A program made the translations under genes and the position numbers. DNA of 64,000 bases from contig JACQZI010000005.1 of the NCBI GenBank assembly GCA_016207825.1, positions 108,949-172,948 of the forward strand, in the 5' to 3' direction. Of the stretch, positions 1-64,000 are shown piece by piece. The notes under the pieces are model-generated. The model was not told where the DNA came from. It did not search any database and worked only from the letters and a program-made list of their open reading frames with translations. This DNA comes from Planctomycetota bacterium (GTDB taxonomy: Bacteria; Planctomycetota; MHYJ01; JACQXL01; JACQZI01). Numbering within the stretch: position 1 is the stretch's first letter; the number at the start of each line of letters is the position of its first letter.

Positions 1-436
1 CATGCAGGTCATCCGAAGGCAGTTTGGACTTGGTTTCCAGTTCCGGCAAAGGCATGGGCTTGCCGTTTTCCGGCAGGTAGCTGTAAATCATATCGGCGTG
101 TTTAACTATTTTTACAACGAATGGCGACGGCTTTTTGGCGGCGAAAGAGCCTTTTTTCAGGAGGGCAACCAGGTCTTCCTTTTTCTTCTGGAATTCCGGG
201 GTCTTGCTGTATTCCTCGGTTACGGATGTCGCGTAAATATTCTCGTAATCCTTAAACGCCTGGCGGCATGGGGCGCAGTCAACCAAATGGCGCAGGACTT
301 CTTCCCGCCTTTCCTTGCCGACAAAAGCGCTTTCGCCTGTGGCGAGGTCAACGATATCCAGGCTGTATTGCTCGCATCCGCCTAACGGCGAGGCGGGTTC
401 CGGGTTCAATCCTTGTTTAGCTTTTTTAGGTTCCAT
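1..436 (-). CDS. putative zf-HC2 anti-sigma factor (partial; C-terminus beyond left window edge)
   Basis: Not in the ORF track because it runs off the edge. Manual translation from ATG 434-436 stays open to base 2 (MEPKKAKQGLNPEPASPLGGCEQYSLDIVDLATGES...RHLVDCAPCRQAFKDYE...). It has an H-x3-C-x2-C motif typical of zf-HC2 anti-sigma N-termini. Its start overlaps the 3' end of the upstream sigma gene (406-436). Confidence 0.55.
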   Translation of the reverse strand, partial: MEPKKAKQGLNPEPASPLGGCEQYSLDIVDLATGESAFVGKERREEVLRHLVDCAPCRQAFKDYENIYATSVTEEYSKTPEFQKKKEDLVALLKKGSFAAKKPSPFVVKIVKHADMIYSYLPENGKPMPLPELETKSKLPSDDLH

Positions 437-1056
437 AAAATCTCGCTCCTTATTGATTTTAATATTCTACAATATCGCATCCTTAATTGTCCAGATTTAT
501 TTGGCTCGCCCTTCTCATTAAACCTGAACTCATCGTATTCAAGTATAGCGGCATAGGAATTATTTTGCTTTAATAAAAACAGTTTCCGGTCTAAGGATTC
601 GAGCTTATTTATCGCCTGATTCATCAGCTTAATCATCATTTCTTTTTGCGGATTATCACTGCTTGGTTCGGGTATCCGCGCCATCGGGTCTTCGGTAAAG
701 GTTTCCAGGTATTCCTTATCAAGCCCGTGTTCCGCATGTCCATAACGGCGGTTTTCCGTAAAGGCGATTTTCTTGGCGATATCGAATATCCAGTTTTTGA
801 ATGAGCCTGCCTGCGCCGGTGCTTCGGCAGGCAGGCCAGGATATCTTGGCCCAAATTTATCGTTTTTTAGAAGCTTGCAGATGGTAAAGAAAGTGATTTG
901 GATAAGGTCGTCAATAAAGGATTTATCCTTGTAGTTACTGTTATTAATGAGGACGCCCCAGACGGGCTTGTAATAGCGGCCGACGAGGATATCCATCGCA
1001 GAATCGTTCCCGTCACCGTAGGAAAGGGCAAGCGTTTCGTCGGATTGAGTACCCAT
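406..1056 (-). CDS. ECF-type sigma-70 family RNA polymerase sigma factor
   Basis: 216-aa ORF with a region-2-like segment (FKNWIFDIAKKIAFTENRR) and a region-4 HTH-like segment (LDRKLFLLKQNNSYAAILE). An overlapping anti-sigma-like ORF follows directly. Confidence 0.65.
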   Translation of the reverse strand: MGTQSDETLALSYGDGNDSAMDILVGRYYKPVWGVLINNSNYKDKSFIDDLIQITFFTICKLLKNDKFGPRYPGLPAEAPAQAGSFKNWIFDIAKKIAFTENRRYGHAEHGLDKEYLETFTEDPMARIPEPSSDNPQKEMMIKLMNQAINKLESLDRKLFLLKQNNSYAAILEYDEFRFNEKGEPNKSGQLRMRYCRILKSIRSEILWNLKKLNKD

Positions 1057-1194
1057 ATTTTTTCACCACAAAGGCACAAAGAAAAACTATTTATCCTTGG
1101 ACTTGTCCTGAGTTCCATCGAAGGGGTTTTCCGTATTATCCGAACCGGAGTCGGGTTTCTTGTCCGGGCTATCTTTGGTCTTATCGGTATCTGA

Positions 1195-1356
1195 TTAACC
1201 AAGAGAATCTTTTTTGGTGTTTTCCTTTGGTGCTTGAGCTTTTGGTGGTTCTGGCCTTGGAGTTTGAGGTCGGGTATTTACGCCCCCTTTTTTTATCATC
1301 CCTTCTTTAAGTAACCCGAATTTAATTGTTTCATCTTTCTTTTTGTCTTCTGTCAT
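1195..1356 (-). CDS. hypothetical small Lys/Pro-rich protein (53 aa), doubtful
   Basis: Manually found ORF below the track cutoff (MTEDKKKDETIKFGLLKEGMIKKGGVNTRPQTPRPEPPKAQAPKENTKKDSLG). Its ATG at 1354-1356 lies 1 nt after the stop of the upstream gene. No recognisable motif. Confidence 0.25.
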   Translation of the reverse strand: MTEDKKKDETIKFGLLKEGMIKKGGVNTRPQTPRPEPPKAQAPKENTKKDSLG

Positions 1357-1357
1357 T

Positions 1358-1990
1358 TTAATTCACCTCCATTTTAGTAATTTCAAGCCGCATATCCTCT
1401 TTATTTATGGGCAAGTATAAAACATTGATATTATACATTTCTTGAGCGGTAGAGTTTTTATATACTTTGACATCCGATAAGCAAATTTCATCGTTTTTGT
1501 CTGTGCTATCTGAATATGCTAAAACCCAACCTTCATACATAAGGTCGTTTTTTACATCTCTAATTACTACCCATCCAATTTCGGGTTGGTTCATAAGATT
1601 ACTCCAGACGTCAGCTTCACCCATTTTATTGGATGCTTTTATAAAATGAGCAAAGCGATATAATATTTTATAAGTAATTGAATATGTAAATATAAAGCCC
1701 ACGAAAATCGAAAGGATTGCTACTATAAAGATTTCAGTTAAATCTAAAGGAATTGTCTTATTTAAAAGAGACTCTATAAATTTAAATTTAAGCTCGATGC
1801 CTGTTAGAGTTACAAGCTTTACGATGGGATAGTATAGCAAATAACAAATGAAGCCTAATAATAAAGAAAGAGAAAATAACTGATAACTTTTAAATTCTTT
1901 GTGTGGCACTAGTTTGTCAATTATAAATAATGATATTATACCCGGCATGAAGAGCAGGATAATTCTTAATGTAAATTCTGATAATTCCAT
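1358..1990 (-). CDS. hypothetical membrane protein (3 predicted N-terminal TM helices plus a soluble C-terminal domain)
   Basis: 210-aa ORF in an AT-rich block. Hydrophobic stretches include IILLFMPGIISLFII, LFSLSLLLGFICYLLYYPIV and IFIVAILSIFVGFIFTY. Same strand and tight spacing with the R-M genes. No family recognised. Confidence 0.5.
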   Translation of the reverse strand: MELSEFTLRIILLFMPGIISLFIIDKLVPHKEFKSYQLFSLSLLLGFICYLLYYPIVKLVTLTGIELKFKFIESLLNKTIPLDLTEIFIVAILSIFVGFIFTYSITYKILYRFAHFIKASNKMGEADVWSNLMNQPEIGWVVIRDVKNDLMYEGWVLAYSDSTDKNDEICLSDVKVYKNSTAQEMYNINVLYLPINKEDMRLEITKMEVN

Positions 1991-2017
1991 AAAGCACCTT
2001 TCTTATAACAATAGGGC

Positions 2018-2341
2018 TTAGTTTCCGGTTTGTATATCTTCTTCAGACGCGGGTAATTTAGTCCACGCCGACTTTAGGGTTTGTATAACAAATTGAATAG
2101 AAACCCCGATTACAACTATGCTTGCTACAACAATATATTGTCTCCATAATTCGGGAAGTTTTTTCTCGTCACCCCAAAATGCTGCCATTAGAAGGTCCAC
2201 ACCGGCAGGAATCGAAAAATATGCCAGAAAAACGAGAACAGTATTGATAATATTCCATGTTCGTTGTCGAAATAGCTGGATTATTACAAAGACAAATACG
2301 CCACCAATCCCTGCCATAATCCCTAACGCCGTTGTATCCAT
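2018..2341 (-). CDS. hypothetical small membrane protein (3 predicted TM helices)
   Basis: 107-aa ORF. Its start codon shares one base with the stop of the upstream ORF (TAATG at 2339-2343). It has three hydrophobic segments. Confidence 0.5.
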   Translation of the reverse strand: MDTTALGIMAGIGGVFVFVIIQLFRQRTWNIINTVLVFLAYFSIPAGVDLLMAAFWGDEKKLPELWRQYIVVASIVVIGVSIQFVIQTLKSAWTKLPASEEDIQTGN

Positions 2342-2586
2342 TATTTATCTAATCCTTTAGCTTCGCTTCCAAGTATTGCTCCAAAAATTCCTCCGACTAT
2401 TGCGCCGATTGGCCCCCCAATTGATGCGCCAAGAAGAGCCCCTCCGATAAGTCCTACAGCTGCTGAATTTTCTCCGCTTTTAGGTGAACCAAGAGGTTTC
2501 CTGCAATTGTAACAAGCATAAGAAGATGCCTTGCAATTGTCAGGAATTTCATTTTGTCTGCCACATTTTGGGCATTGAATGTTCAC
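2341..2586 (-). CDS. zinc-ribbon protein with C-terminal glycine-zipper membrane segment
   Basis: 81 aa. CPKCG...(15 aa)...CYNC forms a zinc-ribbon pattern, followed by VGLIGGALLGASIGGPIGAIVGGIFGAILG (G-x3-G repeats). Confidence 0.55.
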   Translation of the reverse strand: MNIQCPKCGRQNEIPDNCKASSYACYNCRKPLGSPKSGENSAAVGLIGGALLGASIGGPIGAIVGGIFGAILGSEAKGLDK

Positions 2587-2611
2587 GATATTATCCTTTT
2601 AATAATTATTT

Positions 2612-3568
2612 TTATAGCTTGACCAACCAATTACATAATGAATTAACCTGGACCTGATTAGTTAAATTTGCGGCATTTGTTAATATCCCGTCTTTTAACT
2701 GTTCCCAAATTTCCGTAGACATTTTCTTTTCAATAGCCGCTCCGATAAAGAATGTGTATAGACGAGGATTTATTTTGGAAAACGATTTCCTAATCCGTGA
2801 CAATGCGGTATTGGCGGTTTTCCAGTGTTCATCTGCGCCGGCCGGGTCAATCCCGCCTTTTAATTCCCCGCAGGAAATATACATGCCGGGCTTTTTGTAG
2901 GCGACGGGAACTTTCCCATAATCACAATTTAACAGGCAAAAATCTATATTATTTTTAACTACGGGCGGAGTCAGGTTGAAAAGGGCGGTTCTTTTCGCTC
3001 CTTTTCGTTTCCAGCTAATTCCTCTCAAGAACAATTCTATATCCGCGTCATCATCGTTTGCTTTAACCCAGGTCTTGCTCTTGGAATTCAGCCAGTAATA
3101 TGTGGTTTTGGTGATTGAAAGGGCAGAAATGATGGCGCGGGCGAATTTCCTCTGTCCGAGAACGCCTCCCACATTACGCATACTGCCGCCCAAGGTATCA
3201 CCTTTGGTCAATAGAAACCTGTAAACCAGTTCTTCCACAAAATTTGCCCCGGCAGGTTCAAGGAAATTCTTCACTAACCCTTTTATTGCCTCGGTTTTAT
3301 CGTTTTCCTCCAAATGACCGCTCGCTTTATCCGACACCCCGGCCGCGCATAATAATGCGGAACGGATTTCCCTGATATTAAGCAGGTCTTTTGGAGTTTC
3401 AGCGGAAGAGGCAAATGATTTCAAGGAGCGGGCTTGTTCAATAAAAGGAGTGGCGCGCCGATTTCTTTCCAATGCCAGAGAGACAAAACCGGCCCGGGTG
3501 GCTTCATAAGTCGTAATCAACTTTTGACTGCCTGATAAATGTTTCAAATACGGTTTGCTTAACGGCAT
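2612..3568 (-). CDS. putative Type II restriction endonuclease (PD-(D/E)XK-like)
   Basis: 318 aa from ATG 3566-3568; the track start at 3595 is further upstream. The ATG shares a base with the methyltransferase stop (TAATG). Candidate nuclease core is NIDFCLL...CGELKGG (D...E-x-K). It sits immediately downstream of the MTase. Confidence 0.5.
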   Translation of the reverse strand: MPLSKPYLKHLSGSQKLITTYEATRAGFVSLALERNRRATPFIEQARSLKSFASSAETPKDLLNIREIRSALLCAAGVSDKASGHLEENDKTEAIKGLVKNFLEPAGANFVEELVYRFLLTKGDTLGGSMRNVGGVLGQRKFARAIISALSITKTTYYWLNSKSKTWVKANDDDADIELFLRGISWKRKGAKRTALFNLTPPVVKNNIDFCLLNCDYGKVPVAYKKPGMYISCGELKGGIDPAGADEHWKTANTALSRIRKSFSKINPRLYTFFIGAAIEKKMSTEIWEQLKDGILTNAANLTNQVQVNSLCNWLVKL

Positions 3569-5040
3569 TAGGCTTTCCTCCATACATATATGCACTTTCG
3601 CAAGGAAACACGTCCGTGTTTGCCCATTTGCTGACTGCTGTTCCCTTTGCCATTGGGTAATACCAAAATGTTTTCAATCCTAAACCCTAATTCCTCGGCG
3701 ATTTTGGATAATATCGTATCCACCGATATGCTTACACCGGCATAGCGCACATTGTCGTTGACCATAAACATTAAGCCGTTTGGTTTTAATACGCGTAAGC
3801 ACTCGCTGATAACACAAGCCATTTCGTAGAAGTAACCGCGAATCATCCGCGGTATCCCCGAATTATTGAGGACCCCCATATTTTTCTGGTCATCTAAATA
3901 CTTGAGTATAGATTGCAATAATTCCTGCCGGTCAGTTATTTCCATCGCCTGAGCCCATTTTGGATTGATGTGCAAGAGGTCTTTGGCGCGGTTCTCGACC
4001 GTGCAACTAAGCATTTGTTGCCTTAAATCCCGTATCTCATCTTCGGTCGTCCCGAGCATGGCTAATTCCAATGCGTATGTTCTGGTATAATCATACCGGT
4101 TGCAATATGGAGGAGAGGTAATAATCGCGTTGTATGTATTCTTGGGGAGTTCGGGCAGGACGTTTAAACAGGAGCCTTTAAAGTGATTAATATTCCCCTG
4201 CAGAGGCTTTTTGTCGAAAGAAAGGCTTAGGTTCCTTTCATAGATATCATTGATAATCTCATTGATTTTAGAGGACGTTGCCTGGGTAAAAGTTGGAATA
4301 TTTCCCTTATTAAATGCTTTGCCTCCCAGCTGGCGACCAGACCGTATATCCCAACGAAGACATTGTCCGTCTTTACGGGTATAACTAATTGATTCCAGGA
4401 CGCATAATAACGCGAATTGCAGGATAATTTGTATTTTTGGCTCTTCCTTAGATATCGACGCCAAATATTGTTCAATGGCATTAAGCGTATTTGGAGAATA
4501 TGCCCCGTCCGTAATTTTTATTTTATTCAAAGGAATGGTTTTAGCCGACTTTGCCCATGGTTTCTCGTCGCTCCAGCGTTTAAGAATGGCTATGTCTTTA
4601 GAGGTTAGCCCGTTCCCTAAATACCGTTTTGCGGAAATAATCCGGTGACAAAAGGGAAGCAATTCGATTCCATCGGCATCTAATCCTGATTGGCTCGCGG
4701 CGAACAAAGCCGTGCCGCTTCCGGCAAACGGGTCAAGTATTTTACCGGAGATATGATATTTTGATAGCAGGTATTCCACTAAAGAAGCGGAGAAAGCCTC
4801 TTTGAATTTATACCAACGATAAGCTGGTCTTGTTTTATTAGCCTGAAAACTGACATGTTGACGTGTTAAAACCGATTGAGATAAAAACTTACTGTGAAAA
4901 TGCTGCGATAGGTTAGAATCAAGATTATTAATTTCTTGTATCGTATCAGGCTGTTTTAATGAGAAATTCGGAGTATATAAGGCGAGTTCTTCCTTAATTT
5001 TTAATGGTCGTTTAGACTTGGCTTTAAGTTTAGTCGTCAT
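3568..5040 (-). CDS. DNA amino-methyltransferase (N6-adenine or N4-cytosine), Type II R-M
   Basis: Motif I is LDPFAGSGTALFAA and motif IV is IITSPPYCNRYDY, with about 200 aa between them. The track start 5055 is a TTG; the first ATG is at 5038-5040, so the start is uncertain. Confidence 0.8.
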   Translation of the reverse strand: MTTKLKAKSKRPLKIKEELALYTPNFSLKQPDTIQEINNLDSNLSQHFHSKFLSQSVLTRQHVSFQANKTRPAYRWYKFKEAFSASLVEYLLSKYHISGKILDPFAGSGTALFAASQSGLDADGIELLPFCHRIISAKRYLGNGLTSKDIAILKRWSDEKPWAKSAKTIPLNKIKITDGAYSPNTLNAIEQYLASISKEEPKIQIILQFALLCVLESISYTRKDGQCLRWDIRSGRQLGGKAFNKGNIPTFTQATSSKINEIINDIYERNLSLSFDKKPLQGNINHFKGSCLNVLPELPKNTYNAIITSPPYCNRYDYTRTYALELAMLGTTEDEIRDLRQQMLSCTVENRAKDLLHINPKWAQAMEITDRQELLQSILKYLDDQKNMGVLNNSGIPRMIRGYFYEMACVISECLRVLKPNGLMFMVNDNVRYAGVSISVDTILSKIAEELGFRIENILVLPNGKGNSSQQMGKHGRVSLRKCIYVWRKA

Positions 5041-5086
5041 ATAGTTGATATCCAAGTAATTCTAAAACACCTTATTAATGCCACCA

Positions 5087-5114
5087 ATTATATCTTGTTT
5101 CCGGTGATAGTCAA
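5087..5114 (-). promoter_or_regulatory. sigma-70-like promoter of the M-R operon
   Basis: On the minus strand: TTGACT (5109-5114), 16 bp, TATAAT (5087-5092), about 45 nt upstream of the MTase ATG. Confidence 0.4.
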
Positions 5115-5285
5115 GTGAAATCCCTTTTAGTGTTTGTTTTCCTTTTATCCATTTCCGCCAATATAAATCGTAACTATTTTCACCATTTTCCAAAGATTTC
5201 CTGTGACATTCGCCCCACTCCTGCATGTACTTATGGAGGGAGAGGGGAAGAAAACCCCTGAGACCCCTTCAAGGAGGATAAAGAT

Positions 5286-5606
5286 ATGAAAAGGAATGAA
5301 CAAATAACGGATGAACCAAGAACCAATTGCAAGGAATGCCATAAACCGTTACCGAACGGTAACAGCCTGGTTTCCCAAACCGCCCGAACCCTGGGCTATT
5401 GCCGGTATTGCTATCTGGGCAATTTTCCGCAAAGGAACCGGTCAAGAGGCCCGGCTTTGAGGTCAAGCTCTGGTGGCTTACTTTCCAGTTATGAACGGGT
5501 ATTTCTGGAAAAGGCTGGGTTTAATACGGAACTGTGGTCTCCGGAATTCAGGGAAGAGATGCTGGATTACTGGAGAGCCAGAGAAAGGAAAGAGGTGAAT
5601 GTATGA
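5286..5606 (+). CDS. small zinc-ribbon protein (106 aa)
   Basis: Strong SD (AAGGAGGATAAAGATATG). CKEC...(20 aa)...CRYC pattern. Its stop overlaps the protease start (ATGA at 5603-5606). Confidence 0.5.
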   Translation: MKRNEQITDEPRTNCKECHKPLPNGNSLVSQTARTLGYCRYCYLGNFPQRNRSRGPALRSSSGGLLSSYERVFLEKAGFNTELWSPEFREEMLDYWRARERKEVNV

Positions 5607-7360
5607 GAAACCAAGTTATAAGTTATAAGTTTCAAGTTATTAGGTTGCTCATCCTGTTAGTTCTAGGAATTGCGTTAATAGGCTTAACGGCGCGGGCGAC
5701 CAAGCCAATGGAGATGCCGCCGGATGTGATTATCATCAGGCCTATGGATAAGGCTAACAATCCTTATCAACGGGAATATGATGAAATGCTCAAACCTGTT
5801 GTCATGATTACGGCATTATCAGGCAGAGGAACTGGCGTAATCATTCCAGGTTCATTGGTTCATCAGTCCACCGGCTCATTAGCTAATGAACAATTGAACA
5901 ATTCAACAAATGAACTATACATCTTAACAGCGGCTCATGTAGTCGGGAATTATTCAACAGTTACCGTTACTGTTTACGCTCCTCTTTGTGAACTTAGTGC
6001 CTTTGTGGTGATGACTGATACAAATAAGGATCTTGCGCTTCTTAAAATACGAGATTGCTTCGCTAACGCTCGCAATGACAAAACGGCACGGTTGGCTCCA
6101 AGCGATTATACATATTATCTGTTTACCCCGGTGTATGTTGTCGGATGTTCATTAGGCTTAAATCCCAGGCCATCCTCCGGCATTATCAGTTCCATTAGCG
6201 CCTTTGCTGTGGAGATTACCGCACCTGTATTACCAGGCAACTCAGGAGGTCCCGTCTATGATGCGGGCACGCATGAGTTAATCGGTATAGCCGTTTGGGT
6301 TCGGCTTTACGGAGACCAGCTTATTACCACAATGGCAGGTGTCGTCCCAATCTCGGAAATCTACGTTTTCCTTGAAAGTTACAAGTTACAGGTTACGAGT
6401 TTCGAGTTAGAAGATGAAACTTATAACTTGCAACCTGAAACTTATTTCTTAACTGCCGATGAGCCGGTGATTGGTGATGTACACACTAATCAGGGAGACC
6501 GGCTTGTCAGCCTAACCAAAAGACCCCGCACCGCGATGGGTTCGGGGCTTAGAAGGGAGGTGAATAACATGGGAATCGTATCAAAAGTGGATCTATGGAT
6601 ACCAGCGAACGTGCCACCTTCTCCGGATATGGAACAGAAGTGGAATGACGTTTTGCAGACCGTTGCGACGCTCATTAATGACCGCCGCAATGCCAAGATA
6701 CCCGATGAAGCGGCTTTCCAGAACAAGGTTGTGGAAGCCTCTAATCAGGCATGGGCAAACGTAATCAGCTCTACCTATCGTTCCAAAAGTGGCAAGACCT
6801 ACGACAAGATGAAGAACGCGCATGACGCAAACCTTCAGCAGTCGTATAACCAGTGGAACGAGAAGCTCAACCGGATGTTCGAGTCGGTTGACGGCGTCAC
6901 CGCCAAGCGGTTCAAGGACATAGTTTCTTTTGCCAAGAAATTCTGGACAGAGACCGTCGGCAAGGGCGTCTTAAGGCTGACCGGAGATAAGGTGCGCGGA
7001 CAAGGGGCGGCGACCATTGCGACTTATTGGCTCACAGGCGAGCCGATGGCCGCAGGTATGGTGCGCCCCCAGGATACCGGGATAATCGGTGGTCCGTATC
7101 GGGTTTGCAGGATTGAACTCGTCCAGGCTCTGAAAGCAGCGCTGATGAACAGGCTGGTTCAGGCAGGCATGGTGATTTTCAATTCCCAACTCTCGATGCC
7201 GATAATCACCGAGGAAAACACGACTACCAATACGCTGATACAGGGTTTTATTGACCCGGCGTTAGGATTGGAATCGTTTACTCCCGGCGGCGCGTCTCAC
7301 CTTGACTTTGTCAAGCAGGGCGCGTTACTCAAGCTTTCGCTCCAGGTATCGCAAGTGTAA
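5603..7360 (+). CDS. membrane-anchored trypsin-like (S1 / Trypsin_2-type) serine protease with a ~330-aa C-terminal extension of unknown function
   Basis: ATG 5603 is preceded by GGAAAGAGGTG; the track start 5534 is upstream. N-terminal TM is LLILLVLGIALIGL. Catalytic-triad contexts are LTAAHVV, NKDLALLKI and GNSGGPVY. An in-frame SD plus ATG at 6555-6571 may mark a separate downstream product. Confidence 0.7.
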   Translation: MRNQVISYKFQVIRLLILLVLGIALIGLTARATKPMEMPPDVIIIRPMDKANNPYQREYDEMLKPVVMITALSGRGTGVIIPGSLVHQSTGSLANEQLNNSTNELYILTAAHVVGNYSTVTVTVYAPLCELSAFVVMTDTNKDLALLKIRDCFANARNDKTARLAPSDYTYYLFTPVYVVGCSLGLNPRPSSGIISSISAFAVEITAPVLPGNSGGPVYDAGTHELIGIAVWVRLYGDQLITTMAGVVPISEIYVFLESYKLQVTSFELEDETYNLQPETYFLTADEPVIGDVHTNQGDRLVSLTKRPRTAMGSGLRREVNNMGIVSKVDLWIPANVPPSPDMEQKWNDVLQTVATLINDRRNAKIPDEAAFQNKVVEASNQAWANVISSTYRSKSGKTYDKMKNAHDANLQQSYNQWNEKLNRMFESVDGVTAKRFKDIVSFAKKFWTETVGKGVLRLTGDKVRGQGAATIATYWLTGEPMAAGMVRPQDTGIIGGPYRVCRIELVQALKAALMNRLVQAGMVIFNSQLSMPIITEENTTTNTLIQGFIDPALGLESFTPGGASHLDFVKQGALLKLSLQVSQV

Positions 7361-7372
7361 TGGACAGGTGAT

Positions 7373-7400
7373 GCCCCAATCTCTCTCGATTGGGGCTTTC
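7373..7400 (+). terminator. rho-independent terminator candidate after the protease gene
   Basis: GCCCCAATC (7373-7381), loop TCTCTC, GATTGGGGC (7388-7396), followed by TTTCGCCCTTTATT. Confidence 0.5.
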
Positions 7401-7445
7401 GCCCTTTATTCATCTCTCTCCCGACGCTTGCGGTCGGGACGCTTC

Positions 7446-7472
7446 GCAACCGTCAGGGGCGGTTGCCTTTTT
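7446..7472 (+). terminator. second hairpin plus T-run terminator candidate
   Basis: GCAACCG (7446-7452), 7-nt loop, CGGTTGC (7460-7466), then CTTTTT. It lies between convergent genes. Confidence 0.4.
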
Positions 7473-7473
7473 C

Positions 7474-8598
7474 TCACTGCGCGACCAGGATTTTATTCCG
7501 CCCGCTTTCTTTTGCCTGGTAAAGGTATTTGTCCGCTTCGTTTATCATGGACGGCATGCTGTCCAGTTCGCTCGTCCATTTGCAGACCCCGCCGGAAATG
7601 GTCAGCTTGATATGTTCGCTTCCGATATTAAATTCATGCCCTTCAATAATCGCCCTTAACCGCTCGGCAAAGAGATGCGCCGCCCGCGTCCCCACACCGG
7701 GCAACAAGACCGCGAATTCCTCGCCGCCATAGCGCACCGATGTATCAACACCCCTGGCATTGCCTTTAATAATGGAAGCCATTTCCTGCAGTATCTTATC
7801 CCCGGCGCTGTGCCCGTAACAATCGTTGATTTGCTTAAAGTGGTCTATATCCAGTAATACCAAAGATAGCAATCCGCCGTATCTCCTGGTGCGCGCCAGT
7901 TCATCCTCAAATACCTCCTTGAAATAGCGCCGGTTATAAAGGCCGGTCAATTCATCCTTGCCGGCGATTTCCGAAAGGCGCGTATGCCGGCTTTTCAGGT
8001 TGTTAATCAATCTGCAGGAGGCTTCCAATAAATCCGTCTGGGTAACGATGCCGCTCAAGACGCCGTTTTCCATTACCGGCAGCCTTCTGATGTGGTGGCG
8101 GTGCATCAATTCAAGCGCCGCGGAGATGGGCTTATCCGGGCTTGAGAAAATAATATGCTTGCTCATGACCTTGCCCAGTTCGGTGTGGAGGCTGCGCCCG
8201 CTGGCGACCTGCTTGACTATCGTGCTTTCGGAAACGATGCCCACGGGCTTATCCCGGTTGGTGACAACCACGCAACCGATGTGGTTCCGGCGCATCAGGC
8301 AGCAGGCGTCATAAATAGTCTGGTAAGGGGAAAGCGTCAAGACCGCCTTGTTTATATACGGCCTTATCGTTTCCTCTTTCCTGCCTGCGTCGGTGCTTGC
8401 CTGTGTCCCGATGCCTGCCTGTGCTACGGCAGACAGGTCCATCGGGGCAGACAGGCTTCGGCAGGCAGGCCTGCCCGCGGCAACGGTATTGTTTTCGGCC
8501 ATCTGCGTTAATCCAGGCATTTTTCCACCAATCCCATTATGAACTCCGCGTTCGGGGACGGTTTTGGAAATACCTTCCAAAAGAAAAGGATTACGCAT
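7474..8598 (-). CDS. diguanylate cyclase with tandem CBS domains (CBS-CBS-GGDEF)
   Basis: GGDEF domain with active-site RYGGEEF and an I-site-like RGVD five residues upstream. A CBS pair precedes it (IGCVVVTNRDKPVGIVSE..., RRLPVMENGVLSGIVTQTDL). ATG 8596-8598 is preceded by AGGAGGG. Confidence 0.85.
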   Translation of the reverse strand: MRNPFLLEGISKTVPERGVHNGIGGKMPGLTQMAENNTVAAGRPACRSLSAPMDLSAVAQAGIGTQASTDAGRKEETIRPYINKAVLTLSPYQTIYDACCLMRRNHIGCVVVTNRDKPVGIVSESTIVKQVASGRSLHTELGKVMSKHIIFSSPDKPISAALELMHRHHIRRLPVMENGVLSGIVTQTDLLEASCRLINNLKSRHTRLSEIAGKDELTGLYNRRYFKEVFEDELARTRRYGGLLSLVLLDIDHFKQINDCYGHSAGDKILQEMASIIKGNARGVDTSVRYGGEEFAVLLPGVGTRAAHLFAERLRAIIEGHEFNIGSEHIKLTISGGVCKWTSELDSMPSMINEADKYLYQAKESGRNKILVAQ

Positions 8599-8676
8599 AA
8601 TAACCCTCCTAACCCTAAAAATATCCCGCTTAATATATTCATATCTATCCTCCTATAATTGCGGCTGAAGAAGGCC

Positions 8677-8902
8677 TTCCGGCGCCGGGGGGTGAGTTCC
8701 GGCGGCCGGAATGAGCCTTCCCAGCGTAGGAAAGACGAAGACGCTCCCTACCAGGACTCCTGATAAATCGGGCGTCCCCGCAGTCTCCCGACGTAACGTC
8801 GGGGGACGGAGTGGGAGCTTTCTTTTATCTTCCCCTTTATGGATGTTCCCGTTTATATACATATTTATAATTACCGGGGATAATCCCGATATTAAATCGG
8901 GA
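8677..8902. repeat. cluster of GC-rich hairpin (REP/MITE-like) elements
   Basis: TTCCGGC...GCCGGAA (8677-8710); CCCGACG-TAA-CGTCGGG (8787-8803); TCCCGAT-ATTAA-ATCGGGA (8884-8902). Related words recur at 7419-7439 and 12380-12400. Confidence 0.5.
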
Positions 8903-8919
8903 CCATCCGCCTTTTCCAT

Positions 8920-10092
8920 CTAAAACTTAGATGTAAATAACATAGAATACTGGTCGTTTTCCTGCTTAACCGCACCGGTAGGAATTTCCTCCGTATTGGT
9001 CGTAAATTCCGCCTTAAGGTGGGTGTTGCCGGATAAACGGTATCCGACTCCCGCGGATATCCGCTTATATTCGGTGGCGTTAACGCCGTTAAGCGAGGCA
9101 AAGATAGTGTCTTTATCAAACGCTATCATGCTGTAACGCGCGGCAACGTATACTTTCGCGGTGGCGTTATAAAGGCCGTCCACGAAATAATAGGTGCCTT
9201 CACGGTCGGTTATCTGGACAATCGGGGCGGCTTTGTCGCTGCCGTCATCCTCGAACTGACCGTAAGCTACCCTGACATGGGCTTTGCTGTCGGAAAAAGC
9301 CGGCGCGCCGGGGCTTAAGCGGTTTTCCTTGCCCGGCTGGAAATCGTAGCGCAGGTCGATTTCCGTGATAGTCCGGCTCCAATGGGTTGCATTGGTCGGC
9401 CGTGACCCGAGTCCGGCGTATTTCACCTCGGCGTCCACCGCGGTGATTTCACCGGAATCGTAATAACTGCCCGAAACGTAAAGTTCCGGTATCGGATTGG
9501 CGCCCAGCTTGAAGCATAACGCCTTTCCCTGCTGGTCATCCGCACCGGAGCCCGTATTCCCGTTAAAGAAGCTCAGCGACCATTTAATCGGCACGCCGAG
9601 GTTTTCTTTGTGCAGACTTTGAGAAAGTTCTAATCCCTCATCATAGCCGGCAACTAATCCAGCGGAGTTGTTAATGACCACGCTTTCAACGGGATTGTCC
9701 GAGAAAGTCTCTTCACCGATATCCACCTTAACGCGGCCTATCTTAATAGCCGGATTAAAGGCGCTGTCTTTAAGAGAAGGCGCGAATTCGCTGAAAAGGT
9801 TTTTATACTGGATGTAAAAGTAATCCGGCGCGCCGACGGCGATATTGCTCAGGCTGAGCCTGGTCACAATGACCATATTTTCCTGCATCGTCCAGTTAAA
9901 CCGGAGTTTGCAGTCAGGCGCTTGGAACGAGCCGTCCTTGTAGCTTCCGTTTTCTTCGGAATCCAGATAACCTATCGCGATGCGCGAACCCTTAAAATCC
10001 ACGGTGGGCTTAAATTCATCCTGCGCGGAGACGCCAAGCGCCGTTGCTAACAGTAATCCAACCATTAATAAACCCAGGTATTTGTTTGCCAT
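8920..10092 (-). CDS. outer-membrane beta-barrel porin (possibly phosphate-selective, OprO/P-like)
   Basis: ATG 10090-10092 is preceded by AAGGAGGAAAG; the track start 10224 is upstream. Signal peptide is MANKYLGLLMVGLLLATALGVSAQ. The sequence has alternating beta-strand character and a C-terminal ...MLFTSKF. It is next to the PiT transporter and shares its upstream motif. Confidence 0.6.
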   Translation of the reverse strand: MANKYLGLLMVGLLLATALGVSAQDEFKPTVDFKGSRIAIGYLDSEENGSYKDGSFQAPDCKLRFNWTMQENMVIVTRLSLSNIAVGAPDYFYIQYKNLFSEFAPSLKDSAFNPAIKIGRVKVDIGEETFSDNPVESVVINNSAGLVAGYDEGLELSQSLHKENLGVPIKWSLSFFNGNTGSGADDQQGKALCFKLGANPIPELYVSGSYYDSGEITAVDAEVKYAGLGSRPTNATHWSRTITEIDLRYDFQPGKENRLSPGAPAFSDSKAHVRVAYGQFEDDGSDKAAPIVQITDREGTYYFVDGLYNATAKVYVAARYSMIAFDKDTIFASLNGVNATEYKRISAGVGYRLSGNTHLKAEFTTNTEEIPTGAVKQENDQYSMLFTSKF

Positions 10093-10250
10093 ACTTTCTT
10101 TCCTCCTTAGTATTTCATTAAGATTCTTTCCTACACAGGCCGCATTCCCGCCTGACCGGATGACCCCGTCCGAATGGATCGTCCGGGCGGACAGTCGGGC
10201 AGGTTCCCTTTTTGTTTCTTCCAATCTTTATCACCTCCTTTCTGGTTGCA

Positions 10251-10305
10251 ATTATAAAATAAGGAGGTTAAGGAAATATAAAAGTGCGGTTAAGTTTATG
10301 TTAAG
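10251..10305 (-). promoter_or_regulatory. promoter with direct-repeat (Pho-box-like) activator sites upstream of the porin gene
   Basis: On the minus strand, TATAAT (10251-10256) has no -35. CTTAAC boxes sit at 10267-10272, 10289-10294 and 10300-10305 (plus-strand GTTAAG), on an 11-bp register. The proximal box is exactly 10 bp from the -10. Confidence 0.45.
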
Positions 10306-10330
10306 GAAAGCAGGCTTCTATCGAACGTGA

Positions 10331-11347
10331 TTAGGAGAAGAGCATTACGAGCTTGGTGGTTAAGTAAGCGATTAAGGCACAGACAGGGAAAGTGAGTATC
10401 CAGGCCATAACCATCTGCCCGGAAACGCCCCAGCGAACGGCGCTCAAGCGCTTGGTCGCGCCGACGCCCATTATCGCCGTGTTAATCGTATGGGTCGTGG
10501 AAAGCGGTATGCCTAAGCGGGAAGCGACTTCGATAGTAATCGCGGCGCCTGTCTCGGCCGAAAAGCCGTGCACCGGTTCGAGCTTGGTCATCTTGAATCC
10601 CATTGTCTTCATTATCTTCCATCCGCCGAAAGCCGTGCCCAGCGCCATCATCAGGGCGCATATCAGGATAATCCAGAAAGGAACGCTGAAAGATTTGGAA
10701 AGGAAGGTTTCCATCGGGATAACCCCGCTTAAAGCCAGCGCAAGCGCGAATACGCCGATGAATTTCTGCCCATCGTTTGTCCCATGGCTGAAGGCCATGA
10801 AGGCGGAGGAAAGTATCTGTGCCTTGCCGAATATCTTGATACCTTTGGAGCGCTCGATGCGCGCGAACAGGCGGTAGATTAAAAACATGATAATAAATCC
10901 CACTCCGAATCCGAGGAAAGTGGAAAAGACCAGCCCCAGCAAAACCTTTTTCCAGCCCGCCCAGACCAGGACCGAAACTCCCGCTTTGGCAAGCCCGGCG
11001 CCGGTCAGTCCGGCTATCAGGGCGTGTGATTCGCTGGTCGGCAGTCCGAAAAACCAGGCGCCCGTGGAAAAGACTATTATGCCCAGCATCGCCGCGCCGA
11101 TGGTGGTGAGGTCAATGATTGAAGGATCGACGATTCCCTTGCCGATGGTCGCCGCCACGGCCGTGCCGGCCAAAAGGACGCCCAACAGGTTAAACACCAC
11201 GGTCATCGCCATCGCCTGCATGGGAGAAAGCACGCGGGTGGAAACGACCGTTGCCATGGCGTTAGGCGCGTCCGTCCAGCCGTTGACAAGCTCTCCCCAA
11301 AGCACCAGTAGTAAAACCACAATCAAACCAAATGAAATGCCGTCCAT
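10331..11347 (-). CDS. pit: inorganic phosphate transporter, PiT family
   Basis: 338-aa polytopic membrane protein with both PiT signatures (GWTDAPNAMATVVSTR and HGTNDGQKFIG). Confidence 0.9.
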   Translation of the reverse strand: MDGISFGLIVVLLLVLWGELVNGWTDAPNAMATVVSTRVLSPMQAMAMTVVFNLLGVLLAGTAVAATIGKGIVDPSIIDLTTIGAAMLGIIVFSTGAWFFGLPTSESHALIAGLTGAGLAKAGVSVLVWAGWKKVLLGLVFSTFLGFGVGFIIMFLIYRLFARIERSKGIKIFGKAQILSSAFMAFSHGTNDGQKFIGVFALALALSGVIPMETFLSKSFSVPFWIILICALMMALGTAFGGWKIMKTMGFKMTKLEPVHGFSAETGAAITIEVASRLGIPLSTTHTINTAIMGVGATKRLSAVRWGVSGQMVMAWILTFPVCALIAYLTTKLVMLFS

Positions 11348-11410
11348 AATTATCTTAATCCTTTCTCATCCGTCTTTTTCATTAATCTCTTTGTTTCTTT
11401 CATTGCCATT

Positions 11411-11454
11411 AGTATAAAAAATGCGTGTTAAGGAATTGTTAAGATTAGGTTAAA
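11411..11454 (-). promoter_or_regulatory. promoter with direct-repeat (Pho-box-like) activator sites upstream of pit
   Basis: On the minus strand, TATACT (11411-11416). Plus-strand GTTAAG at 11427 and 11438 and GTTAAA at 11449 give an exact 11-bp spacing. The proximal box is 10 bp from the -10, the same geometry as the porin promoter. Confidence 0.45.
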
Positions 11455-11539
11455 TATTAGTAAAGCTTCTCTATTAGTAATAGGCATTATTCTTTGTAAC
11501 AAACAATTCCTCTTGATTCTGGATTGTGAAAATAGATTC

Positions 11540-11637
11540 CCACGCCTTTACAGGCGTGGTTCTTACGGTTTCAAGCTTCGCTTGTCCAGCAACTTTGTTG
11601 CTGGAAACGGCTTTCACCCCCGCCTTCACAGGCGGGG
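11540..11637. repeat. three consecutive GC-rich hairpins (REP-like)
   Basis: CCACGCC-TTTACA-GGCGTGG (11540-11559), CCAGCAAC-TTT-GTTGCTGG (11586-11604) and CCCCGCC-TTCACA-GGCGGGG (11618-11637). The ORF 11513..11776 in the track is just a translation of these. Confidence 0.55.
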
Positions 11638-11674
11638 AACTCCCGCTTTATTAGAAGGTCTGGTTTGTGATTAT

Positions 11675-11925
11675 ATGAAATACGAAAGATACGGGATAAA
11701 AAGCCTGTCTGCCCGGAAAAGGGAAAAGAAACCGGCTCCCGGACAGCTTGACGAACTGATAAGTTTAAGCGGATAGTCCTTCATTCACAGCAAAGGCAAA
11801 TCCAAGCAATGGGAAGCCCGCTGGAGCTTTAAAAAGATGTCCGAATGGGTAAAACAAAACTTACGGATAGAATTATCTTCCGAACATATCAGGCGATTGG
11901 TGATGAAGAGGCTGAAAGCGAACTA
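11675..11925 (+). pseudogene. remnant of an IS630/Tc1-like transposase N-terminal HTH region (frameshifted, no DDE domain)
   Basis: Two frames read MKYERYGIKSLSARKREKKPAPGQLDELISLSG* and then ...ARWSFKKMSEWVKQNLRIELSSEHIRRLVMKRLKAN*. The second resembles the W-T-x-x-x-L-x-x-x-(I/L) ... S-x-x-T-(I/V)-x-R-x-L winged-HTH of IS630-family transposases (from memory). No catalytic domain follows. Confidence 0.4.
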
Positions 11926-12141
11926 ATACCTTGACGGGTCGTTTTCGTCAAAGTTCATCAGATACCGGTCTATAAACCGATGGATATCCGACATATCCTG
12001 CCACAATGCCCTTAAGTGGCGCTTTTCATGATCGTATTTATTCGTCCAGGAAGGGTTCCAGTTAGTATCGTATCCGATGCAACCAACGGCATTTAGTGTA
12101 AACATCAGGCAGATGATACCGAATATTATTTTAATTTTCAT
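11923..12141 (-). CDS. hypothetical small lipoprotein
   Basis: 72 aa. Signal plus lipobox-like MKIKIIFGIICLMFTLNAVGC. AGGAGG lies upstream of the ATG. Confidence 0.45.
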   Translation of the reverse strand: MKIKIIFGIICLMFTLNAVGCIGYDTNWNPSWTNKYDHEKRHLRALWQDMSDIHRFIDRYLMNFDENDPSRY

Positions 12142-12318
12142 AAACCGCCTCCTTTTATTGAACGATTGACTACCTATAATCTATATTTTAATTATGAATT
12201 GTCAAGAAATTTAACAACCGGATTTAGCTGATTTATCAGATTAATTAATCAGTTTAATCCTGTTGTTTATATGCCCCTATACTATTGATACTCATATAAC
12301 TAATGTCCGCTTCTCTGG

Positions 12319-12525
12319 GTCATTCCTGCCCCGCTCCTCCCGTCCCGCAAAAAGGGACGGGATTCGGGGACACCCCTCTGGCGAGGACGCCCGATTATGC
12401 TGACGTAGGGGCAACCGATAATAGGGACCTTCGGCAGAATGGGGCGAAAGCCCGCCTGACCGGACGGGCAGGCAGGAATCCAGGCTACTTGTAATCTTCT
12501 GGATTCGCGTTTACACGGGAATGAC
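12319..12525. repeat. composite MITE/REP-like element
   Basis: GTCATTCCTGCC (12319-12330) pairs with GGCAGGAAT (12471-12479). Inner hairpin is CCCGTCCC-GCAAAAA-GGGACGGG (12339-12361). An adjacent terminal word is GGATTCGCGTTTACACGGGAATGAC (12501-12525). The ORF 12303..12494 is a translation artefact. Confidence 0.45.
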
Positions 12526-12565
12526 GGTGCCCGGGTTTTTGAACATCCTTTTATGATTTGCTATA

Positions 12566-12976
12566 CTAAGAAAAATAAGCCTTAATGGCTTTGGCAATCT
12601 TTTCCATCCCGCCTTCGGGATAAGGGCGGGGAATCCATTCAAAGCGCAATCCGTCCCCCTTTTTGCGTGGGATGACGTGAATATGGAGATGCGGGATTAC
12701 CTGCCCGGCGCACCGGTTATTATTAATAAGCAGATTATAGCCTTCCGCCCCGGTTCCTTTGGCCACCGCGCCGATGACTTTATGAGCGGTTTTCATGAAT
12801 TCCGCCATGGCTTCAGGCGGAGCATCGAGAAACTCCGGGTAGTGTCCTTTGGAAATAACGAGCGTGTGCCCCGCGGCAACCGGATTGATATCAAGAATAG
12901 CCAAGGCGTTTTCGTCTTCGTATAATTTTGAGGAGGGGATCTCGCCCTTTATGATTTTACAGAAGACGCAGTCCAT
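12566..12976 (-). CDS. HIT-family (histidine triad) nucleotide hydrolase
   Basis: 136 aa with CxxC near the N-terminus (CVFCKI) and the histidine triad HLHIHVIP. Confidence 0.85.
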   Translation of the reverse strand: MDCVFCKIIKGEIPSSKLYEDENALAILDINPVAAGHTLVISKGHYPEFLDAPPEAMAEFMKTAHKVIGAVAKGTGAEGYNLLINNNRCAGQVIPHLHIHVIPRKKGDGLRFEWIPRPYPEGGMEKIAKAIKAYFS

Positions 12977-13054
12977 ATTTATTTATGAATATCCCCTTTC
13001 TCCCGCAGAAGCGGAATCAGGGGACGCTTGAATCTATTTACTTTAGTAGAAGCG

Positions 13055-13516
13055 CTATTTGCTGGTAGAGGCTACCTTTTTCTTTTCCTTCTTGCCTTTT
13101 TCCTTTTCGGCTTCCGGTCTGACAACGAGCTCTAAGATGGCGCGTTCGCCGTCATCGCCTAACCTGCGCGAAGCCCATTTGCCGGCTTTCTTCTCGCCTG
13201 ACCAGCGGCTTCCGCCCAGGCGCATTATCCGGGTATAGCCGCCGTTCCGGTCTTTAAAGCGCGGTCCTATCTCCGCGAAGAGCTTCTTGACCATGGCTTT
13301 ATCCTGAATATACGAAAGAACATAACGGTAATTGGACAGGGTCATAGTTTTTCCGCGGGTAATCAACTTTTCCGCCAGGTGGCGGAATTCCTTTGCCCGG
13401 TCAATCGTGGTAACGATTCTTTCGTGTTTAAACAAACTGCTGACAATATGGCGCGCCATCATATGGCGGTGGCTGGTCGTCACCCCCAGCTTCCTGCCTT
13501 TTTCTCCGTGCCTCAT
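13055..13516 (-). CDS. rplQ: 50S ribosomal protein L17 (with Lys/Glu-rich C-terminal tail)
   Basis: MRHGEKGRKLG...HRHMMARHIVSSLFKHERIVTTIDRAKEFRHLAEKLIT. Position after rpoA. Confidence 0.9.
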   Translation of the reverse strand: MRHGEKGRKLGVTTSHRHMMARHIVSSLFKHERIVTTIDRAKEFRHLAEKLITRGKTMTLSNYRYVLSYIQDKAMVKKLFAEIGPRFKDRNGGYTRIMRLGGSRWSGEKKAGKWASRRLGDDGERAILELVVRPEAEKEKGKKEKKKVASTSK

Positions 13517-13519
13517 TTC

Positions 13520-14539
13520 CTATTTACCTTTCTCGTTAAAAATAGTATTCAAATCCATGCCGAGCGATAAGCCCAGTTCGGCCAGTTTCTTTTTGACTTC
13601 CTTAAGGGAAGTCTTCCCGAAGTTGCGGGTTTTCAAGAGTTCGATTTCCTGCTTGGTGACCAGGTCGCCGATGGTTTGGATTTTACCGTAGGTAAGGCAT
13701 TTGGAAGACCGGACGGATAAATCGAGCTCGCTTACGGGCATGGCAAGCTTTTTCTTCAGTTCACCGCGGTATTCTTCCTTCTTGCGTTCTTCTTCTTCCT
13801 TTTTCTCGTCTATCTGCAATTCGCGCCCGATTTCCCAATACTGGACGAGCGGGTTTATATGTTTCCTGTATATTTTGGATGCCTGGACCAATGCCATTTC
13901 CGGCGTAATCGTGCCGTTCGACCAGATTTCCAAAGTCAGGCGGTCGTAATCGGTCACCTGTCCAACGCGGGTATTTTCCACCTTATAATTAACCTTGCTG
14001 ATAGGGGAAAACACGGTATCAACCGGAACAAAGCCTATTTCCTGTTCGCCTAATTCATTTTCTTCCGCGGTGACATAGCCCCTGCCCCTGCGTATATTAA
14101 GCTCCGCCGTAAAATCACGTTCTTCAACCAGCGTGGCGATGTGGAGATCCGGGTTCATTATTTCCACCATGGAATCCGCTTTGATATCCGCCGCGGTCAC
14201 CGCGCCTTTGCGGCTTTTCACTTCTATCACGAGTTTTCTGGGCTCATCGGAGTTAAGCTTGATAACAAGCCTTTTGATGTTAAGGACGATATCGGTAACA
14301 TCCTCCAAGACGCCTTCAATGGTGGTGAATTCATGGGGAACGTCCTTGATTCTTATCCCGGTAACGGAGGCGCCTTCTATCGAAGAAAGAAGAATACGCC
14401 GTAAACCGTTTCCGATGGTCACGCCGAATCCGCGTTCAAACGGTTCGATAACAAACCGGCCGTAAGTGGCGGAAAGGGTTTTTTCATCGCAGATTACCCG
14501 ATTGGGCAATTCAAATTCACGCCAGCGAGCTCTAATCAT
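13520..14539 (-). CDS. rpoA: DNA-directed RNA polymerase subunit alpha
   Basis: 339 aa with N-terminal FVIEPFERGFGVTIGNGLRRILLSSIEGA and a C-terminal alpha-CTD (LDLSVRSSKCL...). Conserved position. Confidence 0.95.
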   Translation of the reverse strand: MIRARWREFELPNRVICDEKTLSATYGRFVIEPFERGFGVTIGNGLRRILLSSIEGASVTGIRIKDVPHEFTTIEGVLEDVTDIVLNIKRLVIKLNSDEPRKLVIEVKSRKGAVTAADIKADSMVEIMNPDLHIATLVEERDFTAELNIRRGRGYVTAEENELGEQEIGFVPVDTVFSPISKVNYKVENTRVGQVTDYDRLTLEIWSNGTITPEMALVQASKIYRKHINPLVQYWEIGRELQIDEKKEEEERKKEEYRGELKKKLAMPVSELDLSVRSSKCLTYGKIQTIGDLVTKQEIELLKTRNFGKTSLKEVKKKLAELGLSLGMDLNTIFNEKGK

Positions 14540-14551
14540 TTTTTTATTCTC

Positions 14552-15178
14552 CTATCTTGAACAAAATTCTACAACCATCTGTTCGTTAACAGGCGCCAGG
14601 ATATCCGTACGTTTGGGCAATTGCGTTACCTGCAATTGCACCGGCTCTTCGGATAACTTCAACCAGGATGGAATTTGCTCTTTATTAATCGTATCCATAA
14701 ACGATTTGACTATTTTCATGCTCTTTTCCTTCGGTTTCGGCGTGATGATATCACCGGCATTTACGCTCATGGAAGGAACCGAAGCGCGTCGCCCGTTTAT
14801 ACGGATATGCCCATGGAATATCAACTGCCTGGCTGCAGAACGTGACGGAGCCATTTTCCCTAAGAAAATCGTATTATCCAGCCTTCGTTCCAAAATAACC
14901 AAAAGGTTCTCTCCGGTATTGCCGGTCTGCCTGGAGGCTTCCGTAAAATAATGCTTGAATTGCTTTTCCGCAACCCCGTAAAGGCGTTTCACTTTCTGTT
15001 TTTCCCTAAGGTGTTTTCCATAATCGGTAAAACGCGGCCTTTTCGCGCCATGCTGGCCGGGTATTTGCGGATTTTTTTCCATCGCGCATTTTGCGGTATC
15101 ACACCGATTGCCTTTCAAGAATAATTTAATGCCTTCGCGACGGCATATCCTGCAGTTTGCGCCACTTATTTTTGCCAT
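14552..15178 (-). CDS. rpsD: 30S ribosomal protein S4
   Basis: MAKISGANCRICRREGIKLFLKGNRC... plus an S4 RNA-binding domain. Synteny. Confidence 0.95.
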   Translation of the reverse strand: MAKISGANCRICRREGIKLFLKGNRCDTAKCAMEKNPQIPGQHGAKRPRFTDYGKHLREKQKVKRLYGVAEKQFKHYFTEASRQTGNTGENLLVILERRLDNTIFLGKMAPSRSAARQLIFHGHIRINGRRASVPSMSVNAGDIITPKPKEKSMKIVKSFMDTINKEQIPSWLKLSEEPVQLQVTQLPKRTDILAPVNEQMVVEFCSR

Positions 15179-15195
15179 TTCTAATACTCCTTGCG

Positions 15196-15251
15196 CCCCC
15201 GCCTACGGCGGGGGGAGCTCCCTATCGTCCCGCAGAGCGTAGCGGAGCGGG
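15196..15251. repeat. GC-rich hairpin pair (REP-like) inside the ribosomal operon (rpsK-rpsD spacer)
   Basis: CCCCCGCC-TAC-GGCGGGGG (15196-15214) and CCCGC-AGAGCGTAGCGGA-GCGGG (15229-15251). A related word is at 58985-59012. Confidence 0.5.
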
Positions 15252-15269
15252 GGAATTAAATAGTTTAGA

Positions 15270-15722
15270 TTATACCCTTCTCTTCTTGCGCGGGCGGCAC
15301 CCGTTGTGCGGAAGAGGAGTCACATCTTCTATAGATTTAATGGTCAGTCCTGATGCCTGGAGTGTCCTGATTGCCGAATCACGCCCCGCGCCCGGACCCT
15401 TTACCTTGACGTCAATTTCCTTGATGCCGAATTTCTTGGCTTTATCTGCGACGCTGGCCGCGGCTTTCTGGGCGGCAAAAGGCGTGCTTTTCCTGGAGCC
15501 TTTATAGCCGATTGTCCCGGCAGAAGCCGAACAAAGCGTTGCACCGGTAATATCGGTAATCGTGATAATCGTATTATTGAAAGTGGATTTAACGTGAGCC
15601 ACGCCGTGGGCGACTTCCCGCTTAATTTTCTTCTTGGCCGGCTTTTTTTCCGGCACCCCGGTACCGCCCTTTTTCTTTTCTTCGGCGCTTCCGTCGATTA
15701 CTTTCGCTTTTTGTGTTCTCAT
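15270..15722 (-). CDS. rpsK: 30S ribosomal protein S11 (Lys-rich N-terminal extension)
   Basis: [30 protein letters not shown]...RKSTPFAAQ. Synteny. Confidence 0.95.
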
Positions 15723-15750
15723 ATTATTATTTTCTCCGTCAATTGATTAT

Positions 15751-16134
15751 TTATGTTTTAGCAAGAGACATCTTCTTGCCTGCTACCGTCTTACGAGGTC
15801 CCTTCCTGGTTCGGGCATTGGTCCGGGTGCGCTGCCCGCGGACGGGTAATCCCTTACGGTGCCTGAAACCGCGGTAACTGCCGATATCTTTCAAACGCTG
15901 GATATTCTGGCCGATCTGTCGCCGCAAAGCGCCTTCAACCACAAAATGCTTATCAATGATATTATTAATGCGTCCGAGCTGGTCTTCGTTAAGGTTTTTC
16001 ACCCTGATATTTTCATCGATATTAGCTTCCTTAAGGACTTTTTGCGAAAGGGTCTTGCCGATGCCGTAAATATACATTAAGCTGATTACCACTCTTTTAT
16101 TTGCAGGAATTTCCACCCCAGCGATACGTGCCAT
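15751..16134 (-). CDS. rpsM: 30S ribosomal protein S13
   Basis: [26 protein letters not shown]... Synteny. Confidence 0.95.
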
Positions 16135-16155
16135 ATAAGATAGCTCCTTTTCTTT

Positions 16156-16269
16156 TTATCCTTGTCTTTGTTTATGACGCGGATTCGAACAGATAACTCT
16201 GATTTTGCCTTTGCGCCGGATAATCTGGCAATTTTCACAAATACGCTTTACTGACGGTCTTACTTTCAT
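16156..16269 (-). CDS. rpmJ: 50S ribosomal protein L36
   Basis: Below the track cutoff. Manual translation gives [37 protein letters not shown] (37 aa, CxxC...CxxxxH). Located between infA and rpsM. Confidence 0.9.
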
Positions 16270-16274
16270 GATTT

Positions 16275-16490
16275 TTATCCTCTGTAAACTATTCTGGCTT
16301 TATTCAAATCATAAGGGGATATTTCCAAAGTCACCCTATCCCCCGGAATAATCTTTATAAAATTCATTCTTAACCTGCCGGCCACATGGGCTAAAACCGT
16401 GTGGCCACCTTTTATTTCCACTTTAAACATTGCATTTGGCAAAGATTCTTTTACGATTCCCTCTGTCTTAATAAAATCTTCTTTTACCAT
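16275..16490 (-). CDS. infA: translation initiation factor IF-1
   Basis: 71 aa S1-like protein: [44 protein letters not shown]. Confidence 0.95.
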
Positions 16491-16494
16491 AGTC

Positions 16495-17250
16495 CTATTC
16501 TTTGGTCAGGATATCGTACCCCGAAGCCGTCACGGCAATCGAATGCTCGAAATGAGCGCAGAGTTTGCGGTCACGCGTCACGACGGTCCATTTATTCTTA
16601 AGGGTTTCCACTTCCCAAGAACCCTCGTTCACCATCGGTTCAATCGCAATGACAACGCCCGGCTTCAGGATTACATCTGCCTGCTCTTCGGGAGAAATCC
16701 GGTAATTGGGCACCTGAGGGTCTTCATGAAGCTCCGTACCGATTCCATGCCCGACATACTGACGCACTACCGAATACCCCTGGGATTCAACGAAATTCTG
16801 GATAGTTGCCGATATCTCAAAAAGATGCCTGCCCGGCACTATTTTATCAATCGCCATATCCAGGGCTTTTTTGGTTACCTCAATCAAACGCTTTGCCTTT
16901 TCCGAAATCTCCCCGGCCCCCATGGTAAATGCCGCGTCGGCATAATAATTCTTATAACGCACTCCCACGTCAACGCTGATGATATCGCCGGATTTTATCC
17001 TGCGGGAATCCGGTATCCCATGAACCAGTTCTTCGTTTATCGAAACACAGATATTCGCGGGGTAGCCGCGATATCCTTTAAAAGCCATTTCACCTCCGTG
17101 CTTTATCACATAATCCATCATTTTTACGTCCAGCTCGATAGTGGAAAGCTCTGGCTTAATCATTTCCCGCGCTAATTTCATTGCACCGGCAACTATCAAG
17201 CCGGCCTGCCGCATTAATTCGATTTCGCGGGCTGATTTATACTTAATCAT
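16495..17250 (-). CDS. map: type I methionine aminopeptidase
   Basis: 251 aa with metal-ligand contexts (ISVDVG, YYADAA, VGHGIG, AIEP, HFEHS). Synteny. Confidence 0.95.
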
Positions 17251-17888
17251 TTGCCTTTTATCAAAGCCATCAGGCGTTCCGTAATCTTATCTATGTCTTC
17301 ATCGGCTTTAATATTTATGACCGCTTTCTTGTAATATTCCAGAAGCGGGTAAGTATCCTTACGGTAAACTTCCAGCCGGTGTTTGATGGTTTCGGCTTTA
17401 TCGTCATTCCTCTGATATAATTCTCCGCCGCATTTATCGCAGATATTTTCCTTGGCAGGGGCGTTATACTTAATATGGAAATTAACGCCGCATTTACGGC
17501 AGGTGCGCCTGCCGGAAAGCCTTTCGATGACAATGCTATCGGTGACATCCATGCTGATTACCTTATCAATTTTAAGATTGGATTCCTTCAGGATACCGTC
17601 AAGGGATTCGGCCTGCTTTACGGTCCTGGGGAATCCGTCCAGGATGAATCCTTTTTTGCAATCCGGTTCTTTTATACGCTGGGCGATTATTTCGATGATG
17701 ATGGAATCCGGCACCAGACCGCCCGCTTCCATGTATTCTTTCGCTTTTTTGCCTACTGGAGTCCCCTTTTTTATGGATTCCCTCAGGATATCTCCGGTTG
17801 AAATATGGGCAATGCCGAGAGCATCTTTAAGCTTTGTCGCCTGTGTTCCCTTGCCTGAACCGGGAGCTCCAAGTAAAACAACTATCAT
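17247..17888 (-). CDS. adk: adenylate kinase (zinc-lid type)
   Basis: P-loop GAPGSGKGTQ and lid CRKCG...CDKCGG. Overlaps map by 4 nt. Confidence 0.95.
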   Translation of the reverse strand: MIVVLLGAPGSGKGTQATKLKDALGIAHISTGDILRESIKKGTPVGKKAKEYMEAGGLVPDSIIIEIIAQRIKEPDCKKGFILDGFPRTVKQAESLDGILKESNLKIDKVISMDVTDSIVIERLSGRRTCRKCGVNFHIKYNAPAKENICDKCGGELYQRNDDKAETIKHRLEVYRKDTYPLLEYYKKAVINIKADEDIDKITERLMALIKGK

Positions 17889-17890
17889 AG

Positions 17891-19228
17891 TTATCTACGT
17901 CCTCTCACTCTTCCTTTGGCTAAAAAGCCGTCATATTCCCTGACCAAAAGCTGCGATTCTATCTTTTGCATCAGGTCCAGTCCAACACCGACCACAATCA
18001 ATATGCCCGTCCCGCCCAAAAAGCCCGTCACGTAGGTATCCACGTTAAGAAGCACCGAAATGATATTAGGCAAAACCGCTATCAGCGCCAAAAATGTCGC
18101 GCCGGTCAGCGTTATTCTGTTCATTATTTTTTCCATATAATCGGCTGTTTCACGCCCCGGCCTTATGCCCGGTATAAAACTGCCCCATTCTTTGAGGTGT
18201 TCTGACATTTCAACCGGCCTGAAATAAAGTGCCGTCCAGAAATAAGTGAAAAAGAATATGAGTATTATATATAAAGACGTGTACCAGAATCCGGATTCGC
18301 TCCGGCTGAAAATACTCTGTAACATCTCGCTTTTGGTCACTTGTGCTATCAACTGCGGAACGGCCATCAAAGTAACTGCGAAAATAACCGGCATGACTCC
18401 GGCCTGATTCACCCTTAAAGGCAGGTAATGCCTCTGGCCACCGTAGACCTTTTGTCCACGGATGTGCTTGGCGTATTGGACGGGAATCCTCCGCTGCGCC
18501 TGGGTCGTATAAACAATCGCCACAATCACCAGGACATATAACGCCAAAAGAATCAAAGGCCTGTCTATAGTAACATTGCCTTTCTGGACCGCGTCTATCA
18601 TCTGGACAACTGCATTCGGCATACGGTCAATAATTCCGGCCATGATAATCAATGAAGCACCGTTTCCAATGCCGTATTCCGTAATCTGCTCGCCCAGCCA
18701 CATCAGGAACATCGCCCCGGCTGTTAAAGAGCATATAGTCGGTAGGATAAATGTCCAGAAACCGGGATTGAGAACAACCGGACCAACCCGTGCAGACACT
18801 TGAGGTGATTGCAAAACGGCAATCGTTGTGGTGGACCATAAAATACAGATAGGCAATGCGGCTAACCTTGTATACTGGCTGATTTTCCTGTAACCACTGG
18901 GACCTTCCTTGCTCAGGGCTTCCAGGCTTGGGATAACCTTAATGAGAAGCGAAAACATGATGGAAGCGGTGATATACGGCATAATTCCCAGCGTAAAGAT
19001 GGAAAACTGGGAAAGCGCGCCTCCGGAAAAGATGGCGATAAAAGATACCGCCTTGTAGTTTTCTTCCAGTACTTTAAGCCATTCCTTGAGGGCTTCCACA
19101 TTAACCCCGGGGATCGGTATGGCAAAACCAAGCCGGAAAACCGCCAGGAGCGCGAAGGTAAAAAGAATCCGGCGCCGGAGCTCCGGAATCATAAAAATGT
19201 TTACAATGATTTCTTTAATTCGGGACAT
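17891..19228 (-). CDS. secY: preprotein translocase subunit SecY
   Basis: 445-aa 10-TM protein. Synteny between rplO and adk. Confidence 0.95.
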   Translation of the reverse strand: MSRIKEIIVNIFMIPELRRRILFTFALLAVFRLGFAIPIPGVNVEALKEWLKVLEENYKAVSFIAIFSGGALSQFSIFTLGIMPYITASIMFSLLIKVIPSLEALSKEGPSGYRKISQYTRLAALPICILWSTTTIAVLQSPQVSARVGPVVLNPGFWTFILPTICSLTAGAMFLMWLGEQITEYGIGNGASLIIMAGIIDRMPNAVVQMIDAVQKGNVTIDRPLILLALYVLVIVAIVYTTQAQRRIPVQYAKHIRGQKVYGGQRHYLPLRVNQAGVMPVIFAVTLMAVPQLIAQVTKSEMLQSIFSRSESGFWYTSLYIILIFFFTYFWTALYFRPVEMSEHLKEWGSFIPGIRPGRETADYMEKIMNRITLTGATFLALIAVLPNIISVLLNVDTYVTGFLGGTGILIVVGVGLDLMQKIESQLLVREYDGFLAKGRVRGRR

Positions 19229-19244
19229 ATTTCACCGGCACTAT

Positions 19245-19703
19245 TTAATTGGCTGCTTTTATCAGCTGGCAAGAACTGTTTGTCTTTTTGGCCTTCTCTG
19301 CAACCCCCTGGCTAAAAGCATGCGCGTGAATAATAAGTTTCTTAGTCAAGTCTCCCTTGCCAAGAATCTTTATTTTATCGTAACTGCCTTTGACAAGTCC
19401 TGTTTTAGAAAGCAATTCCGGGGTTACTTCGGTTCCCGCGTCAAACCGGTTTAAATCCTTGAGGTTGACAATGGCGACAGTTCCCTGGAAACGGGCGTTG
19501 GTGAATCCTCTTTTCGGCAGCCTGCGGATTAAAGGCATCTGTCCGCCTTCAAAATACGGGCGGCGCTGGTGGCCGGAACGGGCCAACTGCCCCTTATGAC
19601 CTTTGCCTGAAGTGCCGCCATGGCCGGAACGGTCGCCTCTTCCGACGCGTTTCTTATGTTTACGTGTTATTTTTACGTTGTGTTTTAATTGAGTAATATT
19701 CAT
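19245..19703 (-). CDS. rplO: 50S ribosomal protein L15
   Basis: [28 protein letters not shown]. Its start overlaps the rpsE stop (ATGA). Confidence 0.95.
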
Positions 19704-20212
19704 ACGGCATTAACACCCCTTAATTCTTCTATTGCTTTCTTTGTCTTTAATTTCTGCAATGCGACTACGGTGGCCCTGACCACATTCATCGGATTGGTGC
19801 TTCCCATAACTTTGGCAAGGACGTTTTCCACGCCAGCCAGCTCCAGAATGGCGCGCATGGCCGAACCTGCGATAATCCCGGTTCCTTTACAGGCCGGACG
19901 GACAATCACCCTTGAAGCACCGTATTTGCCTTCCACACGGTGTGGAATAGTCGTATCTTTAATCGGGATATCAACCAGGTTTCTTTTGGCCGCCTTGATG
20001 GCTTTTTCCACGGCGAAAGGCACTTCTTTGGCTTTTCCGTGCCCGTAGCCAACACGTCCTTTTTTATTGCCCACGGTAACAAGTGCGCTAAAGTTAAACC
20101 GCTTACCTCCCTTGACAACCTTACAACAACGCTTTACCTTAAGGACAATTTCTTCGTATTCCGGGGCCTCCCTGGGTTCATCCCTCCTGTTTCTTCTCGG
20201 TGGTCTTTCCAA
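19700..20212 (-). CDS. rpsE: 30S ribosomal protein S5
   Basis: [46 protein letters not shown]. Confidence 0.95.
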
Positions 20213-20243
20213 GATTTACCTCCTTAATAGGAAATTCAAATCA

Positions 20244-20612
20244 CTAAAACTTTAATCCGCCTTCTCGCGCGGAATCTGCCAATGCTTTAATGCGCCCGTG
20301 GTAAGGAAATCCGCCCCGGTCGAAAACCACAGTCTTGATATTCTTTTTAACCGCTTCCTCGGCCACTTTCTTGCCCACGACTTTAGCCGCGGCAACGTTT
20401 CCTCCAGACTTAACGCTTTTCTTTATATCCGGGGTGAGCGTGGAAACGGATACCAAAGTATGACCCTTTTCATCATCTATCACCTGCGCGTAAATCTGAT
20501 TAAGGGTACGGGTAACGCACAAACGCGGCTTAACCGCTGTTCCCTGAACTTTATGGCGCAGGCGGTAATGGCGAATCGTCCTTTTACGCAGTATTTCTCT
20601 CGTTTTATTCAT
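20244..20612 (-). CDS. rplR: 50S ribosomal protein L18
   Basis: Start taken at ATG 20610-20612 ([11 protein letters not shown]...), 4 nt after the rplF stop. The track start 20636 would overlap rplF. Confidence 0.9.
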
Positions 20613-20616
20613 AGTA

Positions 20617-21171
20617 TTACGAAGCTCCGGACACAAAGGTCTTTCCGGCCTTTTTCTTTATTATTTCGTCGGCATATTTTATGCCTTTAAGATTATACAC
20701 TTCACAGGGTTTAATCCCCCTCACAGAAGCGGAAAACTGCCCGAGCAATTCCTTATTCACACCCTGTATTATAAGCATGTTCGGGTTAGGCACAGTGACA
20801 GTAAGCCCGGCGGGAATATTTACTTTTACCGGATGGCTAAAACCTATGCTGATAGTCAATTCCTGCCCTTGGACTTTTGCGTTATAACCAACACCGTGTA
20901 TTTCAATCTTTTTCTCGTAGCCTTGCGAAACTCCGTGAATCGCGTTATTGATAAGGCTCCGCGCCGTTCCGTAAACGGCTTTATCCGAAGCCAGTTTTAT
21001 ATTGCAGGTCAGCTTTACTTTCTTTGCCGCGGCATCAACCTCCACCTTAACATTCGGGGATATTTTCTGCTCTATCTTGCCTTTAGGTCCGGCAATAAGC
21101 AAGGTATTATCCTTACGGGTCACATTCACCCCATCCGGCAACTGAATCGGTTTACTGCCTATTCGGGACAT
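20617..21171 (-). CDS. rplF: 50S ribosomal protein L6
   Basis: [18 protein letters not shown]... Synteny. Confidence 0.95.
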
Positions 21172-21185
21172 TTAGAAAACTCCTT

Positions 21186-21587
21186 TTAATAAACGTTACA
21201 AATTATCTCGCCGCCCAAATTAAGCTTACGGCATTCTTTATCGCTCATTACCCCTTTGGGGGTGGATAATATGGAAACGCCCAATCCGTCCAGGATTTTG
21301 CTCATATTCTTGACCCGGCAATAAACGCGCCGGCCGGGTTTGCTTATCCTAACGATTTTATTAATGATGCATTCGCCGTCTTCCCCGTATTTAAGGTAAA
21401 CGGCAAGCGTATTATTTTTTTTATCCTCGGCTTTAACGGTTTTATAATCTTTAATATACCCTTCTTCCTTAAGGACACGGGCGATTTCCAGCTTAATGCT
21501 CGAAACGGGCATATTAACTTTTTCGGTTCCTCTCATCCGGGCGTTCCGGATCATCGTTAACATATCAGCCACCGGGTCTGTGCTCAT
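21186..21587 (-). CDS. rpsH: 30S ribosomal protein S8
   Basis: DPVADMLTMIRNA... Synteny. Confidence 0.95.
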   Translation of the reverse strand: MSTDPVADMLTMIRNARMRGTEKVNMPVSSIKLEIARVLKEEGYIKDYKTVKAEDKKNNTLAVYLKYGEDGECIINKIVRISKPGRRVYCRVKNMSKILDGLGVSILSTPKGVMSDKECRKLNLGGEIICNVY

Positions 21588-21616
21588 ACTAACTCCTTTT
21601 ATAAGTTAAGTTCGCT

Positions 21617-21802
21617 CTACCAGCTTGCTTTCCTGACACCGGGCAACTTGCCTTCCGAGGCAAGCTTTCTGAAGCAAAGCCGGCACATGCAAAACCGGCG
21701 GTAATAAGCCCTGCGCCGGCCGCAAAGGAGGCAACGGTTATATTTCATAACCTTGTATTTAGGTTCGCTTTGCTGCTTTATCCTTAATGCTTTTGTCGCC
21801 AA
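21617..21802 (-). CDS. rpsN: 30S ribosomal protein S14, short zinc-binding (type Z) form
   Basis: 61 aa with [22 protein letters not shown]. Apparent TTG start preceded by AAAGGGGA. Confidence 0.9.
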
Positions 21803-21816
21803 GTTTATCCCCTTTT

Positions 21817-21846
21817 CCGCCTGAGGCGGGCCCGCCTTTGGCGGGC
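21817..21846. repeat. two adjacent GC hairpins (REP-like) in the rplE-rpsN spacer
   Basis: CCGCC-TGA-GGCGG (21817-21829) and GCCCGCC-TTT-GGCGGGC (21830-21846). Confidence 0.5.
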
Positions 21847-21856
21847 AATCTTCTAC

Positions 21857-22396
21857 TTAACTCCTGAAGGGCATCCCCAATGATTTTAACAATTCATGGG
21901 AGGCCTTTTTCGAACCGTTAGAAATCACCATGGTAATATCCATCCCCTGAACAAACTGGACCTGATCAATGCTTATCTCCGGGAAAACCGACTGTTCGGC
22001 GATGCCCATATTAAAATTGCCCTGATTATCAAATGACTTCGGGTCCAATCCCCTGAAATCGCGCAAGCGTGGGATGACAATACTGATTAATTTATCTAGG
22101 AATTCATACATTGTCCTGCCCCTTAAGGTGACCTTGCAACCGATTTTCTCACCTTTTCTCAGTTTAAATCCGGAAATGCTCTGACGGGCATAGGTTACCA
22201 CCGGCTTTTGCCCGGTTATCGCGGCGATATCTTTTACCGTTGCCTCGATTCTGTCCTTGTTTTCGATCGCCTTGCCCACGCCGGCATTCACCACGATTTT
22301 ATCCAGGCGCGGCACCGCCATTACATTCTTAAGGCTTAATTTCTCCTTTAACACCGGGATGCATTCTTTCTTATATTTTTCTAACAGTCTTGACAT
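21857..22396 (-). CDS. rplE: 50S ribosomal protein L5
   Basis: 179 aa. Synteny and typical sequence (PRLDKIVVNAGVG...). Confidence 0.95.
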   Translation of the reverse strand: MSRLLEKYKKECIPVLKEKLSLKNVMAVPRLDKIVVNAGVGKAIENKDRIEATVKDIAAITGQKPVVTYARQSISGFKLRKGEKIGCKVTLRGRTMYEFLDKLISIVIPRLRDFRGLDPKSFDNQGNFNMGIAEQSVFPEISIDQVQFVQGMDITMVISNGSKKASHELLKSLGMPFRS

Positions 22397-22401
22397 ATTT
22401 A

Positions 22402-22716
22402 TTATGCGGTAATCGCTTGTTTACACTTTTTACAGCTTCTGTTTTTTACGCCGTCGGGCTGCTTCACAAAACCGACCCGGGTCGGTTTATTGCAATTCGG
22501 GCAAATCAGCTTTACATTAGATATATTAATAGGAGATTCTTTCTGGATACGGGCACCGTGCGGATAGTTAGAGCTGCGTTTCATATGTTTCCAAACCATA
22601 TTAACGCCCTGCACCAGGATTTTCTCGCCTCCCGTCATGACCCGTATTACCTTGCCATCACGGTTCTTGTCGTCGCCGCTGATTACTTTTACGATATCGC
22701 CTTTTTTTATGTTCAT
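22402..22716 (-). CDS. rplX: 50S ribosomal protein L24
   Basis: KKGDIVKVISGDDKNRDGKV (KOW motif). Synteny. Confidence 0.95.
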   Translation of the reverse strand: MNIKKGDIVKVISGDDKNRDGKVIRVMTGGEKILVQGVNMVWKHMKRSSNYPHGARIQKESPINISNVKLICPNCNKPTRVGFVKQPDGVKNRSCKKCKQAITA

Positions 22717-22717
22717 A

Positions 22718-23083
22718 TTAAACCACCTCCGGAGCCAGTGAAATTATCTTCATGAAGTTAGAACGTAATTCTCTCGGGACCGCCCCGAAAATACGCGTTC
22801 CGCGCGGGTTGTTTTCGGCATCCAGAAGGACTATTGCATTCCTGTCAAACCGGACGTAAGATCCGTCTTTACGCCTGATGGGCGCCTTAGTACGGACTAT
22901 CACGCCGCGGACAATGTCACCTTTTTTTAAAGCACCGCCGGTAATAATCTTCTTCACATTGCCGATAACGATGTCGCCGACTGCGGCATAGCGGTGTTTG
23001 CTTCCGCCCAGCACCTGTATGCAGCCGACTATCTTGGCGCCTGTATTATCGGCCACGACCAGCTTGGTTTTCATCATTATCAT
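22718..23083 (-). CDS. rplN: 50S ribosomal protein L14
   Basis: [21 protein letters not shown]... Synteny. Confidence 0.95.
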
Positions 23084-23086
23084 AAA

Positions 23087-23353
23087 TTAATCCTGTTTTA
23101 GCTCAGCTTTCTTTACTATGCTTACCAGTCTCCACCTTTTGGTCTTGCTTAAGGGACGGGTCTCCATTATTTCCACCTCATCGCCTATATTAGCTTGTTC
23201 TTTTTCGTCATGGGCTTTATAGACGGTGGATTTTCTTATAAACTTTCCGTATTTCGGATGGCGTAACAGCTTTTCCGCTTTGACAGCAATGGTTTTATCC
23301 ATTTTATCGCTGATTACCACCCCGGTTCTCGTCCGCCTGAGACCTCGTTCCAT
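23087..23353 (-). CDS. rpsQ: 30S ribosomal protein S17
   Basis: Start at ATG 23351-23353 ([24 protein letters not shown]...), preceded by TAGGAGAATTACAA. The track extension to 23425 covers the promoter. Confidence 0.9.
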
Positions 23354-23384
23354 TTGTAATTCTCCTATTAGTGAAAAACGATAT

Positions 23385-23412
23385 AGTATACAAAATAAAA
23401 ACAGATTGTCCA
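23385..23412 (-). promoter_or_regulatory. sigma-70-like promoter heading the rpsQ-led ribosomal cluster
   Basis: On the minus strand: TGGACA (23407-23412), 16 bp ending in TG, TATACT (23385-23390). An SD-containing leader of about 30 nt follows. Confidence 0.5.
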
Positions 23413-23499
23413 CTTTTTTATGCATTTTTATTTAAATAATTATTGGGGCGGAAAACAGGGGCTAAAACCCTCTAAAGCGCAATCTTAGGAGAAAATTAC

Positions 23500-23527
23500 T
23501 TGACACTACCCACAAAACATATAAAAT
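23500..23527 (+). promoter_or_regulatory. sigma-70-like promoter of the five-repeat protein gene
   Basis: TTGACA (23500-23505), 16 bp, TAAAAT (23522-23527). SD AAAGGAGG at 23553-23560 and ATG at 23566. Confidence 0.45.
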
Positions 23528-23565
23528 CCATGTTAATACAGATAAAATCATTAAAGGAGGCCTTT

Positions 23566-25914
23566 ATGAAGAAAATATTGTGGCTTTTATTAGCGGCATT
23601 ATGCCTGGCATTTAATACGGCGTCGGCTCAGGAGGAAAGCGACATCATAGGCTCCGGTGACCCGGACAGCAAGGGCAACAAAACATGGACTTCCGGGGAA
23701 TGGGGTTTCGAAATAACCCTGCCGGCCGAATGGAAAACGATTAAGTACCCCGCCGGGAAAAGCGCTCTCGCCCTGGATTTCGAAAACGAGGACAAATCTG
23801 TCACGGGATATATCGCCGTGGAAAAATATGACGGAAGATGCGATGATTACATTAATTCTATCATATCCCCGCTGATTGAGCAGTATAAAATCAAAATACT
23901 TGAAAAACCGGAAGGCGAAAAAGATTCCACTATCGTTTACACCTCAGTTGTCGGCGAAGACAAAAGTAAGCATTACTGGCGTGTCATCGACGAGCAAGGG
24001 GAAAAAATACGCGTGGGATTCACCTGTAAAAGAAGCGAATATGACGATTACGCGGAAACTTTTGAAACTTGTGCCGCTACTTTAAAAAGCGTCCAGAAAA
24101 AAGAAACTGACGAGCCTTCATCAGCCGGAGATAAAACATGGTCAAGCGATAAATGGGGCTTCGAGCTTACCATCCCGGAAGACTGGAATATGGAAATTCG
24201 TGAATCCGCTCTGGGCACCCTGGTTGCTACTTTTTCCGGCGCCAAAGGAAAAATTGAGGGGCTCATCACTATTGCCGAATGGAAAGACGGCTGCGATGCT
24301 TATCTTAATAATATTATTGAAACCCTGAAAGACCCCAACAATAATTATGAAATTGAAGTGATAAAAAAGCCGCTGGGCAAAACCGACGCAACTATCATCT
24401 ATACGATCTCCGATTCGGAAAGCAAGCGCCAATACTACCAGCGGGCTATTGATATCGGCGGATTTATCCTGCGTGTTGATTTCGATAGCGAAAAGGCTTC
24501 CTTTAGCAAATACCGCGATACATTCGAAAGATGCGCCGCCACCTTGAAAAGTATCCCCGAAAAGCAAATAAACACGCCCATTGAAACTGAAGATAAAACC
24601 TGGTCCAGCGAAAAATGGGGGTTCAGACTAACCCTACCGGCTGACTGGAACATGGAAATTTATGACCGGGCCAAGGATGAAGTAACGGTGGCGTTTGCTT
24701 CCGATAGCAAAGAAATCAGAGGCTGCGCAATTAATGTCGAAAGGGGCGAAGCCACCTGCGTCGAATATCTTAATGCCAGCCTGGACAATCTTAAGAAAAA
24801 GCTGGAAGTCAAAATCCTGAAAAAGCCTTCCGGAAATGACGACGAGGCGACGGCAATATACACCGCCGTAGTACAAGACACCACTTTCCAGTATTATGCG
24901 CGCGTAATTAGGGCGGATGATACCATCTTAACTGTTTGCTTCCTTACGGAAAAAAAATATTACGCTGAAACCAGCGATATGTTCGAGAAATATGCCGCCA
25001 CACTTAAACCCCTGTCCGATACACCCAAACAAAAGCCTAAGGATAAAACCTGGTCCAGCAAAAAATGGGGGTTTGAACTCTCTCTGCCGGGCGACTGGAA
25101 AATAGTTATATTGGATAATATAGACGGGACCATCGTAACCAGGTTTGAAAATGAAACAAACGGAATTTACGGAATTGTCACCACCAGCGATTTTGAAGGC
25201 GGCGCTGATGACTACCTAAAAGATATCATGGAAGGGCTCAAGGAGAGCGAAGATACGGAAATCGTAGTTAAACCAAAAGGCAAGCAAAGTGCCACCTTGG
25301 TTTACATATGCGATGTAAGCGGCACAGACTACGAATATTACGCCCATGCTATAGACGTTGACGGCAATAAAAAACTCCGGGTTGTCTTTTATTGCGTGGA
25401 AAAAATATACGATAAATACAGCGAACTATTCGAAAAATACTCCAGCACCCTTAAACCACTGGCCGACACACCCAAACAAAAACCTAAGGATAAAACCTGG
25501 TCCAGCGAGAAATGGGGATTTGAAATTAATCTACCGGCTGAATGGAAAATGGATATTCTGGATAAAGCCGACGGCTCTCTCATCGCGGAGTTTTCCAATG
25601 ATGCCGCCGGCATTTATGGACTCATTACCAAAAGTGAATTTGAAGGCGGCGCTGATGACTACCTGAAAGGCGTTCTGGATGGTCTTAAGAACGATGGCGA
25701 AGTTGAAGTCGTGGTAAAACCGAAAGGCAAAAGAAGAGCTACTCTAGTTTATATATGCGATATAAACGGCACAGACTACGAATATTACGCCCATGCAATA
25801 GATGCTGATGGAACTAAGTTCCGAATTGTCTTTTATTGCCCAAAAACGATCTACGATAACTACAGCGATACTTTCGAAAAATACGCCGATACGTTCAACA
25901 CCCTTGATGAATAA
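23566..25914 (+). CDS. secreted protein composed of five tandem ~150-aa repeats
   Basis: Signal peptide MKKILWLLLAALCLAFNTASA|Q. Repeats each open with KTW(T/S)S-x-(K/E)WGF-x-(I/L)-x-(I/L)P-x-(D/E)W at nt 23680, 24133, 24595, 25045 and 25492, and close with F-E-(K/T/R)-(Y/C)-(A/S)-(A/S)-TLK in repeats 1-4. Repeat 5 closes FEKYADTFNTL. Confidence 0.8.
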   Translation: MKKILWLLLAALCLAFNTASAQEESDIIGSGDPDSKGNKTWTSGEWGFEITLPAEWKTIKYPAGKSALALDFENEDKSVTGYIAVEKYDGRCDDYINSIISPLIEQYKIKILEKPEGEKDSTIVYTSVVGEDKSKHYWRVIDEQGEKIRVGFTCKRSEYDDYAETFETCAATLKSVQKKETDEPSSAGDKTWSSDKWGFELTIPEDWNMEIRESALGTLVATFSGAKGKIEGLITIAEWKDGCDAYLNNIIETLKDPNNNYEIEVIKKPLGKTDATIIYTISDSESKRQYYQRAIDIGGFILRVDFDSEKASFSKYRDTFERCAATLKSIPEKQINTPIETEDKTWSSEKWGFRLTLPADWNMEIYDRAKDEVTVAFASDSKEIRGCAINVERGEATCVEYLNASLDNLKKKLEVKILKKPSGNDDEATAIYTAVVQDTTFQYYARVIRADDTILTVCFLTEKKYYAETSDMFEKYAATLKPLSDTPKQKPKDKTWSSKKWGFELSLPGDWKIVILDNIDGTIVTRFENETNGIYGIVTTSDFEGGADDYLKDIMEGLKESEDTEIVVKPKGKQSATLVYICDVSGTDYEYYAHAIDVDGNKKLRVVFYCVEKIYDKYSELFEKYSSTLKPLADTPKQKPKDKTWSSEKWGFEINLPAEWKMDILDKADGSLIAEFSNDAAGIYGLITKSEFEGGADDYLKGVLDGLKNDGEVEVVVKPKGKRRATLVYICDINGTDYEYYAHAIDADGTKFRIVFYCPKTIYDNYSDTFEKYADTFNTLDE

Positions 25915-25965
25915 AAACACGGTGGCTTGGCGAATAAAAATCGGTTATTATGGCGTGGGGCATTA

Positions 25966-26700
25966 TCAGGAAGTCAGCTTTTGCTCAATGATAGCGCCCA
26001 GATAATCAAACCCGAACATCTTATTGCAGAAATCGGATACACCCAGCTTGGTCAGTTTATCTTTTGTTTCTGCACTTAGATAGCCGCTTACGACTATAAC
26101 AGGCAAATTAGGTTTAAATTCCTTCGCCGTTTTGATCATCTCCTCATATTCTGTATCGGGTATTTCGGTTTCTATTATTAGAATGCTTGCCGGATTGGTT
26201 TTCAGGTGATCCAGAATATCTTTAGCACTCGCAAAACTGATTGCTTCCCGGTTCTTTTGGCTCAGGTATCCGACCAGGTTTTTTCCGAATTCCGGCCGAC
26301 TGGATATTACCAACACCCGCGGTTTTAAGACGTTAAACAAACTCATGGCGGCTTGTCTGTCTTTCGCAATGGTAAAATACTGGGTTATCCCAAGCTTGGC
26401 AAACATCTTCATTACTTCGGGCATGGGATTAATCAATATAATATTGCCGTTCTTTTCCCTGATTAACCGAAGCTTGCTCAAGAAAACCCCTACCCCAGCG
26501 CTGCTTATCCGGTCTATCCGGGATAAATCCACGATGAATTTATAAATATGCTGGTTTATCAGCGGGTCAAAAACCCTTTCAAGCTGCATATAAGAAAAAT
26601 TATCCAGAACCCCGGAAAGCAGAATGGTGGTAACGCCTTCCTGTTCCTGGCGGATATTGACTTCTAATAACTCAGGAGACGGTTTGTTTAATTCTTCCAT
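25966..26700 (-). CDS. STAS-domain protein fused to a degenerate receiver (pseudo-receiver) domain
   Basis: The N-terminal half is anti-sigma-antagonist-like (FIVDLSRIDRISSAGVGVFLSKL...). The C-terminal half has receiver topology (RVLVISS..., ILIIETEIPD, PVIVVSGY, DFCNKMF), but the acidic pair and the phospho-Asp position are replaced. Confidence 0.65.
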   Translation of the reverse strand: MEELNKPSPELLEVNIRQEQEGVTTILLSGVLDNFSYMQLERVFDPLINQHIYKFIVDLSRIDRISSAGVGVFLSKLRLIREKNGNIILINPMPEVMKMFAKLGITQYFTIAKDRQAAMSLFNVLKPRVLVISSRPEFGKNLVGYLSQKNREAISFASAKDILDHLKTNPASILIIETEIPDTEYEEMIKTAKEFKPNLPVIVVSGYLSAETKDKLTKLGVSDFCNKMFGFDYLGAIIEQKLTS

Positions 26701-26720
26701 GGACCAAAGCCTTTATAGGC

Positions 26721-26749
26721 ATACTACCCGATTTTTATGACATTGTCAA
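26721..26749 (-). promoter_or_regulatory. sigma-70-like promoter of the STAS gene
   Basis: On the minus strand: TTGACA (26744-26749), 17 bp, TAGTAT (26721-26726). Confidence 0.45.
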
Positions 26750-26874
26750 TATTTTATTTGGTCCTAAACAAATATTTTAGTTTTCAATTGTATAAAATAA
26801 AAGCACCGTCCCTTATGAGAACCAAATTAATCCCTGGTTTTATGCTTCTATACGACGGCCTAATCAGGGTGCGA

Positions 26875-27273
26875 TTACGAAGCGGTTATTATACTCAATG
26901 CTTTGTCGTTATTTTTGGTAGATAAAACCAGAACCGCCATATCACTCCAGGCCGTGGCGTAGCAATAATTAATCTCAATTCCCACATCGCCTATCTTCTT
27001 GGCTATCGGCGCCAGTGTTCCGGGTTTGTTACCGATATTTACCAGCAGCACATCTGTTTCGGTCACTCCGTATCCTAACTTTTTTAAGGCATCGCCGGCT
27101 TTGGCGTTATTCGAAGTGAGCATACGAAAATAGCCCTTGTCTTTTTCTCCCCAGGCAGATAAAGTAATAAAATTTGCCCCGGCGGCGGATACGGCTCCGG
27201 TTACTTTTCCTAAAGCGCCCACCTCGTTAGGCGTGGTTACCAAGAGTTCCTTTCCTTTTGTTACGTGCGGCAT
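26875..27273 (-). CDS. ACT-domain protein (two ACT-like halves)
   Basis: 132 aa. LLVTTPNEVGALGKVTGAVSAAGANF and LLVNIGNKPGTLAPIAKKIGDVGIEI are typical ACT beta-alpha starts. SD GGAGGGG. Confidence 0.65.
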   Translation of the reverse strand: MPHVTKGKELLVTTPNEVGALGKVTGAVSAAGANFITLSAWGEKDKGYFRMLTSNNAKAGDALKKLGYGVTETDVLLVNIGNKPGTLAPIAKKIGDVGIEINYCYATAWSDMAVLVLSTKNNDKALSIITAS

Positions 27274-27330
27274 TGTTTGTCCCCTCCTATAATATTAGAA
27301 CGTTGATTTTATCAATAATCGGCTATACTG

Positions 27331-27359
27331 ATTTTACTCTTGTGCGCTAAAATAGTCAA
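27331..27359 (-). promoter_or_regulatory. sigma-70-like promoter of the ACT gene
   Basis: On the minus strand: TTGACT (27354-27359), 17 bp, TAAAAT (27331-27336). Confidence 0.4.
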
Positions 27360-27412
27360 TGTTTTAATGGGGTGCCGGGACTCAGGTTTAGGCTAAGGAG
27401 AAGGTGAATGGA

Positions 27413-28522
27413 CTACCTGCGATTAATGCGGCTGCGGACTAAAATATCATTACCGATAAGCCTGACTTCCGGGTCTGCCAGCGTGAAAGCGTTTTTCAGG
27501 ATATCTAATCCTTCCCCTGCAACCGGCGTCTTGGCGTCCCGCCCTCCGATAATCTTGGGTGCGATAAAAACCATCACCTCATCAACCAAATCCGCCTCAA
27601 AAGCGCTTGCCAGAACCTCACCTCCGCCTTCTATCAACACTTTGTTTATCCCAAGCTCGGTCAGCTTGCGCGCCAGTTTCAGGAAATTGATCTTACCGCT
27701 CACTTCTTCTATCTCAAAAATCTTAACGCCCAACTCAAAGAGTTGTTTAACCTTTTCCTGGGGCGCGTTCGGGGAAATGACCACATGGGTTTCCGCCTGT
27801 TTCAGGGTCTTGACTATCTCGCTGTCCGGCGGCAGCCGCGCGAAACTGTCCAGGATAATGCGCCGCGGATTGTTCTTGGCGCCTTCCCTTCCCAAAAGCT
27901 TCGGGTTATCCTTAAGAATCGTGCCGATTCCCACCATTATCGCGCCCATCTTTTCCCTGAACTCGTGGGAAAACGAGCGGGATTCTTCCGAAGAAATCCA
28001 TTTGGAATCGCCGCTCCGGGTGGCGGTTTTGCCGTCCACGGTCATCGCCCATTTGGCGATAAAATACGGCAGGCCTTCGGTATGGAGCTTGAAGAACGGC
28101 GCATTTAATAGGCGCGCCTTGCGTTCGCCGATGCCTTCCACCACGTCAATGCCGGCATTGCGTAATATCGTCACGCCTTTGCCCGCGGTGACAGGATTCG
28201 GGTCGCGCACGGAAAAGACCACCTTGCCTATCTTGGCTTTTATAATGGCATCCACGCATGGAGGCGTCTTGCCGAAATGTGCGCATGGCTCGATATTAAT
28301 ATATAATGTCGCACCTTCAACAGACTCTTTGGTGTTATTGAAAGCGTTGATTTCCGCGTGAGGGCCGCCGAAATGTTCATGCCAGCCTTCGCTTATCACC
28401 TTGTCATCCCGGACGATGACCGCACCAACCATCGGGTTGGGCTCAACCATGCCCTCGCCCCTGGCGGCCAGTTCCATCGCCCTGTTAATGTATTTTTGAT
28501 GCAGTTCTAAATCTTCCGGCAT
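27413..28522 (-). CDS. ribD: bifunctional riboflavin biosynthesis deaminase/reductase RibD
   Basis: Deaminase zinc motifs HAEINA and PCAHFGKTPPC. C-terminal RibD reductase domain (WAMTVDGK...). Confidence 0.9.
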   Translation of the reverse strand: MPEDLELHQKYINRAMELAARGEGMVEPNPMVGAVIVRDDKVISEGWHEHFGGPHAEINAFNNTKESVEGATLYINIEPCAHFGKTPPCVDAIIKAKIGKVVFSVRDPNPVTAGKGVTILRNAGIDVVEGIGERKARLLNAPFFKLHTEGLPYFIAKWAMTVDGKTATRSGDSKWISSEESRSFSHEFREKMGAIMVGIGTILKDNPKLLGREGAKNNPRRIILDSFARLPPDSEIVKTLKQAETHVVISPNAPQEKVKQLFELGVKIFEIEEVSGKINFLKLARKLTELGINKVLIEGGGEVLASAFEADLVDEVMVFIAPKIIGGRDAKTPVAGEGLDILKNAFTLADPEVRLIGNDILVRSRINRR

Positions 28523-28531
28523 AATTATTCT

Positions 28532-29542
28532 TTACGAATGAATAAACTCAGCCGCTCCCTTGATTTTAGCGACATCGCCCAGAGCGACTACTATATTGCC
28601 TTCTTTCAGAATTGTATCCGCCGGCGGGTTATACACTATCTCGTCGGTATCCGGTCTCATAACCGCCAGTATCAGCAATCCGAATTTATCACGAAAAGGT
28701 GTTTCCGCCAGTTTCTTGCCGATTATGGACGCATTCTTCCTGACGATGATTTCCTCAATCCTGAATGTCCGCTCGGTCTGCCTGAGCATTGTATCCAGGA
28801 ATTTAACCGCATAAGGCCTGACCATTTCAGAAGCCATCCTCAATCCGCCGATTGCCGAAGGCGCCACCACGGAATCCGCCCCCACTTTCTTAAGCTTATT
28901 GATGGCTTTATCCTCCACACCCAAAGCTACCACCCGTACTTTGCTGTTATATTGCTTGGTCATAACCGTGACATAAAGATTATCCTTATCCGAAGGCAGC
29001 ACCGTGACAACCCCCAGGGCCCGTTCTACTCCGGCCGCCAAGAGCGATTCGTCATCCGTGGCATCACCTTTAATGTAAAGAAGATTCGGGATAGCCGCCG
29101 CCAGCTTTTCCAGCGCCTCCTGGTCAACATCAATCACCACAAATGGATGGAGTGTCTTTGCCAGTTCCTGGATAACATGCCTCCCGTTCTCCCCTGCCCC
29201 GCAGATAATGTAATGGTCTGATAACTTGCTGATGTCTTTATTCATTTTACGTCTCCTTAATGAACCTGTTAATTCTATTTCCAAAATTGACGCTGCCAAG
29301 AGCGATGTGATAACGGCAATCGTCACGAGCGAAAGAACGATGAATACGATGGTAAAAACCCTGCCACCCGGGCTGTGGGAAAGGTCTATTATTTCTCCGT
29401 ATCCGACCGTGCCGGCGGTGATTACCGTCATGTATAAAGAATCCAGAAAGTTTCCGCTAATATACCAATAACCAATCGTCCCGACAGCCAGGACAACCAG
29501 TAATAAGCTTATACCGAGAATAATTCTGTTACGTATATTCAT
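28532..29542 (-). CDS. potassium channel with RCK (TrkA-N/TrkA-C) domains
   Basis: 2-TM pore with selectivity filter TVGYGE. Rossmann motif IICGAGENG. C-terminal TrkA-C-like region. Confidence 0.85.
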   Translation of the reverse strand: MNIRNRIILGISLLLVVLAVGTIGYWYISGNFLDSLYMTVITAGTVGYGEIIDLSHSPGGRVFTIVFIVLSLVTIAVITSLLAASILEIELTGSLRRRKMNKDISKLSDHYIICGAGENGRHVIQELAKTLHPFVVIDVDQEALEKLAAAIPNLLYIKGDATDDESLLAAGVERALGVVTVLPSDKDNLYVTVMTKQYNSKVRVVALGVEDKAINKLKKVGADSVVAPSAIGGLRMASEMVRPYAVKFLDTMLRQTERTFRIEEIIVRKNASIIGKKLAETPFRDKFGLLILAVMRPDTDEIVYNPPADTILKEGNIVVALGDVAKIKGAAEFIHS

Positions 29543-29622
29543 TGTTTATTGCCTATTTTGCAGGACGCTAGCATGGCAAATTATGCAATAAAACCGCCTC
29601 AAAGTAAAGGAAAAAAGTCTTG

Positions 29623-30915
29623 TCAGGTCAACTCACCGCGCAGGCTTAAGGCGGTGGATGAGGTTATTTTAATCTTAACCAGTTGTCCCGTTAAATCATC
29701 AGTAGAATTGAATATCACGATATGATTCTGCATTGTGCGCCCAGTCTGGGTCATTACATTGGTTTTGCTCCTGCCTTCAGCCAGTATTTCCACCTCTTTT
29801 CCGACCAAAAGCCTGTTTTTCTCCTCAGATATCTTGCCCTGTATATCCAAAAGTATCTTGTTCCTTTCCTGTTTTACCTTATAAGGCACATCATCGGCCA
29901 TTTTATCCGCCGCGGTTCCGGGTCGGGAAGAATACTTAAAGACAAAGCTGTTAAGGAATCCCACTTCCCTGATAAGGCTTGCCGTATCCTCAAAATCCGC
30001 TTCGGTCTCTCCCGGAAAACCGACGATAAAATCGCTGGCGATTTCTATTCCTGGCACGATTCCCCTCGCCTTTTCCGCGAGCTTTAGGTAATCGCCCCTT
30101 GTATACTTCCGGTTCATCGCCTTAAGTATTTTATCCGAGCCGGATTGCGCCGGCATATGTAGATGCGGGCAGACCTTGGGCAAATCCTTTATCGCCTTAA
30201 AAATATCTTCGGTCGTATAAGCCGGGTGCGAAGTGACAAAGCGGATTCGTTTAATTCTAACCATCTCATGGACCGCCTTAAGGAGATGCGAAAGCTTACT
30301 ACCACGGTCGGCATAGGAGCTGATGCACTGTCCAAGCAGGATAATCTCCTTGGCGCCTTTCTCGGAAAGCATTTTCGCTTCATTGACTATTTCCCCCAAC
30401 GGGCGGCTGGTCTCTTTTCCACGGACATAAGGCACCACGCAATAACTGCAGAAATTATTGCATCCCTTCATCGCCAGGACGTATGCCGAAAGGCTGCCAA
30501 GCGTACGGATTGGGCTTTTGCCGGCTGATTCGCCGTCCCCGGTTTTAATAATCCTGCTCCTGGTTTGGATTATTTCATCTATCGTATCGGAAATAGCCTC
30601 TTCCTGATTCGGCCCGCAGACGATATCGAGAAACGGTATTTTATCCAAGGCGTTTGCCTTTTCCTTTTCCGCCATGCAACCGACCAATCCGATAATGAGG
30701 CGCGGATTCTTATCCTTAAGCGGCTTAAGCATGCGCAGATTATCATACACCTTGTCTTCCGCGTGCTTCCTGACACTGCAGGTATTGAAAAGAATGACGT
30801 CGGCGTCTTTCTCGGTATCGGTTTGCTTATGCCCTTTGGACAGGAATTGCTCCAGCATAAGCTCCGAATCCAGCTTATTCATCTGGCAGCCAAAAGTCCT
30901 TATATAGATGTTCAT
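29623..30915 (-). CDS. miaB: tRNA-i6A37 methylthiotransferase MiaB (radical SAM)
   Basis: N-terminal UPF0004 (TFGCQMNKLDSE), radical-SAM CNNFCSYC and a C-terminal TRAM-like domain. Confidence 0.9.
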   Translation of the reverse strand: MNIYIRTFGCQMNKLDSELMLEQFLSKGHKQTDTEKDADVILFNTCSVRKHAEDKVYDNLRMLKPLKDKNPRLIIGLVGCMAEKEKANALDKIPFLDIVCGPNQEEAISDTIDEIIQTRSRIIKTGDGESAGKSPIRTLGSLSAYVLAMKGCNNFCSYCVVPYVRGKETSRPLGEIVNEAKMLSEKGAKEIILLGQCISSYADRGSKLSHLLKAVHEMVRIKRIRFVTSHPAYTTEDIFKAIKDLPKVCPHLHMPAQSGSDKILKAMNRKYTRGDYLKLAEKARGIVPGIEIASDFIVGFPGETEADFEDTASLIREVGFLNSFVFKYSSRPGTAADKMADDVPYKVKQERNKILLDIQGKISEEKNRLLVGKEVEILAEGRSKTNVMTQTGRTMQNHIVIFNSTDDLTGQLVKIKITSSTALSLRGELT

Positions 30916-30922
30916 GCATTAA

Positions 30923-30981
30923 AACAACAGGATTAAACGGATTTTACGGATTATCAGTGTAATCTGTTAAATCCCGTTGTT
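30923..30981. repeat. imperfect palindrome built from tandem GGATTWWAC words
   Basis: AACAACAGGATTAAAC GGATTTTAC GGATTATC (30923-30956) faces GTGTAATCTGTTAAATCCCGTTGTT (30957-30981). Related AACAACRGGATTAAAC words are at 58967-58982 and, in reverse, at 12248-12266. Confidence 0.5.
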
Positions 30982-32215
30982 ATTTTCTTTTCGGACGGAT
31001 GAGTGAAAGAATCGCGTTGCGCCGGTTATGGGAAAGCATTATCATCAGTATTGACAGCGCGATGTAAAATCCCCCGTAAAAGAGCCGCGCCTTTATTTCA
31101 AGGGCCTTCAAATCCGCTTCCGGCATATTCGGGAATATCGAAGGGAAAAGCAACGGAATAACCAGCTGGGTGGAAAAGAGTATTAAAAGCGCGAACGCCT
31201 CCAGCATGGAAAAACGGAAATTGGAAAGTATGAATATGGCGAAGAGCGATTGGCCCGCGGTCAGGAATATCTCTTCAATCTGCTGTTTATCCAGCTCCAT
31301 ACCCCAGATTGAGCCGCCGGCTAAAGTATAGGCTATCGGCAGAGAGGCAATAAGAAGCGTCCACTGGTTGACCTTGGAAGAAATAAGCGTCCCGAGCGAT
31401 GCCCCGGCCATGGCGCGTGTGGCGAATATTATCGCCACGATAAACTCGGGCGATTCCGAAGCCAGCGGCGCCAGCCACTGGACCAGGATAAACTCATCCA
31501 CCCCCCAGGTCTTTCCGCTGGCGATAAGCCCTTCGGCAAACGGTTCGGCGGAAATATAAATCGTGAATCCGGAAATGGCAAAGAACGCCAGCGTCACTAT
31601 ACATCTATACAGCCTTGAGCCCTTGCTGAAAAGCTCGACCGGCCCTTCCAGCTCAGGCTCGACATGGTGCGCCTTGCTTGCCGCGATGATGTAAAATATA
31701 AAGATTGCCAGGAGCACGACCGAATCGATTAACTGGATGCTCCCTTTTATCGGGATGAAAAAGGAATAGAAAGTCGCCGCCAGAAGCGCGAAGAGTTCTA
31801 TCCGGTGTCCCGGCTCAAGATCGATATGCTTTTTCTTAGTGGCAAACCAGTAGGCAAAGAGCACCACCGGCCAGCCCAAGCCTATTAAGAGCCTGTTCGC
31901 CCCGGTCATATTGGCGGTGGCGTAATGGATGTATTTCGGGTCGGTTCCGGCTGACCAGGCAAAATATAAATCCACCGCGTATTCAGGGAGCACCGCGATA
32001 AGCGCCAGGAACGCCAAGGCCAAGGTTTGTGGTATTTCCATCTGGGCAAGCTCCGCCGCCCAGGAAAGCATAAACGCCGCGCCGAAGATTGCCAAGCCCG
32101 GAACCAGCGCCTCCCAACCGGGACCCAAGTGAATCCCGAGCGCCTTTAAAACGGTCTGCTGTCCGATTAATCCCAAGGACACAACCAGCCACAAAATATG
32201 CTTAAAGCGTTCCAT
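30980..32215 (-). CDS. Ca2+/cation antiporter (CaCA/NCX-like) family membrane protein
   Basis: 411-aa polytopic protein with two alpha-repeat-like motifs (AVLPEYAVDL and ASESPEFIVAI). Confidence 0.6.
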   Translation of the reverse strand: MERFKHILWLVVSLGLIGQQTVLKALGIHLGPGWEALVPGLAIFGAAFMLSWAAELAQMEIPQTLALAFLALIAVLPEYAVDLYFAWSAGTDPKYIHYATANMTGANRLLIGLGWPVVLFAYWFATKKKHIDLEPGHRIELFALLAATFYSFFIPIKGSIQLIDSVVLLAIFIFYIIAASKAHHVEPELEGPVELFSKGSRLYRCIVTLAFFAISGFTIYISAEPFAEGLIASGKTWGVDEFILVQWLAPLASESPEFIVAIIFATRAMAGASLGTLISSKVNQWTLLIASLPIAYTLAGGSIWGMELDKQQIEEIFLTAGQSLFAIFILSNFRFSMLEAFALLILFSTQLVIPLLFPSIFPNMPEADLKALEIKARLFYGGFYIALSILMIMLSHNRRNAILSLIRPKRK

Positions 32216-32342
32216 AAAGCCTAACTTTATATCAATTCGCTTTTATTTAGTCAAGTAATCCAGAACCACCATTTTCACCGCTAAGGCGCAAAGTACGCAG
32301 AAAGCATCACGGCTTAAAACCAATTGAAATAACAAAAAGACC

Positions 32343-32370
32343 TTGCAAATCGTTTTAGCTATTGTATAAT
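32343..32370 (+). promoter_or_regulatory. sigma-70-like promoter (extended -10)
   Basis: TTGCAA (32343-32348), 16 bp ending in TG, TATAAT (32365-32370). About 50 nt upstream of ATG 32421. Confidence 0.45.
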
Positions 32371-32420
32371 ATGCGCTTTAAGCCATTCAAATAACAAGTT
32401 TATTAAAAGGAGCGTATGGA

Positions 32421-33629
32421 ATGAAAAAGGCTTTTATCTCATGTTTATTCTTACTTCTATTAATTGGTTGCCTGGATATGGATGAACAGGTTGCCTATTT
32501 CTTTTATGACAAGCCAAAGGATGAACTGCATTTGCTTCTTTGTTACAAAGGAATTTATAGCGACAATGATATTTCCGACTCGGGAACACAGATGTCCGGC
32601 TTCTTCAAACCTGACTGGGAAATCGCCTTTGGCGGCTGGTTAGGGCATGTAACAAAAAAAGGAATCCAGGACAATATAGACGATGAAAATTCACCGGAAG
32701 TCGTCAAAAAGTTTGCCGCGTTCTTGCTTAAGAATATAACGGTTACCACCGGAAAGTGTTTCCTGGATGAAGATAAACGACTGAGTTGTTACCAAACCAT
32801 CACCGTAACAAACGCCTCAAAAATCATCGGATTGTTTAACGAAATAACATCTCAAATTATCATAGAACAAACTTATGACGCTAAAAAGCTTTTTAGCGCG
32901 TTGGACAAAAAGAGTATTGATTTGTTTACTGCCGCCGCAAAGGAAAAGCATCAGTGGTTACAATTAGAGGGGCAATCCATCAGGTTTTCATTCCCGATTA
33001 GCGACGAGACTTTTATGAAAGCAAAAGCCGAACTGCTTGAGAAATTAAAGAGTTGCCCGGCAAAAGATTATAAGACAATCACTGCTCTCTTTGCGCTAAA
33101 TGATATTTCTTTTACCAGGGACGGCAACTTTATAACTCTTATCCTGGGCAATAAGGACGTCAATAAAGCCATTCCATTATTGCTAAAGCCTAAACAGGGA
33201 GATTACAAGGATAACATGGTCGAATTTGCCAGAAAAGAATTCGGGATAAACCAGGAAACCACCGAAGAATCAATCGCTGACCAATTCATATCCGGCCTGG
33301 TTGACTCTGAAACGGTAAAGAAAATAGAAGAGTTCATCCGGAAATTAGGGTACGATGATTTTGAGACCAGAGAAAATGCCACTTTAATGTTAATCAAAAT
33401 GGACAGTTTGGCATTATCATGGATAAGAAAAGCATCAAAAAGCGAAGACCCTGAAGTGCGCCTGAGAGCCAAGAAGATATTAGAAGCAATCGCAATTTCC
33501 CCGGAAGAAAAAGAGGAAATAGAAGATAATATTATGACTATCGAATTACCTCCCCCAGAAGAAGATATTGATACGGACCTTCCAAAAGATGTAATAGAAG
33601 ATGACGACCAACCGGAAGGCGATGATTAA
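32421..33629 (+). CDS. hypothetical lipoprotein with C-terminal HEAT-like repeat and acidic tail
   Basis: Lipobox LLLLIGC. HEAT-like FETRENATLMLIKMD...SEDPEVRLRAKKILEAI. The last ~45 aa are very acidic. Confidence 0.6.
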   Translation: MKKAFISCLFLLLLIGCLDMDEQVAYFFYDKPKDELHLLLCYKGIYSDNDISDSGTQMSGFFKPDWEIAFGGWLGHVTKKGIQDNIDDENSPEVVKKFAAFLLKNITVTTGKCFLDEDKRLSCYQTITVTNASKIIGLFNEITSQIIIEQTYDAKKLFSALDKKSIDLFTAAAKEKHQWLQLEGQSIRFSFPISDETFMKAKAELLEKLKSCPAKDYKTITALFALNDISFTRDGNFITLILGNKDVNKAIPLLLKPKQGDYKDNMVEFARKEFGINQETTEESIADQFISGLVDSETVKKIEEFIRKLGYDDFETRENATLMLIKMDSLALSWIRKASKSEDPEVRLRAKKILEAIAISPEEKEEIEDNIMTIELPPPEEDIDTDLPKDVIEDDDQPEGDD

Positions 33630-33656
33630 CAGAAAATTGATTGCTCTGTCATATCC

Positions 33657-34817
33657 CTAATGCTCTATCACTATCTTCACTATCTCGCACCTGGAAAAGA
33701 GCCGCATCGGCGGTCCCCAAAAACCTGTTCCGGAAGTGGTGTATAGGTGAGAGGAATTTACAGTATAGAATCCACATGGATACTTGAAGTTTAACTGCAC
33801 CAGGATATCCACCGGAGGAATCTGTCCGGCGTGGGTATGTCCCGAAAGCTGGAGATTCACTCCGTTCTTAATCGCTTCATCGAATATATCCGGCTGGTGT
33901 GATAGCAGAATAACGAGCTTGCCTTTGCCTATCACATTCGGTGTCTTAAGCGCGGATGCCAAATCGCAACCGCTTTCTCCGAAACTCTTTCCGGTATTGT
34001 CATCCACCCCGACCAGTTGGATGAAATCATTCAGCTTTACATTATTATTCCGTAAGACGGTGATTCCGGACTCCTTGGCGGCATTCATAAAGGTATCAAT
34101 CCCGGCATAGAAATCGTGGTTGCCTGTAACGGCAAAGACGCCGTATTTCGCGCGTAAACGCCTTAATACGGAGCAGAAATCGGTTCCCCCGCCCGAAGGC
34201 GAGGCTCGCCCTAATGGCGGCTTACATATATCTGAGTCTACCAGGTCGCCGGTAATCACGATTAAATCCGGATTCTGGCGGTTGGTCTCCTCCACTATCC
34301 CTTCCAGCCACGCCTTCGAGCGCAGTTTATGAAGATGCAAATCCGAAAGTTGGACGATGGTAAACGACGGCACGGATTTAGGTAATCTCAATTCGTCTAC
34401 CTTTATATGTATAGTCTTCAGTCTTGGGAAACGGGCGACGTTATAGATGGAATAACTGCCGGTAAGAACCAAGAGAATCAGCGCAGAGATGGTCAGCCAA
34501 TATCTTTGGAGAGGTGAATGCAGGAAAAGCCTGCCGATATCCGCGAGCACCAGAAACGTAAACGCCATGACGACCAACCCGACCCAGATGCTTCCCGCGC
34601 CAAGAACCGCTTTGGCAAGAAAGAAATCCGTCCGACGGCTCAAGACTTCTCCTAAGATAAATAACAGGGTAAAGGCAAGCATGGAAATCTGAAGCGCCCG
34701 GCGGAAGTTACCCGAAAACGTTAACCCGTTTGCCACGCGGGAGTAGGCGAAATAATTCATCCCGAAGAAGATACTTAAGACGATAAGAAGGAACATAACA
34801 AAATATACTCTGGACAT
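33657..34817 (-). CDS. membrane-anchored metallophosphoesterase (calcineurin-like)
   Basis: Motifs QLSDLH, GDLVD, GNHDF and SGHTHAGQ after about four N-terminal TM helices. Start uncertain: ATG at 34815-34817 versus TTG at 34847. Confidence 0.8.
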   Translation of the reverse strand: MSRVYFVMFLLIVLSIFFGMNYFAYSRVANGLTFSGNFRRALQISMLAFTLLFILGEVLSRRTDFFLAKAVLGAGSIWVGLVVMAFTFLVLADIGRLFLHSPLQRYWLTISALILLVLTGSYSIYNVARFPRLKTIHIKVDELRLPKSVPSFTIVQLSDLHLHKLRSKAWLEGIVEETNRQNPDLIVITGDLVDSDICKPPLGRASPSGGGTDFCSVLRRLRAKYGVFAVTGNHDFYAGIDTFMNAAKESGITVLRNNNVKLNDFIQLVGVDDNTGKSFGESGCDLASALKTPNVIGKGKLVILLSHQPDIFDEAIKNGVNLQLSGHTHAGQIPPVDILVQLNFKYPCGFYTVNSSHLYTTSGTGFWGPPMRLFSRCEIVKIVIEH

Positions 34818-34966
34818 ATTTAACAGGAATGATTTTAGAAAAAGCAACCAAGCCGGTCAAACAAATAACAACCACGCAGGCAAAACAGTATTTATAAGGA
34901 GACCGGGAAGGCAGGAGTGTTTTCCGGAAAATGGCATTGGCTCCCCTATACTGTAACGCCCCATAC

Positions 34967-35208
34967 CCTAATAGTATATCCCTGTCATCCTAATACCATT
35001 CCCTATATACCCTAATACCATATCCTATAGTCCCCAATACCATATCCTATAGCCCCTGATAGCATATCCTATAGCCCCTAATGATATACCCTATAGTCTC
35101 TAACAACATACCCTATAGTCCCTAATGGCATATCCTATAGTCCCTAATGGCATACGCTATATATCCTAATACTATTCCCTATAGTTCCTAATACCATACG
35201 CTATATAT
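34967..35208. repeat. array of 11 head-to-tail 22-bp units (consensus CCTAATACCATATCCTATAGTC)
   Basis: Units start at 34967 plus multiples of 22 with no phase slip. Each copy carries several substitutions. A degenerate unit lies upstream (34944-34966). A G-rich inverted copy is at 35250-35276. No ORF spans the array. Confidence 0.9.
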
Positions 35209-35490
35209 GCTAGCCAGTCACTTATAAATTGCGGGTAAAGCAATATTTTGGGGTAGGGGGTATAGGGGGCCAGGGGAATTCTAACGTTAAATTAAGATAC
35301 TGATTTTTAAATATTGCCGCCTAGGCACTAAGGCACAAAGGACGGCAGAGGGGGCTATTTGTTTTAAGGGTTCGGCATGGCGTCACCTGAACGCAGAAAA
35401 GTTATTGGCGAGGCATTTTGGAAAAATCATGTCCCGTAATCCGCTTAAACAGGTTGATAGGAGGCAAGGTGTGCGTCACCGGATAATCTC

Positions 35491-35745
35491 TTATTCCGTC
35501 TCTTCCTCCTGGGACAATTCATATAACGATCCTGACGCAATAAGTTTCCCCTGCTTAACAAGTTCATCCCAGACTTCCTGAGGGAATTGATCCGGAGGTC
35601 TGATGGCGACGATACCAGAAACTTTTCCGCCACTAAAGGCACCTCCCCCCAGACTACTTTCATCGTCTAAGCGCATTATTTTCAAACGTTTCCGAAACGC
35701 TTTCAGGGCTCTTTTAAGTACGACCTTATCAATGGGATCCGTCAT
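35491..35745 (-). CDS. hypothetical small protein (84 aa)
   Basis: GGAGG sits 6 nt before ATG 35743-35745; the track ATG at 35751 abuts the SD. Sequence MTDPIDKVVLKRALKAFRKRLKIMRLDDE...; no family recognised. Confidence 0.5.
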   Translation of the reverse strand: MTDPIDKVVLKRALKAFRKRLKIMRLDDESSLGGGAFSGGKVSGIVAIRPPDQFPQEVWDELVKQGKLIASGSLYELSQEEETE

Positions 35746-35798
35746 TTTCATCCTCCACGTAATTCCGGGGACACCTACTAATTCCTGATAATCAGTAT

Positions 35799-35910
35799 GC
35801 TGTCCCCTACAATAATATAATAGATATGGGCGTCCTCACAGAGGGCTGTCCCCTACAACAATATACCAGATTTGGGCGTCCTCACCGTGAAACGGTGAGG
35901 GCTGCCCCCC
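35799..35910. repeat. two 41-nt direct repeats (46-bp period) each ending in a hairpin, plus a partial third copy
   Basis: GCTGTCCCCTACAAYAATATA..AGATWTGGGCGTCCTCAC at 35799-35839 and 35845-35885. CCTCACCG-TGAA-CGGTGAGG at 35880-35899. GCTGCCCCCC restarts at 35901. Confidence 0.7.
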
Positions 35911-35929
35911 GAATTCCCATGGATGTGTT

Positions 35930-36949
35930 TTAAAGTCTCCATGGATATTGCGCTATCATTTGTTTTTTTCTAGTTACAATGGTTTCTTCCGCCCATTTAA
36001 TAGCATTTTCTATAACATTATTAAGACTATCAGTTGTATATTCAAATTCTTTCATAATCGTACTCGTATTTGAAATTCCCGCAGTCATAAAAGTGCTTTT
36101 TTGCCCTTGCTCTCTAAGGATAACTGTAATCCAATCATTATTTTTACAATCATCAAGTTCTCTAAGATGTCCAGACGGAGATGAATCTTCCACTATCACA
36201 AATCGGCTAACCGAACCTATCGTAATAGCTTTTTGCCTGATATCTTGATACAAACTATCTGGAATATCTTTAACAAGAATCGGAGTGTATCTTTTGCTTA
36301 ACGCTGCTGCTATTTCTCTTAACCGTTGTTCTCGTGAATAATCTCCAATAATAAGAATGGTTTCAGCCTTGCGTTGTTTTACAAAATCATCAATGCTTAC
36401 TTGGTACTTCTTGGTTTGTGAAATATCAGTAAGAGCAATAAGAATTTCGTCCTTAGCGCGTGTTATTGCTAATTCTGTAGTCCAAAAGTCTTTCTTCCTG
36501 TTGCCAAAAATCTCGCCTAATGCTATATATCGCTTCCAGTTAAGGGCTTCACAAGTAGTGTTAAATATTCGTATCCTTGCGTTTAAAGATTCTAAACTAA
36601 AAGGATATATATTTTTAAACTGCCCAGAATCAAGAATAATGGTCCCACTACCATAAGCAACTATCCCTCGACTTTTTATATTTCTAATTTGCTTTGTAGT
36701 TTTAAGAAATAAATCTTCTATTCGTGAGCTTCCTCTAACAATTTGGATATCGTTCTTGCCTGGCACGTACTCATACCCAATGCCAAAGTTTGTAGAGAGA
36801 TATCCAATAATATGGGATGGTTGAATAGCGAATGACCATAATTTTGTAACATACTCTTTAGGTAAAAATTTGTTTACGGTTTCTTCTAAAGTCTTATGGT
36901 ATGTCTCTAGATATTGTTTGAATTCTATTTCGCTTACATTTTGACTCAT
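35930..36949 (-). CDS. hypothetical protein (339 aa), AT-rich orphan
   Basis: Long ORF with much lower G+C (about 25-35% by eye) than its flanks. The C-terminal third has a beta-alpha-beta pattern (TILIIGDYSREQRLREIAAALSKRYTPILVKDIP...VSRFVIVEDSSPSGHLREL). No motif I can name confidently. Confidence 0.6.
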   Translation of the reverse strand: MSQNVSEIEFKQYLETYHKTLEETVNKFLPKEYVTKLWSFAIQPSHIIGYLSTNFGIGYEYVPGKNDIQIVRGSSRIEDLFLKTTKQIRNIKSRGIVAYGSGTIILDSGQFKNIYPFSLESLNARIRIFNTTCEALNWKRYIALGEIFGNRKKDFWTTELAITRAKDEILIALTDISQTKKYQVSIDDFVKQRKAETILIIGDYSREQRLREIAAALSKRYTPILVKDIPDSLYQDIRQKAITIGSVSRFVIVEDSSPSGHLRELDDCKNNDWITVILREQGQKSTFMTAGISNTSTIMKEFEYTTDSLNNVIENAIKWAEETIVTRKKQMIAQYPWRL

Positions 36950-37035
36950 AAAATCAATTTTAATTTTTGACCTCGCAGAACACCTACCAATTCTTGCTAG
37001 TATTTTCTCTGTGTTCTCTGTGGTTATATCACTGC

Positions 37036-39123
37036 TTACTGCTTCGGCTTAGCCAATAATTCATTAAACTCCGCCCTGAGCGGGGCGTAATCATCAGCCA
37101 GCTTCTTAATCAGCTCTTTATAACGCGGGTCGTCTTTCACCACCTTAAAGTGGTCGGAGATAAACCAGGCGTAACTGGGGCCGCCTGATGCGATTGCCTT
37201 TTCGAGCCATTCAATAGACTTTTCCTTTTCTCCCTGCAGGGCGTAAAGCGCCGCCATCTCCTGCATGATGCCCCATGATTCCCTCGCGGAAAAGCGCGCC
37301 ATTTCCCCTTGCGCTTCCTTGTATTTTCCTTGTCCGGTATAAATCCATGCCCTGACCTCGCTCGCGCTTAACGCCTGCGGGTCGAGCGCCGCCAGTTTGC
37401 CCAATACCTTTTCGGCGGAGGCGATATCACCCAGCCAGACATAATTCATGGCAATCTGGGTAAGCTCATCCACTCCGTGCGCCCGGCCTTCAGCCAGCTT
37501 ATTCGCGTTCAATCCCTCACTTATCCTGCCGGCGAAGAAGAGGTTAATCGCCCGGCGCATATAAAAATTATAGGTCGGGTCAATCCTGCCGATAAGTTCC
37601 AGGACTTCCAGCGCCGTCTCGAATTCGCCCATATAAAAGGCATAGCGCGCCATATAAATCAAAGACGGGACATATCTTCTATCAAGCTTAAAGCATTGGA
37701 TATATTCACGCGTCGCCTCCAGCCGCTTTCCTTTGGCTTCCAGCGTATAGGCAAGGGCGTGATGGGCTTCTATCAGGTTTTTATCCAGTTCCAGCGATTG
37801 CCGCGCGGTTTTCTCCGCTTTTTCCAGCCACGCGGTATCATTGGAAAAATTCCACCAGAAGTGCAGGGCATACGCATAAGCTAGCGAGGCGTGGGCGCGG
37901 GCGAATTTGGGGTCAAGCGTCACAGCCGTTTCCAGGCAGCTTATCGCGGAATTGTTGCTTTCCTTGGTCACCTCGCCGGAAAGATAGGCAACGCCTTTCA
38001 GGTAATTGTCATAAGCGGGGATATTTTCCGTCCCGTATTTGAAGATATCCTTGTTGTCCATAATCTGCAGGCGAAGGGCGTTTGCCACCTGGCGCGAGAC
38101 CTGGTCAAGGAGATTTAAGGTATCGGTATCCTTTCCCTGGTATGCCTGCACCACCGGGCGCTCCCTGCCATAGGCATCGATGATTTCCACATTCACCCGC
38201 AACTGCCCTTCGGAACGGATAAAGCTCCCGCTGATTATTTTGGAAACCTGAAGCTCCTCTTTTAAGGCTTCCGCTTTCCATTCCTTGCCTTTATACGGAA
38301 GCGTGGCGTTAAGCGGGCGGATGACGAGCGATTCAATCTTCAGGAGCTGGACATTCAGCTCGGAGGTAATGGCAATCGATAAATAATCGGATTCCTTGTC
38401 GTTATTCAGGTTGCGGAAGGGCATGACGGCAATGGCGTCATAGGGCTTGGTGAAAAGGAATACTTTTAATAAGACCGCGGCGATGATAAAGACAAGTATC
38501 AGAGGGATAACGACCGCCTGTTTCTTAAAGAGTTTTACGGTGCGCCTTGTAATCCTGCCTAAAAACGATAGCGGGCGGACTTCCGGCGACTGCGTCAATT
38601 CAAAGAGCTCCATCAGCTCGACATTGCCTTTAAGCTCGCGCTCGCCGATGGATTTGAAATCAAAGCGCTTGTCTATTTTAATCAGGTCACGCAGGGTGCG
38701 TGAGATGGTGATAATATCCGGACCGGCATTGGATTTTATCCGCTCGGCCATATTTACCGCGTCACCGAAGATATCATTGCCGCTTTCGGAAACCAGCCCG
38801 TAATGTATCCCGATACGAATGTGCAGGTCTTTATCTTCAGTTTGCGTTTGGCGGACTTGGGCAAGTTTCGCCTGCATGCTAAAGGCGGCTTTCAGGGCGT
38901 CGGTCGGGCGTTCAAAGACCGCCATAATGCTGTCTCCGATGGTTTTTACGACGCGGCCGTTGGCATGCTCGACTATCGGGAAAAGGTATTGGTTGTGCCG
39001 CTTTATCATTTCAAGGCCGGCCGTGTTGCCCTGCGAAGAGAAATATTTAGATGAACCGACGATGTCGGTAAAAAGGATGGTGCGCGCCCTGATGAACGCT
39101 GATGAGTGGCTGTCAATACCCAT
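37036..39123 (-). CDS. class III adenylate/guanylate cyclase with TM segment and C-terminal TPR repeats
   Basis: N-terminal cyclase domain (ILFTDIVGSSKYF, GDSIMAVF, IRIGIHYGLV, GDAVNMAERI), one TM (VVIPLILVFIIAAVLLKVFLF) and multiple TPR-like helices. Confidence 0.85.
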   Translation of the reverse strand: MGIDSHSSAFIRARTILFTDIVGSSKYFSSQGNTAGLEMIKRHNQYLFPIVEHANGRVVKTIGDSIMAVFERPTDALKAAFSMQAKLAQVRQTQTEDKDLHIRIGIHYGLVSESGNDIFGDAVNMAERIKSNAGPDIITISRTLRDLIKIDKRFDFKSIGERELKGNVELMELFELTQSPEVRPLSFLGRITRRTVKLFKKQAVVIPLILVFIIAAVLLKVFLFTKPYDAIAVMPFRNLNNDKESDYLSIAITSELNVQLLKIESLVIRPLNATLPYKGKEWKAEALKEELQVSKIISGSFIRSEGQLRVNVEIIDAYGRERPVVQAYQGKDTDTLNLLDQVSRQVANALRLQIMDNKDIFKYGTENIPAYDNYLKGVAYLSGEVTKESNNSAISCLETAVTLDPKFARAHASLAYAYALHFWWNFSNDTAWLEKAEKTARQSLELDKNLIEAHHALAYTLEAKGKRLEATREYIQCFKLDRRYVPSLIYMARYAFYMGEFETALEVLELIGRIDPTYNFYMRRAINLFFAGRISEGLNANKLAEGRAHGVDELTQIAMNYVWLGDIASAEKVLGKLAALDPQALSASEVRAWIYTGQGKYKEAQGEMARFSARESWGIMQEMAALYALQGEKEKSIEWLEKAIASGGPSYAWFISDHFKVVKDDPRYKELIKKLADDYAPLRAEFNELLAKPKQ

Positions 39124-39249
39124 ATATTAAAAAGTTATACAAAGCCTCAGCGTAAGGGTCAAATAAAATCTATCGCCACAAAGACACCAAGGAACAAAGA
39201 GCGATTTTATGACCGGAAGTGAAGGCAACACTCACTTTCAGCCCGGCAA

Positions 39250-40425
39250 TTATTTAGTGATAACCGCCTTAAGCGGTTTGGTGGCGCGCCTTAAGAACAA
39301 TACGGCAAAACAGGTATCAATCGGGTTAGACATCCAACTGCCGTTTTCCCCCTGTTCTTTAAGGAGATATTCCGCGCCTGTTGCATACCATTCGTTATTA
39401 CCGAATAATTCTGTGTTAGCCAGTATGCCGGCTCGCTCAAGCGCATAAAGGTAATAATAATGGTGCTTTTTAGTATCCAGATATTTGGCGTGCTCAGTAA
39501 CCGTGAAGTTTTTAGCCAGCCAGTCAACGGCTTTCGGGATGCATTTGTCTTTATCCTTGCTTTCCTTAAGGTAAAAATCATAGATACAAAGGCAACCTAA
39601 TCCTCCCGCCGTCATGGCGCCGTAAGCGGATTGGCCGGCTGAACCATCGGCCGCATAATGCCAGCCGCCGTCAGTCGTCTGGGAAGAGCGCCACCATTGC
39701 AGGGCTTTTTTAAGGATATCGTCCGGTATGATAATGCCGGATTGCATGCAGGCCCTTAAACCCAATGCCGCATACTGTGAATTGGAATTATCGCCGGCCG
39801 GAGGCCCTTTGCGTTTTTGTTTGATGGCAACTTTCTTTACACTATCGGCATAATCGCCGTCTTTGCCTTTCTTTTTAGGCGCCGGCTTTTTTTTCGAATC
39901 ATCCGGCGTGCCGGTAACTTGCGCTTTCGAGTCTTTTTCGGGCGGCTTCTCCAAAACCGTTTTTTCCCCATAGCTCCATTGCCCGTTAGCACATTGGTTA
40001 TCAATAAGGAATTGGGCGCAGTTCTTGATTTCATCCTGGTATTTCACCATATCAATTGCCTCTAATGTCATGGCCCGTAACGCGACATGATAGGTGAAAT
40101 CGAGCTCGTTTGACAGGACTTTTTCCAGGAGCTTGTCGATATCCGCCTCTTCGGCGCCAGCATGCACGATAGTATAAAGAATCAATTCTTCGGGACGGAA
40201 TTTGCGCGTCACTTTTTTGTAATCAGTAAGATCAAAAGTAATATTGGTGTTTTTAACCAGGAAAGCCACGCCTTTCCTGATGGCACCATCGACTTTTTGC
40301 TGGTCAATCTTTGGGCGTGCCTGCTCGTCTTTCTTTCCGGGAGGCTTACCCTGAGCGAATATGAAACCGGCTAATCCAAACAATGCAATAATGAAAAAAG
40401 CAAATGCTGTTTTGTTTTTTATCAT
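39250..40425 (-). CDS. secreted prenyltransferase/squalene-cyclase-repeat (alpha-alpha toroid) protein
   Basis: ATG 40423-40425 after AGGAGAT; the track start 40452 is a TTG. Signal peptide present. Repeats QCANGQWSYG, TTDGGWHY and QGENGSWMS. Confidence 0.65.
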   Translation of the reverse strand: MIKNKTAFAFFIIALFGLAGFIFAQGKPPGKKDEQARPKIDQQKVDGAIRKGVAFLVKNTNITFDLTDYKKVTRKFRPEELILYTIVHAGAEEADIDKLLEKVLSNELDFTYHVALRAMTLEAIDMVKYQDEIKNCAQFLIDNQCANGQWSYGEKTVLEKPPEKDSKAQVTGTPDDSKKKPAPKKKGKDGDYADSVKKVAIKQKRKGPPAGDNSNSQYAALGLRACMQSGIIIPDDILKKALQWWRSSQTTDGGWHYAADGSAGQSAYGAMTAGGLGCLCIYDFYLKESKDKDKCIPKAVDWLAKNFTVTEHAKYLDTKKHHYYYLYALERAGILANTELFGNNEWYATGAEYLLKEQGENGSWMSNPIDTCFAVLFLRRATKPLKAVITK

Positions 40426-40518
40426 ACCGATATCTCCTATGTAATATAACAATTGGCACTTAGGAATTATTCCTTCGCGCCAAAATAAGTTCAGTATATC
40501 ATTGCCGCTAAGGGCTTA

Positions 40519-41820
40519 TCACACCGGGATAGAAAGCCAGAGAATAAGCGCCGCATAGATTAAGGAGGAAAATACGCTTAAGCCAGCGGACACATTGCGC
40601 CCGCGGCGCATCAAAAGATAAATGCCGTAGGCAACCCCGATAACCATCAGGGCTATCTGGCAATACCAGACTCCCGGCTGCATCTTCCAGCCGCTCATTA
40701 TGGAGGAAATCCAATCCGTATTGCCGAAGAGATTCCAGTTCCAGCCGAACGGGTCATTCAGCGTGTAAAGCATTTCCTTTATATGGATGGAAAACTGCTT
40801 GATAATCAGTCCCAGATGGGTGAAAATCAGGACCGGAATGAATGCATGTATGCGGGAAGAAAAGCCGAATAACGATACGCTGAATGATTTCATAATCGTA
40901 ACGGCCAGGATAGCCATCACGAAAAGAGCGGAGATATGATATTGGTTAAAAGAGAAACGGGTTACCATGTATTCATTAACCCGTATCCCCAGCGCACTCG
41001 TATAAAAGGCGTGGAATAAAGTGAAAAGCAATAAGAGTATCACCAGAAAATTATAGGAGTGATTATCTGTATGAGCGCTTTTCAGGTCAGAAGCAGGCGC
41101 TCTTGCATTGATGGTGATATTATCATAAGGGCAGGCCTTCGGGCACTCCAGGCACAGCGTGCAGTGCATATTGGTATCCATGGTCGAAGGGAATTCGAAG
41201 ACCGGACAGCCCACGCCTTTCTCATTACCGTTCAGGCAATCCTTATTGGGGCATTTAGCGCAAACATCCTGGTTGATACTGCGCAGTTCAAACGGCGCGA
41301 AGAGCGCGTACAATCCGCTCATTATTCCAACCGGGCAGGCATAACGGCAGAAAGATTTGCGGTTAAATAGGAAGACGAATATAATCGCCAGCGCAACCAT
41401 GGCCAGCCCAATATAAGCGGTCATGCGCGGGTTCAGGGAAATCCCGATGCTGTATTCAAGGAAAACCATGACGCATAATAAGGTAACCGGCAGCCATAGT
41501 TTCCGCAGGAATGGCGGGATATCCGGCTTACTGCTTTCCAATCGCTTTTTGCCGCTTATCGCACCGAACCATCCGGCGATGGTATTCCACGGGCACACCG
41601 TACACCAGACCTTGCCGAAGATGATGGCGAAGATGCTTATTAAGGTGAGCCAGATAATGCCGGTGGCGACGGAGGCGATATTGCGGTATGTCCCGCCGAA
41701 AAGGCCGGCGTAGACAATCAGTCCGAACAAGAGGACGAACACGAGGCGGAGAATAAACAGCCACCACCTGGTTTTAGCCAGGTTTTTTATAATGCCCACA
41801 GTAAATAAATTATATTTCAT
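40519..41820 (-). CDS. polytopic 4Fe-4S ferredoxin-type membrane protein (NapH/polyferredoxin-like)
   Basis: VWCTVCPW, CRYACPVG, CAKCPNKDC and a classical CTLCLECPKACP cluster between TM helices. The start shares a base with the stop of the 1765-aa gene (TAATG at 41818-41822). Confidence 0.75.
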   Translation of the reverse strand: MKYNLFTVGIIKNLAKTRWWLFILRLVFVLLFGLIVYAGLFGGTYRNIASVATGIIWLTLISIFAIIFGKVWCTVCPWNTIAGWFGAISGKKRLESSKPDIPPFLRKLWLPVTLLCVMVFLEYSIGISLNPRMTAYIGLAMVALAIIFVFLFNRKSFCRYACPVGIMSGLYALFAPFELRSINQDVCAKCPNKDCLNGNEKGVGCPVFEFPSTMDTNMHCTLCLECPKACPYDNITINARAPASDLKSAHTDNHSYNFLVILLLLFTLFHAFYTSALGIRVNEYMVTRFSFNQYHISALFVMAILAVTIMKSFSVSLFGFSSRIHAFIPVLIFTHLGLIIKQFSIHIKEMLYTLNDPFGWNWNLFGNTDWISSIMSGWKMQPGVWYCQIALMVIGVAYGIYLLMRRGRNVSAGLSVFSSLIYAALILWLSIPV

Positions 41821-44800
41821 TACTTGCTAAATGCCACAACAAACCTAACAAACGCCCCCTTAAGCGAGTAGTCGTTATTAATGGTCAGGTCATCGGAGAA
41901 ATCGGTAAAGTTATAGCCGCCGCCGATATAAAAGCTGTCGGCAAGCTTATAAAGGACTTCGGCAAGGAATCCGCTTTTCGTGTCATCCGCCAGATATTGC
42001 CTCAAGGTGCGGTATTCCAAGCCGGCCGTCCACTTATCAAATATCTTATAATTGAAGCGCGTCAGGTGCAAGGTGGTCTTGCTATCCATCCACGGATAAT
42101 TGACAACCTTTTCCTCGCCCTCTTTCAACGCGTATTTTTCGATTACCTCAAGTTTCTTGGTGACGTCATACGCCAATTCAATCGAATAAATATTAAGGCG
42201 CTGGCGGGTGATTCTTATCGCGTTAAGCAAATCGGCCTGGCTTGCCGGGTAATCGTCGGTCAGGCGCGTGTATTTGGCAAGGATGTTCAGCCTGTCCCAG
42301 TTTACCGGACGGTAGCCGACGCCAAGCCCGTATTCGCGGTATAAAGCCTCGGTCGTTTCGGTTGCCTGGTTTAAGGTCTGCGCCCAGTTGAAACGCCCGT
42401 CAATATAAAGATTGCGCTCCATGTTCCACTTGAACGAATTAGATGTAAGATACTGGTTCCTGTCTCCGACCATGGTATTCTCATCGAATCTTACTTCCAG
42501 CCGCGTGGTTATAACTAACGGCTTGGAATAATAGCCAATCGCCGTGGAAGCGCTGTAACGCTCGGTTTCGCTGGTATCATAATTCTGCAACCGGCTCTTT
42601 TCGAAATTGCCGTTCCAGCGCCAGTAGACATTTATTTGCTTATCCACCCCGACGCGCTGGGAATTAGCCTCGCTTATCTCGGACTTTTTATATTCCTGCT
42701 GGGTGTACACCCGTGTGGATTCATCCGGCTTATAGGCAGTGCCCGTGGTGAATAGGGATTCCCTGCCTTCGGTTCTGGTCAATCCCTGGCGGTAATTCGT
42801 ATAAAGGCTCCATAGCTCGTTAAGTTTCGTTTCCACCCCAACGAGTTGCGCATTTCCGTCCGTCCCGCTGGTCGCTTCCACTCTGGCGGTAGAAACGATA
42901 TCCATGGTGTCCGGGTCAACGATGCTTGCCGCCGCGCCTAAAGTCGTCTGGTAATTCGAGTCTCCGTTCAGGGTTGCCTGCTGGCCGAGATACGTCCTGA
43001 AAACCCCGCCGTAGAACTTGCGCTCCACCCTCGCGGCAACTATATCCGTATCGCGGTTGGTTTCCCCTTGGATGGCGTTAAGCGGAATATGCGCTTCTTG
43101 GTGGCGGTATTCGCCGTTAAACGCCCATTGGTTATTGGGCGTGTAGTTGCCGTGTAAAGAAGCGGTTTCCGTCCGCTTGGCTCCGACCTGGAATCTGGTG
43201 GCAAGGTTTTCCGTATCAAGCTCCAATAATTCCTGCGCGTCGTATCTGGCGATGAGATTGAGTTTTCCTTCCAGCATGGAATTGGAAACCGACAAGCCGT
43301 ATTTCTCCGTCCCTTGCTGGTTAACGGTATCTGAGCTTATGAAATCAGGCTGGAGGCGCTTGTAATACGCGCTTATCGGCAGGCGGTCAATCTCGTTAAT
43401 CGTTGTCTTGATGCTGTAAGCCGCTCCTTTCGGTTGCACGGCGTTCGGGATGTTACTGAAACTTAATCCGCCGTCCGTTGACAGCGAATTGGGAATCGCG
43501 AAGGAAACCGATTCCGCGTATTCGATATCCAGCTTGTTCTTGGTGAATAGGGTCAAGGACGTATTCGCGCCCCTTAATTCATAATTCTCATCGAGCGTCT
43601 CTTCCCTGATATAAGTCCCTCCTAATTTCACCTGGAACTGTTCGCCGGGTATCGGGATTTGCCGGCTGGCTGAACCGCCATAACTGCCCCTAGTCCAGTG
43701 GCTCCGGTCCGGCTCGTATTCATAGTCTATTATAATGTAAGCCGGATTCCCGTTTAAGAGCCCTGTTGAGATAAGGCCGTTGGAAGATTCAACCGAGGCA
43801 ACCGGTTTGGTCAGGACTATCCGGCCGTTGGAATAATCTATCTCGTAATCATCGCCCTGCGACAATGGCGTATTGGATAAAGTCAGGTTGGTGATTTTAT
43901 CGCGCACTTCAATGCGGATTTGTTCCGAGCCCCGGACGACATTCCGGTTTTCCAGGTAATAAAATGTCCCGCCGGTCGCCTTGAATTCGTTATGGCCGCT
44001 TAACTGTTTAGCCTGCGCGCCGAACAGCGTTGCATTGGTCATCGTCTTTTGGTCATTGTTCGTTTTATTAACATATACCTTTGCCCCATAAAGAGTCCGA
44101 TTATAATTAAGCAACTCCGTTTTATTCAATCCCGTCTGGTAATTCCCGACCACCAGGTTACTGCCGCTGGGCAGGTGCTCTGCCAGAAGATAAACCGGCC
44201 CTTGCGTATTGGTCGCATCCCAAGATACTTTGGACGTATCGCCGTAAGTGAGATAATATTTATCCGGGTCGATATAACGGGACAAACTACGTTCATTCTC
44301 ACGGTTTGCGATTCTATCTGTATCAACGGATGAAGTAATGCGGTACTTCCCGTTAATGGTCGTCTTTAAATAACCGGCAACCCGGCCCTGGCCGTAAGCG
44401 CCGTCATTATACATATCATTATGCTTTACCGGATTAATATTGCCGCTCGTATTATTGTAGCCGGCAACGCCTTCTCCTAAGATGACCAAGTCTAAGGAGT
44501 CCGTAGAGTTTGTAGAATTCTTGGAGTTGACAGGGAAGTTCACTTTGCACAATAACCCTTCCGTAACTCTCACTACTTTTGAACTATTAAACCCTTGAAC
44601 TTTTAAACTTAAGAGGTGCGTTCCCGGCATCACCCCCGGCACGTGGTATTTCCCGTCCTTATCCGTGGTGATGATTGTCCCGTCTTCCATTATAATTTTC
44701 GCCTTGGCTATACCCTTTTCGCCTTCATCCTGGACGCCGTTGTTGTTGGCATCCTCAAAGACCTTTCCGATAATCGTCCCCAAATCGAATATCGGGTCGG

Positions 44801-47117
44801 GAATGACCGTGACCGATTCGCGCGCGGTATTGGAACGCCCCTCGGTGACCGGCGGGACATTGTAATAATATACCGCATACGCCTTGTTTTCATACTTGCC
44901 GAAAGTGACTCCGCTTCCCACGACTAATTGATAAGTTAAAATCTTACTCTCGCCGACAATAAAATCACCCGCGTCAAAGGCAAGCGTTGCCGCACCGGTC
45001 GGGTCGGCCTGCTTAACCCCGTTCAGCAACGTCGAACCCCGGACATATTTAAAGCCAAAAGGAATCCGGTCGTAAACGGTCGTCGTCCTCGTGGCATCGG
45101 TCGGGTCAGGGCCTTTGTTGGTAATATTGATTTGATACGTTACGATATCGCCGATTGTTACTTGCTGCTTATTAGCTTTCTTGGTAAGGGAAATATCCGC
45201 CGGGTCGGGCGGCGCTTGTCCGATGGCGTAAAGCTTGTCGTCATTGGCGCCGACATAAACTACCGGGCTTATTGCAGAGCTGTTTGCCAGCGCCGGAGTG
45301 GAACGGATTGGCTGTCCCGTATTATAATCCCAGTTGGCGATCCCTGTCGGCGAGATAGAATATAATTTACCGTCATCCGAACCGATATAAACCGCGCCGG
45401 TTGAATCAATGGTCGGCGATGAACGGATATTATTTCCGGTAACAAAAGGGAATCCGGCAACGATTGCACCGGTAGGATCCAGGCAATAAAGCTTGTCGTC
45501 ATCCGACCCGAAATAGATATTGCCTCCGGCATCGACGGCTGGTGATGAATAAACCGCCCCGTTGGTCTGGTAGCGCCACTTCAATGTCCCGTCCGCATTT
45601 AACGCGTACAAATAATTATCCAAAGAGCCGATGTAAACCGTTCCGTCCGCCGCTATCGCCGGAGATGAAACGATGCCGCTACCGGTCGGGTAAGACCACT
45701 TGATGGTGCTATCCGGATTCACGGCGTAAACCCTGCCGTCTGCCGAGCCGACATAAATCGTCCCGTCCGCCGCTATCGCCGGCGATGTCTCCAGCCACGG
45801 CCCACACTGGCGCGACCATTTGAAACTACCGTCGTAATTAATCGCGTAAAGATTGCCGTTAATCGAGCCGACGTAAACCGTCCCGTCCGCGCCGATTGCC
45901 GGAGAAGATTTCAGCCAGCTTCCCGTATCATAAGTCCATTTCTGCGTCCCGCCCGGATTGATTGCGTGGAGCATGCCGGATGCCGCGCCGATAAAAATGG
46001 TGCCGTCCGCGGCAATCGCCGGGGATGAATGAACCAGCCCGCCGATTACATACGGACCCGCCCAGACAGTGGAACTCGATGGCGTGATTTTGTAAAGGTT
46101 GCCGTCGTAAGAGGCAATGTAAATATTATTGGCGGCGTCTATTGCCGGTGACGATTCCACATCTCCGCCTGTAGAAAATGCCCATTTGAACGTATTGGTT
46201 ATCGGCCCCTGATACGGGCTTAAGCCGGTGTGCCTAAGGTCGTGGTGGAACATCGGGCTGGGGGAATTCAAGAGCGCCGAGCCATCCGCAATCACGTTGA
46301 CGTCCGCCGTGGCTGATGCCGTAAAGCCCTGGTTATCCGCCAACTCCATCTTTACCGTGTATGTCCCGACTCCCGGATACGTATAGGAAGAGGTTTTTAT
46401 TTTGCTGTATGCCGTATCCCAGACGCCATCGTTGGTGTAATCCCAGCGCACCATCAAAGCCGAGGCGGTTTCGTGGAGGTCATAAGATGCCGAGCCGTCA
46501 AGGTAAAACGCCGTGGAAACCGTGCCGGTAACCGGGATGGCCGTAAGGATGGCGACTGGGGGTAATTCGGGCACCTCGCTTTCTTTCTGGTTAAAGTTGA
46601 TGATACTGCCGACCACCACGGCCAATCCGCCAAAATGCCATAGACCAAGTTCCGTCTTCTCCCCGATTTGCGATGCCACCTTCGTAACCATCTGGATATC
46701 CGAAACAAACTCGGCCGAAGATCCCGCGAGCTTCGTCCCAATCTTTAAAAGGCCTTCGGGCGTTTTCTGGTAATAGACTATCTCGTATTTCTCCGGCGGC
46801 GAGAATTCTATGAGGTTCGTGTATTTCTCGTAAGTGATTTCCTTTCCGTCCAGCAGAATCTTTTCCGGAATCCATGCCTGGTTAACCCGCGACGGGGTCT
46901 TGCTGATGGAAACGTCATCCTTTGCCCAGGCATACATGATATAATAGTAATATGCCTCAGCCGGAGCCATGGTCTTGGTAAAGCGGTCGAGCACCACGGA
47001 ATCTACCTGGTTTAAAACCTCCTGCCAGCGGTAAACAACCTCGATAGTTTCGGCAGACAAGGAAAGATTCACTGCGGCTATTATTATAAAAATATAAATA
47101 AAAACAGCTTTCCTCAT
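41820..47117 (-). CDS. 1765-aa multidomain surface/outer-membrane protein
   Basis: Domain order: signal peptide; PKD-like (LDGSASYD...WDYTNDGVWD); eight PQQ/BamB-like propeller blades (SSPAI..DGT.Y.GS.DG.LYA.N.DGT.KW); DUF11-like (LTKKANKQQVTIGDIVTYQINITNKGPD); SdrD-B/Cna-B-like (GKVFEDANNNGVQDEGEKG...DGKYHVPGVMPGTHLL). A ~900-aa beta-strand-rich C-terminal region follows, possibly a barrel. Confidence 0.8.
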   Translation of the reverse strand: MRKAVFIYIFIIIAAVNLSLSAETIEVVYRWQEVLNQVDSVVLDRFTKTMAPAEAYYYYIMYAWAKDDVSISKTPSRVNQAWIPEKILLDGKEITYEKYTNLIEFSPPEKYEIVYYQKTPEGLLKIGTKLAGSSAEFVSDIQMVTKVASQIGEKTELGLWHFGGLAVVVGSIINFNQKESEVPELPPVAILTAIPVTGTVSTAFYLDGSASYDLHETASALMVRWDYTNDGVWDTAYSKIKTSSYTYPGVGTYTVKMELADNQGFTASATADVNVIADGSALLNSPSPMFHHDLRHTGLSPYQGPITNTFKWAFSTGGDVESSPAIDAANNIYIASYDGNLYKITPSSSTVWAGPYVIGGLVHSSPAIAADGTIFIGAASGMLHAINPGGTQKWTYDTGSWLKSSPAIGADGTVYVGSINGNLYAINYDGSFKWSRQCGPWLETSPAIAADGTIYVGSADGRVYAVNPDSTIKWSYPTGSGIVSSPAIAADGTVYIGSLDNYLYALNADGTLKWRYQTNGAVYSSPAVDAGGNIYFGSDDDKLYCLDPTGAIVAGFPFVTGNNIRSSPTIDSTGAVYIGSDDGKLYSISPTGIANWDYNTGQPIRSTPALANSSAISPVVYVGANDDKLYAIGQAPPDPADISLTKKANKQQVTIGDIVTYQINITNKGPDPTDATRTTTVYDRIPFGFKYVRGSTLLNGVKQADPTGAATLAFDAGDFIVGESKILTYQLVVGSGVTFGKYENKAYAVYYYNVPPVTEGRSNTARESVTVIPDPIFDLGTIIGKVFEDANNNGVQDEGEKGIAKAKIIMEDGTIITTDKDGKYHVPGVMPGTHLLSLKVQGFNSSKVVRVTEGLLCKVNFPVNSKNSTNSTDSLDLVILGEGVAGYNNTSGNINPVKHNDMYNDGAYGQGRVAGYLKTTINGKYRITSSVDTDRIANRENERSLSRYIDPDKYYLTYGDTSKVSWDATNTQGPVYLLAEHLPSGSNLVVGNYQTGLNKTELLNYNRTLYGAKVYVNKTNNDQKTMTNATLFGAQAKQLSGHNEFKATGGTFYYLENRNVVRGSEQIRIEVRDKITNLTLSNTPLSQGDDYEIDYSNGRIVLTKPVASVESSNGLISTGLLNGNPAYIIIDYEYEPDRSHWTRGSYGGSASRQIPIPGEQFQVKLGGTYIREETLDENYELRGANTSLTLFTKNKLDIEYAESVSFAIPNSLSTDGGLSFSNIPNAVQPKGAAYSIKTTINEIDRLPISAYYKRLQPDFISSDTVNQQGTEKYGLSVSNSMLEGKLNLIARYDAQELLELDTENLATRFQVGAKRTETASLHGNYTPNNQWAFNGEYRHQEAHIPLNAIQGETNRDTDIVAARVERKFYGGVFRTYLGQQATLNGDSNYQTTLGAAASIVDPDTMDIVSTARVEATSGTDGNAQLVGVETKLNELWSLYTNYRQGLTRTEGRESLFTTGTAYKPDESTRVYTQQEYKKSEISEANSQRVGVDKQINVYWRWNGNFEKSRLQNYDTSETERYSASTAIGYYSKPLVITTRLEVRFDENTMVGDRNQYLTSNSFKWNMERNLYIDGRFNWAQTLNQATETTEALYREYGLGVGYRPVNWDRLNILAKYTRLTDDYPASQADLLNAIRITRQRLNIYSIELAYDVTKKLEVIEKYALKEGEEKVVNYPWMDSKTTLHLTRFNYKIFDKWTAGLEYRTLRQYLADDTKSGFLAEVLYKLADSFYIGGGYNFTDFSDDLTINNDYSLKGAFVRFVVAFSK

Positions 47118-47140
47118 TCTTCCTCGCTATTCACTCCTCA

Positions 47141-47908
47141 CTACTCGTTACTCTCCAAGAAATCCAATCTCCTCGTCTTTTCCGTAATCACTGTCTGCGC
47201 CCCGGTAGTCTGGTAAGCCAGAAGGATAATCTGGGTGCGGTATTCTCCCTCATACAACAACGCCTTGACCAAGCCGGAGAAAGGGAGGGGCGGGGCATAC
47301 CAGATAGCGCCTTCATAGCCATCTTCATCCGGTATCAGGTTTACCTTATCGCACTTAAGCCAGGTTTCTTTATTGTTTACGTTTATCTGCACCTCATCGG
47401 TTTCCTTTTTACCCGAATGTTCCGGCTGGGTAAAAGGAATCGGCGGGATGCTCCGGGTCATTTCATAGAAGAGCCCTTCCGCGCTCAGGCGCGTCCGCAC
47501 TTCCCAGCGCTTCAGCTCTATTTCCACCGCCTGCATGTTATTGAATTTCATGATTAGCTTGAAGGGCTGGGGATTGCCTTTTTCATCCACCATGAATTTG
47601 AAGACACGTTGCTGGTCGGTGCCGTCGTTTATGACGTATTCCACCCAGAAATACTCGGCATCTTTCCAGAGCGCCTTGCTGGTGATGCTGATTTTGACGA
47701 TGCCTTCGGAAAGCTGGCTGGGATTGGCTTCCGGGCTGTATTTGACATAGCGCCGGAGGCGGTAGGTGACGGATTCGCCGATGGAGAAGGAGGAAGGCAA
47801 GGCAAGCCGTGAAGCGGCGGGGACAAATTCCGTAACAACCAGCTTCTCCACCCCCTTACAGCCGAACGCTGACAAAACAAACAATAGGCAAAGGCATAAT
47901 TTCTTCAT
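47141..47908 (-). CDS. hypothetical lipoprotein/secreted protein (255 aa)
   Basis: MKKLCLCLLFVLSAFGC signal. First gene of the cluster containing the 1765-aa protein. Confidence 0.6.
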   Translation of the reverse strand: MKKLCLCLLFVLSAFGCKGVEKLVVTEFVPAASRLALPSSFSIGESVTYRLRRYVKYSPEANPSQLSEGIVKISITSKALWKDAEYFWVEYVINDGTDQQRVFKFMVDEKGNPQPFKLIMKFNNMQAVEIELKRWEVRTRLSAEGLFYEMTRSIPPIPFTQPEHSGKKETDEVQINVNNKETWLKCDKVNLIPDEDGYEGAIWYAPPLPFSGLVKALLYEGEYRTQIILLAYQTTGAQTVITEKTRRLDFLESNE

Positions 47909-47917
47909 GGCAAGTCA

Positions 47918-47946
47918 ATTATAAATTTAGATTGTAACGGGGTCAA
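47918..47946 (-). promoter_or_regulatory. consensus promoter giving a (near-)leaderless transcript
   Basis: On the minus strand: TTGACC (47941-47946), 17 bp, TATAAT (47918-47923). Only 9 nt separate the -10 from ATG 47908, and there is no SD. Confidence 0.5.
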
Positions 47947-47980
47947 GGTAAAAAATTTTCATATATTTTTATTTTTTGGC

Positions 47981-48009
47981 TTGACAAAGTCATAATTATG
48001 GTTTATACT
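47981..48009 (+). promoter_or_regulatory. consensus sigma-70 promoter of the EndoQ-like gene
   Basis: TTGACA (47981-47986), 17 bp, TATACT (48004-48009). Confidence 0.5.
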
Positions 48010-48099
48010 TTTAGCGTTAGTTTTAAATAGTGTGCTTCTAAGAAACCGTCAGGCATAGCGTGAGCTTTGCTTGAATATAAAATAAGGAAGAAGTTCCCA

Positions 48100-49383
48100 A
48101 TGAAGTTCATTGCGGACTTTCACATACATTCCAAATACAGCCGGGCGACCAGCCCGGAGATGAATGTCGAAATACTCTCCCGCTGGGCAAAAATCAAGGG
48201 CATCAAACTTTTAGGCACGGGCGATTTTACCCACCCCAATTACTTCGCGGAACTACGCTTGCGCCTGACAGACGCAGGGAACGGATTCTTCACCCTAAAG
48301 AAAGGCGAAAAATCCACCCACTTCATCCTGAGCGCGGAAATCAGCAATATCTTCACCCAAAACGGCAAAGGCCGGAGAATCCATACGCTCATCCTGGCCC
48401 CCAGCTTCGACGCGGTCAGCAAGATAAACGCCAAGTTGAAGCGCATGGGCAACGTTTCCTCGGACGGACGCCCCATCTTCGGGCAGCCGGTCAAGGAGAT
48501 GGCCAAGATGATCATGGATACCGCTCCGGAATGTTTCCTCGTGCCAGCGCATGCCTGGACGCCCTGGTTTTCCCTCTACGGGGCGAATTCCGGGTTCGAT
48601 TCCATCGAAGAATGCTTCGGCGAAGAGGCCAAATACATCCACTGCATCGAAACCGGGCTCTCTTCCGACCCGGCGATGAACTGGCGGCTCTCCAAACTGG
48701 ATAAGGTTGCCTTGATTTCCAATTCCGACGCGCACTCACCCCGTAAAATCGGACGGGAGGCGAACGTCTTTGACGCGGAGTTTTCCTATAAATCCATCAT
48801 CGATACCCTCAAGGCCAGGGACCCCAAGCGATTCCTTTACACGATAGAATTTTTCCCGGAGGAAGGCAAATACCATTTCGACGGGCACCGCGACTGCAAC
48901 GTGGCGCTTTCGCCCGCGGAAAGCAAGAAGAACAATAACCTCTGCCCCAAATGCAGGAAGCCGCTCACCATCGGCGTCATGCACCGGGTAGAGGCGCTGG
49001 CCGACCGGCCGGAGGGATTTGTCCCACCCAACAGCATCCCCTATAAAAACCTGGTTCCGCTGGAGGAAATCATCGCGGATGCGCTCGATGTCTCCACCGG
49101 AACGACCACGGAAGAAGCCGCCTACGACAAGCTGATTGAAAAATGCGGTAGCGAATTCAAGATACTCCTGGATATGCAACTGGATGAAATCTCCCACTTC
49201 GCGGACGATAAAGTCGTAAAAGGCATCAAACTGGTCCGGGAAGGGAAGCTCCATATCGAACCGGGCCACGACGGCGTTTACGGGAAAATCAGGATTTTCG
49301 AACACACCCCGCCGAAAGACGCACCGGCAAGCCAGCTTTCCTCTTTCAGGTTTGCCCCGCCCAGCCAGATGAAGCTTTTCTAA
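48100..49383 (+). CDS. endonuclease Q-like PHP-domain protein (TIGR00375-type)
   Basis: ATG 48100 after AAGGAAGAAG; the track start 48067 is upstream. N-terminal PHP motif FIADFHIHSKYSRATS. Zn-finger-like CPKCRKPLTIGVMHRVEALAD. Confidence 0.7.
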   Translation: MKFIADFHIHSKYSRATSPEMNVEILSRWAKIKGIKLLGTGDFTHPNYFAELRLRLTDAGNGFFTLKKGEKSTHFILSAEISNIFTQNGKGRRIHTLILAPSFDAVSKINAKLKRMGNVSSDGRPIFGQPVKEMAKMIMDTAPECFLVPAHAWTPWFSLYGANSGFDSIEECFGEEAKYIHCIETGLSSDPAMNWRLSKLDKVALISNSDAHSPRKIGREANVFDAEFSYKSIIDTLKARDPKRFLYTIEFFPEEGKYHFDGHRDCNVALSPAESKKNNNLCPKCRKPLTIGVMHRVEALADRPEGFVPPNSIPYKNLVPLEEIIADALDVSTGTTTEEAAYDKLIEKCGSEFKILLDMQLDEISHFADDKVVKGIKLVREGKLHIEPGHDGVYGKIRIFEHTPPKDAPASQLSSFRFAPPSQMKLF

Positions 49384-49482
49384 ATTTCCCCGGTGCCCTT
49401 ATGGAACAAATCCGGCTTTATTCGTGCCATTCGTGTTTATAAATCAGCGCATAAAAAAAATGAATAATTTTCAAAATTAGAG

Positions 49483-49511
49483 TTGACATTTCAGGTTTTT
49501 GCGGTTATACT
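49483..49511 (+). promoter_or_regulatory. consensus sigma-70 promoter of the pseudopilin gene
   Basis: TTGACA (49483-49488), 17 bp, TATACT (49506-49511). SD GGAGGAA and ATG 49533. Confidence 0.5.
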
Positions 49512-49532
49512 ATTGCCGGAGGAATTTAAAAT

Positions 49533-50066
49533 ATGCAAAATAAAAGATTACATCATGGGAAAAACACGGGCTTCACGCTGATAGAACTCCTGGTCGTCAT
49601 CGCCATCATTACGGTATTAGCCACGTATCTCATGGTAAACTTCCTGGGGTTTAACTGTTCGGCCAGGCAGGCGGCATCCAAGGCGGCCATCAGCGCCATG
49701 TCCGAATCCTTAGAATTATTCTACGCGGACTACGGCGGCTATCCCAAACAGGCCGCGTCAAACTTTTCGTCATCGGTCCTGGTCGAGGCTTTGAAAGGCG
49801 ACCTGACCGCCGACCCGCCCAAAAAGCAATACTATCCCTTCAAAAGGGGGGAAACCGGACAGGGCGGCGAATGGGTCAACAAACTGGGATTCCCCTATTA
49901 TTACCGCAATAATAACGCAGAAAATTATTCCAGCAAAAAACCACCCCCGCCCGACGTGCGGAATATAAGCACCTTTGATATCTGGAGCCAGGATTGCAAG
50001 ACCCCTGAAGGCATGACTGACCCCATGCAAATAGCCGGTAAGACGATTATTTGCAATTGGGAATAA
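49533..50066 (+). CDS. prepilin-type N-terminal cleavage/methylation domain protein (pseudopilin-like)
   Basis: KNTGFTLIELLVVIAIITVLA is a class III signal / N-methylation motif. Confidence 0.85.
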   Translation: MQNKRLHHGKNTGFTLIELLVVIAIITVLATYLMVNFLGFNCSARQAASKAAISAMSESLELFYADYGGYPKQAASNFSSSVLVEALKGDLTADPPKKQYYPFKRGETGQGGEWVNKLGFPYYYRNNNAENYSSKKPPPPDVRNISTFDIWSQDCKTPEGMTDPMQIAGKTIICNWE

Positions 50067-50118
50067 CGGTTAATAATCAAGAGGAATTTTGAAATTAGTT
50101 ATAGAAGGAGGGGATATT

Positions 50119-50355
50119 ATGCTGCCACAAATAGGCGAGACTGCCGGACAGGTCTGGTATGCACTGGGCAAAAACGGGAAGACACCTGCAAGCAAACTGG
50201 GGAAAATGCTCAATCTTTCCCCCGAACATGTGCACCTGGCAATAGGCTGGCTGGCACGGGAAAACAAAATTCATCTTTCCTTTGACGGCAAAACAGCCAA
50301 TGCCGAACTGACGGACAGCGAAAAGAAGGCCTACGCGCACCACTGCAAGAAATAA
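50119..50355 (+). CDS. small winged-helix-like protein (78 aa)
   Basis: AAGGAGG sits 8 nt before ATG 50119; the track start 50089 is upstream. Sequence IGETAGQVWYALGKNGKTPASKLGKMLNLSPEHVHLAIGWLAREN has wHTH character. The family assignment is from memory only. Confidence 0.5.
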   Translation: MLPQIGETAGQVWYALGKNGKTPASKLGKMLNLSPEHVHLAIGWLARENKIHLSFDGKTANAELTDSEKKAYAHHCKK

Positions 50356-50357
50356 GC

Positions 50358-52160
50358 TTAAGCCTTGAACTGGAGCTTGTAGAGCTTGTAGTAGATGCCT
50401 TTTCTTTCCAATAGTTCCCGGTGGGTTCCCATTTCTTTCAACTCGCCGTGATGTATCACCAAGATTCTATCCACGTTTTTGATGGTGGAAAGGCGGTGGG
50501 CAATGATGATGGACGTTCGGCCTTTTATCACCTTCTTTATGGCGTCCTGGATATAGCTTTCCGTTTCTACGTCGATGGAGGAAGTGGCTTCATCCAGAAT
50601 CAATATCCTGGGATCGAAGACCAGTGCCCTAGTAAATGAAAGGAGCTGGCGCTGGCCCGTGGAAAAAGTGACGCCGCGCTCCGCAACCGAGCCCTCGTAT
50701 TGGTTGGGCAATTGTTCGATAAACGTATCCGCATGGACATACTTCGCGATTTCCCGGCATTTCTCCAGGCTGATATTTTTCTCACCCAAACAGATATTGT
50801 CAAGGACCGTGCCGGAAAAGAGGAATACATCCTGGAGGACTATTCCCATCTGTTTCCGCAATTCGGACTGGCGCAGGTTACGGATATCCACTCCGTCGAT
50901 AAGTATCCGCCCTTTGCCGACGTCATAGAACCGGGAAAGCAGGTTGATGATGGTGGATTTGCCGCTACCGGTTATCCCGACGATGGCGATGCTTTCACCG
51001 GGCTTGACCGAGAATGATATATTCTTCAGGACATAAAGAGGCGGGGCTTCCTTATTCTCATCCGAAGGATAGGCAAACCAGACGTCTTCAAACTTTATTT
51101 CGCCCTTTATTGCGGGCAAAGGAATCGGCTTTTCCGCATCGACGATATCTTCGGGCGTATCCATAATCTTAAACACCCTTTCAGCCGAAGCCATGGCGGA
51201 CTGGAAAAGGGTGTATTTATCCGCCAAATCCTGTATCGGGTCGAAAAAGTGCATGGTATAGGTCAGGAAGGTAACCAGGACGCCTAATTCGATGACTTTA
51301 TCAAAAACCGCGCTGCCCCCGTAATACAACACCAGCCCGATAGAAACAGCCCTCATGATAGTTACCGAAGAAATAAACGAACCGTCATATTTAATCGAAC
51401 GGTAGCATGCATCAAAATGCTCCTTGTTGATATCGTTAAACAGTTCCTGGTTTTTATCCTCCCGGTTGAATAATTTGGTGATGCGGATTCCCGCGACATT
51501 TTCCGCGATATAGGCGTTAATCCGGGCAAGTTTTATCCTGATATCACGGTAGGCATTGCGTATCCGCACTTTAAAGAAAAAGGTCAGCGGAATCAGGAAT
51601 AACGCAATTGAAAGTGCGATTAAGGTCAAATAGATATCCATCCACCACATCACGATAATAAGGCCGATAAGCATTACGACATCCTGGAAAACCGTAATCA
51701 GCCCGACCGAAAATAATTCGCTCAATGTCCCAATATCGTTGGTGACGCGGGTGACGAGGCGGCCGACCGGGTTTTTATCGAAGAACCGGAGCGACATTTT
51801 CTGCAGGTGGGAAAAGAGCCGCGCCCTCAAATCAAACATTATTTTCTGCCCCAGGTAGGCCAAAACATAGGTGGAAACATAATCGGTAAGCCAGCTTAAA
51901 AGCATCACCGCCAGGTAAAGTGCGGACAGGCTGTATAATTCCTGGAAATTCCTGGGCTTAATCCCTAAATCTATTATCAAGCCTATCAGCCTCGGCCCGG
52001 CAAGGAAACACGCGGTTGAAACCAGCACCAAAAAGAGCCCCAGTGCAAAGACGGCGTAATATGGGCGGGCATAACCAAACAGCCTCCTCATGAGCGTATG
52101 GTCATACACCTTGCCGAGGATTTCATCATCCGCGTGATAACTTTTTCCGTGGCCTCTCAT
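50358..52160 (-). CDS. ABC exporter, fused permease/ATPase (heterodimer partner B)
   Basis: Six-TM domain, then Walker A GITGSGKST, signature FSTGQRQ and Walker B ILILDEATS. Overlaps the upstream partner (ATGA). Confidence 0.9.
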   Translation of the reverse strand: MRGHGKSYHADDEILGKVYDHTLMRRLFGYARPYYAVFALGLFLVLVSTACFLAGPRLIGLIIDLGIKPRNFQELYSLSALYLAVMLLSWLTDYVSTYVLAYLGQKIMFDLRARLFSHLQKMSLRFFDKNPVGRLVTRVTNDIGTLSELFSVGLITVFQDVVMLIGLIIVMWWMDIYLTLIALSIALFLIPLTFFFKVRIRNAYRDIRIKLARINAYIAENVAGIRITKLFNREDKNQELFNDINKEHFDACYRSIKYDGSFISSVTIMRAVSIGLVLYYGGSAVFDKVIELGVLVTFLTYTMHFFDPIQDLADKYTLFQSAMASAERVFKIMDTPEDIVDAEKPIPLPAIKGEIKFEDVWFAYPSDENKEAPPLYVLKNISFSVKPGESIAIVGITGSGKSTIINLLSRFYDVGKGRILIDGVDIRNLRQSELRKQMGIVLQDVFLFSGTVLDNICLGEKNISLEKCREIAKYVHADTFIEQLPNQYEGSVAERGVTFSTGQRQLLSFTRALVFDPRILILDEATSSIDVETESYIQDAIKKVIKGRTSIIIAHRLSTIKNVDRILVIHHGELKEMGTHRELLERKGIYYKLYKLQFKA

Positions 52161-53920
52161 TCAATCCTCTCCAAATCGCTGATTAATTCCTGCTGCCTGT
52201 AGAAACCGGAATACCTGCCTTTTTTGGCCAATAATTCCTGGTGGGAACCGGTTTCGACGATGCGGCCTTTTTCCATGAAGATTATTATATCCGCAATCTT
52301 CACGACCGGCAGGCGGTGCGAAATGATTACGGTCGTAATGCCGGGCAATACGGTCTTGAACCGGCTCAAAATCGTTTCCTCGGTTTCCACGTCCACGCTG
52401 GAAAAACAATCATCCAGGACGAGTATTTTGGGCTTCTTAGCGAGTGCTCGCGCAATGGTGATGCGCTGTTTCTGCCCGCCGGAAAGGTTTACCCCCCGTT
52501 CTCCCAGGAGCGTCTCGTATTTTTCCGGGAAGCTTTCGATATCCTGGTTAATCATGGATAACTCCGAAGACTTCCTGATATTCGGCATCTCCGAATCGAT
52601 CGTTTGAGACAGGCCGAACCCGATATTTTCTTTTATGCTTTCGGAAAAGAGAAATACGTCCTGCGGGGTGAATCCGATTCGCCTGCGGAGTTCCCCCAAA
52701 TCATATTGCCTGATATCAACCCCGTCAATCAAGACGCTTCCTTCGGTCGGGTCAAAGAGCCGCGGGATGAGGTTTATCAAGGATGTCTTGCCGCAGCCGA
52801 CCGGTCCCATAATCGCCACGGTCTTGCCCGCCGGTATTTTGAGGCTTACTCCGGCTAAAGCCGGTTCTTTCTGCACACTTTCCAGCCCAAGCCCCTGGTA
52901 GGCCAATCCGACGTTTTTAAACTCGATTGCACCCTCTATTTCTTTGGCGACCGGTTGCGCGGGCGAAACGATTTCCGCTTTCGCATTAAAGATTTCCCTC
53001 AAGCGCTGCATGGAAGCGGCCGAACGCTGGAATATGGAAATCGTCCAGCCCAGCGCCATCATCGGCCAGAGCAGCCTGCCCATATATAAAGTGAAAGCGA
53101 CAAAAGTGCCCGGGGAAATGACCCCGTTAATCACTTCCTTGCCGCCGAAATAGAGAACCACCAAAATGCCCGCAGCAGCGCAAAAATGGAGCGTGGGTGA
53201 AAAAACCGCCTCCACTTTGGCAAGCGAAAGATTTTGATTCACATATTTGTCGTTTATCTCTTTAAAACCGGCTTTTTGGTTTTCCTCCTGGGCGAATGAC
53301 TTCACGACGCGGATGCCGGCGAAGTTTTCCTGCGCGTATGTGCTTATTTCCGCCGAGGTCTCCTGTATATCCTTGAAACGATGGTGGATAAGATTCCCCA
53401 TACGGTTGACGAAAAACGGCAGGAACGGCAATAGGAACATGCTCAAAATGGTGAGCTTCAGGCTCAGGAAAATCATTATCACCGGAACGGTGAATATATA
53501 AACGATGATATCCGCCCCGATAAAAAGCCCACGGGCATAAAACTGGCGCACGGCCTCGATATCGCTGGTCGCACGGGACATGATATCCCCGGTATAAGTC
53601 CGGTTAAAATAATTGCTGGAAAGGGTTTGCAGGTGGGAAAATAATTCCTCCCGGATATCGCGCGCCACCTTGAAGGAAGTCCCGAAGAAGAAAATACGGT
53701 ACCAGTATCTGCCCCTTCCCTGGATGATGCCCAATCCGACGTAGATTATCGCATACCATATAATAATTGCCAGCGCATTCGGCTTGGATAAATCGTCAAT
53801 CGCGTATTTGATGACCAGCGGGAAAGCGACATCCACCAGGTCGACGATTCCCAGCAGGATTATCGCCATGAAAAACTGCCACCGGTAACGCTTGAAGTAT
53901 ATCCAAAAAGCCTTAAACAT
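52157..53920 (-). CDS. ABC exporter, fused permease/ATPase (heterodimer partner A)
   Basis: Walker A GPVGCGKTS, signature LSGGQKQR and Walker B ILVLDDCFS. Confidence 0.9.
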   Translation of the reverse strand: MFKAFWIYFKRYRWQFFMAIILLGIVDLVDVAFPLVIKYAIDDLSKPNALAIIIWYAIIYVGLGIIQGRGRYWYRIFFFGTSFKVARDIREELFSHLQTLSSNYFNRTYTGDIMSRATSDIEAVRQFYARGLFIGADIIVYIFTVPVIMIFLSLKLTILSMFLLPFLPFFVNRMGNLIHHRFKDIQETSAEISTYAQENFAGIRVVKSFAQEENQKAGFKEINDKYVNQNLSLAKVEAVFSPTLHFCAAAGILVVLYFGGKEVINGVISPGTFVAFTLYMGRLLWPMMALGWTISIFQRSAASMQRLREIFNAKAEIVSPAQPVAKEIEGAIEFKNVGLAYQGLGLESVQKEPALAGVSLKIPAGKTVAIMGPVGCGKTSLINLIPRLFDPTEGSVLIDGVDIRQYDLGELRRRIGFTPQDVFLFSESIKENIGFGLSQTIDSEMPNIRKSSELSMINQDIESFPEKYETLLGERGVNLSGGQKQRITIARALAKKPKILVLDDCFSSVDVETEETILSRFKTVLPGITTVIISHRLPVVKIADIIIFMEKGRIVETGSHQELLAKKGRYSGFYRQQELISDLERIE

Positions 53921-53978
53921 AAATTGTTTTTATATAAAATCGAGGGTTCCGATCCGCTTAGGGTAAAAACAGCGGGCC

Positions 53979-55001
53979 TTAACTTCGCTTTTTCGGAATG
54001 CCTGATATTTGTTTCATTATCACATCAACCGATTTATAAACATTCGTCTTGCCGCTTAAAATCTCATCAACAGATTTATCGATAAGCGTCCTTATTTTTT
54101 TATCATTGCCGATAAAGTCCTCGAACTCCTTGAAAACGAGCGACTTTAGTTTCTCTTTGACGATAAGTTTGCGCTTCAGGGATAACTCCCCGCTTTCTTT
54201 CAAGTGATGCCAGCGCTCTTCTAGAAAACCCAGGACCTCCGTGATGCCGACTGAATTGATTGCCTCGGTCTTGAATATGGGAATAGCGGTTTTGCATCCA
54301 TCCGAGAGCGAAGTCTTATTCCGGCAATTCAAGGATATTTCGCCCCCCGAAGTTTCACTTGGGGGACTCCATTTCATTTCGCACGTGTTCCTAATGGCAT
54401 CTATCAGGTTATCCGCACCGGGCCGGTCGGATTTATTCATCACGATTACATCGGCTATCTCCATGATACCCGCCTTCATCGCCTGGATGGCGTCGCCTGA
54501 TTCGGGCGAAAGGACGAGGATGGTCGTATCTACATTCTTGAATATCTCTATCTCGGACTGGCCCACCCCGACCGTTTCTATGATGACGTATGATTTGCCG
54601 GAAGCATCGATGATATCCGCCGCGTCGGAGGTGCTCCGGCTGATGCCGCCTATCCAGCCGCGGGTAGCCATGCTCCTGATAAAAACGCCGGCATCAATCC
54701 CGATTTTCTGCATCCTGATACGGTCGCCCAGGATTGCCCCGCCGCTGAAGATACTCGAAGGGTCAATGGCGATAATGCCGACCGTTTTATTGCGCTTCCG
54801 CAAATTTATGGCCAGCTCGTCGACCAGGGTGCTTTTCCCCACGCCGGGCGGCCCAGTAATCCCTATCCGGTGTGCTTTACCCAGGTGCGGGTAAAGTGCT
54901 GATAAAAGCTTGGTGGATTTATCGGCGTCGTTTTCAACCAGCGAAATAGCCTTGGCCAAGCTCGGCTTATCTCCGGCTAAAATCTTTTTCTTATCAATCA
55001 T
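53979..55001 (-). CDS. meaB: MeaB/ArgK-type G3E GTPase (mutase-associated chaperone family)
   Basis: GITGPPGVGKSTL, ETVGVGQSE and MNKSD. Contains an apparent 25-aa insertion (see findings). Confidence 0.8.
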   Translation of the reverse strand: MIDKKKILAGDKPSLAKAISLVENDADKSTKLLSALYPHLGKAHRIGITGPPGVGKSTLVDELAINLRKRNKTVGIIAIDPSSIFSGGAILGDRIRMQKIGIDAGVFIRSMATRGWIGGISRSTSDAADIIDASGKSYVIIETVGVGQSEIEIFKNVDTTILVLSPESGDAIQAMKAGIMEIADVIVMNKSDRPGADNLIDAIRNTCEMKWSPPSETSGGEISLNCRNKTSLSDGCKTAIPIFKTEAINSVGITEVLGFLEERWHHLKESGELSLKRKLIVKEKLKSLVFKEFEDFIGNDKKIRTLIDKSVDEILSGKTNVYKSVDVIMKQISGIPKKRS

Positions 55002-55002
55002 T

Positions 55003-56172
55003 TTATTGGCGCGAAGAAACCCAGTTTTTGCCGAATAATTCCTTGTTTATGACTATTCGCTGGATTTCTGACGTGCCTTCGTAAATTTCCGTTACTTTGG
55101 CGTCGCGGAAAAACCTCTCCACCGCAAACTCCTTGGTATAACCCATCCCGCCGTGTATCTGGACGGTTTCCTTGGCCGCCTTATTGCATACGGTCGAGGC
55201 GAATAATTTCGCCATGCAAGCCTCTTTTATATGGGGCTGTTTTTTATCTTTGAGCAAAGCCGCCTGGTAAGTCGAAAGCCGGGCGGCATTTATTTCTGTG
55301 GCCATATCGGCTATCTTCCACTGTATTGCCTGGAATTCCGCCAGTGCCTTGCCGAATTGTTTCCGCTCCTGCGCGTATTTCATCGCGGCGTCAAGGCATG
55401 CCTGGGCAATACCAACAGACTGCGCGGCAATCCCGATTCGGCCGCTGTTTAAAAGTTCCATCGCGAGATTAAACCCCTTGTTTTCCTCGCCCAGCATGTT
55501 TTCCGCCGGCACGGCGCAATCTTCCAAGACAATCTCGCTCGCTTTGGCGCCTTTTACGCCCATTTTTTCCTCGATTGTGCCAAGCTTAAAACCCTTGAAT
55601 GACGGCTCAACCAAAAACGCGCTGATGCCTTTGCCCCTCAAAGATTTATCCGGATTGGTCCGGGCAAAGACAATCGAAACACTGGCAATCGGGGCGCTCG
55701 TGATAAAAATCTTGTTGCCATTAAGGATATATTGATTGCCTTTCTTGTCCGCTTTGGTAATAAGCGAAGCGGCATCGCTTCCGGAAGCCGGCTCGGTCAA
55801 GGCGTATGCCCCGATAATTTCCCCACCGCCAAGCTTGGGCAGGTATTTCTTTTTCTGCTCGGTTGTCCCATATTTTACCAGTGCGTTGCAAACAAGAGAA
55901 TTATGGACGGACATGGTTACCGAGGTTGAGGCACAGACGCGGCTGATTTCTTCCAGGACCAAGACAAGTGAAAACGTATCCAGCCCCGCCCCGCCGAATT
56001 CATCCGGCACGATAATCCCCCAAAAGCCCAGTTCCGCCAGCTTCTTGATTACTTCCTGCGGTATCCGCTCCTCGCGGTCTATTTGCTTGGCGTATTTGGA
56101 AAGGGTTTCTTGGGCAAATTCGCGTGCGGTATCCCTGATTAGCTTCTTCTCTTCATTCAATTCGAACAACAT
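55003..56172 (-). CDS. acyl-CoA dehydrogenase (short/medium-chain type)
   Basis: Start taken at ATG 56170-56172 (MLFELNEEKK...) because a TATAAT lies between it and the TTG at 56214. Typical ACAD sequence (GAYALTEPASGSDA..., IYEGTSEIQR). Confidence 0.9.
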   Translation of the reverse strand: MLFELNEEKKLIRDTAREFAQETLSKYAKQIDREERIPQEVIKKLAELGFWGIIVPDEFGGAGLDTFSLVLVLEEISRVCASTSVTMSVHNSLVCNALVKYGTTEQKKKYLPKLGGGEIIGAYALTEPASGSDAASLITKADKKGNQYILNGNKIFITSAPIASVSIVFARTNPDKSLRGKGISAFLVEPSFKGFKLGTIEEKMGVKGAKASEIVLEDCAVPAENMLGEENKGFNLAMELLNSGRIGIAAQSVGIAQACLDAAMKYAQERKQFGKALAEFQAIQWKIADMATEINAARLSTYQAALLKDKKQPHIKEACMAKLFASTVCNKAAKETVQIHGGMGYTKEFAVERFFRDAKVTEIYEGTSEIQRIVINKELFGKNWVSSRQ

Positions 56173-56182
56173 AAGGTCGTTT

Positions 56183-56210
56183 ATTATAGGATTAATTAGC
56201 CCACTGTCAA
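56183..56210 (-). promoter_or_regulatory. consensus promoter giving a (near-)leaderless acd transcript
   Basis: On the minus strand: TTGACA (56205-56210), 16 bp, TATAAT (56183-56188). Ten nt separate the -10 from the ATG, and there is no SD. Confidence 0.5.
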
Positions 56211-56252
56211 ACAAATCAATCCGCCATCGCTCCGGAACAACGACCGTTTATG

Positions 56253-56333
56253 TCACTCTGAGCAGAGTAAAGAGCCTAATCCGTGAGAATAGATTCTTCT
56301 CCCGTCCCGCCTGGCGGGACCGGCTCAGAATGA
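56253..56333. repeat. MITE/REP-like element with terminal inverted repeats
   Basis: TCACTCTGAGC (56253-56263) versus GCTCAGAATGA (56323-56333). Inner hairpin is GTCCCGC-CTG-GCGGGAC (56304-56320). Confidence 0.5.
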
Positions 56334-56346
56334 TATGATAAAATGT

Positions 56347-56374
56347 TTGACCGATTCGGATACTTCGATATAAT
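56347..56374 (+). promoter_or_regulatory. consensus promoter giving a short-leader/leaderless transcript
   Basis: TTGACC (56347-56352), 16 bp, TATAAT (56369-56374). Thirteen nt separate the -10 from ATG 56388, and there is no SD. Confidence 0.5.
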
Positions 56375-56387
56375 CTATTTAAGACGT

Positions 56388-58958
56388 ATGGTCACCATTA
56401 AAATAAACAATGCCGAATTAACCGTCGCGGAAGGATTAACCATCCTCAAAGCGGCGCTGGCGAATAATATCTATATCCCGCACCTTTGCGCACATCCGGA
56501 TTTGCCGCCTTCGCAGGATTCAAGGACTTCCGATAAAATATTCCGCGGCGACCTCAAATCAACTAATGAACCGGTGAACAATTTAACCGAAGTCATCGGC
56601 TGCCAGTTATGCCTGGTTAAAATAGGCGGGGTGGATAAGCCTCAGCGTTCTTGCGCCACGATAGTTAAAAACGGGATGTCCATAGAAACTGATACACCGG
56701 AATTATTGTCCCTTCGGAAGGACAATCTCTCTAAAATAATTGCCGAGCACCCGCATTCCTGCCTGACCTGCGCCCAGCATGAAGGCTGTTCCTTGACCCA
56801 ATGCTCCAGCAACGTCCCTAATAACGAGCGGTGCTGTCCCAAATTCGGCAAATGCGAACTGCAAAAGGTCTCCGAGTATATCGGCATCAAGGCAGAAACG
56901 CCCCGCTACAAACCCAAGGAGATGCCTGTTATCGAAATAGACCCGCTTATCAAGCGCAATTATAACTTATGCATCGGCTGCACCAGATGCGTGCGCACCT
57001 GCAAAGACCTGCGCGGGATAGAGGCATTGGGATTTGTCATAATCGGCGGCAAGGTTGTTGTCGGCTCGCATGAACCGGCGCTTAAGGATTCCGGATGCAA
57101 GTTCTGCGGAGCGTGCATAGAAGTCTGCCCGACCGGCGCGCTTATGGATAAAGATGTAAAATCAACCGAGCGCGAAACGGATTTAATCCCCTGCAAATAC
57201 ACCTGCCCGGCGGGCATTAATGTCCCTGAATATATCCGCCAAGTAAAACTGGGCAATCAGGATAAAGCATTGGAAGTGATAAAAGAATCGGTTCCGCTTC
57301 CCGCGGTTTTGGGGAATGTCTGCTTCCATCCCTGCGAGGAAGTCTGCCGCCGTAAGGAAGTTAACGAACCGATTGCAATCTGCGCACTCAAACGGTACGC
57401 AACAGATAATAGTACCGAAAAACCACAATCTAAAAACTCTAATCTAAAAACTAGCCACATTGCAGTGATTGGCTCAGGACCTTCCGGACTGACTGCCGCG
57501 TATTATCTTGCCAAAGAAGGTTATCCGGTAACCGTATTTGAATCACAGCCCAAGGCCGGCGGGATGATGCGTTACGGCATCCCGGCTTACCGGCTGCCTG
57601 ATGAAATACTGGACGCGGATTTAAAACACATCACGTCAAGCGGTGTGGAGATAAAACTGAACCAGACTCTCGGAAAAGATTTCACCGTGGAAAGCCTTAA
57701 AAAAGACGGATTTAAAACCATCCTTATTTCTACCGGCGCCCAGATGGCCAAACAAATCCCGCTTAAAGGATTAAATCTAACATCTGATACCCAACAACTA
57801 ACATCTGTATTATGGGCGATGGATTTCCTGCGCGGTGTCCGCCAGGGGAAAAAATACACAATCCCATCAAAAGTCTTGGTCATCGGCGGCGGGAACGTGG
57901 CAATAGATACAGCGCTTACCGCCAAGAGACTCGGCGCCAAGAGCGTTGAGATGGCATGCCTGGAATCAGCCGATGAAATGCCCGCCCATGACTGGGAAAT
58001 AGAACAGGCGCGCGAGGAAGGGATAACCATAAATAATTCCTGGGGTCCGGAGGAGCTTATCGGAGATTCCAACTGCGTCAAAGGCGTCTGCTTCACCAAG
58101 TGCACCGCGGTTTTTTCCGCCGAAGGCGGATCCGCCTTTGGCGGAGACTCTGCTAAACGCTTCAATCCCCAGTTTGACAAGTCCGTTACCCATAAAATAG
58201 AGGCGGATATGGTCATTCTTGCCATCGGCCAGAAACCGGATAAGGAATTGCTCCAAAAGATGGGATTGGATGTGGCAAATTCCGGCGCAATCAAGGTGGA
58301 TGAAAATTCACTGGAAACAAATCAGCCCGGCATCTTTGCCTGCGGTGAAGCCGCGCATAATCCGAGCTCGGTCATCCAATCTATCGCCGAAGGAAAGAAG
58401 GTTGCCGTCTCGATTGACAAGCATCTCGGCGGCGACGGCAAACTTGTAACTTCTAGCATGAAACTTCTAACTCCTAATCCCCTCTTCGGCCGCGATGAAT
58501 CCTTCTCCTCCTGGCAGCGCGTCAAGATGCCCACGAGACCGATAGCGGAAAGGGTAAATGATTTCGGGCAGATAGAAAAGGGGTTCAGTAAAGACAATGC
58601 GATAAAAGAAGCCGCGCGGTGCTTGCAATGCGATATGCGGTTCTGCATCACGCCGGTTACCTTCCCGCCCAAGAAAGAGTCGCACCTAAAGTTTGACGCC
58701 CAATCACTTGACGCAGTCCCGGAAAAGGAAGGCGTATATCAGTTGCTGGATGACGCCAAGAACGTGCTGATTATAAAAGGGGTAGCAAACCTGAAAGAGG
58801 GACTGAAGGAACAGCTCTCAAATAGCAAGGCAAAGCATTTCACCTTTGAGCTTGAACCGTATTATACCAAGCGCGAAAGTGAATTGATACAGCATTATAT
58901 CTCCCAGCACGGCAAGATGCCCGAAGGCTCAAGCAGTGAACTGGATGATTTGTTTTAG
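56388..58958 (+). CDS. fusion oxidoreductase: NuoG-N-like [2Fe-2S]/[4Fe-4S] module plus GltD/SudA-type FAD/NAD(P)H module plus an unusual C-terminal extension
   Basis: MVTIKINNAELTVAEGLTIL... (2Fe-2S ferredoxin-like). Cys clusters CLTCAQHEGC, CIGCTRCVRTC and CKFCGACIEVCP. GltD-like CPAGINVPEY...CFHPCEEVC. Dinucleotide folds VIGSGPSGLTAA and VIGGGNVAID. The track start 56343 is upstream of the promoter -10. Confidence 0.8.
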   Translation: MVTIKINNAELTVAEGLTILKAALANNIYIPHLCAHPDLPPSQDSRTSDKIFRGDLKSTNEPVNNLTEVIGCQLCLVKIGGVDKPQRSCATIVKNGMSIETDTPELLSLRKDNLSKIIAEHPHSCLTCAQHEGCSLTQCSSNVPNNERCCPKFGKCELQKVSEYIGIKAETPRYKPKEMPVIEIDPLIKRNYNLCIGCTRCVRTCKDLRGIEALGFVIIGGKVVVGSHEPALKDSGCKFCGACIEVCPTGALMDKDVKSTERETDLIPCKYTCPAGINVPEYIRQVKLGNQDKALEVIKESVPLPAVLGNVCFHPCEEVCRRKEVNEPIAICALKRYATDNSTEKPQSKNSNLKTSHIAVIGSGPSGLTAAYYLAKEGYPVTVFESQPKAGGMMRYGIPAYRLPDEILDADLKHITSSGVEIKLNQTLGKDFTVESLKKDGFKTILISTGAQMAKQIPLKGLNLTSDTQQLTSVLWAMDFLRGVRQGKKYTIPSKVLVIGGGNVAIDTALTAKRLGAKSVEMACLESADEMPAHDWEIEQAREEGITINNSWGPEELIGDSNCVKGVCFTKCTAVFSAEGGSAFGGDSAKRFNPQFDKSVTHKIEADMVILAIGQKPDKELLQKMGLDVANSGAIKVDENSLETNQPGIFACGEAAHNPSSVIQSIAEGKKVAVSIDKHLGGDGKLVTSSMKLLTPNPLFGRDESFSSWQRVKMPTRPIAERVNDFGQIEKGFSKDNAIKEAARCLQCDMRFCITPVTFPPKKESHLKFDAQSLDAVPEKEGVYQLLDDAKNVLIIKGVANLKEGLKEQLSNSKAKHFTFELEPYYTKRESELIQHYISQHGKMPEGSSSELDDLF

Positions 58959-59053
58959 GCAATAAACAACGGGATTAAACGCCTGCCCGTCCAGAGCAAA
59001 GCGTAGGCGGGGATTATCCATCCAAGAGTAAACAAGCCGCTGATTACGATGAT

Positions 59054-60397
59054 TTATTCTCCCAACACCTGCGGCAGGAGCCAGGCATAGGCAAGCGGCA
59101 GGTAGATAACCTGTGTCGGTGTTATTTCATCCCAGCCGGCATAGTCGCGGGTAAAAACAATTATCTTCTTTGCCTTTATCCGCCTGCCGAAATTCACCAA
59201 CGCCCACCTGCCGGATTTCTCCAGAGGGAAATCATATAACGCGCCGACCAGGTGCCTGACCAATCCGTGCTTCAGGCAGAAGCCGGTAACATCGCTCGTC
59301 TCGCTCGCCCAATATTTTATATCTTTTATCCACGGAATAAACCGCAATTCGTTATAGACTAAATTATCAATAAGCGCTTTCCGGTCTGTGCGGGTATCAA
59401 TTGGCTGGAATGAATCTGCCAGCATATTCCTTAACCCATTGTCATTGAAATATAAAATCGGCGCACCTTTATCAGGATAAGGGAAAACCTTATTAACGCA
59501 ATAATCGGATTCAAGCGCATCTATAAAAGCCGAAACCTTGCGCCATTCTGCCTTGATTTCCTGTGCTAACTTATTAACGTTTAAGACCGTACCGTGTATG
59601 CGGGTTAACTCGTCCAGAATCTTCCTTTGTTGGGTTTGCTCTAACCGTTCTTGCTTGGACTTGGGCTGGTGGGAAAACTGAGCCTGGTAAATCTTCCGCA
59701 AAATAGCCGGACGCTTGGAAAGGGTATATTCCTTAACCGTTTCGGCGTATCCGCCGTAACGCAGGTATCCATCCAAAACAGGAAGCGCTAAGGTGTAAAA
59801 ACTGCTTTTGGGCAAATCCTTTATTTTCTCCGGCAGTTTGTATTTAGGCAGGTAAATATTATTCGGGTTAAGCATCCGGTTCCAGTATTCCGTGTAAGAG
59901 ACCATACCGAGTTCAAATCTTTGAATATTGTCATTCTGACCCCGATTACTGTCGGGGGAAGAATCTCTAACCGAACTCGCCATAATTAGTTTACTATTAT
60001 CCATTAACTTTTCCAGCTCCTGAACCATGGCGGAATCAAGGTGCTGGACTTCATCAAGGAAAATCCAGAGCCGTGTTTTCTTATCCGGGCTGAATCCGTT
60101 AATGAATCCGGCGACATCATCCGCTCCGGTGAATCCTTCGCGCGTCAGGACATCGTCCAGATTAAAATAGAATATGGCGGAAGGCGGAATCGACTTTTCC
60201 TTGATAAGGTGTCTGATAGTCAATTGAAGAAGAGTGGTTTTTCCCGCACCGCGCGGGCCGGAAAGGAGTATCGGCTTATCGCCTTTAAGCGCGTCCAATA
60301 ATTTGGGCAATAATGAACGGTCAAAAGACCAGCTTATGAGTTTGGATTCATCCTGGCGCCAAGGGTTTTGCTGTAGGAAATTCTCCGCATTAAACAT
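59054..60397 (-). CDS. AAA+ superfamily ATPase (COG1373-like, AAA_14 plus DUF4143-type)
   Basis: ATG 60395-60397 after AAAGGAG; the track start 60421 is a GTG inside a repeat. Walker A is LSGPRGAGKTTLL and Walker B-like is WIFLDEVQ. Confidence 0.7.
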   Translation of the reverse strand: MFNAENFLQQNPWRQDESKLISWSFDRSLLPKLLDALKGDKPILLSGPRGAGKTTLLQLTIRHLIKEKSIPPSAIFYFNLDDVLTREGFTGADDVAGFINGFSPDKKTRLWIFLDEVQHLDSAMVQELEKLMDNSKLIMASSVRDSSPDSNRGQNDNIQRFELGMVSYTEYWNRMLNPNNIYLPKYKLPEKIKDLPKSSFYTLALPVLDGYLRYGGYAETVKEYTLSKRPAILRKIYQAQFSHQPKSKQERLEQTQQRKILDELTRIHGTVLNVNKLAQEIKAEWRKVSAFIDALESDYCVNKVFPYPDKGAPILYFNDNGLRNMLADSFQPIDTRTDRKALIDNLVYNELRFIPWIKDIKYWASETSDVTGFCLKHGLVRHLVGALYDFPLEKSGRWALVNFGRRIKAKKIIVFTRDYAGWDEITPTQVIYLPLAYAWLLPQVLGE

Positions 60398-60478
60398 AAA
60401 AACTCCTTTCCTTTTTGCCACAAAGACACCAAGCCACTAAGAAAAATTAGACCTTTCTTTGCGCCTTTGCGGTGAACC

Positions 60479-60544
60479 TTGTCAACTCAAATCTTCCACT
60501 TTGTCAAGTCTTTTCTTCCATTTTGTCAACCCAAATCTTCCGTT
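60479..60544. repeat. three direct 22-bp units each starting TTGTCAA
   Basis: TTGTCAACTCAAATCTTCCACT (60479), TTGTCAAGTCTTTTCTTCCATT (60501) and TTGTCAACCCAAATCTTCCGTT (60523). Confidence 0.85.
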
Positions 60545-60848
60545 TATTCTATAAAACTCAATATAATCAACAACCATCTTCAATATAGTGAGTTTCTTAT
60601 GTGCATTATATTAAAAATGTATCTTTTCATACCCCTCTGTGCCCTCTGTGGTCGTATTTTACCCCAAAAAAGTCGGTTATTTCGGCACGTTTTGCAGATA
60701 AAACCTACTTTTATTACAAGAATCTATTCAATTTTACCCATCAAATGGGCTGATTACGTGTTATATTGAGTATTATACCATAAGAAGTCGGTTATTTCAA
60801 CAATTTCTGCCTATGGGGGTGGGGGTACCCTACCCCTACTCCACCCTA

Positions 60849-61112
60849 ACCATACCTCTACTCCATAGTGACCATTACTATACTCCGGTGTAATCATACC
60901 CCTACTCCCCTGTAATGGCTATAATACTCTGGTCTAACCATACCTCTACTCTATGGTGACCATACAGATACTCCCCTCTAACCATACTCCTATCCCCTTG
61001 GTGCGTAGCCTCCCCTTGGGGATAGCCATATCTATACTCTATAGTAGCCATACCTCTACTCCATGGTGACCATACCTCTACCTAGGTATAATCACACCCC
61101 TACTCCATGATA
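60849..61112. repeat. array of ~12 tandem 22-bp units (consensus ACCATACCTCTACTCCATGGTG)
   Basis: Units start at 60849, 60871, 60893, 60915, 60937, 60959, 60981, (61004, degenerate), 61024, 61046, 61069 and 61091. Two units are 23 bp and the degenerate one is 20 bp. The array is preceded by the palindromic G/C run GGGGGTGGGGGTACCCTACCCCTAC (60815-60839). Confidence 0.9.
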
Positions 61113-61199
61113 GGAATAGATATACTTACAGAGTGGATTACTAACCATCATAGGTAACACTTTGGCTCTGTTCGGAATAGCATTACCAATAACTTCCCA

Positions 61200-62048
61200 T
61201 TATTTTGCCGGTCGGTGGGAGATGATCTCCTTGCAGGCCGTAATAAATTTATCTACCCGCTCCTTTTGCTTTTCATCCTTTAGGTCTTTTTTGAACTTCT
61301 CGCAGTAATTCAGCCAGTTATCCTTGCCCAAGGTTTTCTCCAATATTTCCAGGGCATTTTCATTCCAGATTTTCTCTACTCTTTCTTTATTAAGAGTTGC
61401 GGCATCTATCCCTCGCTCCTCCAGTGTTTTTTTTAGGTATCGGTCGTCTTTATCCGGATAATAATCGATATTTATAGTATTTTTGTCTTCCCCAGTTGCA
61501 AGATAATCTAATATTTTTCGTGCCGATGAATCTCCGGGAATCTTAGATAGGACATATTTAGCCGGATATTTCTCTGAAAGCGAATCGGACCAATCATCCA
61601 AAAGAGGGTAGATTTCCCTATCGTTTTCAAATAGTATGCGTTTTTCCCCGTCCTGATTAAGGGCAAGATAATTAACAAGGATAGAGGAACAAGAATTATC
61701 TCGACTTTCAAAGGCATTTAACAGATAAATCGCTCGTGATGTAGCTTTTACCCAATTGGGCAGTCTTTTATCTCTGGGTGTTTTTACCTGCTCTTCCAAA
61801 AAATCCTTGCATTTTTCGACAATCGAGAATTTAAGATCCGACAAACCAACATCATTCATAAGAAATGCCAGCATATCTGTTTCTTTGATTTCATCCCTGA
61901 GAGACTTTATGTCATTACCAAACTTTTCTTTTTCCTTCATCCATTTGGGGTCTTCTTGCGATTGCCCATCGGCCTTGATAACCGTATAAACTGCGAACGA
62001 GGCTGCCAGAATGCCTAACAATGCCATTGTTTTAAAAATCTTTTGCAT
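61200..62048 (-). CDS. hypothetical secreted protein (282 aa), AT-rich
   Basis: Signal-like MQKIFKTMALLGILAASFAVYTVIKA. Charged, helical-looking remainder. No family recognised. Confidence 0.6.
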   Translation of the reverse strand: MQKIFKTMALLGILAASFAVYTVIKADGQSQEDPKWMKEKEKFGNDIKSLRDEIKETDMLAFLMNDVGLSDLKFSIVEKCKDFLEEQVKTPRDKRLPNWVKATSRAIYLLNAFESRDNSCSSILVNYLALNQDGEKRILFENDREIYPLLDDWSDSLSEKYPAKYVLSKIPGDSSARKILDYLATGEDKNTINIDYYPDKDDRYLKKTLEERGIDAATLNKERVEKIWNENALEILEKTLGKDNWLNYCEKFKKDLKDEKQKERVDKFITACKEIISHRPAK

Positions 62049-62068
62049 AACTCGTTATCCTTTCTTCT

Positions 62069-64000
62069 CTATGGTTTATATAGCTTTGCATCTGTCGCTC
62101 TTGAAATCTCATCATCAATAATTTCTAATTCCACTAAAATGCTATCCGCGTCTTTAGTGTCTTCTTTAAAAAGCACTTTAATAGGGTTAGGATCGTTTTT
62201 GAATTCCAATTGATCAATAACCTCATCGTTTTTAAGCGCGGTTAGCGTCCACTTATAGGTATTGATTTTTCCGTCTTTATCAAAACTCCCACTTCCATCA
62301 ATATCAATAACCAATTGTTCTTCTGTATTTCTAGAGATTTTCTCCAGCCGAATAATAGGCATTGGTCTCTCGTTAACAACTGCCACTACATCAACTTCAT
62401 CAAACCACTTAGGAGCTTTAGTCGCATTTTCTGCCTTAACGCGAGCTAAAGCAAACGAACTGTTGTGTAAATGCAGAAGGGAAAGTCCAGCATAGGTGTA
62501 CAACTGATTTTCTCCAACAGCATCATTGCCATCACCAAAAGACCACTTAAAAGATGTGTTTACGTCTTGTTGGTTAGGATTAGCCGTAAACTGAATTTTA
62601 GTTTTAAGCTTGGGGTCAGGCCGTTCAGCCTTCGGTGAAACATAAAAAGATAGAGCATTGACTGTATCAATAGTGAGATTGGTTGTTCCTGTGGCAATAG
62701 TATTATCCAAATTATTTGCGCCACCGCCAGCTATCTTTTCCATTTCCCAGCGTTTTGGTTTACTATCTCCCGGATCAACCACTTTTGCTCCGGCACGAAT
62801 GTAATAACCAAAATTATCGGAACAAACCAGGTTGATTTGTGTTCCTAAAGTAACCCAGCCATTAAAATTCATCCGTATAGCTATTTTTGTGTCTATGTCT
62901 AGCTCTGTGGCATCTGAGTCAACGTCAGGAGTGAAACCAGGACCATCAAGAAAATAAATTTTTCCTTGCAGTGGAACTATTGTAGACCACATACTCTTTG
63001 GATTGTCCTTGGAATTACATCGCGCATTGCTGAATGAAACAGAATTATCCGGCTTTATTATATACATTGCTGACCTTAAAACCTCTTGATTAATAATCAG
63101 AGGTAGATTATAATCGTTTGGTTTAACGGTACCAAATATCTCAAATCCAAATTGAACAGAGTTTGTGCGAGTTATGACACCCAAATATGGTTTGCCAAAT
63201 CCTTTTGGATGTTGATAGAATGGCTTGCAAGTATTATCGTTGGAAACTTCAACTTTGTCAAGCCCTTGGGGGATAGGAGTAAATGCAAGATCTACCCAAA
63301 CGACAGTGGCTGTTTGCTTCCCGATTTGTTCGCCATCCGCATTGTTTTTATTAATAACAATGGCGGTGTCACTCATCAATTGGCTTTCTTGCTCGCCGGA
63401 AAGGTCGAAATCAACCCAATTATTATGTTCCTGATTATCCGGCGGTAATACTAACGTAATACTATCGGCAACCGAGTTAGCAGCATTTGAAAAACTTAAT
63501 TTACCGCTGCCATCGTTCTCAGGGGGGGCATTTTTATCAGGAAGATTATAAAGGTAAACAGTTAATTCCGCATTGGATTTGTTTCTTATACGGCAGGGAA
63601 CTTTAGGCATATAAGTCGTTGTCTTTGATTTACGAGGGACAATATAATCGGTTAATCCAGGGGCTTTTTCCTTATTAATCTGCATTTCTACCAGAGATGT
63701 GTCCTGAGTATTCCCGGCATTCGTCTCGTAAAACTTCCCTCCTCCAAATAATGATGTTGTTATTCCTCCGCTCACAACCACGGTTTGGCCATTGCGCGTG
63801 CTTACCGGATACAGCGTGCCTTTCAACGAACTCGCAATATTAACATGATTAGGAAAGTTAACGCTGGCCATCAGCAAGTTACAAGTAAGCTCTATATGGC
63901 CATTGGTCAGGTTGAGTGTTCCGACCGATGGATTCTCTGTATCATTGATAATCGCAATTGCGCCAGTATTTGCCCCATTAACCGTTATTGCCGCTCCCTG
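62069..64000 (-). CDS. large surface protein, C-terminal part with PKD-like domains (N-terminus beyond right window edge)
   Basis: The track starts it at TTG 63877. My translation of 63878-64000 in the same frame has no stop (QGAAITVNGANTGAIAIINDTENPSVGTLNLTNGHIELTCN-LLMASVNF...), so it most likely continues past the edge. PKD-like signatures are FTANPN...FKWSFGDG and IDGSGSFDKDGKINTYKW. Confidence 0.7.
   Translation of the reverse strand, partial: QGAAITVNGANTGAIAIINDTENPSVGTLNLTNGHIELTCNLLMASVNFPNHVNIASSLKGTLYPVSTRNGQTVVVSGGITTSLFGGGKFYETNAGNTQDTSLVEMQINKEKAPGLTDYIVPRKSKTTTYMPKVPCRIRNKSNAELTVYLYNLPDKNAPPENDGSGKLSFSNAANSVADSITLVLPPDNQEHNNWVDFDLSGEQESQLMSDTAIVINKNNADGEQIGKQTATVVWVDLAFTPIPQGLDKVEVSNDNTCKPFYQHPKGFGKPYLGVITRTNSVQFGFEIFGTVKPNDYNLPLIINQEVLRSAMYIIKPDNSVSFSNARCNSKDNPKSMWSTIVPLQGKIYFLDGPGFTPDVDSDATELDIDTKIAIRMNFNGWVTLGTQINLVCSDNFGYYIRAGAKVVDPGDSKPKRWEMEKIAGGGANNLDNTIATGTTNLTIDTVNALSFYVSPKAERPDPKLKTKIQFTANPNQQDVNTSFKWSFGDGNDAVGENQLYTYAGLSLLHLHNSSFALARVKAENATKAPKWFDEVDVVAVVNERPMPIIRLEKISRNTEEQLVIDIDGSGSFDKDGKINTYKWTLTALKNDEVIDQLEFKNDPNPIKVLFKEDTKDADSILVELEIIDDEISRATDAKLYKP

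Follow-up and report, generated by a model that had tools for sequence, protein, structure and literature searches.

Results

A pair of 22-bp tandem arrays between co-directional genes

The window analysed here is the whole 64,000-nt stretch of DNA from a contig of a Planctomycetota bacterium. Its annotated ORFs encode RibD, a MiaB-like radical-SAM enzyme, a Trk-type channel, a Na/Ca exchanger, an adenylate cyclase-TPR protein and redox enzymes, and the nearest named homologues belong to MAGs that bear the label Planctomycetota or Elusimicrobiota. The window, whose cumulative GC skew is monotonic, is chromosomal and, in its annotated part, housekeeping. Two of its gaps, each lying between co-directional minus-strand genes, hold arrays of 22-bp units that we call array 1 and array 2. 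The features at the two sites are the following, given as window positions, strand and description, with the basis of each call in brackets.

33657-34818, minus strand: membrane metallophosphoesterase gene, downstream of array 1 (homology)
34832-34860, minus strand: sigma70-like site TTGACC-17-TAAAAT, 10/12, just before the metallophosphoesterase ATG (consensus scan)
34920-34931, no strand assigned: 12-bp perfect palindrome TTTTCCGGAAAA, between array 1 and the promoter-like site (read directly)
34945-34966, minus strand: degenerate partial unit in phase with array 1, CCTATACTGTAACGCCCCATAC (register reading; repeat family D1 starts at 34946)
34967-35208, minus strand: array 1, 11 in-phase 22-bp units (register reading, TRF, pattern match, two independent contigs)
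35250-35276, plus strand: G-run element GGGGTAGGGGGTATAGGGGGCCAGGGG, 41 bp after array 1 (read from the sequence)
35491-35751, minus strand: 86-aa ORF upstream of array 1, no family match, with a basic N-terminal helix (profile searches, structure model)
59054-60397, minus strand: AAA_14/DUF4143 ATPase gene, downstream of array 2, with a match to the PADLOC candidate family PDC-S01 (profile searches)
60479-60541, minus strand: mini-array, 3 x 22 bp, minus-strand unit GGAAGATTTGRGTTGACAAART, in the leader of the AAA_14/DUF4143 ATPase gene (repeat searches)
60772-60800, minus strand: sigma70-like site TTGAAA-17-TGgTATAAT, 11/12, extended -10 (consensus scan)
60815-60825, plus strand: G5-T-G5 element abutting array 2 (G-run search)
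60837-61122, minus strand: array 2, 13 x 22 bp including a diverged in-phase 44 bp (TRF, register reading, pattern match; the same in contigs L014 and L015)
61200-62048, minus strand: 282-aa ORF with a hydrophobic N-terminal segment, upstream of array 2, no family match (profile searches)

The metallophosphoesterase gene starts at ATG 34818, exactly where homology to its relative begins. A preceding sequence-only reading had placed array 1 in a 640-bp non-coding gap; the non-coding gap is real, and its size is about 670 bp when counted from the likely ATG 34818 to the stop of the upstream ORF at 35491. The single-sequence structure model of this 86-aa ORF reached a pLDDT of 65, too weak to use, and neither it nor the other unannotated ORFs, of 339, 402 and 282 aa, gave an informative match against Pfam, NCBIfam, PADLOC or PHROGs; the 339-aa protein is not related to the 282-aa one. 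At the second site, the AAA_14/DUF4143 ATPase gene lies about 440 nt from array 2. Among the annotated window ORFs (the flanking ORFs and 20 further ORFs, searched with Pfam and NCBIfam) we found no rep, dnaA, parA, parB, parM or parR, and tblastn detected no csrA in the 64-kb window.

Both arrays lie upstream of promoter-like sites. The TTGACC-17-TAAAAT site is 106 bp downstream of array 1 in the gene sense and the TTGAAA-17-TGgTATAAT site 36 bp downstream of array 2, each reading away from its array. Consensus scans (for array 1, of the region 34600-35800) identified no sigma70-like promoter upstream of either array, and a scan of the same scope identified no terminator-like site after the arrays or between them and the upstream genes. 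All these calls come from matching to consensus sequences, and the promoters of this phylum are uncharacterised. The 60772-60800 promoter segment recurs as a diverged second copy 115 bp further on, at 60667-60695.

On the other side of array 1, an inverted G-rich copy had been noticed about 40 bp past the last unit, and we confirm it at 35250-35276, at a distance of 41 bp. GGGGTAGGGGGTATAGGGGGCCAGGGG is the sole canonical G4 motif on the plus strand of the window, and paired G5 runs on that strand were found at the two arrays only. The element resembles an inverted, G-enriched array unit, and one of the independent contigs described below (L009) stops within it. A MITE-like pair of terminal inverted repeats around array 1, 20 nt long with 75% complementarity, is too weak to interpret.

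Strict phase is kept in spite of strong divergence

Read in register from 34967, array 1 consists of 11 consecutive 22-bp units spanning 242 bp (34967-35208) with 0 phase slips, just as had been proposed, and TRF agrees with this reading (period 22, 9.9 copies, 80% matches, 0% indels). The pattern CCTAATNNNATAYCCTATAG, with up to 3 mismatches allowed, matched 10 in-phase units where 0.33 were expected from shuffles. The majority consensus is CCTAATACCATACCCTATAGTC, which preserves the earlier consensus overall and departs from it at one near-tied position. As a pattern, the plus strand reads CCTAATnnnATAYCCTATAGnn, and the minus strand, which is the gene-sense strand, has the consensus GACTATAGGGTATGGTATTAGG, with 30% G and 7% C. 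The range of 1-6 differences per copy that had been stated does not hold for unit 1 (34967), which is more degenerate.

A second array of the same period had been reported 26 kb away, and this too was borne out. Array 2 comprises 13 unit-lengths of 22 bp (60837-61122, 286 bp) with the unit TACTCCnnnGTRACCATACCtc, a pattern that has 8 matches against 0.10 expected, and with the minus-strand consensus GAGGTATGGTTACAATGGAGTA. Its phase is held through a diverged 44-bp stretch at 60991-61034, and inspection revealed short palindromes, for example TATGGTCACCATA, in 3-4 of its units. The two arrays sit 26 kb apart on one replicon, share their orientation relative to genes and have different units, the gene-sense strand being G/A/T-rich in both. 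In a lag scan of the whole window, 22-bp periodicity was confined to array 1, array 2 and the mini-array at 60479-60541, with no signal at any other lag from 16 to 30. At lag 15 there was one weak signal (0.54), at 1203-1390, unrelated to the 22-bp arrays.

Divergence among the units is considerable. Unit identity is 73% in array 1 and 56% in array 2 (a between-unit divergence of 27-44%), and the units carry 43 and 81 differences from their consensus, corresponding to 20 and 40 distinct variants, yet there are 0 indels in 242 + 286 bp and the phase is kept in both arrays. The variation is spread evenly over unit positions, and position-specific constraint within units was not significant when shared or inherited variants were counted once. 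TRF additionally reports a higher-order 44-bp periodicity. The minus strand carries 13 GGA in the 242 nt of array 1 and 10 in array 2. Array 1 had earlier been described as having 1-2 GGA per unit on this strand. The motif has no conserved position in the unit: by inspection, a TATAGGA site is present in 5 of 11 units, and the remaining GGA fall at GGGAA, at GGGAT or at unit junctions.

Mis-assembly of the arrays is unlikely, because independently assembled contigs of two runs carry both of them without any difference. Logan contigs from two other sequencing runs match array 1 (L001, L009) and contigs from two runs match array 2 (L014, L015), with 0 mismatches in each case, and the copy number of the arrays is equal in both samples. 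The sequence-only reading knew of no described element with this unit, and our searches agree with it. Rfam yielded no family, either at the gathering threshold for the window and 4 loci or at E <= 1 for both array regions, and a tRNA search of the window was negative. With blastn, neither array region matched plasmid records and array 1 did not match phage records. Two-unit IUPAC pattern scans of genome and metagenome contig collections gave 1 + 5 chance matches with no related array there, and the exact array unit was not found in the collections scanned.

Array 1 is neither coding, nor CRISPR, nor a structured RNA

The non-coding nature of array 1 was upheld, as a 22-bp period and the lack of any ORF of at least 60 aa across the array rule out a coding reading. 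A CRISPR array, which had already been dismissed, is ruled out by the units being contiguous, with no unique spacers between them. Folding of array 1 RNA was no better than that of shuffles (z = -0.09), which rules out a structured RNA; no hairpins were found in the array, and the gap around array 1, taken as a whole, has less structure than its shuffles on either strand (z = +2.2 and +2.3). For array 2, the corresponding value was z = -1.35.

The sequence-only reading had also entertained a minus-strand transcript of array 1 acting as a protein sponge of the CsrB/RsmZ type. One likeness is genuine, namely the multiple GGA on one strand. Unlike in those RNAs, however, the GGA of array 1 are not in hairpin loops, they belong to regular tandem copies, and no promoter and terminator bracket them. 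Given these differences, the variable GGA positions, the lack of a Csr/Rsm match in Rfam at E <= 1 and the lack of csrA in the window, a CsrB/Rsm-type RNA is not supported.

Indel-free 21-bp arrays precede one gene family in relatives

Our comparison took in six related loci and, of the source genome, 64 kb. Conservation in close relatives had been suggested as a check on array 1, and it was not found: no array lies beside the orthologue of either flanking gene in the nearest relatives (L008; L016-L021). In the closest of these, L008, the metallophosphoesterase has 84% identity, its 160-bp upstream gap contains no repeat, the upstream gene is a different one, and the gene order around array 1 is not the same. 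Homologues of the 339-aa gene (L016-L021; 74% and 52% identity) have no array nearby.

L008 has an array of its own, made of 9 units of 21 bp with 0 indels and the unit GATTATAGGGTCAACGCTACG. This unit shares 10 of 11 bases (GAYTATAGGGT) with the array 1 minus-strand consensus, which begins GACTATAGGGT, and it is on the same strand relative to the downstream gene; the match has p = 0.005 in a shuffle test, uncorrected for about 8 comparisons. Array 2 showed no significant match to the relatives' units. A sigma70-like promoter precedes the L008 array, and the Shine-Dalgarno sequence of a 227-aa gene follows it; this gene belongs to a family of about 50 proteins whose sole organism label is Planctomycetota bacterium. 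At all six independent loci of this family (L008, L010, L011, of which L012 is a duplicate, L013, L022 and L023; two of them paralogues in one MAG), a promoter-like site is followed by an indel-free 21-bp array of 8.7-10 units, a Shine-Dalgarno sequence and the ~227-aa gene, and at their best periods all six arrays have zero indels. Because a promoter-like site precedes and a Shine-Dalgarno sequence follows the array in 6/6 loci, the 21-nt arrays are almost certainly transcribed. As leader arrays before one gene family, they are a previously undescribed set.

The unit sequence differs from locus to locus, and at the two paralogues of one MAG the units are unrelated; the unit of L022, ACGAGCCCATCCTGACACGGA, is likewise unrelated to those of the other loci. 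In 5/6 of the related arrays, each unit contains a 12-16-bp palindrome, with folding z-scores of -6.0 to -9.9 against shuffles; the L022 array has no palindrome and folds with z = +0.76. Since the units differ and L022 is unstructured, it is period, copy number and position that are conserved, and not sequence or structure. Genomic neighbours also differ among the ~227-aa gene loci, and the array and the gene therefore behave as one module. A hairpin lies between the repeats and the gene at L011 and L013, and TA genes adjoin the L008 and L011 loci. Other short tandem repeats are common in the related genomes. A coding reading of the 21-bp arrays (21 = 7 codons) was rejected on inspection, as the frame of the L008 array has in-frame stops, no Shine-Dalgarno sequence precedes the arrays, and the order is promoter, array, Shine-Dalgarno sequence and ATG; the 49-aa and 55-aa ORFs called inside related arrays are probably gene-caller artefacts.

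The ~227-aa protein had no sequence match in Pfam or the PDB. Its model (pLDDT 90.6) predicts three long helices in the N-terminal part and an FN3-like beta-sandwich in the C-terminal part, and the Foldseek matches listed for it are FN3 domains. The family is basic (pI 9.2-10.1), and no viral relatives were found in viral contigs. A tblastn search of the window with five family members detected no homologue (best E = 0.44). The window arrays have no adjacent gene of this family and, unlike the leader arrays of the relatives, are located upstream of promoter-like sites. Compared with the 21-bp leader arrays they have a period of 22 and 11 or 13 copies, and they are indel-free too. A putative link between the two sets is based on period, lineage, orientation and one 10/11 match; in sequence, array 1 resembles the relatives' arrays weakly and array 2 not at all.

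Discussion

Our data hint that array 1, and array 2 in the same way, forms a helically phased row of protein-binding sites in the DNA that precedes a promoter, a tentative reading to which we give somewhat less than an even chance. The periods of 21 and 22 bp both correspond to about two turns of B-DNA. The relatives conserve period and copy number and not sequence, which points to a constraint on spacing rather than on sequence, and spacing appears to matter because all eight arrays keep a period of about two helical turns while the unit sequence drifts or is replaced. The simplest reason for keeping such spacing would be a protein assembly along one face of the DNA. The arrays would then be a maintained non-coding DNA element offering 11 (array 1) or 13 (array 2) candidate binding sites, one per two helix turns, for a sequence-specific binder encoded elsewhere in the genome. 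This binder would cover one face of the DNA over about 240-290 bp immediately before the promoter, and the bound array would modulate or insulate the downstream gene, that is the metallophosphoesterase at array 1 and, through its leader, the AAA_14 ATPase at array 2. The action as DNA, the protein bound to each unit and the effect on the adjacent promoter are inferred. With promoter-like sites following the window arrays, a DNA-level upstream element fits them better than a leader RNA would. Also in favour are the lack of RNA structure, the consensus scans that placed no sigma70-like promoter before the arrays and no terminator after them, the 10/11 match of array 1 to the closest relative's unit, the unrelated units of the two paralogues, the basic nature of the family's proteins, and the long persistence of such diverged repeats. 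The arrays may be members or derivatives of a class of phase-locked arrays with 21-22-bp units that is specific to the lineage, and whose conserved members accompany the basic ~227-aa protein in related uncultivated Planctomycetota.

Several of our results weigh against such a DNA array. No rep or par gene is present among the annotated window ORFs and no ~227-aa homologue in the window, as a candidate binder; in the nearest relatives, array 1 is missing next to either orthologous flanking gene; block-wise conservation within units was not significant with inherited variants counted once; and of the two arrays only array 1 shows any similarity to those of the relatives, a weak one. Moreover, the relatives' arrays lie inside what is almost certainly a transcribed leader, downstream of the promoter, a layout that fits an RNA-level role equally well. 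We know of no well-known bacterial precedent for rows of 11-13 sites upstream of a promoter.

An RNA-level role would mean that the G/A/U-rich minus strand is read through from the upstream ORF or forms part of the downstream leader, and that each 22-nt unit binds one RNA-binding protein, the whole serving as sponge, antitoxin-like element or autoregulatory leader, a role that the relatives' 21-nt arrays may also have. We regard such a transcribed repeat RNA as rather unlikely, though it is the main rival. It draws support from the relatives, where the 21-nt arrays lie between a sigma70-like promoter and a Shine-Dalgarno sequence in 6/6 loci, in parallel with type III toxin-antitoxin loci, whose tandem repeats are directly upstream of the toxin gene with a promoter before the repeats (PMC3401426). 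The window arrays, too, have co-directional genes on both sides and no predicted terminator ahead of them, and their minus strand is unstructured and rich in GGA (13 and 10), much as the related L022 array is non-palindromic and unstructured. However, the promoter-like sites of the window are downstream of the arrays and none is upstream, the GGA have no conserved unit position, there is no csrA in the window and no CsrB/Rsm match, and no partner gene adjoins the window arrays. The predicted fold of the array-linked protein is helical and FN3-like rather than ToxN-like, and a sponge does not need exact spacing. Alternatively, the arrays could be functionless minisatellites, produced by slippage or unequal crossing-over and yet to be deleted; such a repeat might be a 21-bp leader array that was orphaned and is now decaying. 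This we consider unlikely, although it would account for the lack of conservation beside either flanking gene in the nearest relatives, for surroundings of unannotated, variable genes with a gene order differing from L008, for the 44-bp higher-order periodicity, which is typical of satellite turnover, and for variation that is even over unit positions when each variant is counted once; other short tandem repeats being common in the related genomes is also in its favour. What speaks against it is the count of 0 indels in 242 + 286 bp, where 43 and 81 positions differ from the consensus. Deletion is an inherent tendency of tandem repeats, and bacterial genomes are deletion-biased; going by general indel-to-substitution ratios, the long persistence of arrays to a unit divergence of 27-44% runs counter to a lack of function. 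Nor does a minisatellite account readily for two arrays in 64 kb with the same gene-relative orientation, each with a G5-run element and a promoter-like site.

Bacterial intergenic minisatellites such as the mycobacterial MIRU-VNTR are lineage-specific tandem repeats of tens of bp between co-directional genes. The window arrays share with them the intergenic position, the co-directional flanks and the lineage specificity, but their units are far more diverged and yet strictly in phase, and their copy number is equal in two samples. Arrays of this unit length also occur at origins of replication: the R6K gamma origin has seven 22-bp iterons. The chlamydial plasmid origin has four 22-bp repeats (PMC4748734). 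The window arrays resemble plasmid iterons in being non-coding and built of directly repeated 22-bp units, each close to two helical turns and a presumed binding site, and the tandem, in-phase direct repeats of about 17-22 bp by which iteron origins are recognised are found in both (11 x 22 bp and 13 x 22 bp, 0 indels). They differ in being chromosomal, in having 11-13 units instead of 3-7, with no rep gene found and no plasmid similarity, and in presenting two different units on one replicon.

Repeats are also a hallmark of partition centromeres, for example the ten 11-bp iterons of R1 parC, the 20-bp repeats of pSK41 parC and the twelve 43-bp repeats of F sopC. Like type II and Ib centromeres, which are coated cooperatively by one small DNA-binding protein, the window arrays consist of about ten phased direct repeats beside a promoter-like site; in contrast to them they are not on a plasmid, no parM, parA or parR is found among the annotated ORFs, and binding is a prediction here. 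That the arrays serve an integrated plasmid or the chromosome as origin iterons or partition centromere is, in our view, very improbable. The unit length equals that of classical 22-bp iterons and the units are tandem and phased, but no rep, dnaA, parA, parB or parM gene is among the annotated window ORFs, the annotated neighbours are housekeeping genes, the GC skew is monotonic with no switch, there is no similarity to plasmid or phage records, and the two arrays, 26 kb apart, have different units. The sequence-only reading had proposed an iteron- or centromere-like protein-binding array, and this proposal survives as an analogy only: a strict phase of about two turns despite 27-44% divergence favours a phased DNA-protein assembly, but no rep or par partner is among the annotated ORFs and the GC skew is monotonic.

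Type III toxin-antitoxin systems resemble in layout the relatives' 21-nt arrays, with which they share a promoter, repeats, sometimes a hairpin, and a protein gene, in that order, as well as locus-specific units and paralogues in one genome; TA neighbours are present at L008 and L011. The ToxI, CptI and TenpI repeats are 31-62 nt long and present in 1.9-5.6 copies (PMC3401426, Table 2), whereas the arrays described here have 21-22-nt units in 9-13 copies, and the relatives' partner protein, predicted to be helical and FN3-like, is not an endoribonuclease of the ToxN/AbiQ/CptN/TenpN type. We therefore reject a type III identity for the related arrays, which agree in layout but differ in protein fold, unit length and copy number. 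The window arrays differ further in having no partner gene, in having promoter-like sites after the arrays, and in the conserved metallophosphoesterase and the ATPase encoded downstream.

To return to the phased protein-binding DNA array, one more specific version would make the window arrays members of an undescribed recognition system, in which the basic ~227-aa protein reads a cognate array of about ten 21-22-nt units, and array 1, which has a half-unit in common with the cognate array of the closest relative, would be a second, trans-acting target, either operator or decoy, of the host's own copy of that protein, controlling the metallophosphoesterase promoter. This version is speculative and we give it low probability. 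The canonical form of such a system would be a compact, relocatable promoter-array-gene module, with the units of paralogues diverging to avoid cross-talk, and the unrelated units at the paralogues of one MAG fit cognate protein-array recognition. Its logic would be similar to that of Rep-iteron pairs or of type III toxin-antitoxin systems, from which it would differ in the fold of the protein and the size of the unit.

If the arrays turn out to be inert minisatellites, they would stand as a warning that 22-bp periodicity alone does not indicate iterons. If they are functional, they would represent a new kind of long, strictly phased cis-element in bacterial chromosomes, and this in a phylum where gene regulation has hardly been explored. 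The by-product of our comparison may nevertheless outweigh the window arrays themselves, as it brought to light a protein family with no assigned function whose genes are preceded by 8.7-10 units of 21 nt at all six loci examined. Pairs of the ~227-aa protein and its array could serve as orthogonal pairs for tools, and in its native setting the ~227-aa gene with its array is a candidate for a new protein-repeat recognition module, whose role may be that of autoregulator, RNA antitoxin or filament-forming DNA binder.

Repeat elements around array 2

Four repeat elements lie between array 2 (13 unit-lengths of 22 bp, minus strand) and the AAA_14/DUF4143 ATPase gene downstream of it.

60479-60541: third 22-bp repeat, three units (plus strand TTGTCAACNCAAATCTTCC), in the ATPase gene leader
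60544-60566 and 60761-60783: 23-nt inverted repeat, 87% complementary
60633-60650: 9-bp repeat CCCTCTGTG, two copies
60667-60695 and 60782-60810: 29-nt direct repeat, 79% identical

On the minus strand, every unit of the three-unit mini-array contains TTGACAA, and upstream of it lies a promoter-like stretch, TTGTTGATTATATTGAGTTTTATAGAAT, similar to the promoter that precedes the array of the closest relative, L008. The 29-nt direct repeat is a duplicated promoter-like segment downstream of array 2, and the 23-nt inverted repeat connects this duplicated region with the mini-array.

Both Logan contigs with array 2 end at window position 60650, adjoining the 9-bp repeat, and L009, one of the two Logan contigs with array 1 (the eleven-unit array), stops within the G-run element beside that array, at about 35250. 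These two elements are recurrent assembly break points.

Unannotated genes near array 1

32421-33629, plus strand: 402-aa ORF between the metallophosphoesterase and Na/Ca exchanger genes
35930-36949, minus strand: gene for a 339-aa protein

The 402-aa ORF found no match in the family search; its two flanking genes are direct neighbours in L008, which makes it an insertion specific to this lineage, next to the array locus. The 339-aa protein falls in no Pfam family and has 545 homologous clusters in a representative library; its C-terminal ~150 aa also occur in proteins of different length, and in relatives a Fic-domain gene follows.

Other repeats and ORFs within arrays

Tandem repeats appear to be frequent in the related contigs, and the window itself holds two heptamer repeats separated by about 760 bp.

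Window 5613-5640: AAGTTAT x 4
Window 6376-6413: AAGTTAC x 5.4
L011 2321-2433: (TCTGATAA) x 14.5
L010 1328-1378: 10-bp x 4.9, its first base being the last base of the 227-aa gene's stop codon
L022 13682-13816 and 16275-16377: 59-bp and 49-bp repeats
L014 4998-5147 (window about 60902-61051, minus strand): 49-aa ORF called within the array
L023 9821-9988: 55-aa ORF called within the array

The last two are probably gene-caller artefacts of stop-free repeat frames.

A 21-bp array and protein module in related MAGs

A conserved module is present at all six independent loci examined in related MAGs: a sigma70-like promoter is followed by an indel-free 21-bp array (8.7-10 units), an SD and a gene for a ~227-aa protein, which is basic and has three helices and an FN3-like domain.

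L008 10930-11118
L010 420-625
L011 7280-7462 (= L012 7648-7830)
L013 9692-9903
L022 9779-9977
L023 9791-9984

Between the L011 array and its gene (7500-7620) lie CCCCCTAACCCCC and two C5/G5 hairpins, CCCCC-TTTTGCAAA-GGGGG and CCCCC-TTTATTAA-GGGGG, reminiscent of the G5/C5-run elements adjoining both window arrays. Unit sequences vary among loci, even between two paralogues within one MAG (GCA_043808305.1). Pfam, Rfam and PDB gave no sequence match. The 21-bp array and its ~227-aa protein may constitute an undescribed protein-repeat system.

Follow-up and report, generated by a model that had tools for sequence, protein, structure and literature searches.

The iterons of theta-replicating plasmids are head-to-tail direct repeats of about 20 bp that are phased at about two helical turns, and each system has its own repeat sequence, which matches the protein that binds it; R6K and pPS10 have iterons of 22 bp. 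Direct-repeat arrays are also found upstream of operons in partition systems, as for tubC-tubR-tubZ, parC-parMR, sopC and the omega-repressor heptads, where they sometimes end in inverted copies and double as operator. In plasmid F, direct repeats are accompanied by an operator in the form of an inverted repeat, which sits at the initiator promoter, and a second repeat cluster lies elsewhere (PMC13028717). On the protein side, a system close to the locus studied here is PDC-S01, described as an ATPase fused to a PD-(D/E)XK domain (PMC12988326, PMC3424549). It is a candidate single-gene defence system, the defence role of which is experimentally unvalidated (PMC12988326). The literature on DUF4143, COG1373 and PDC-S01 yielded no functional or repeat-related description, nor one of a module made up of array, leader and optional helix-turn-helix (HTH) gene.

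Here we analyze a 22-bp tandem array, array 2, in a stretch of 64,000 nucleotides of DNA from a Planctomycetota bacterium, referred to as the window. Array 2 is part of the upstream module of one subfamily of ATPase-nucleases, which are candidate defence proteins, and this module was previously undescribed.

Results

Structure and authenticity of the array

An initial annotation of the window had described a 22-bp tandem array of about 12 units. This array was confirmed as real: read at a 22-base stride it has 13 units in strict register (Table 1), and it is non-coding and far above chance. Its lag-22 self-identity was 0.55 compared with a window background of 0.257 +/- 0.046, and the two strongest lag-22 signals within the window came from array 2 and from array 1, a related array about 26 kb away. 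Three units matched the consensus ACCATACCTCTACTCCATGGTG with at most one mismatch, whereas none was expected from 100 shuffles. Across 220 bp the array was free of drift, with an identity of 0.62 at lag 220 and of 0.23-0.25 at lags 219 and 221. The two 23-bp units noted previously are therefore offset by 21-bp neighbours. The unit at 61003 is degenerate and contains CCCCTTGGGG; the unit at 60915 is weak. Tandem Repeats Finder (TRF) split the array into segments with a period of 22 (60827-60915 and 61026-61081) and one with a period of 44 (60846-60987). No other array is as degenerate as array 2, which has 27% mismatch to its own consensus and units about 73% identical to it, and this copy may therefore be decaying.

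The array lies in an intergenic gap of about 800 bp (60398-61199, taking 60397 as the gene start), and the adjoining gene of 282 aa is an orphan, so that it was uninformative on synteny. GC content was 0.39-0.43 beyond 60 kb compared with about 0.50 before, in line with the unusually long gap at the edge of an AT-rich island that had been reported. The plus strand was pyrimidine-rich, also as reported (C+T 0.61-0.64 and G 0.07-0.11 in arrays 1 and 2), and the G-rich strand of array 2 has the same sense as the ATPase gene downstream. No open reading frame of at least 50 aa spans the array and its period is not a multiple of 3, so that a coding repeat was rejected. These same properties, an intergenic tandem repeat with a unit length that is not a multiple of 3, are those of the non-coding satellites described as a class in prokaryotes (PMC6749651). 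CRISPR was rejected as well, since the units are contiguous without spacers and no cas domains were present among the neighbours examined. An assembly artefact was rejected on the basis of an independent Logan short-read contig (SRR12113406, contig L001), which is 100% identical to window positions 60650-64000 and includes the whole of array 2.

Array 1 showed a lag-22 identity of 0.77 and is located 120 bp upstream of a metallophosphoesterase gene. Aligning the two consensus units, as the initial annotation had suggested, recovered the common core that it had proposed: they share ACCATA[T]CCTnTAnTCC, 12 of 22 positions without gaps. The G-run of array 1 was indeed on the opposite side relative to the palindrome of array 2, in the form of an inverted G-rich mini-array. 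The two arrays are not equivalent, as array 1 has neither leader nor ATPase, and it remains a solo relative.

Table 1. Coordinates of repeats, genes and leader elements in the window
Feature	Position	Strand	Description
HTH_23/HTH_32 gene relic	11513-11926	+	Decayed; in-frame stop and disrupted N-terminus; tblastn E = 2e-13
Array 1	34967-35208	-	11 units of 22 bp, related unit; without leader or ATPase
Inverted G-rich mini-array	35250-35276		GGGGTAGGGGGTATAGGGGGCCAGGGG; about 40 bp beyond array 1
ATPase-nuclease gene	59054-60397	-	447 aa; AAA_14 + DUF4143 (COG1373); PADLOC candidate PDC-S01; public gene call P0002
Three 22-bp-spaced boxes	60479-60541	-	GAAGATTTGGGTTGACAAAATG and variants on the minus strand; shortly before the ATPase start codon; TRF period 22, 2.9 copies
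Box A' (second copy)	60656-60685	-	CCGAAATAACCGACTTTTTTGGGGTAAAAT; 115 bp from box A
Conserved dyad	60699-60713	-	TAAAAGTnnnTTTTA; between the two A boxes; alignments A1 and A5
Box A over sigma-70-like promoter	60772-60800	-	TTGAAATAACCGACTTCTTATGGTATAAT; box A proper at 60785-60798
GGTACC-centred palindrome	60815-60836		Promoter-proximal end of array 2; minus strand GGGGTAGGGTACCCCCACCCCC; last unit and inverted partial unit
Array 2	60827-61112	-	13 head-to-tail 22-bp units; minus-strand consensus GGAGTAGAGGTATGGTCACCAT

The ATPase-nuclease gene and its setting

The gene about 430 bp downstream of array 2 encodes a protein with Pfam matches above the cut-offs to AAA_14 (E = 1.7e-15) and DUF4143 (E = 6.5e-8). 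It also matched the PADLOC models for PDC-S01 (E = 1.5e-25), and its AAA ATPase plus DUF4143 (PD-(D/E)XK) architecture is that of PDC-S01/COG1373. The structure model (pLDDT 65) contains an AAA+ module, a lid, a predicted winged helix and a nuclease-like C-terminus. Its best structural match was Cdc6/Orc1 on origin DNA (PDB 2qby), a weak one with a TM score of about 0.3. The closest homologue, P0003, shares 76% identity; exact-sequence look-ups of two versions of the window ATPase and of P0003 gave no match. In viral contigs, plasmids and phages, neither close relatives of the ATPase nor DNA similarity to the array or the leader was found.

Housekeeping genes surround the module, and the contig that carries it exceeds 200 kb. 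The closest relative is without the whole module at the corresponding site, which identifies it as an accessory island. A small HTH gene precedes the ATPase gene in three homologous loci (L278, L279 and L280); the modules of the window and of L273 are without it, and its sole homologue in the window is the decayed relic 49 kb away (Table 1). No Rep-family protein and no ParA, ParM or TubZ family protein was found by Pfam in the module or the neighbouring genes.

Arrays upstream of related ATPases

A 22-bp array was present upstream of the ATPase operon in the window and in all five other loci with enough upstream DNA, without counter-example. The ATPases of these loci are 49% (L273), 47% (L276), 52% (L277), 36% (L279) and 35% (L280) identical to that of the window, and the arrays comprise 17, 12-13, at least 6, 13 and 19 units, respectively, the count for L277 being a lower bound as the contig begins inside the array. 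For three further homologues the contig ends 93-180 bp before the operon, which makes them uninformative on the presence of an array. In each of the five loci the array has the same position and orientation as array 2 and ends in a palindrome, with a homologous AT-rich leader beyond it. All seven arrays have a period of exactly 22, with no register drift over 66-440 bp, and arrays with 18-27% substitution divergence are still free of net indels. The unit sequence itself is hypervariable: it turns over completely between loci while spacing and position are kept. That homologous arrays are found at this position in loci of different organisms, five besides the window, bears out the proposal of a functional element family rather than random slippage.

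On the sense strand, C is strongly depleted and G abundant in five arrays; those of L279 and L280 lack this composition rich in G and GGAG. Each of the five upstream genes that are known runs in the same direction as the ATPase operon. In young arrays, 87% of the within-array variants are transitions; array 2, array 1 and the L276 array are degenerate. As controls, a lag-22 signal was seen in none of 39 random genome loci, and the 231 loci examined that have unrelated 22-bp arrays do not encode this ATPase or HTH protein. A scan of the genome collection with a two-unit core pattern returned 39 loci, all of them chance matches without 22-bp periodicity. Scans of metagenomes and viral sequences for TACTC (four times) and CCTAAT (three times) at 22-bp spacing returned many unrelated 22-bp arrays, none with a similar unit; the closest unit agreed at 14 of 22 positions over 44 rotations. 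A distant member of the family from Prevotella has no upstream array, and the array was therefore rejected as a general feature of COG1373. The tie of array 2 to the downstream ATPase gene and to the conserved leader had not been visible to the reader of the single sequence.

Palindrome and leader

The palindromic G-run boundary at the 5' side of array 2, already seen in the initial annotation, is kept at all six array loci, which have the centre GGTAYC in common; the palindrome motif of the window was found solely at the four G-rich array loci in about 1.9 Mb of sequence examined. About 15 bp from the palindrome lies a putative promoter with an extended -10 element, which scored 11/12 in the promoter scan and overlaps box A. 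Box A is conserved in L273, L276 and L277, and across the four G-rich loci it lies 113-115 bp away from box A'. The box proximal to the start codon recurs in L276, L277, L279 and L280, where it is also 22-bp-spaced. The leaders are AT-rich, with a GC content of 0.26-0.40 compared with 0.41-0.47 for their loci. No conserved DnaA boxes were found in the module leaders within one mismatch, and the window has no GC-skew switch; by these hallmarks a replication origin is disfavoured, although the AT-rich leaders would suit an unwinding region. RNAalifold revealed covarying hairpin arms in the leader that were equally good on both strands. With four sequences only and the same result for either strand, RNA structure and palindromic protein-binding sites are not separable by this covariation. 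Judged from its sequence, the layout around the array looks like a protein-binding region, with a palindrome near a promoter-like site and 22-bp-spaced boxes at the start codon.

Co-variation of the array with DNA-reading parts

Loci L279 and L280 encode ATPases with 91.4% amino acid identity and have flanks that are 82-89% identical, yet their array cores are unrelated and their small HTH proteins are just 46.7% identical. Of the 40 differences between the two ATPases, about 10 are concentrated within some 12 residues, about 301-312, which form the wing of the predicted winged helix, a clustering that was reached in 0 of 200,000 permutations. Array sequence, HTH gene and winged-helix wing appear to vary in concert. 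As this is one informative pair, the co-variation could reflect a single recombination event that replaced adjacent segments, and concerted evolution of tandem repeats can speed sequence turnover without selection.

Discussion

The layout seen here agrees with that known from plasmid iterons. Array 2 consists of tandem repeats within the iteron range of about 17-22 bp, with the phasing of about 22 bp, and has this period in common with six other arrays. Like the iterons of F (oriS/incC, bound by RepE) it is arranged head to tail at about two helical turns, and its sequence is locus-specific as that of iterons is system-specific. The likeness extends to an operator-like inverted repeat at the adjacent promoter, the AT-rich stretch and the second cluster, represented here by array 1. 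However, iterons accompany a gene for a Rep-family initiator, whereas array 2 adjoins an AAA_14 plus DUF4143 ATPase-nuclease; F has four to five iterons per cluster compared with 11-19 units here; and the present module is without conserved DnaA boxes and has a chromosomal setting in an accessory island. Partition centromeres offer a similar operon order, since in L278-L280 a small putative DNA-binding (HTH) protein is followed by an NTPase. This NTPase, however, carries AAA_14, DUF4143 and a nuclease domain and is not ParA, ParM or TubZ, the adaptor gene is absent from the window and L273, and no plasmid or phage context was found. The archaeal Orc1/Cdc6 proteins resemble the window ATPase in the AAA+ module, the lid and the winged helix, as far as the weak model match goes, and both are encoded beside repeated DNA elements and an AT-rich region. 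Archaeal ORB elements are few inverted sites flanking an unwinding element, in contrast to the long tandem array here, and the window ATPase has an added PD-(D/E)XK domain. This ATPase and PD-(D/E)XK architecture is shared with PDC-S01; PDC-S01, however, is described as a single gene without a non-coding component, whereas here an array, a leader and an optional HTH gene are present.

The reading that we favour, and to which we give about an even chance, is that array 2 acts as double-stranded DNA, as an iteron-like row of helically phased sites for a DNA-binding component of the adjacent operon. Protein-binding iterons were one of three functions offered in the initial annotation and are the best fit of the three. 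For centromere-like sites, another of them, the evidence points neither way; no ParA-, ParM- or TubZ-type partner is present. Constant spacing and position combined with changing sequence are easier to reconcile with a series of binding sites for a protein than with an RNA. The association without counter-example, the co-variation in L279 and L280, the layout around the promoter-like site, the predicted winged helix with its weak Cdc6/Orc1 match and the parallel to plasmid F also speak for this reading. Each 22-bp unit would provide one putative site of about two helix turns, contiguous with the next, and the terminal palindrome abuts the conserved AT-rich, promoter-bearing leader of the gene for the AAA+ ATPase with its PD-(D/E)XK nuclease. 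We infer that a reader protein coats array and palindrome. This binder may be the small bipartite HTH protein, at loci that encode one, or the winged-helix domain of the ATPase, or the two together. The nucleoprotein complex formed in this way might control the promoter, by autoregulation, titration or insulation from co-directional read-through from upstream, or alternatively it may be a loading platform for the ATPase. Binding to the duplex does not call for the C-depletion of the sense strand in five arrays, which hints at a strand-specific process. The missing HTH gene in the modules of the window and L273, the degeneracy of array 2, the weak structure model and the lack of leader and ATPase at array 1 also count against this reading.

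Instead of a row of binding sites, the array may be a hitch-hiking satellite without a function of its own, with the palindrome or leader as a hotspot of slippage or recombination that regenerates arrays, and with unequal crossing-over homogenising the units and driving their turnover. The 87% transitions in young arrays resemble plain mutational noise, the 44-bp super-periods indicate block duplication, degeneracy affects three of the arrays, and unrelated 22-bp arrays are numerous in metagenomes. Non-coding satellites without known function also exist in prokaryotes (PMC6749651). A neutral hotspot, however, predicts neither one period of 22 bp across seven arrays with unrelated units, nor retention across ATPases that are just 35% identical, nor the lack of net indels at 18-27% divergence, nor the co-variation with the HTH gene and the wing, and we regard this explanation as rather unlikely. 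Distinctly unlikely, in our estimate, is that the array acts as an RNA, read through from upstream on the sense strand, either as a C-poor, GGAG-rich protein sponge or as units of about 22 nt that guide the ATPase-nuclease. The composition of the five G-rich arrays would suit this, as would the co-directional upstream genes, the lack of a terminator-like site before the array in the window, the GC-rich hairpin at the array end as a potential 3' structure and the covarying leader hairpin arms. A fixed 22-nt unit of hypervariable sequence next to a nuclease is also the expected look of a guide-like system. The minus strand of array 2 resembles the CsrB/RsmZ sponge RNAs in being repetitive, non-coding and rich in GGA/GGAG words. 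Against an RNA stand the absence of Rfam matches for 60350-61250 (0 at gathering scores and 0 at E <= 1), of any minus-strand site that resembles a promoter before the array or a terminator behind it, and of a consistent U-tract after the hairpin. Furthermore, the minus strand folded no better than shuffles (z = -1.57); single-sequence folds of the two strands did not discriminate, and the plus strand, if anything, folded better because of the palindrome. The leader covariation was equally good on both strands, and the GGA-rich composition is not kept in L279 and L280. The sponge RNA for an SD/GGA-binding protein that had been proposed initially is unsupported on these grounds.

There are two further explanations. 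A mobile element that is integrated, or was once autonomous, could have the array as its iteron set or centromere; the Orc1/Cdc6-like ATPase would then be the initiator or the motor of partition, and array 1 a second, copy-control-like cluster. The order of 22-bp direct repeats, AT-rich leader and AAA+ winged-helix gene with its weak Cdc6/Orc1 match, the second related array 26 kb off, the accessory island that is missing from the closest relative and the parallels to oriS and incC of the F plasmid (PMC13028717) are consistent with such an origin. We nevertheless consider it very unlikely, given the lack of Rep, ParA, ParM and TubZ family proteins in the module, of conserved DnaA boxes, of a GC-skew switch and of relatives in plasmid and phage collections, the housekeeping-gene setting on a large contig, the weakness of the fold match and the nuclease domain of an ATPase that matches a candidate defence family. 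Defence genes are often phase-variable, and changes in copy number might alter the distance or phasing between an upstream element and the promoter and so switch the ATPase gene on and off. Copy number differs among the loci, from at least 6 up to 19, and the array is immediately upstream of a promoter-like sequence. Yet long imperfect units such as those of array 2, 73% identical to their consensus, disfavour frequent slippage, two independent assemblies of the population agree exactly, and whole 22-bp additions barely shift the helical phase, so that this explanation is highly improbable.

Binding to duplex DNA also admits an extension, speculative and in our view doubtful, in which array, palindrome and leader form the cis 'address' of a two- or three-part system with the Orc1/Cdc6-like AAA+ ATPase-PD-(D/E)XK nuclease. 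Array, HTH gene and wing would be swapped together as a specificity cassette, and the array would serve to load the ATPase-nuclease on the cell's own DNA, to sequester it there or to license it. If true, this would be a chromosomal iteron-addressed nuclease system without a described counterpart.

Among candidate defence genes of prokaryotes, those for COG1373/PDC-S01 ATPase-nucleases are reported to rank fourth in frequency (PMC12988326), and this uncharacterised family gains a testable partner, as in one subfamily the gene travels with a phased hypervariable array and a conserved leader. Array-leader modules of this type are probably under-reported in assemblies, since four of the nine homologue contigs (L274, L275, L277 and L278) end either within the array or no more than 180 bp before the operon. 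In prokaryotes, families of non-coding satellites are reported to be rare (PMC6749651), and the module represents a rare kind of bacterial element, in which the period is kept and the sequence turned over across deep divergence.

Repeat structure of arrays 2 and 1

The 22-bp tandem array described in the initial annotation as comprising about 12 units (array 2) was borne out, with 13 units in strict register when the sequence was laid out at a 22-base stride. Three units differ from the consensus ACCATACCTCTACTCCATGGTG by at most one mismatch, compared with none in 100 dinucleotide shuffles. Lag-22 self-identity was 0.55 against a background of 0.257 ± 0.046 in the window, whose two strongest lag-22 signals are arrays 1 and 2. 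TRF split array 2 into fragments with periods of 22 and 44. The register is nevertheless kept from end to end (identity 0.62 at lag 220, 0.23-0.25 at lags 219 and 221), so any apparent 23-bp unit is compensated by a 21-bp neighbour. The degenerate unit annotated initially is present, at 61003 (CCCCTTGGGG), and the unit at 60915 is weak; the 23-bp units entail no loss of register. No ORF of at least 50 aa covers the array. Mis-assembly is argued against by an independent Logan contig (SRR12113406) matching window positions 60650-64000 at 100% identity.

Array 1 is as real as array 2. The consensus units have the core ACCATA[T]CCTnTAnTCC in common, and the plus strand of both arrays is purine-poor (G 0.07-0.11), which agrees with the shared period, strand bias and ACCATA core proposed earlier. 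Array 1 resembles array 2 in period and polarity and, in part, in its unit, but both the leader (the AT-rich region between array and operon) and the ATPase are missing there. Its neighbours are a metallophosphoesterase gene, 120 bp downstream of the array, and low-GC orphan genes; its inverted G-run is on the opposite side relative to array 2. Array 1 may be either a remnant or a second cluster of binding sites.

Coordinates of features in the window
Feature	Position	Strand	Remarks
Array 2	60827-61112	minus	G-rich on this strand
Palindrome GGGGTAGGGTACCCCCACCCCC	60815-60836		last minus-strand unit of array 2 runs into it
Sigma-70-like site TTGAAA-17-TGnTATAAT	60800-60772	minus	scores 11/12; ~15 bp past palindrome
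Boxes with -35-like word	60479-60541		spaced 22 bp
AAA_14+DUF4143 gene (ATPase)	59054-60397	minus	447 aa; 3' neighbour of array 2
Array 1	34967-35208		11 units of 22 bp; lag-22 identity 0.77
Inverted G-run of array 1	35250-35276
TTTGGCTTGACAAAG	47975-47989	plus	~90 bp upstream of gene starting 48067
Decayed HTH relic	11513-11926	plus	inside gene-poor 11348-12565
Hairpin-rich stretch	~12290-12560		GC-rich, non-coding; between 72-aa ORF and HIT-family gene

A conserved module upstream of the ATPase operon

The contexts of ATPase homologues were compared and an array was sought upstream of each operon. A 22-bp array was found at the same position and in the same orientation in all five homologue loci with sufficient upstream DNA, without counter-example; the contigs of three others (L274, L275 and L278) end 93-180 bp upstream of the operon and are outside this count. 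In all seven arrays the lag peak was 22 or 44 with no register drift. Such periodicity was absent from 39 of 39 random genome loci, neither this ATPase nor the HTH protein was encoded at any of 231 loci with unrelated 22-bp arrays, and a distant COG1373 gene of Prevotella had no array. The functional element family postulated in the initial annotation thus extends to five further loci.

Arrays upstream of ATPase homologues
Locus	ATPase identity to window	Units	Unit	Gene between leader and ATPase
L273	49%	17	GGTATGGGGTATACAGCGGTAG	none
L276	47%	12-13	AGGCTACCGAGGTGTATGGGTA	PD40-like
L277	52%	at least 6 (contig starts inside array)	GGCTATAGAGGTGTAGAGGGTA	284 aa
L279	36%	13	CGGTGTGCCCGATGCTCACTAT	HTH_23/HTH_32
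L280	35%	19	GTGCTACTCATAACCGTTAGGA	HTH_23/HTH_32

Arrays of period 22 with unrelated units were common in metagenomic and giant-virus contigs (L042-L272, several from giant-virus MAGs). Three of them lie on separate contigs of metagenome Ga0224511 (L050, L108, L116). Not one of all these arrays is tied to the ATPase.

Homology extends to all six upstream regions (alignments A1 and A5). Read along the sense strand, a GGTA(C/T)C-centred palindrome comes first and box A (AAATAACCGACT ... GTAAT ... CAATAT) next, with a TCCC...GGGA hairpin ahead of it in three loci. A dyad, TAAAAGTnACTTTTA, separates box A from its second copy; the distance between the two copies stays at 113-115 bp in the four G-rich loci. 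Close to the start codon follow two or three copies of the GGGTTGACAAA box, spaced 22 bp. The palindromic boundary noted initially is therefore part of a recurring element, and the long palindrome motif was restricted to these loci within the ~1.9 Mb of sequence examined. Leaders are AT-rich (GC 0.26-0.40). The genes flanking the module are unrelated from locus to locus, and in each of the five loci whose upstream gene is known, that gene is co-directional with the module. An identical extended -35-like word occurs at 47975-47989 and in the boxes spaced at 22 bp; judged by sequence, it may be a general promoter element of the organism and not a module-specific operator.

Sequence turnover

In the five G-rich arrays, units aligned at 11-18 of 22 positions in the same orientation and at 7-10 when reverse-complemented, and C made up 7-11% of the sense strand. 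The arrays of L279 and L280 are not G-rich, so the conserved property is period and position, not composition. These two loci, both from a single metagenome, serve as a natural experiment: identity between their ATPase genes is 93% at the nucleotide and 91.4% at the amino-acid level. The flank before the array is 89% and the distal leader 68-82% identical; the proximal leader and HTH gene have diverged (HTH proteins 46.7% identical), and the array cores gave no blastn match, agreeing at 9-12 of 22 positions in the register set by the common flanks. About 10 of the 40 ATPase differences fall within ~12 residues (301-312 in window numbering), a clustering reached in none of 200,000 permutations. 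In the AlphaFold model these residues form the beta-hairpin wing of a predicted winged helix, which has the AAA+ lid on one side and the nuclease-like C-terminus on the other. The array and the two parts of the locus most likely to read DNA thus change together, and the uneven divergence points to cassette exchange, not in-place drift. At L280:4540-4700, the interval from upstream gene to array holds several REP-like GC hairpins (GTCCCGCCGAAGCGGGA and variants), which the otherwise similar L279 lacks.

The young arrays of L273, L279 and L280 show 8-10% mismatch to their own consensus, with 87% transitions; in the old ones (arrays 2 and 1, L276) mismatch is 18-27% and about half are transitions. 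Counted between units of one array, transitions make up 87% of the differences in the homogeneous arrays (L273:7527-7905, L279:6756-7046, L280:4800-5220) and ~50% in the degenerate arrays 1 and 2. Several arrays, in which two unit subtypes alternate, have a super-period of 44 bp. Register remains perfect in the old arrays. On the assumption that substitutions arise roughly ten to twenty times as often as indels, several shifts of register should have accumulated in them; their lack suggests selection on phase.

Genomic setting and the ATPase

Minus-strand genes flank array 2 on both sides. The 5' neighbour encodes a 282-aa orphan, whose sole match among 5.8 billion proteins was itself, and a giant He_PIG/PKD protein is encoded upstream of it. 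The window otherwise looks like ordinary chromosome (ABC transporters, MeaB, acyl-CoA dehydrogenase), and no tRNA gene or Rfam family was found in it. Of the relatives found, L281 is closest, with ~81% nucleotide identity over window 50290-59016. This similarity breaks off ~40 bp short of the ATPase gene's 3' end, and L281 has an MNT-like nucleotidyltransferase gene (L281:8847-9312) where the window continues from 59016. We therefore read the stretch comprising the ATPase gene, its leader, array 2 and the low-GC genes past the array as a variable island, in agreement with the drop in GC; the spot just downstream of the 871-aa oxidoreductase gene looks like its insertion site. In L279 the gene directly preceding the array (L279:5504-6556) encodes a TIR_2 domain and runs in the same direction as the module, which suggests a defence-island setting. 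A chance pattern match, the Candidatus Brocadiaceae MAG locus L012, is syntenic with window 18400-23360 at 50-60% amino-acid identity and places the source organism near the anammox Planctomycetota. The nearest ATPase homologue is assigned to Planctomycetota by NCBI, and an uncultured member of this phylum appears to be the source.

The ATPase carries the Pfam domains AAA_14 and DUF4143; the latter (COG1373) has been placed in the PD-(D/E)XK superfamily (PMC3424549). PADLOC assigned the protein to candidate defence family PDC-S01 (E = 1.5e-25), described as very common, as consisting of an ATPase fused to a PD-(D/E)XK domain, and as still to be validated (PMC12988326). No repeats associated with this family were found in the literature. 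The structure model was of moderate quality (pLDDT 64.6, pTM 0.45). Its best PDB match was Cdc6/Orc1 on origin DNA, followed by clamp loaders, Apaf-1/CED-4, ORC and DnaA, all at TM ~0.3; the modelled likeness to Cdc6/Orc1 is a mere lead. In Prevotella nigrescens (L282; NZ_CP082843.1, 385350-392477) the distant COG1373 gene lies between two Eco57I-like methylase-domain genes, with an Mpi-family DNA invertase adjoining, and appears to have been inserted into, or to belong to, a shufflable restriction-modification locus.

Possible roles of the array

From these sequence comparisons, array 2 is the local copy of a previously undescribed conserved upstream module of a Planctomycetota-associated COG1373/PDC-S01 ATPase-nuclease subfamily. 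That the array is merely a hitch-hiking satellite is rather unlikely. An RNA role we consider improbable: C depletion on the sense strand of five arrays and co-directional upstream genes would suit it or another strand-specific process, but Rfam gave no match at gathering scores or at E <= 1, no promoter-like site precedes array 2 and no terminator-like site follows it, the palindrome has no consistent T-run behind it, and the minus-strand fold was no better than shuffles (z = -1.57). GGA-richness is not conserved either (L279, L280), and the sponge RNA for a GGA-binding protein proposed initially is accordingly not upheld. The arms of the leader hairpin covary (TAGGCA/TGCCGA in the window, TCCC/GGGA elsewhere), equally on both strands and in four sequences only. 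That the array is a mobile element's origin or centromere is less probable still, with no DnaA box, GC-skew switch, Rep or partition protein, or plasmid or phage relative found, and phase variation is the most remote of these readings.

Of the earlier interpretation, the real and conserved element family stands, with iteron-like sites as the best fit. There is about an even chance that the array is an iteron-like row of phased, predicted protein-binding sites that controls the operon promoter or serves as a platform at it. The F plasmid combines iterons and an AT-rich region with an inverted-repeat operator, located at the repE promoter, and with incC, a second iteron cluster that acts by titration and looping (PMC13028717); the likeness is limited to layout.

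The sole HTH homologue in the window is the decayed relic of the small HTH_23/HTH_32 gene located before the ATPase gene in L278-L280; a stop interrupts its reading frame and its N-terminus is disrupted. Beside it lie two REP-like GC hairpins (CCCACGCCTTTACAGGCGTGG, CCCCCGCCTTCACAGGCGGGG), and the sole Rfam match around it was a sub-threshold sraL (E = 0.023). The neighbouring hairpin-rich stretch matched no Rfam family at E <= 1 and may encode a structured RNA not yet described. No other array is as degenerate as array 2; together with the HTH relic, this indicates that the window's copy of the module may be past its prime.
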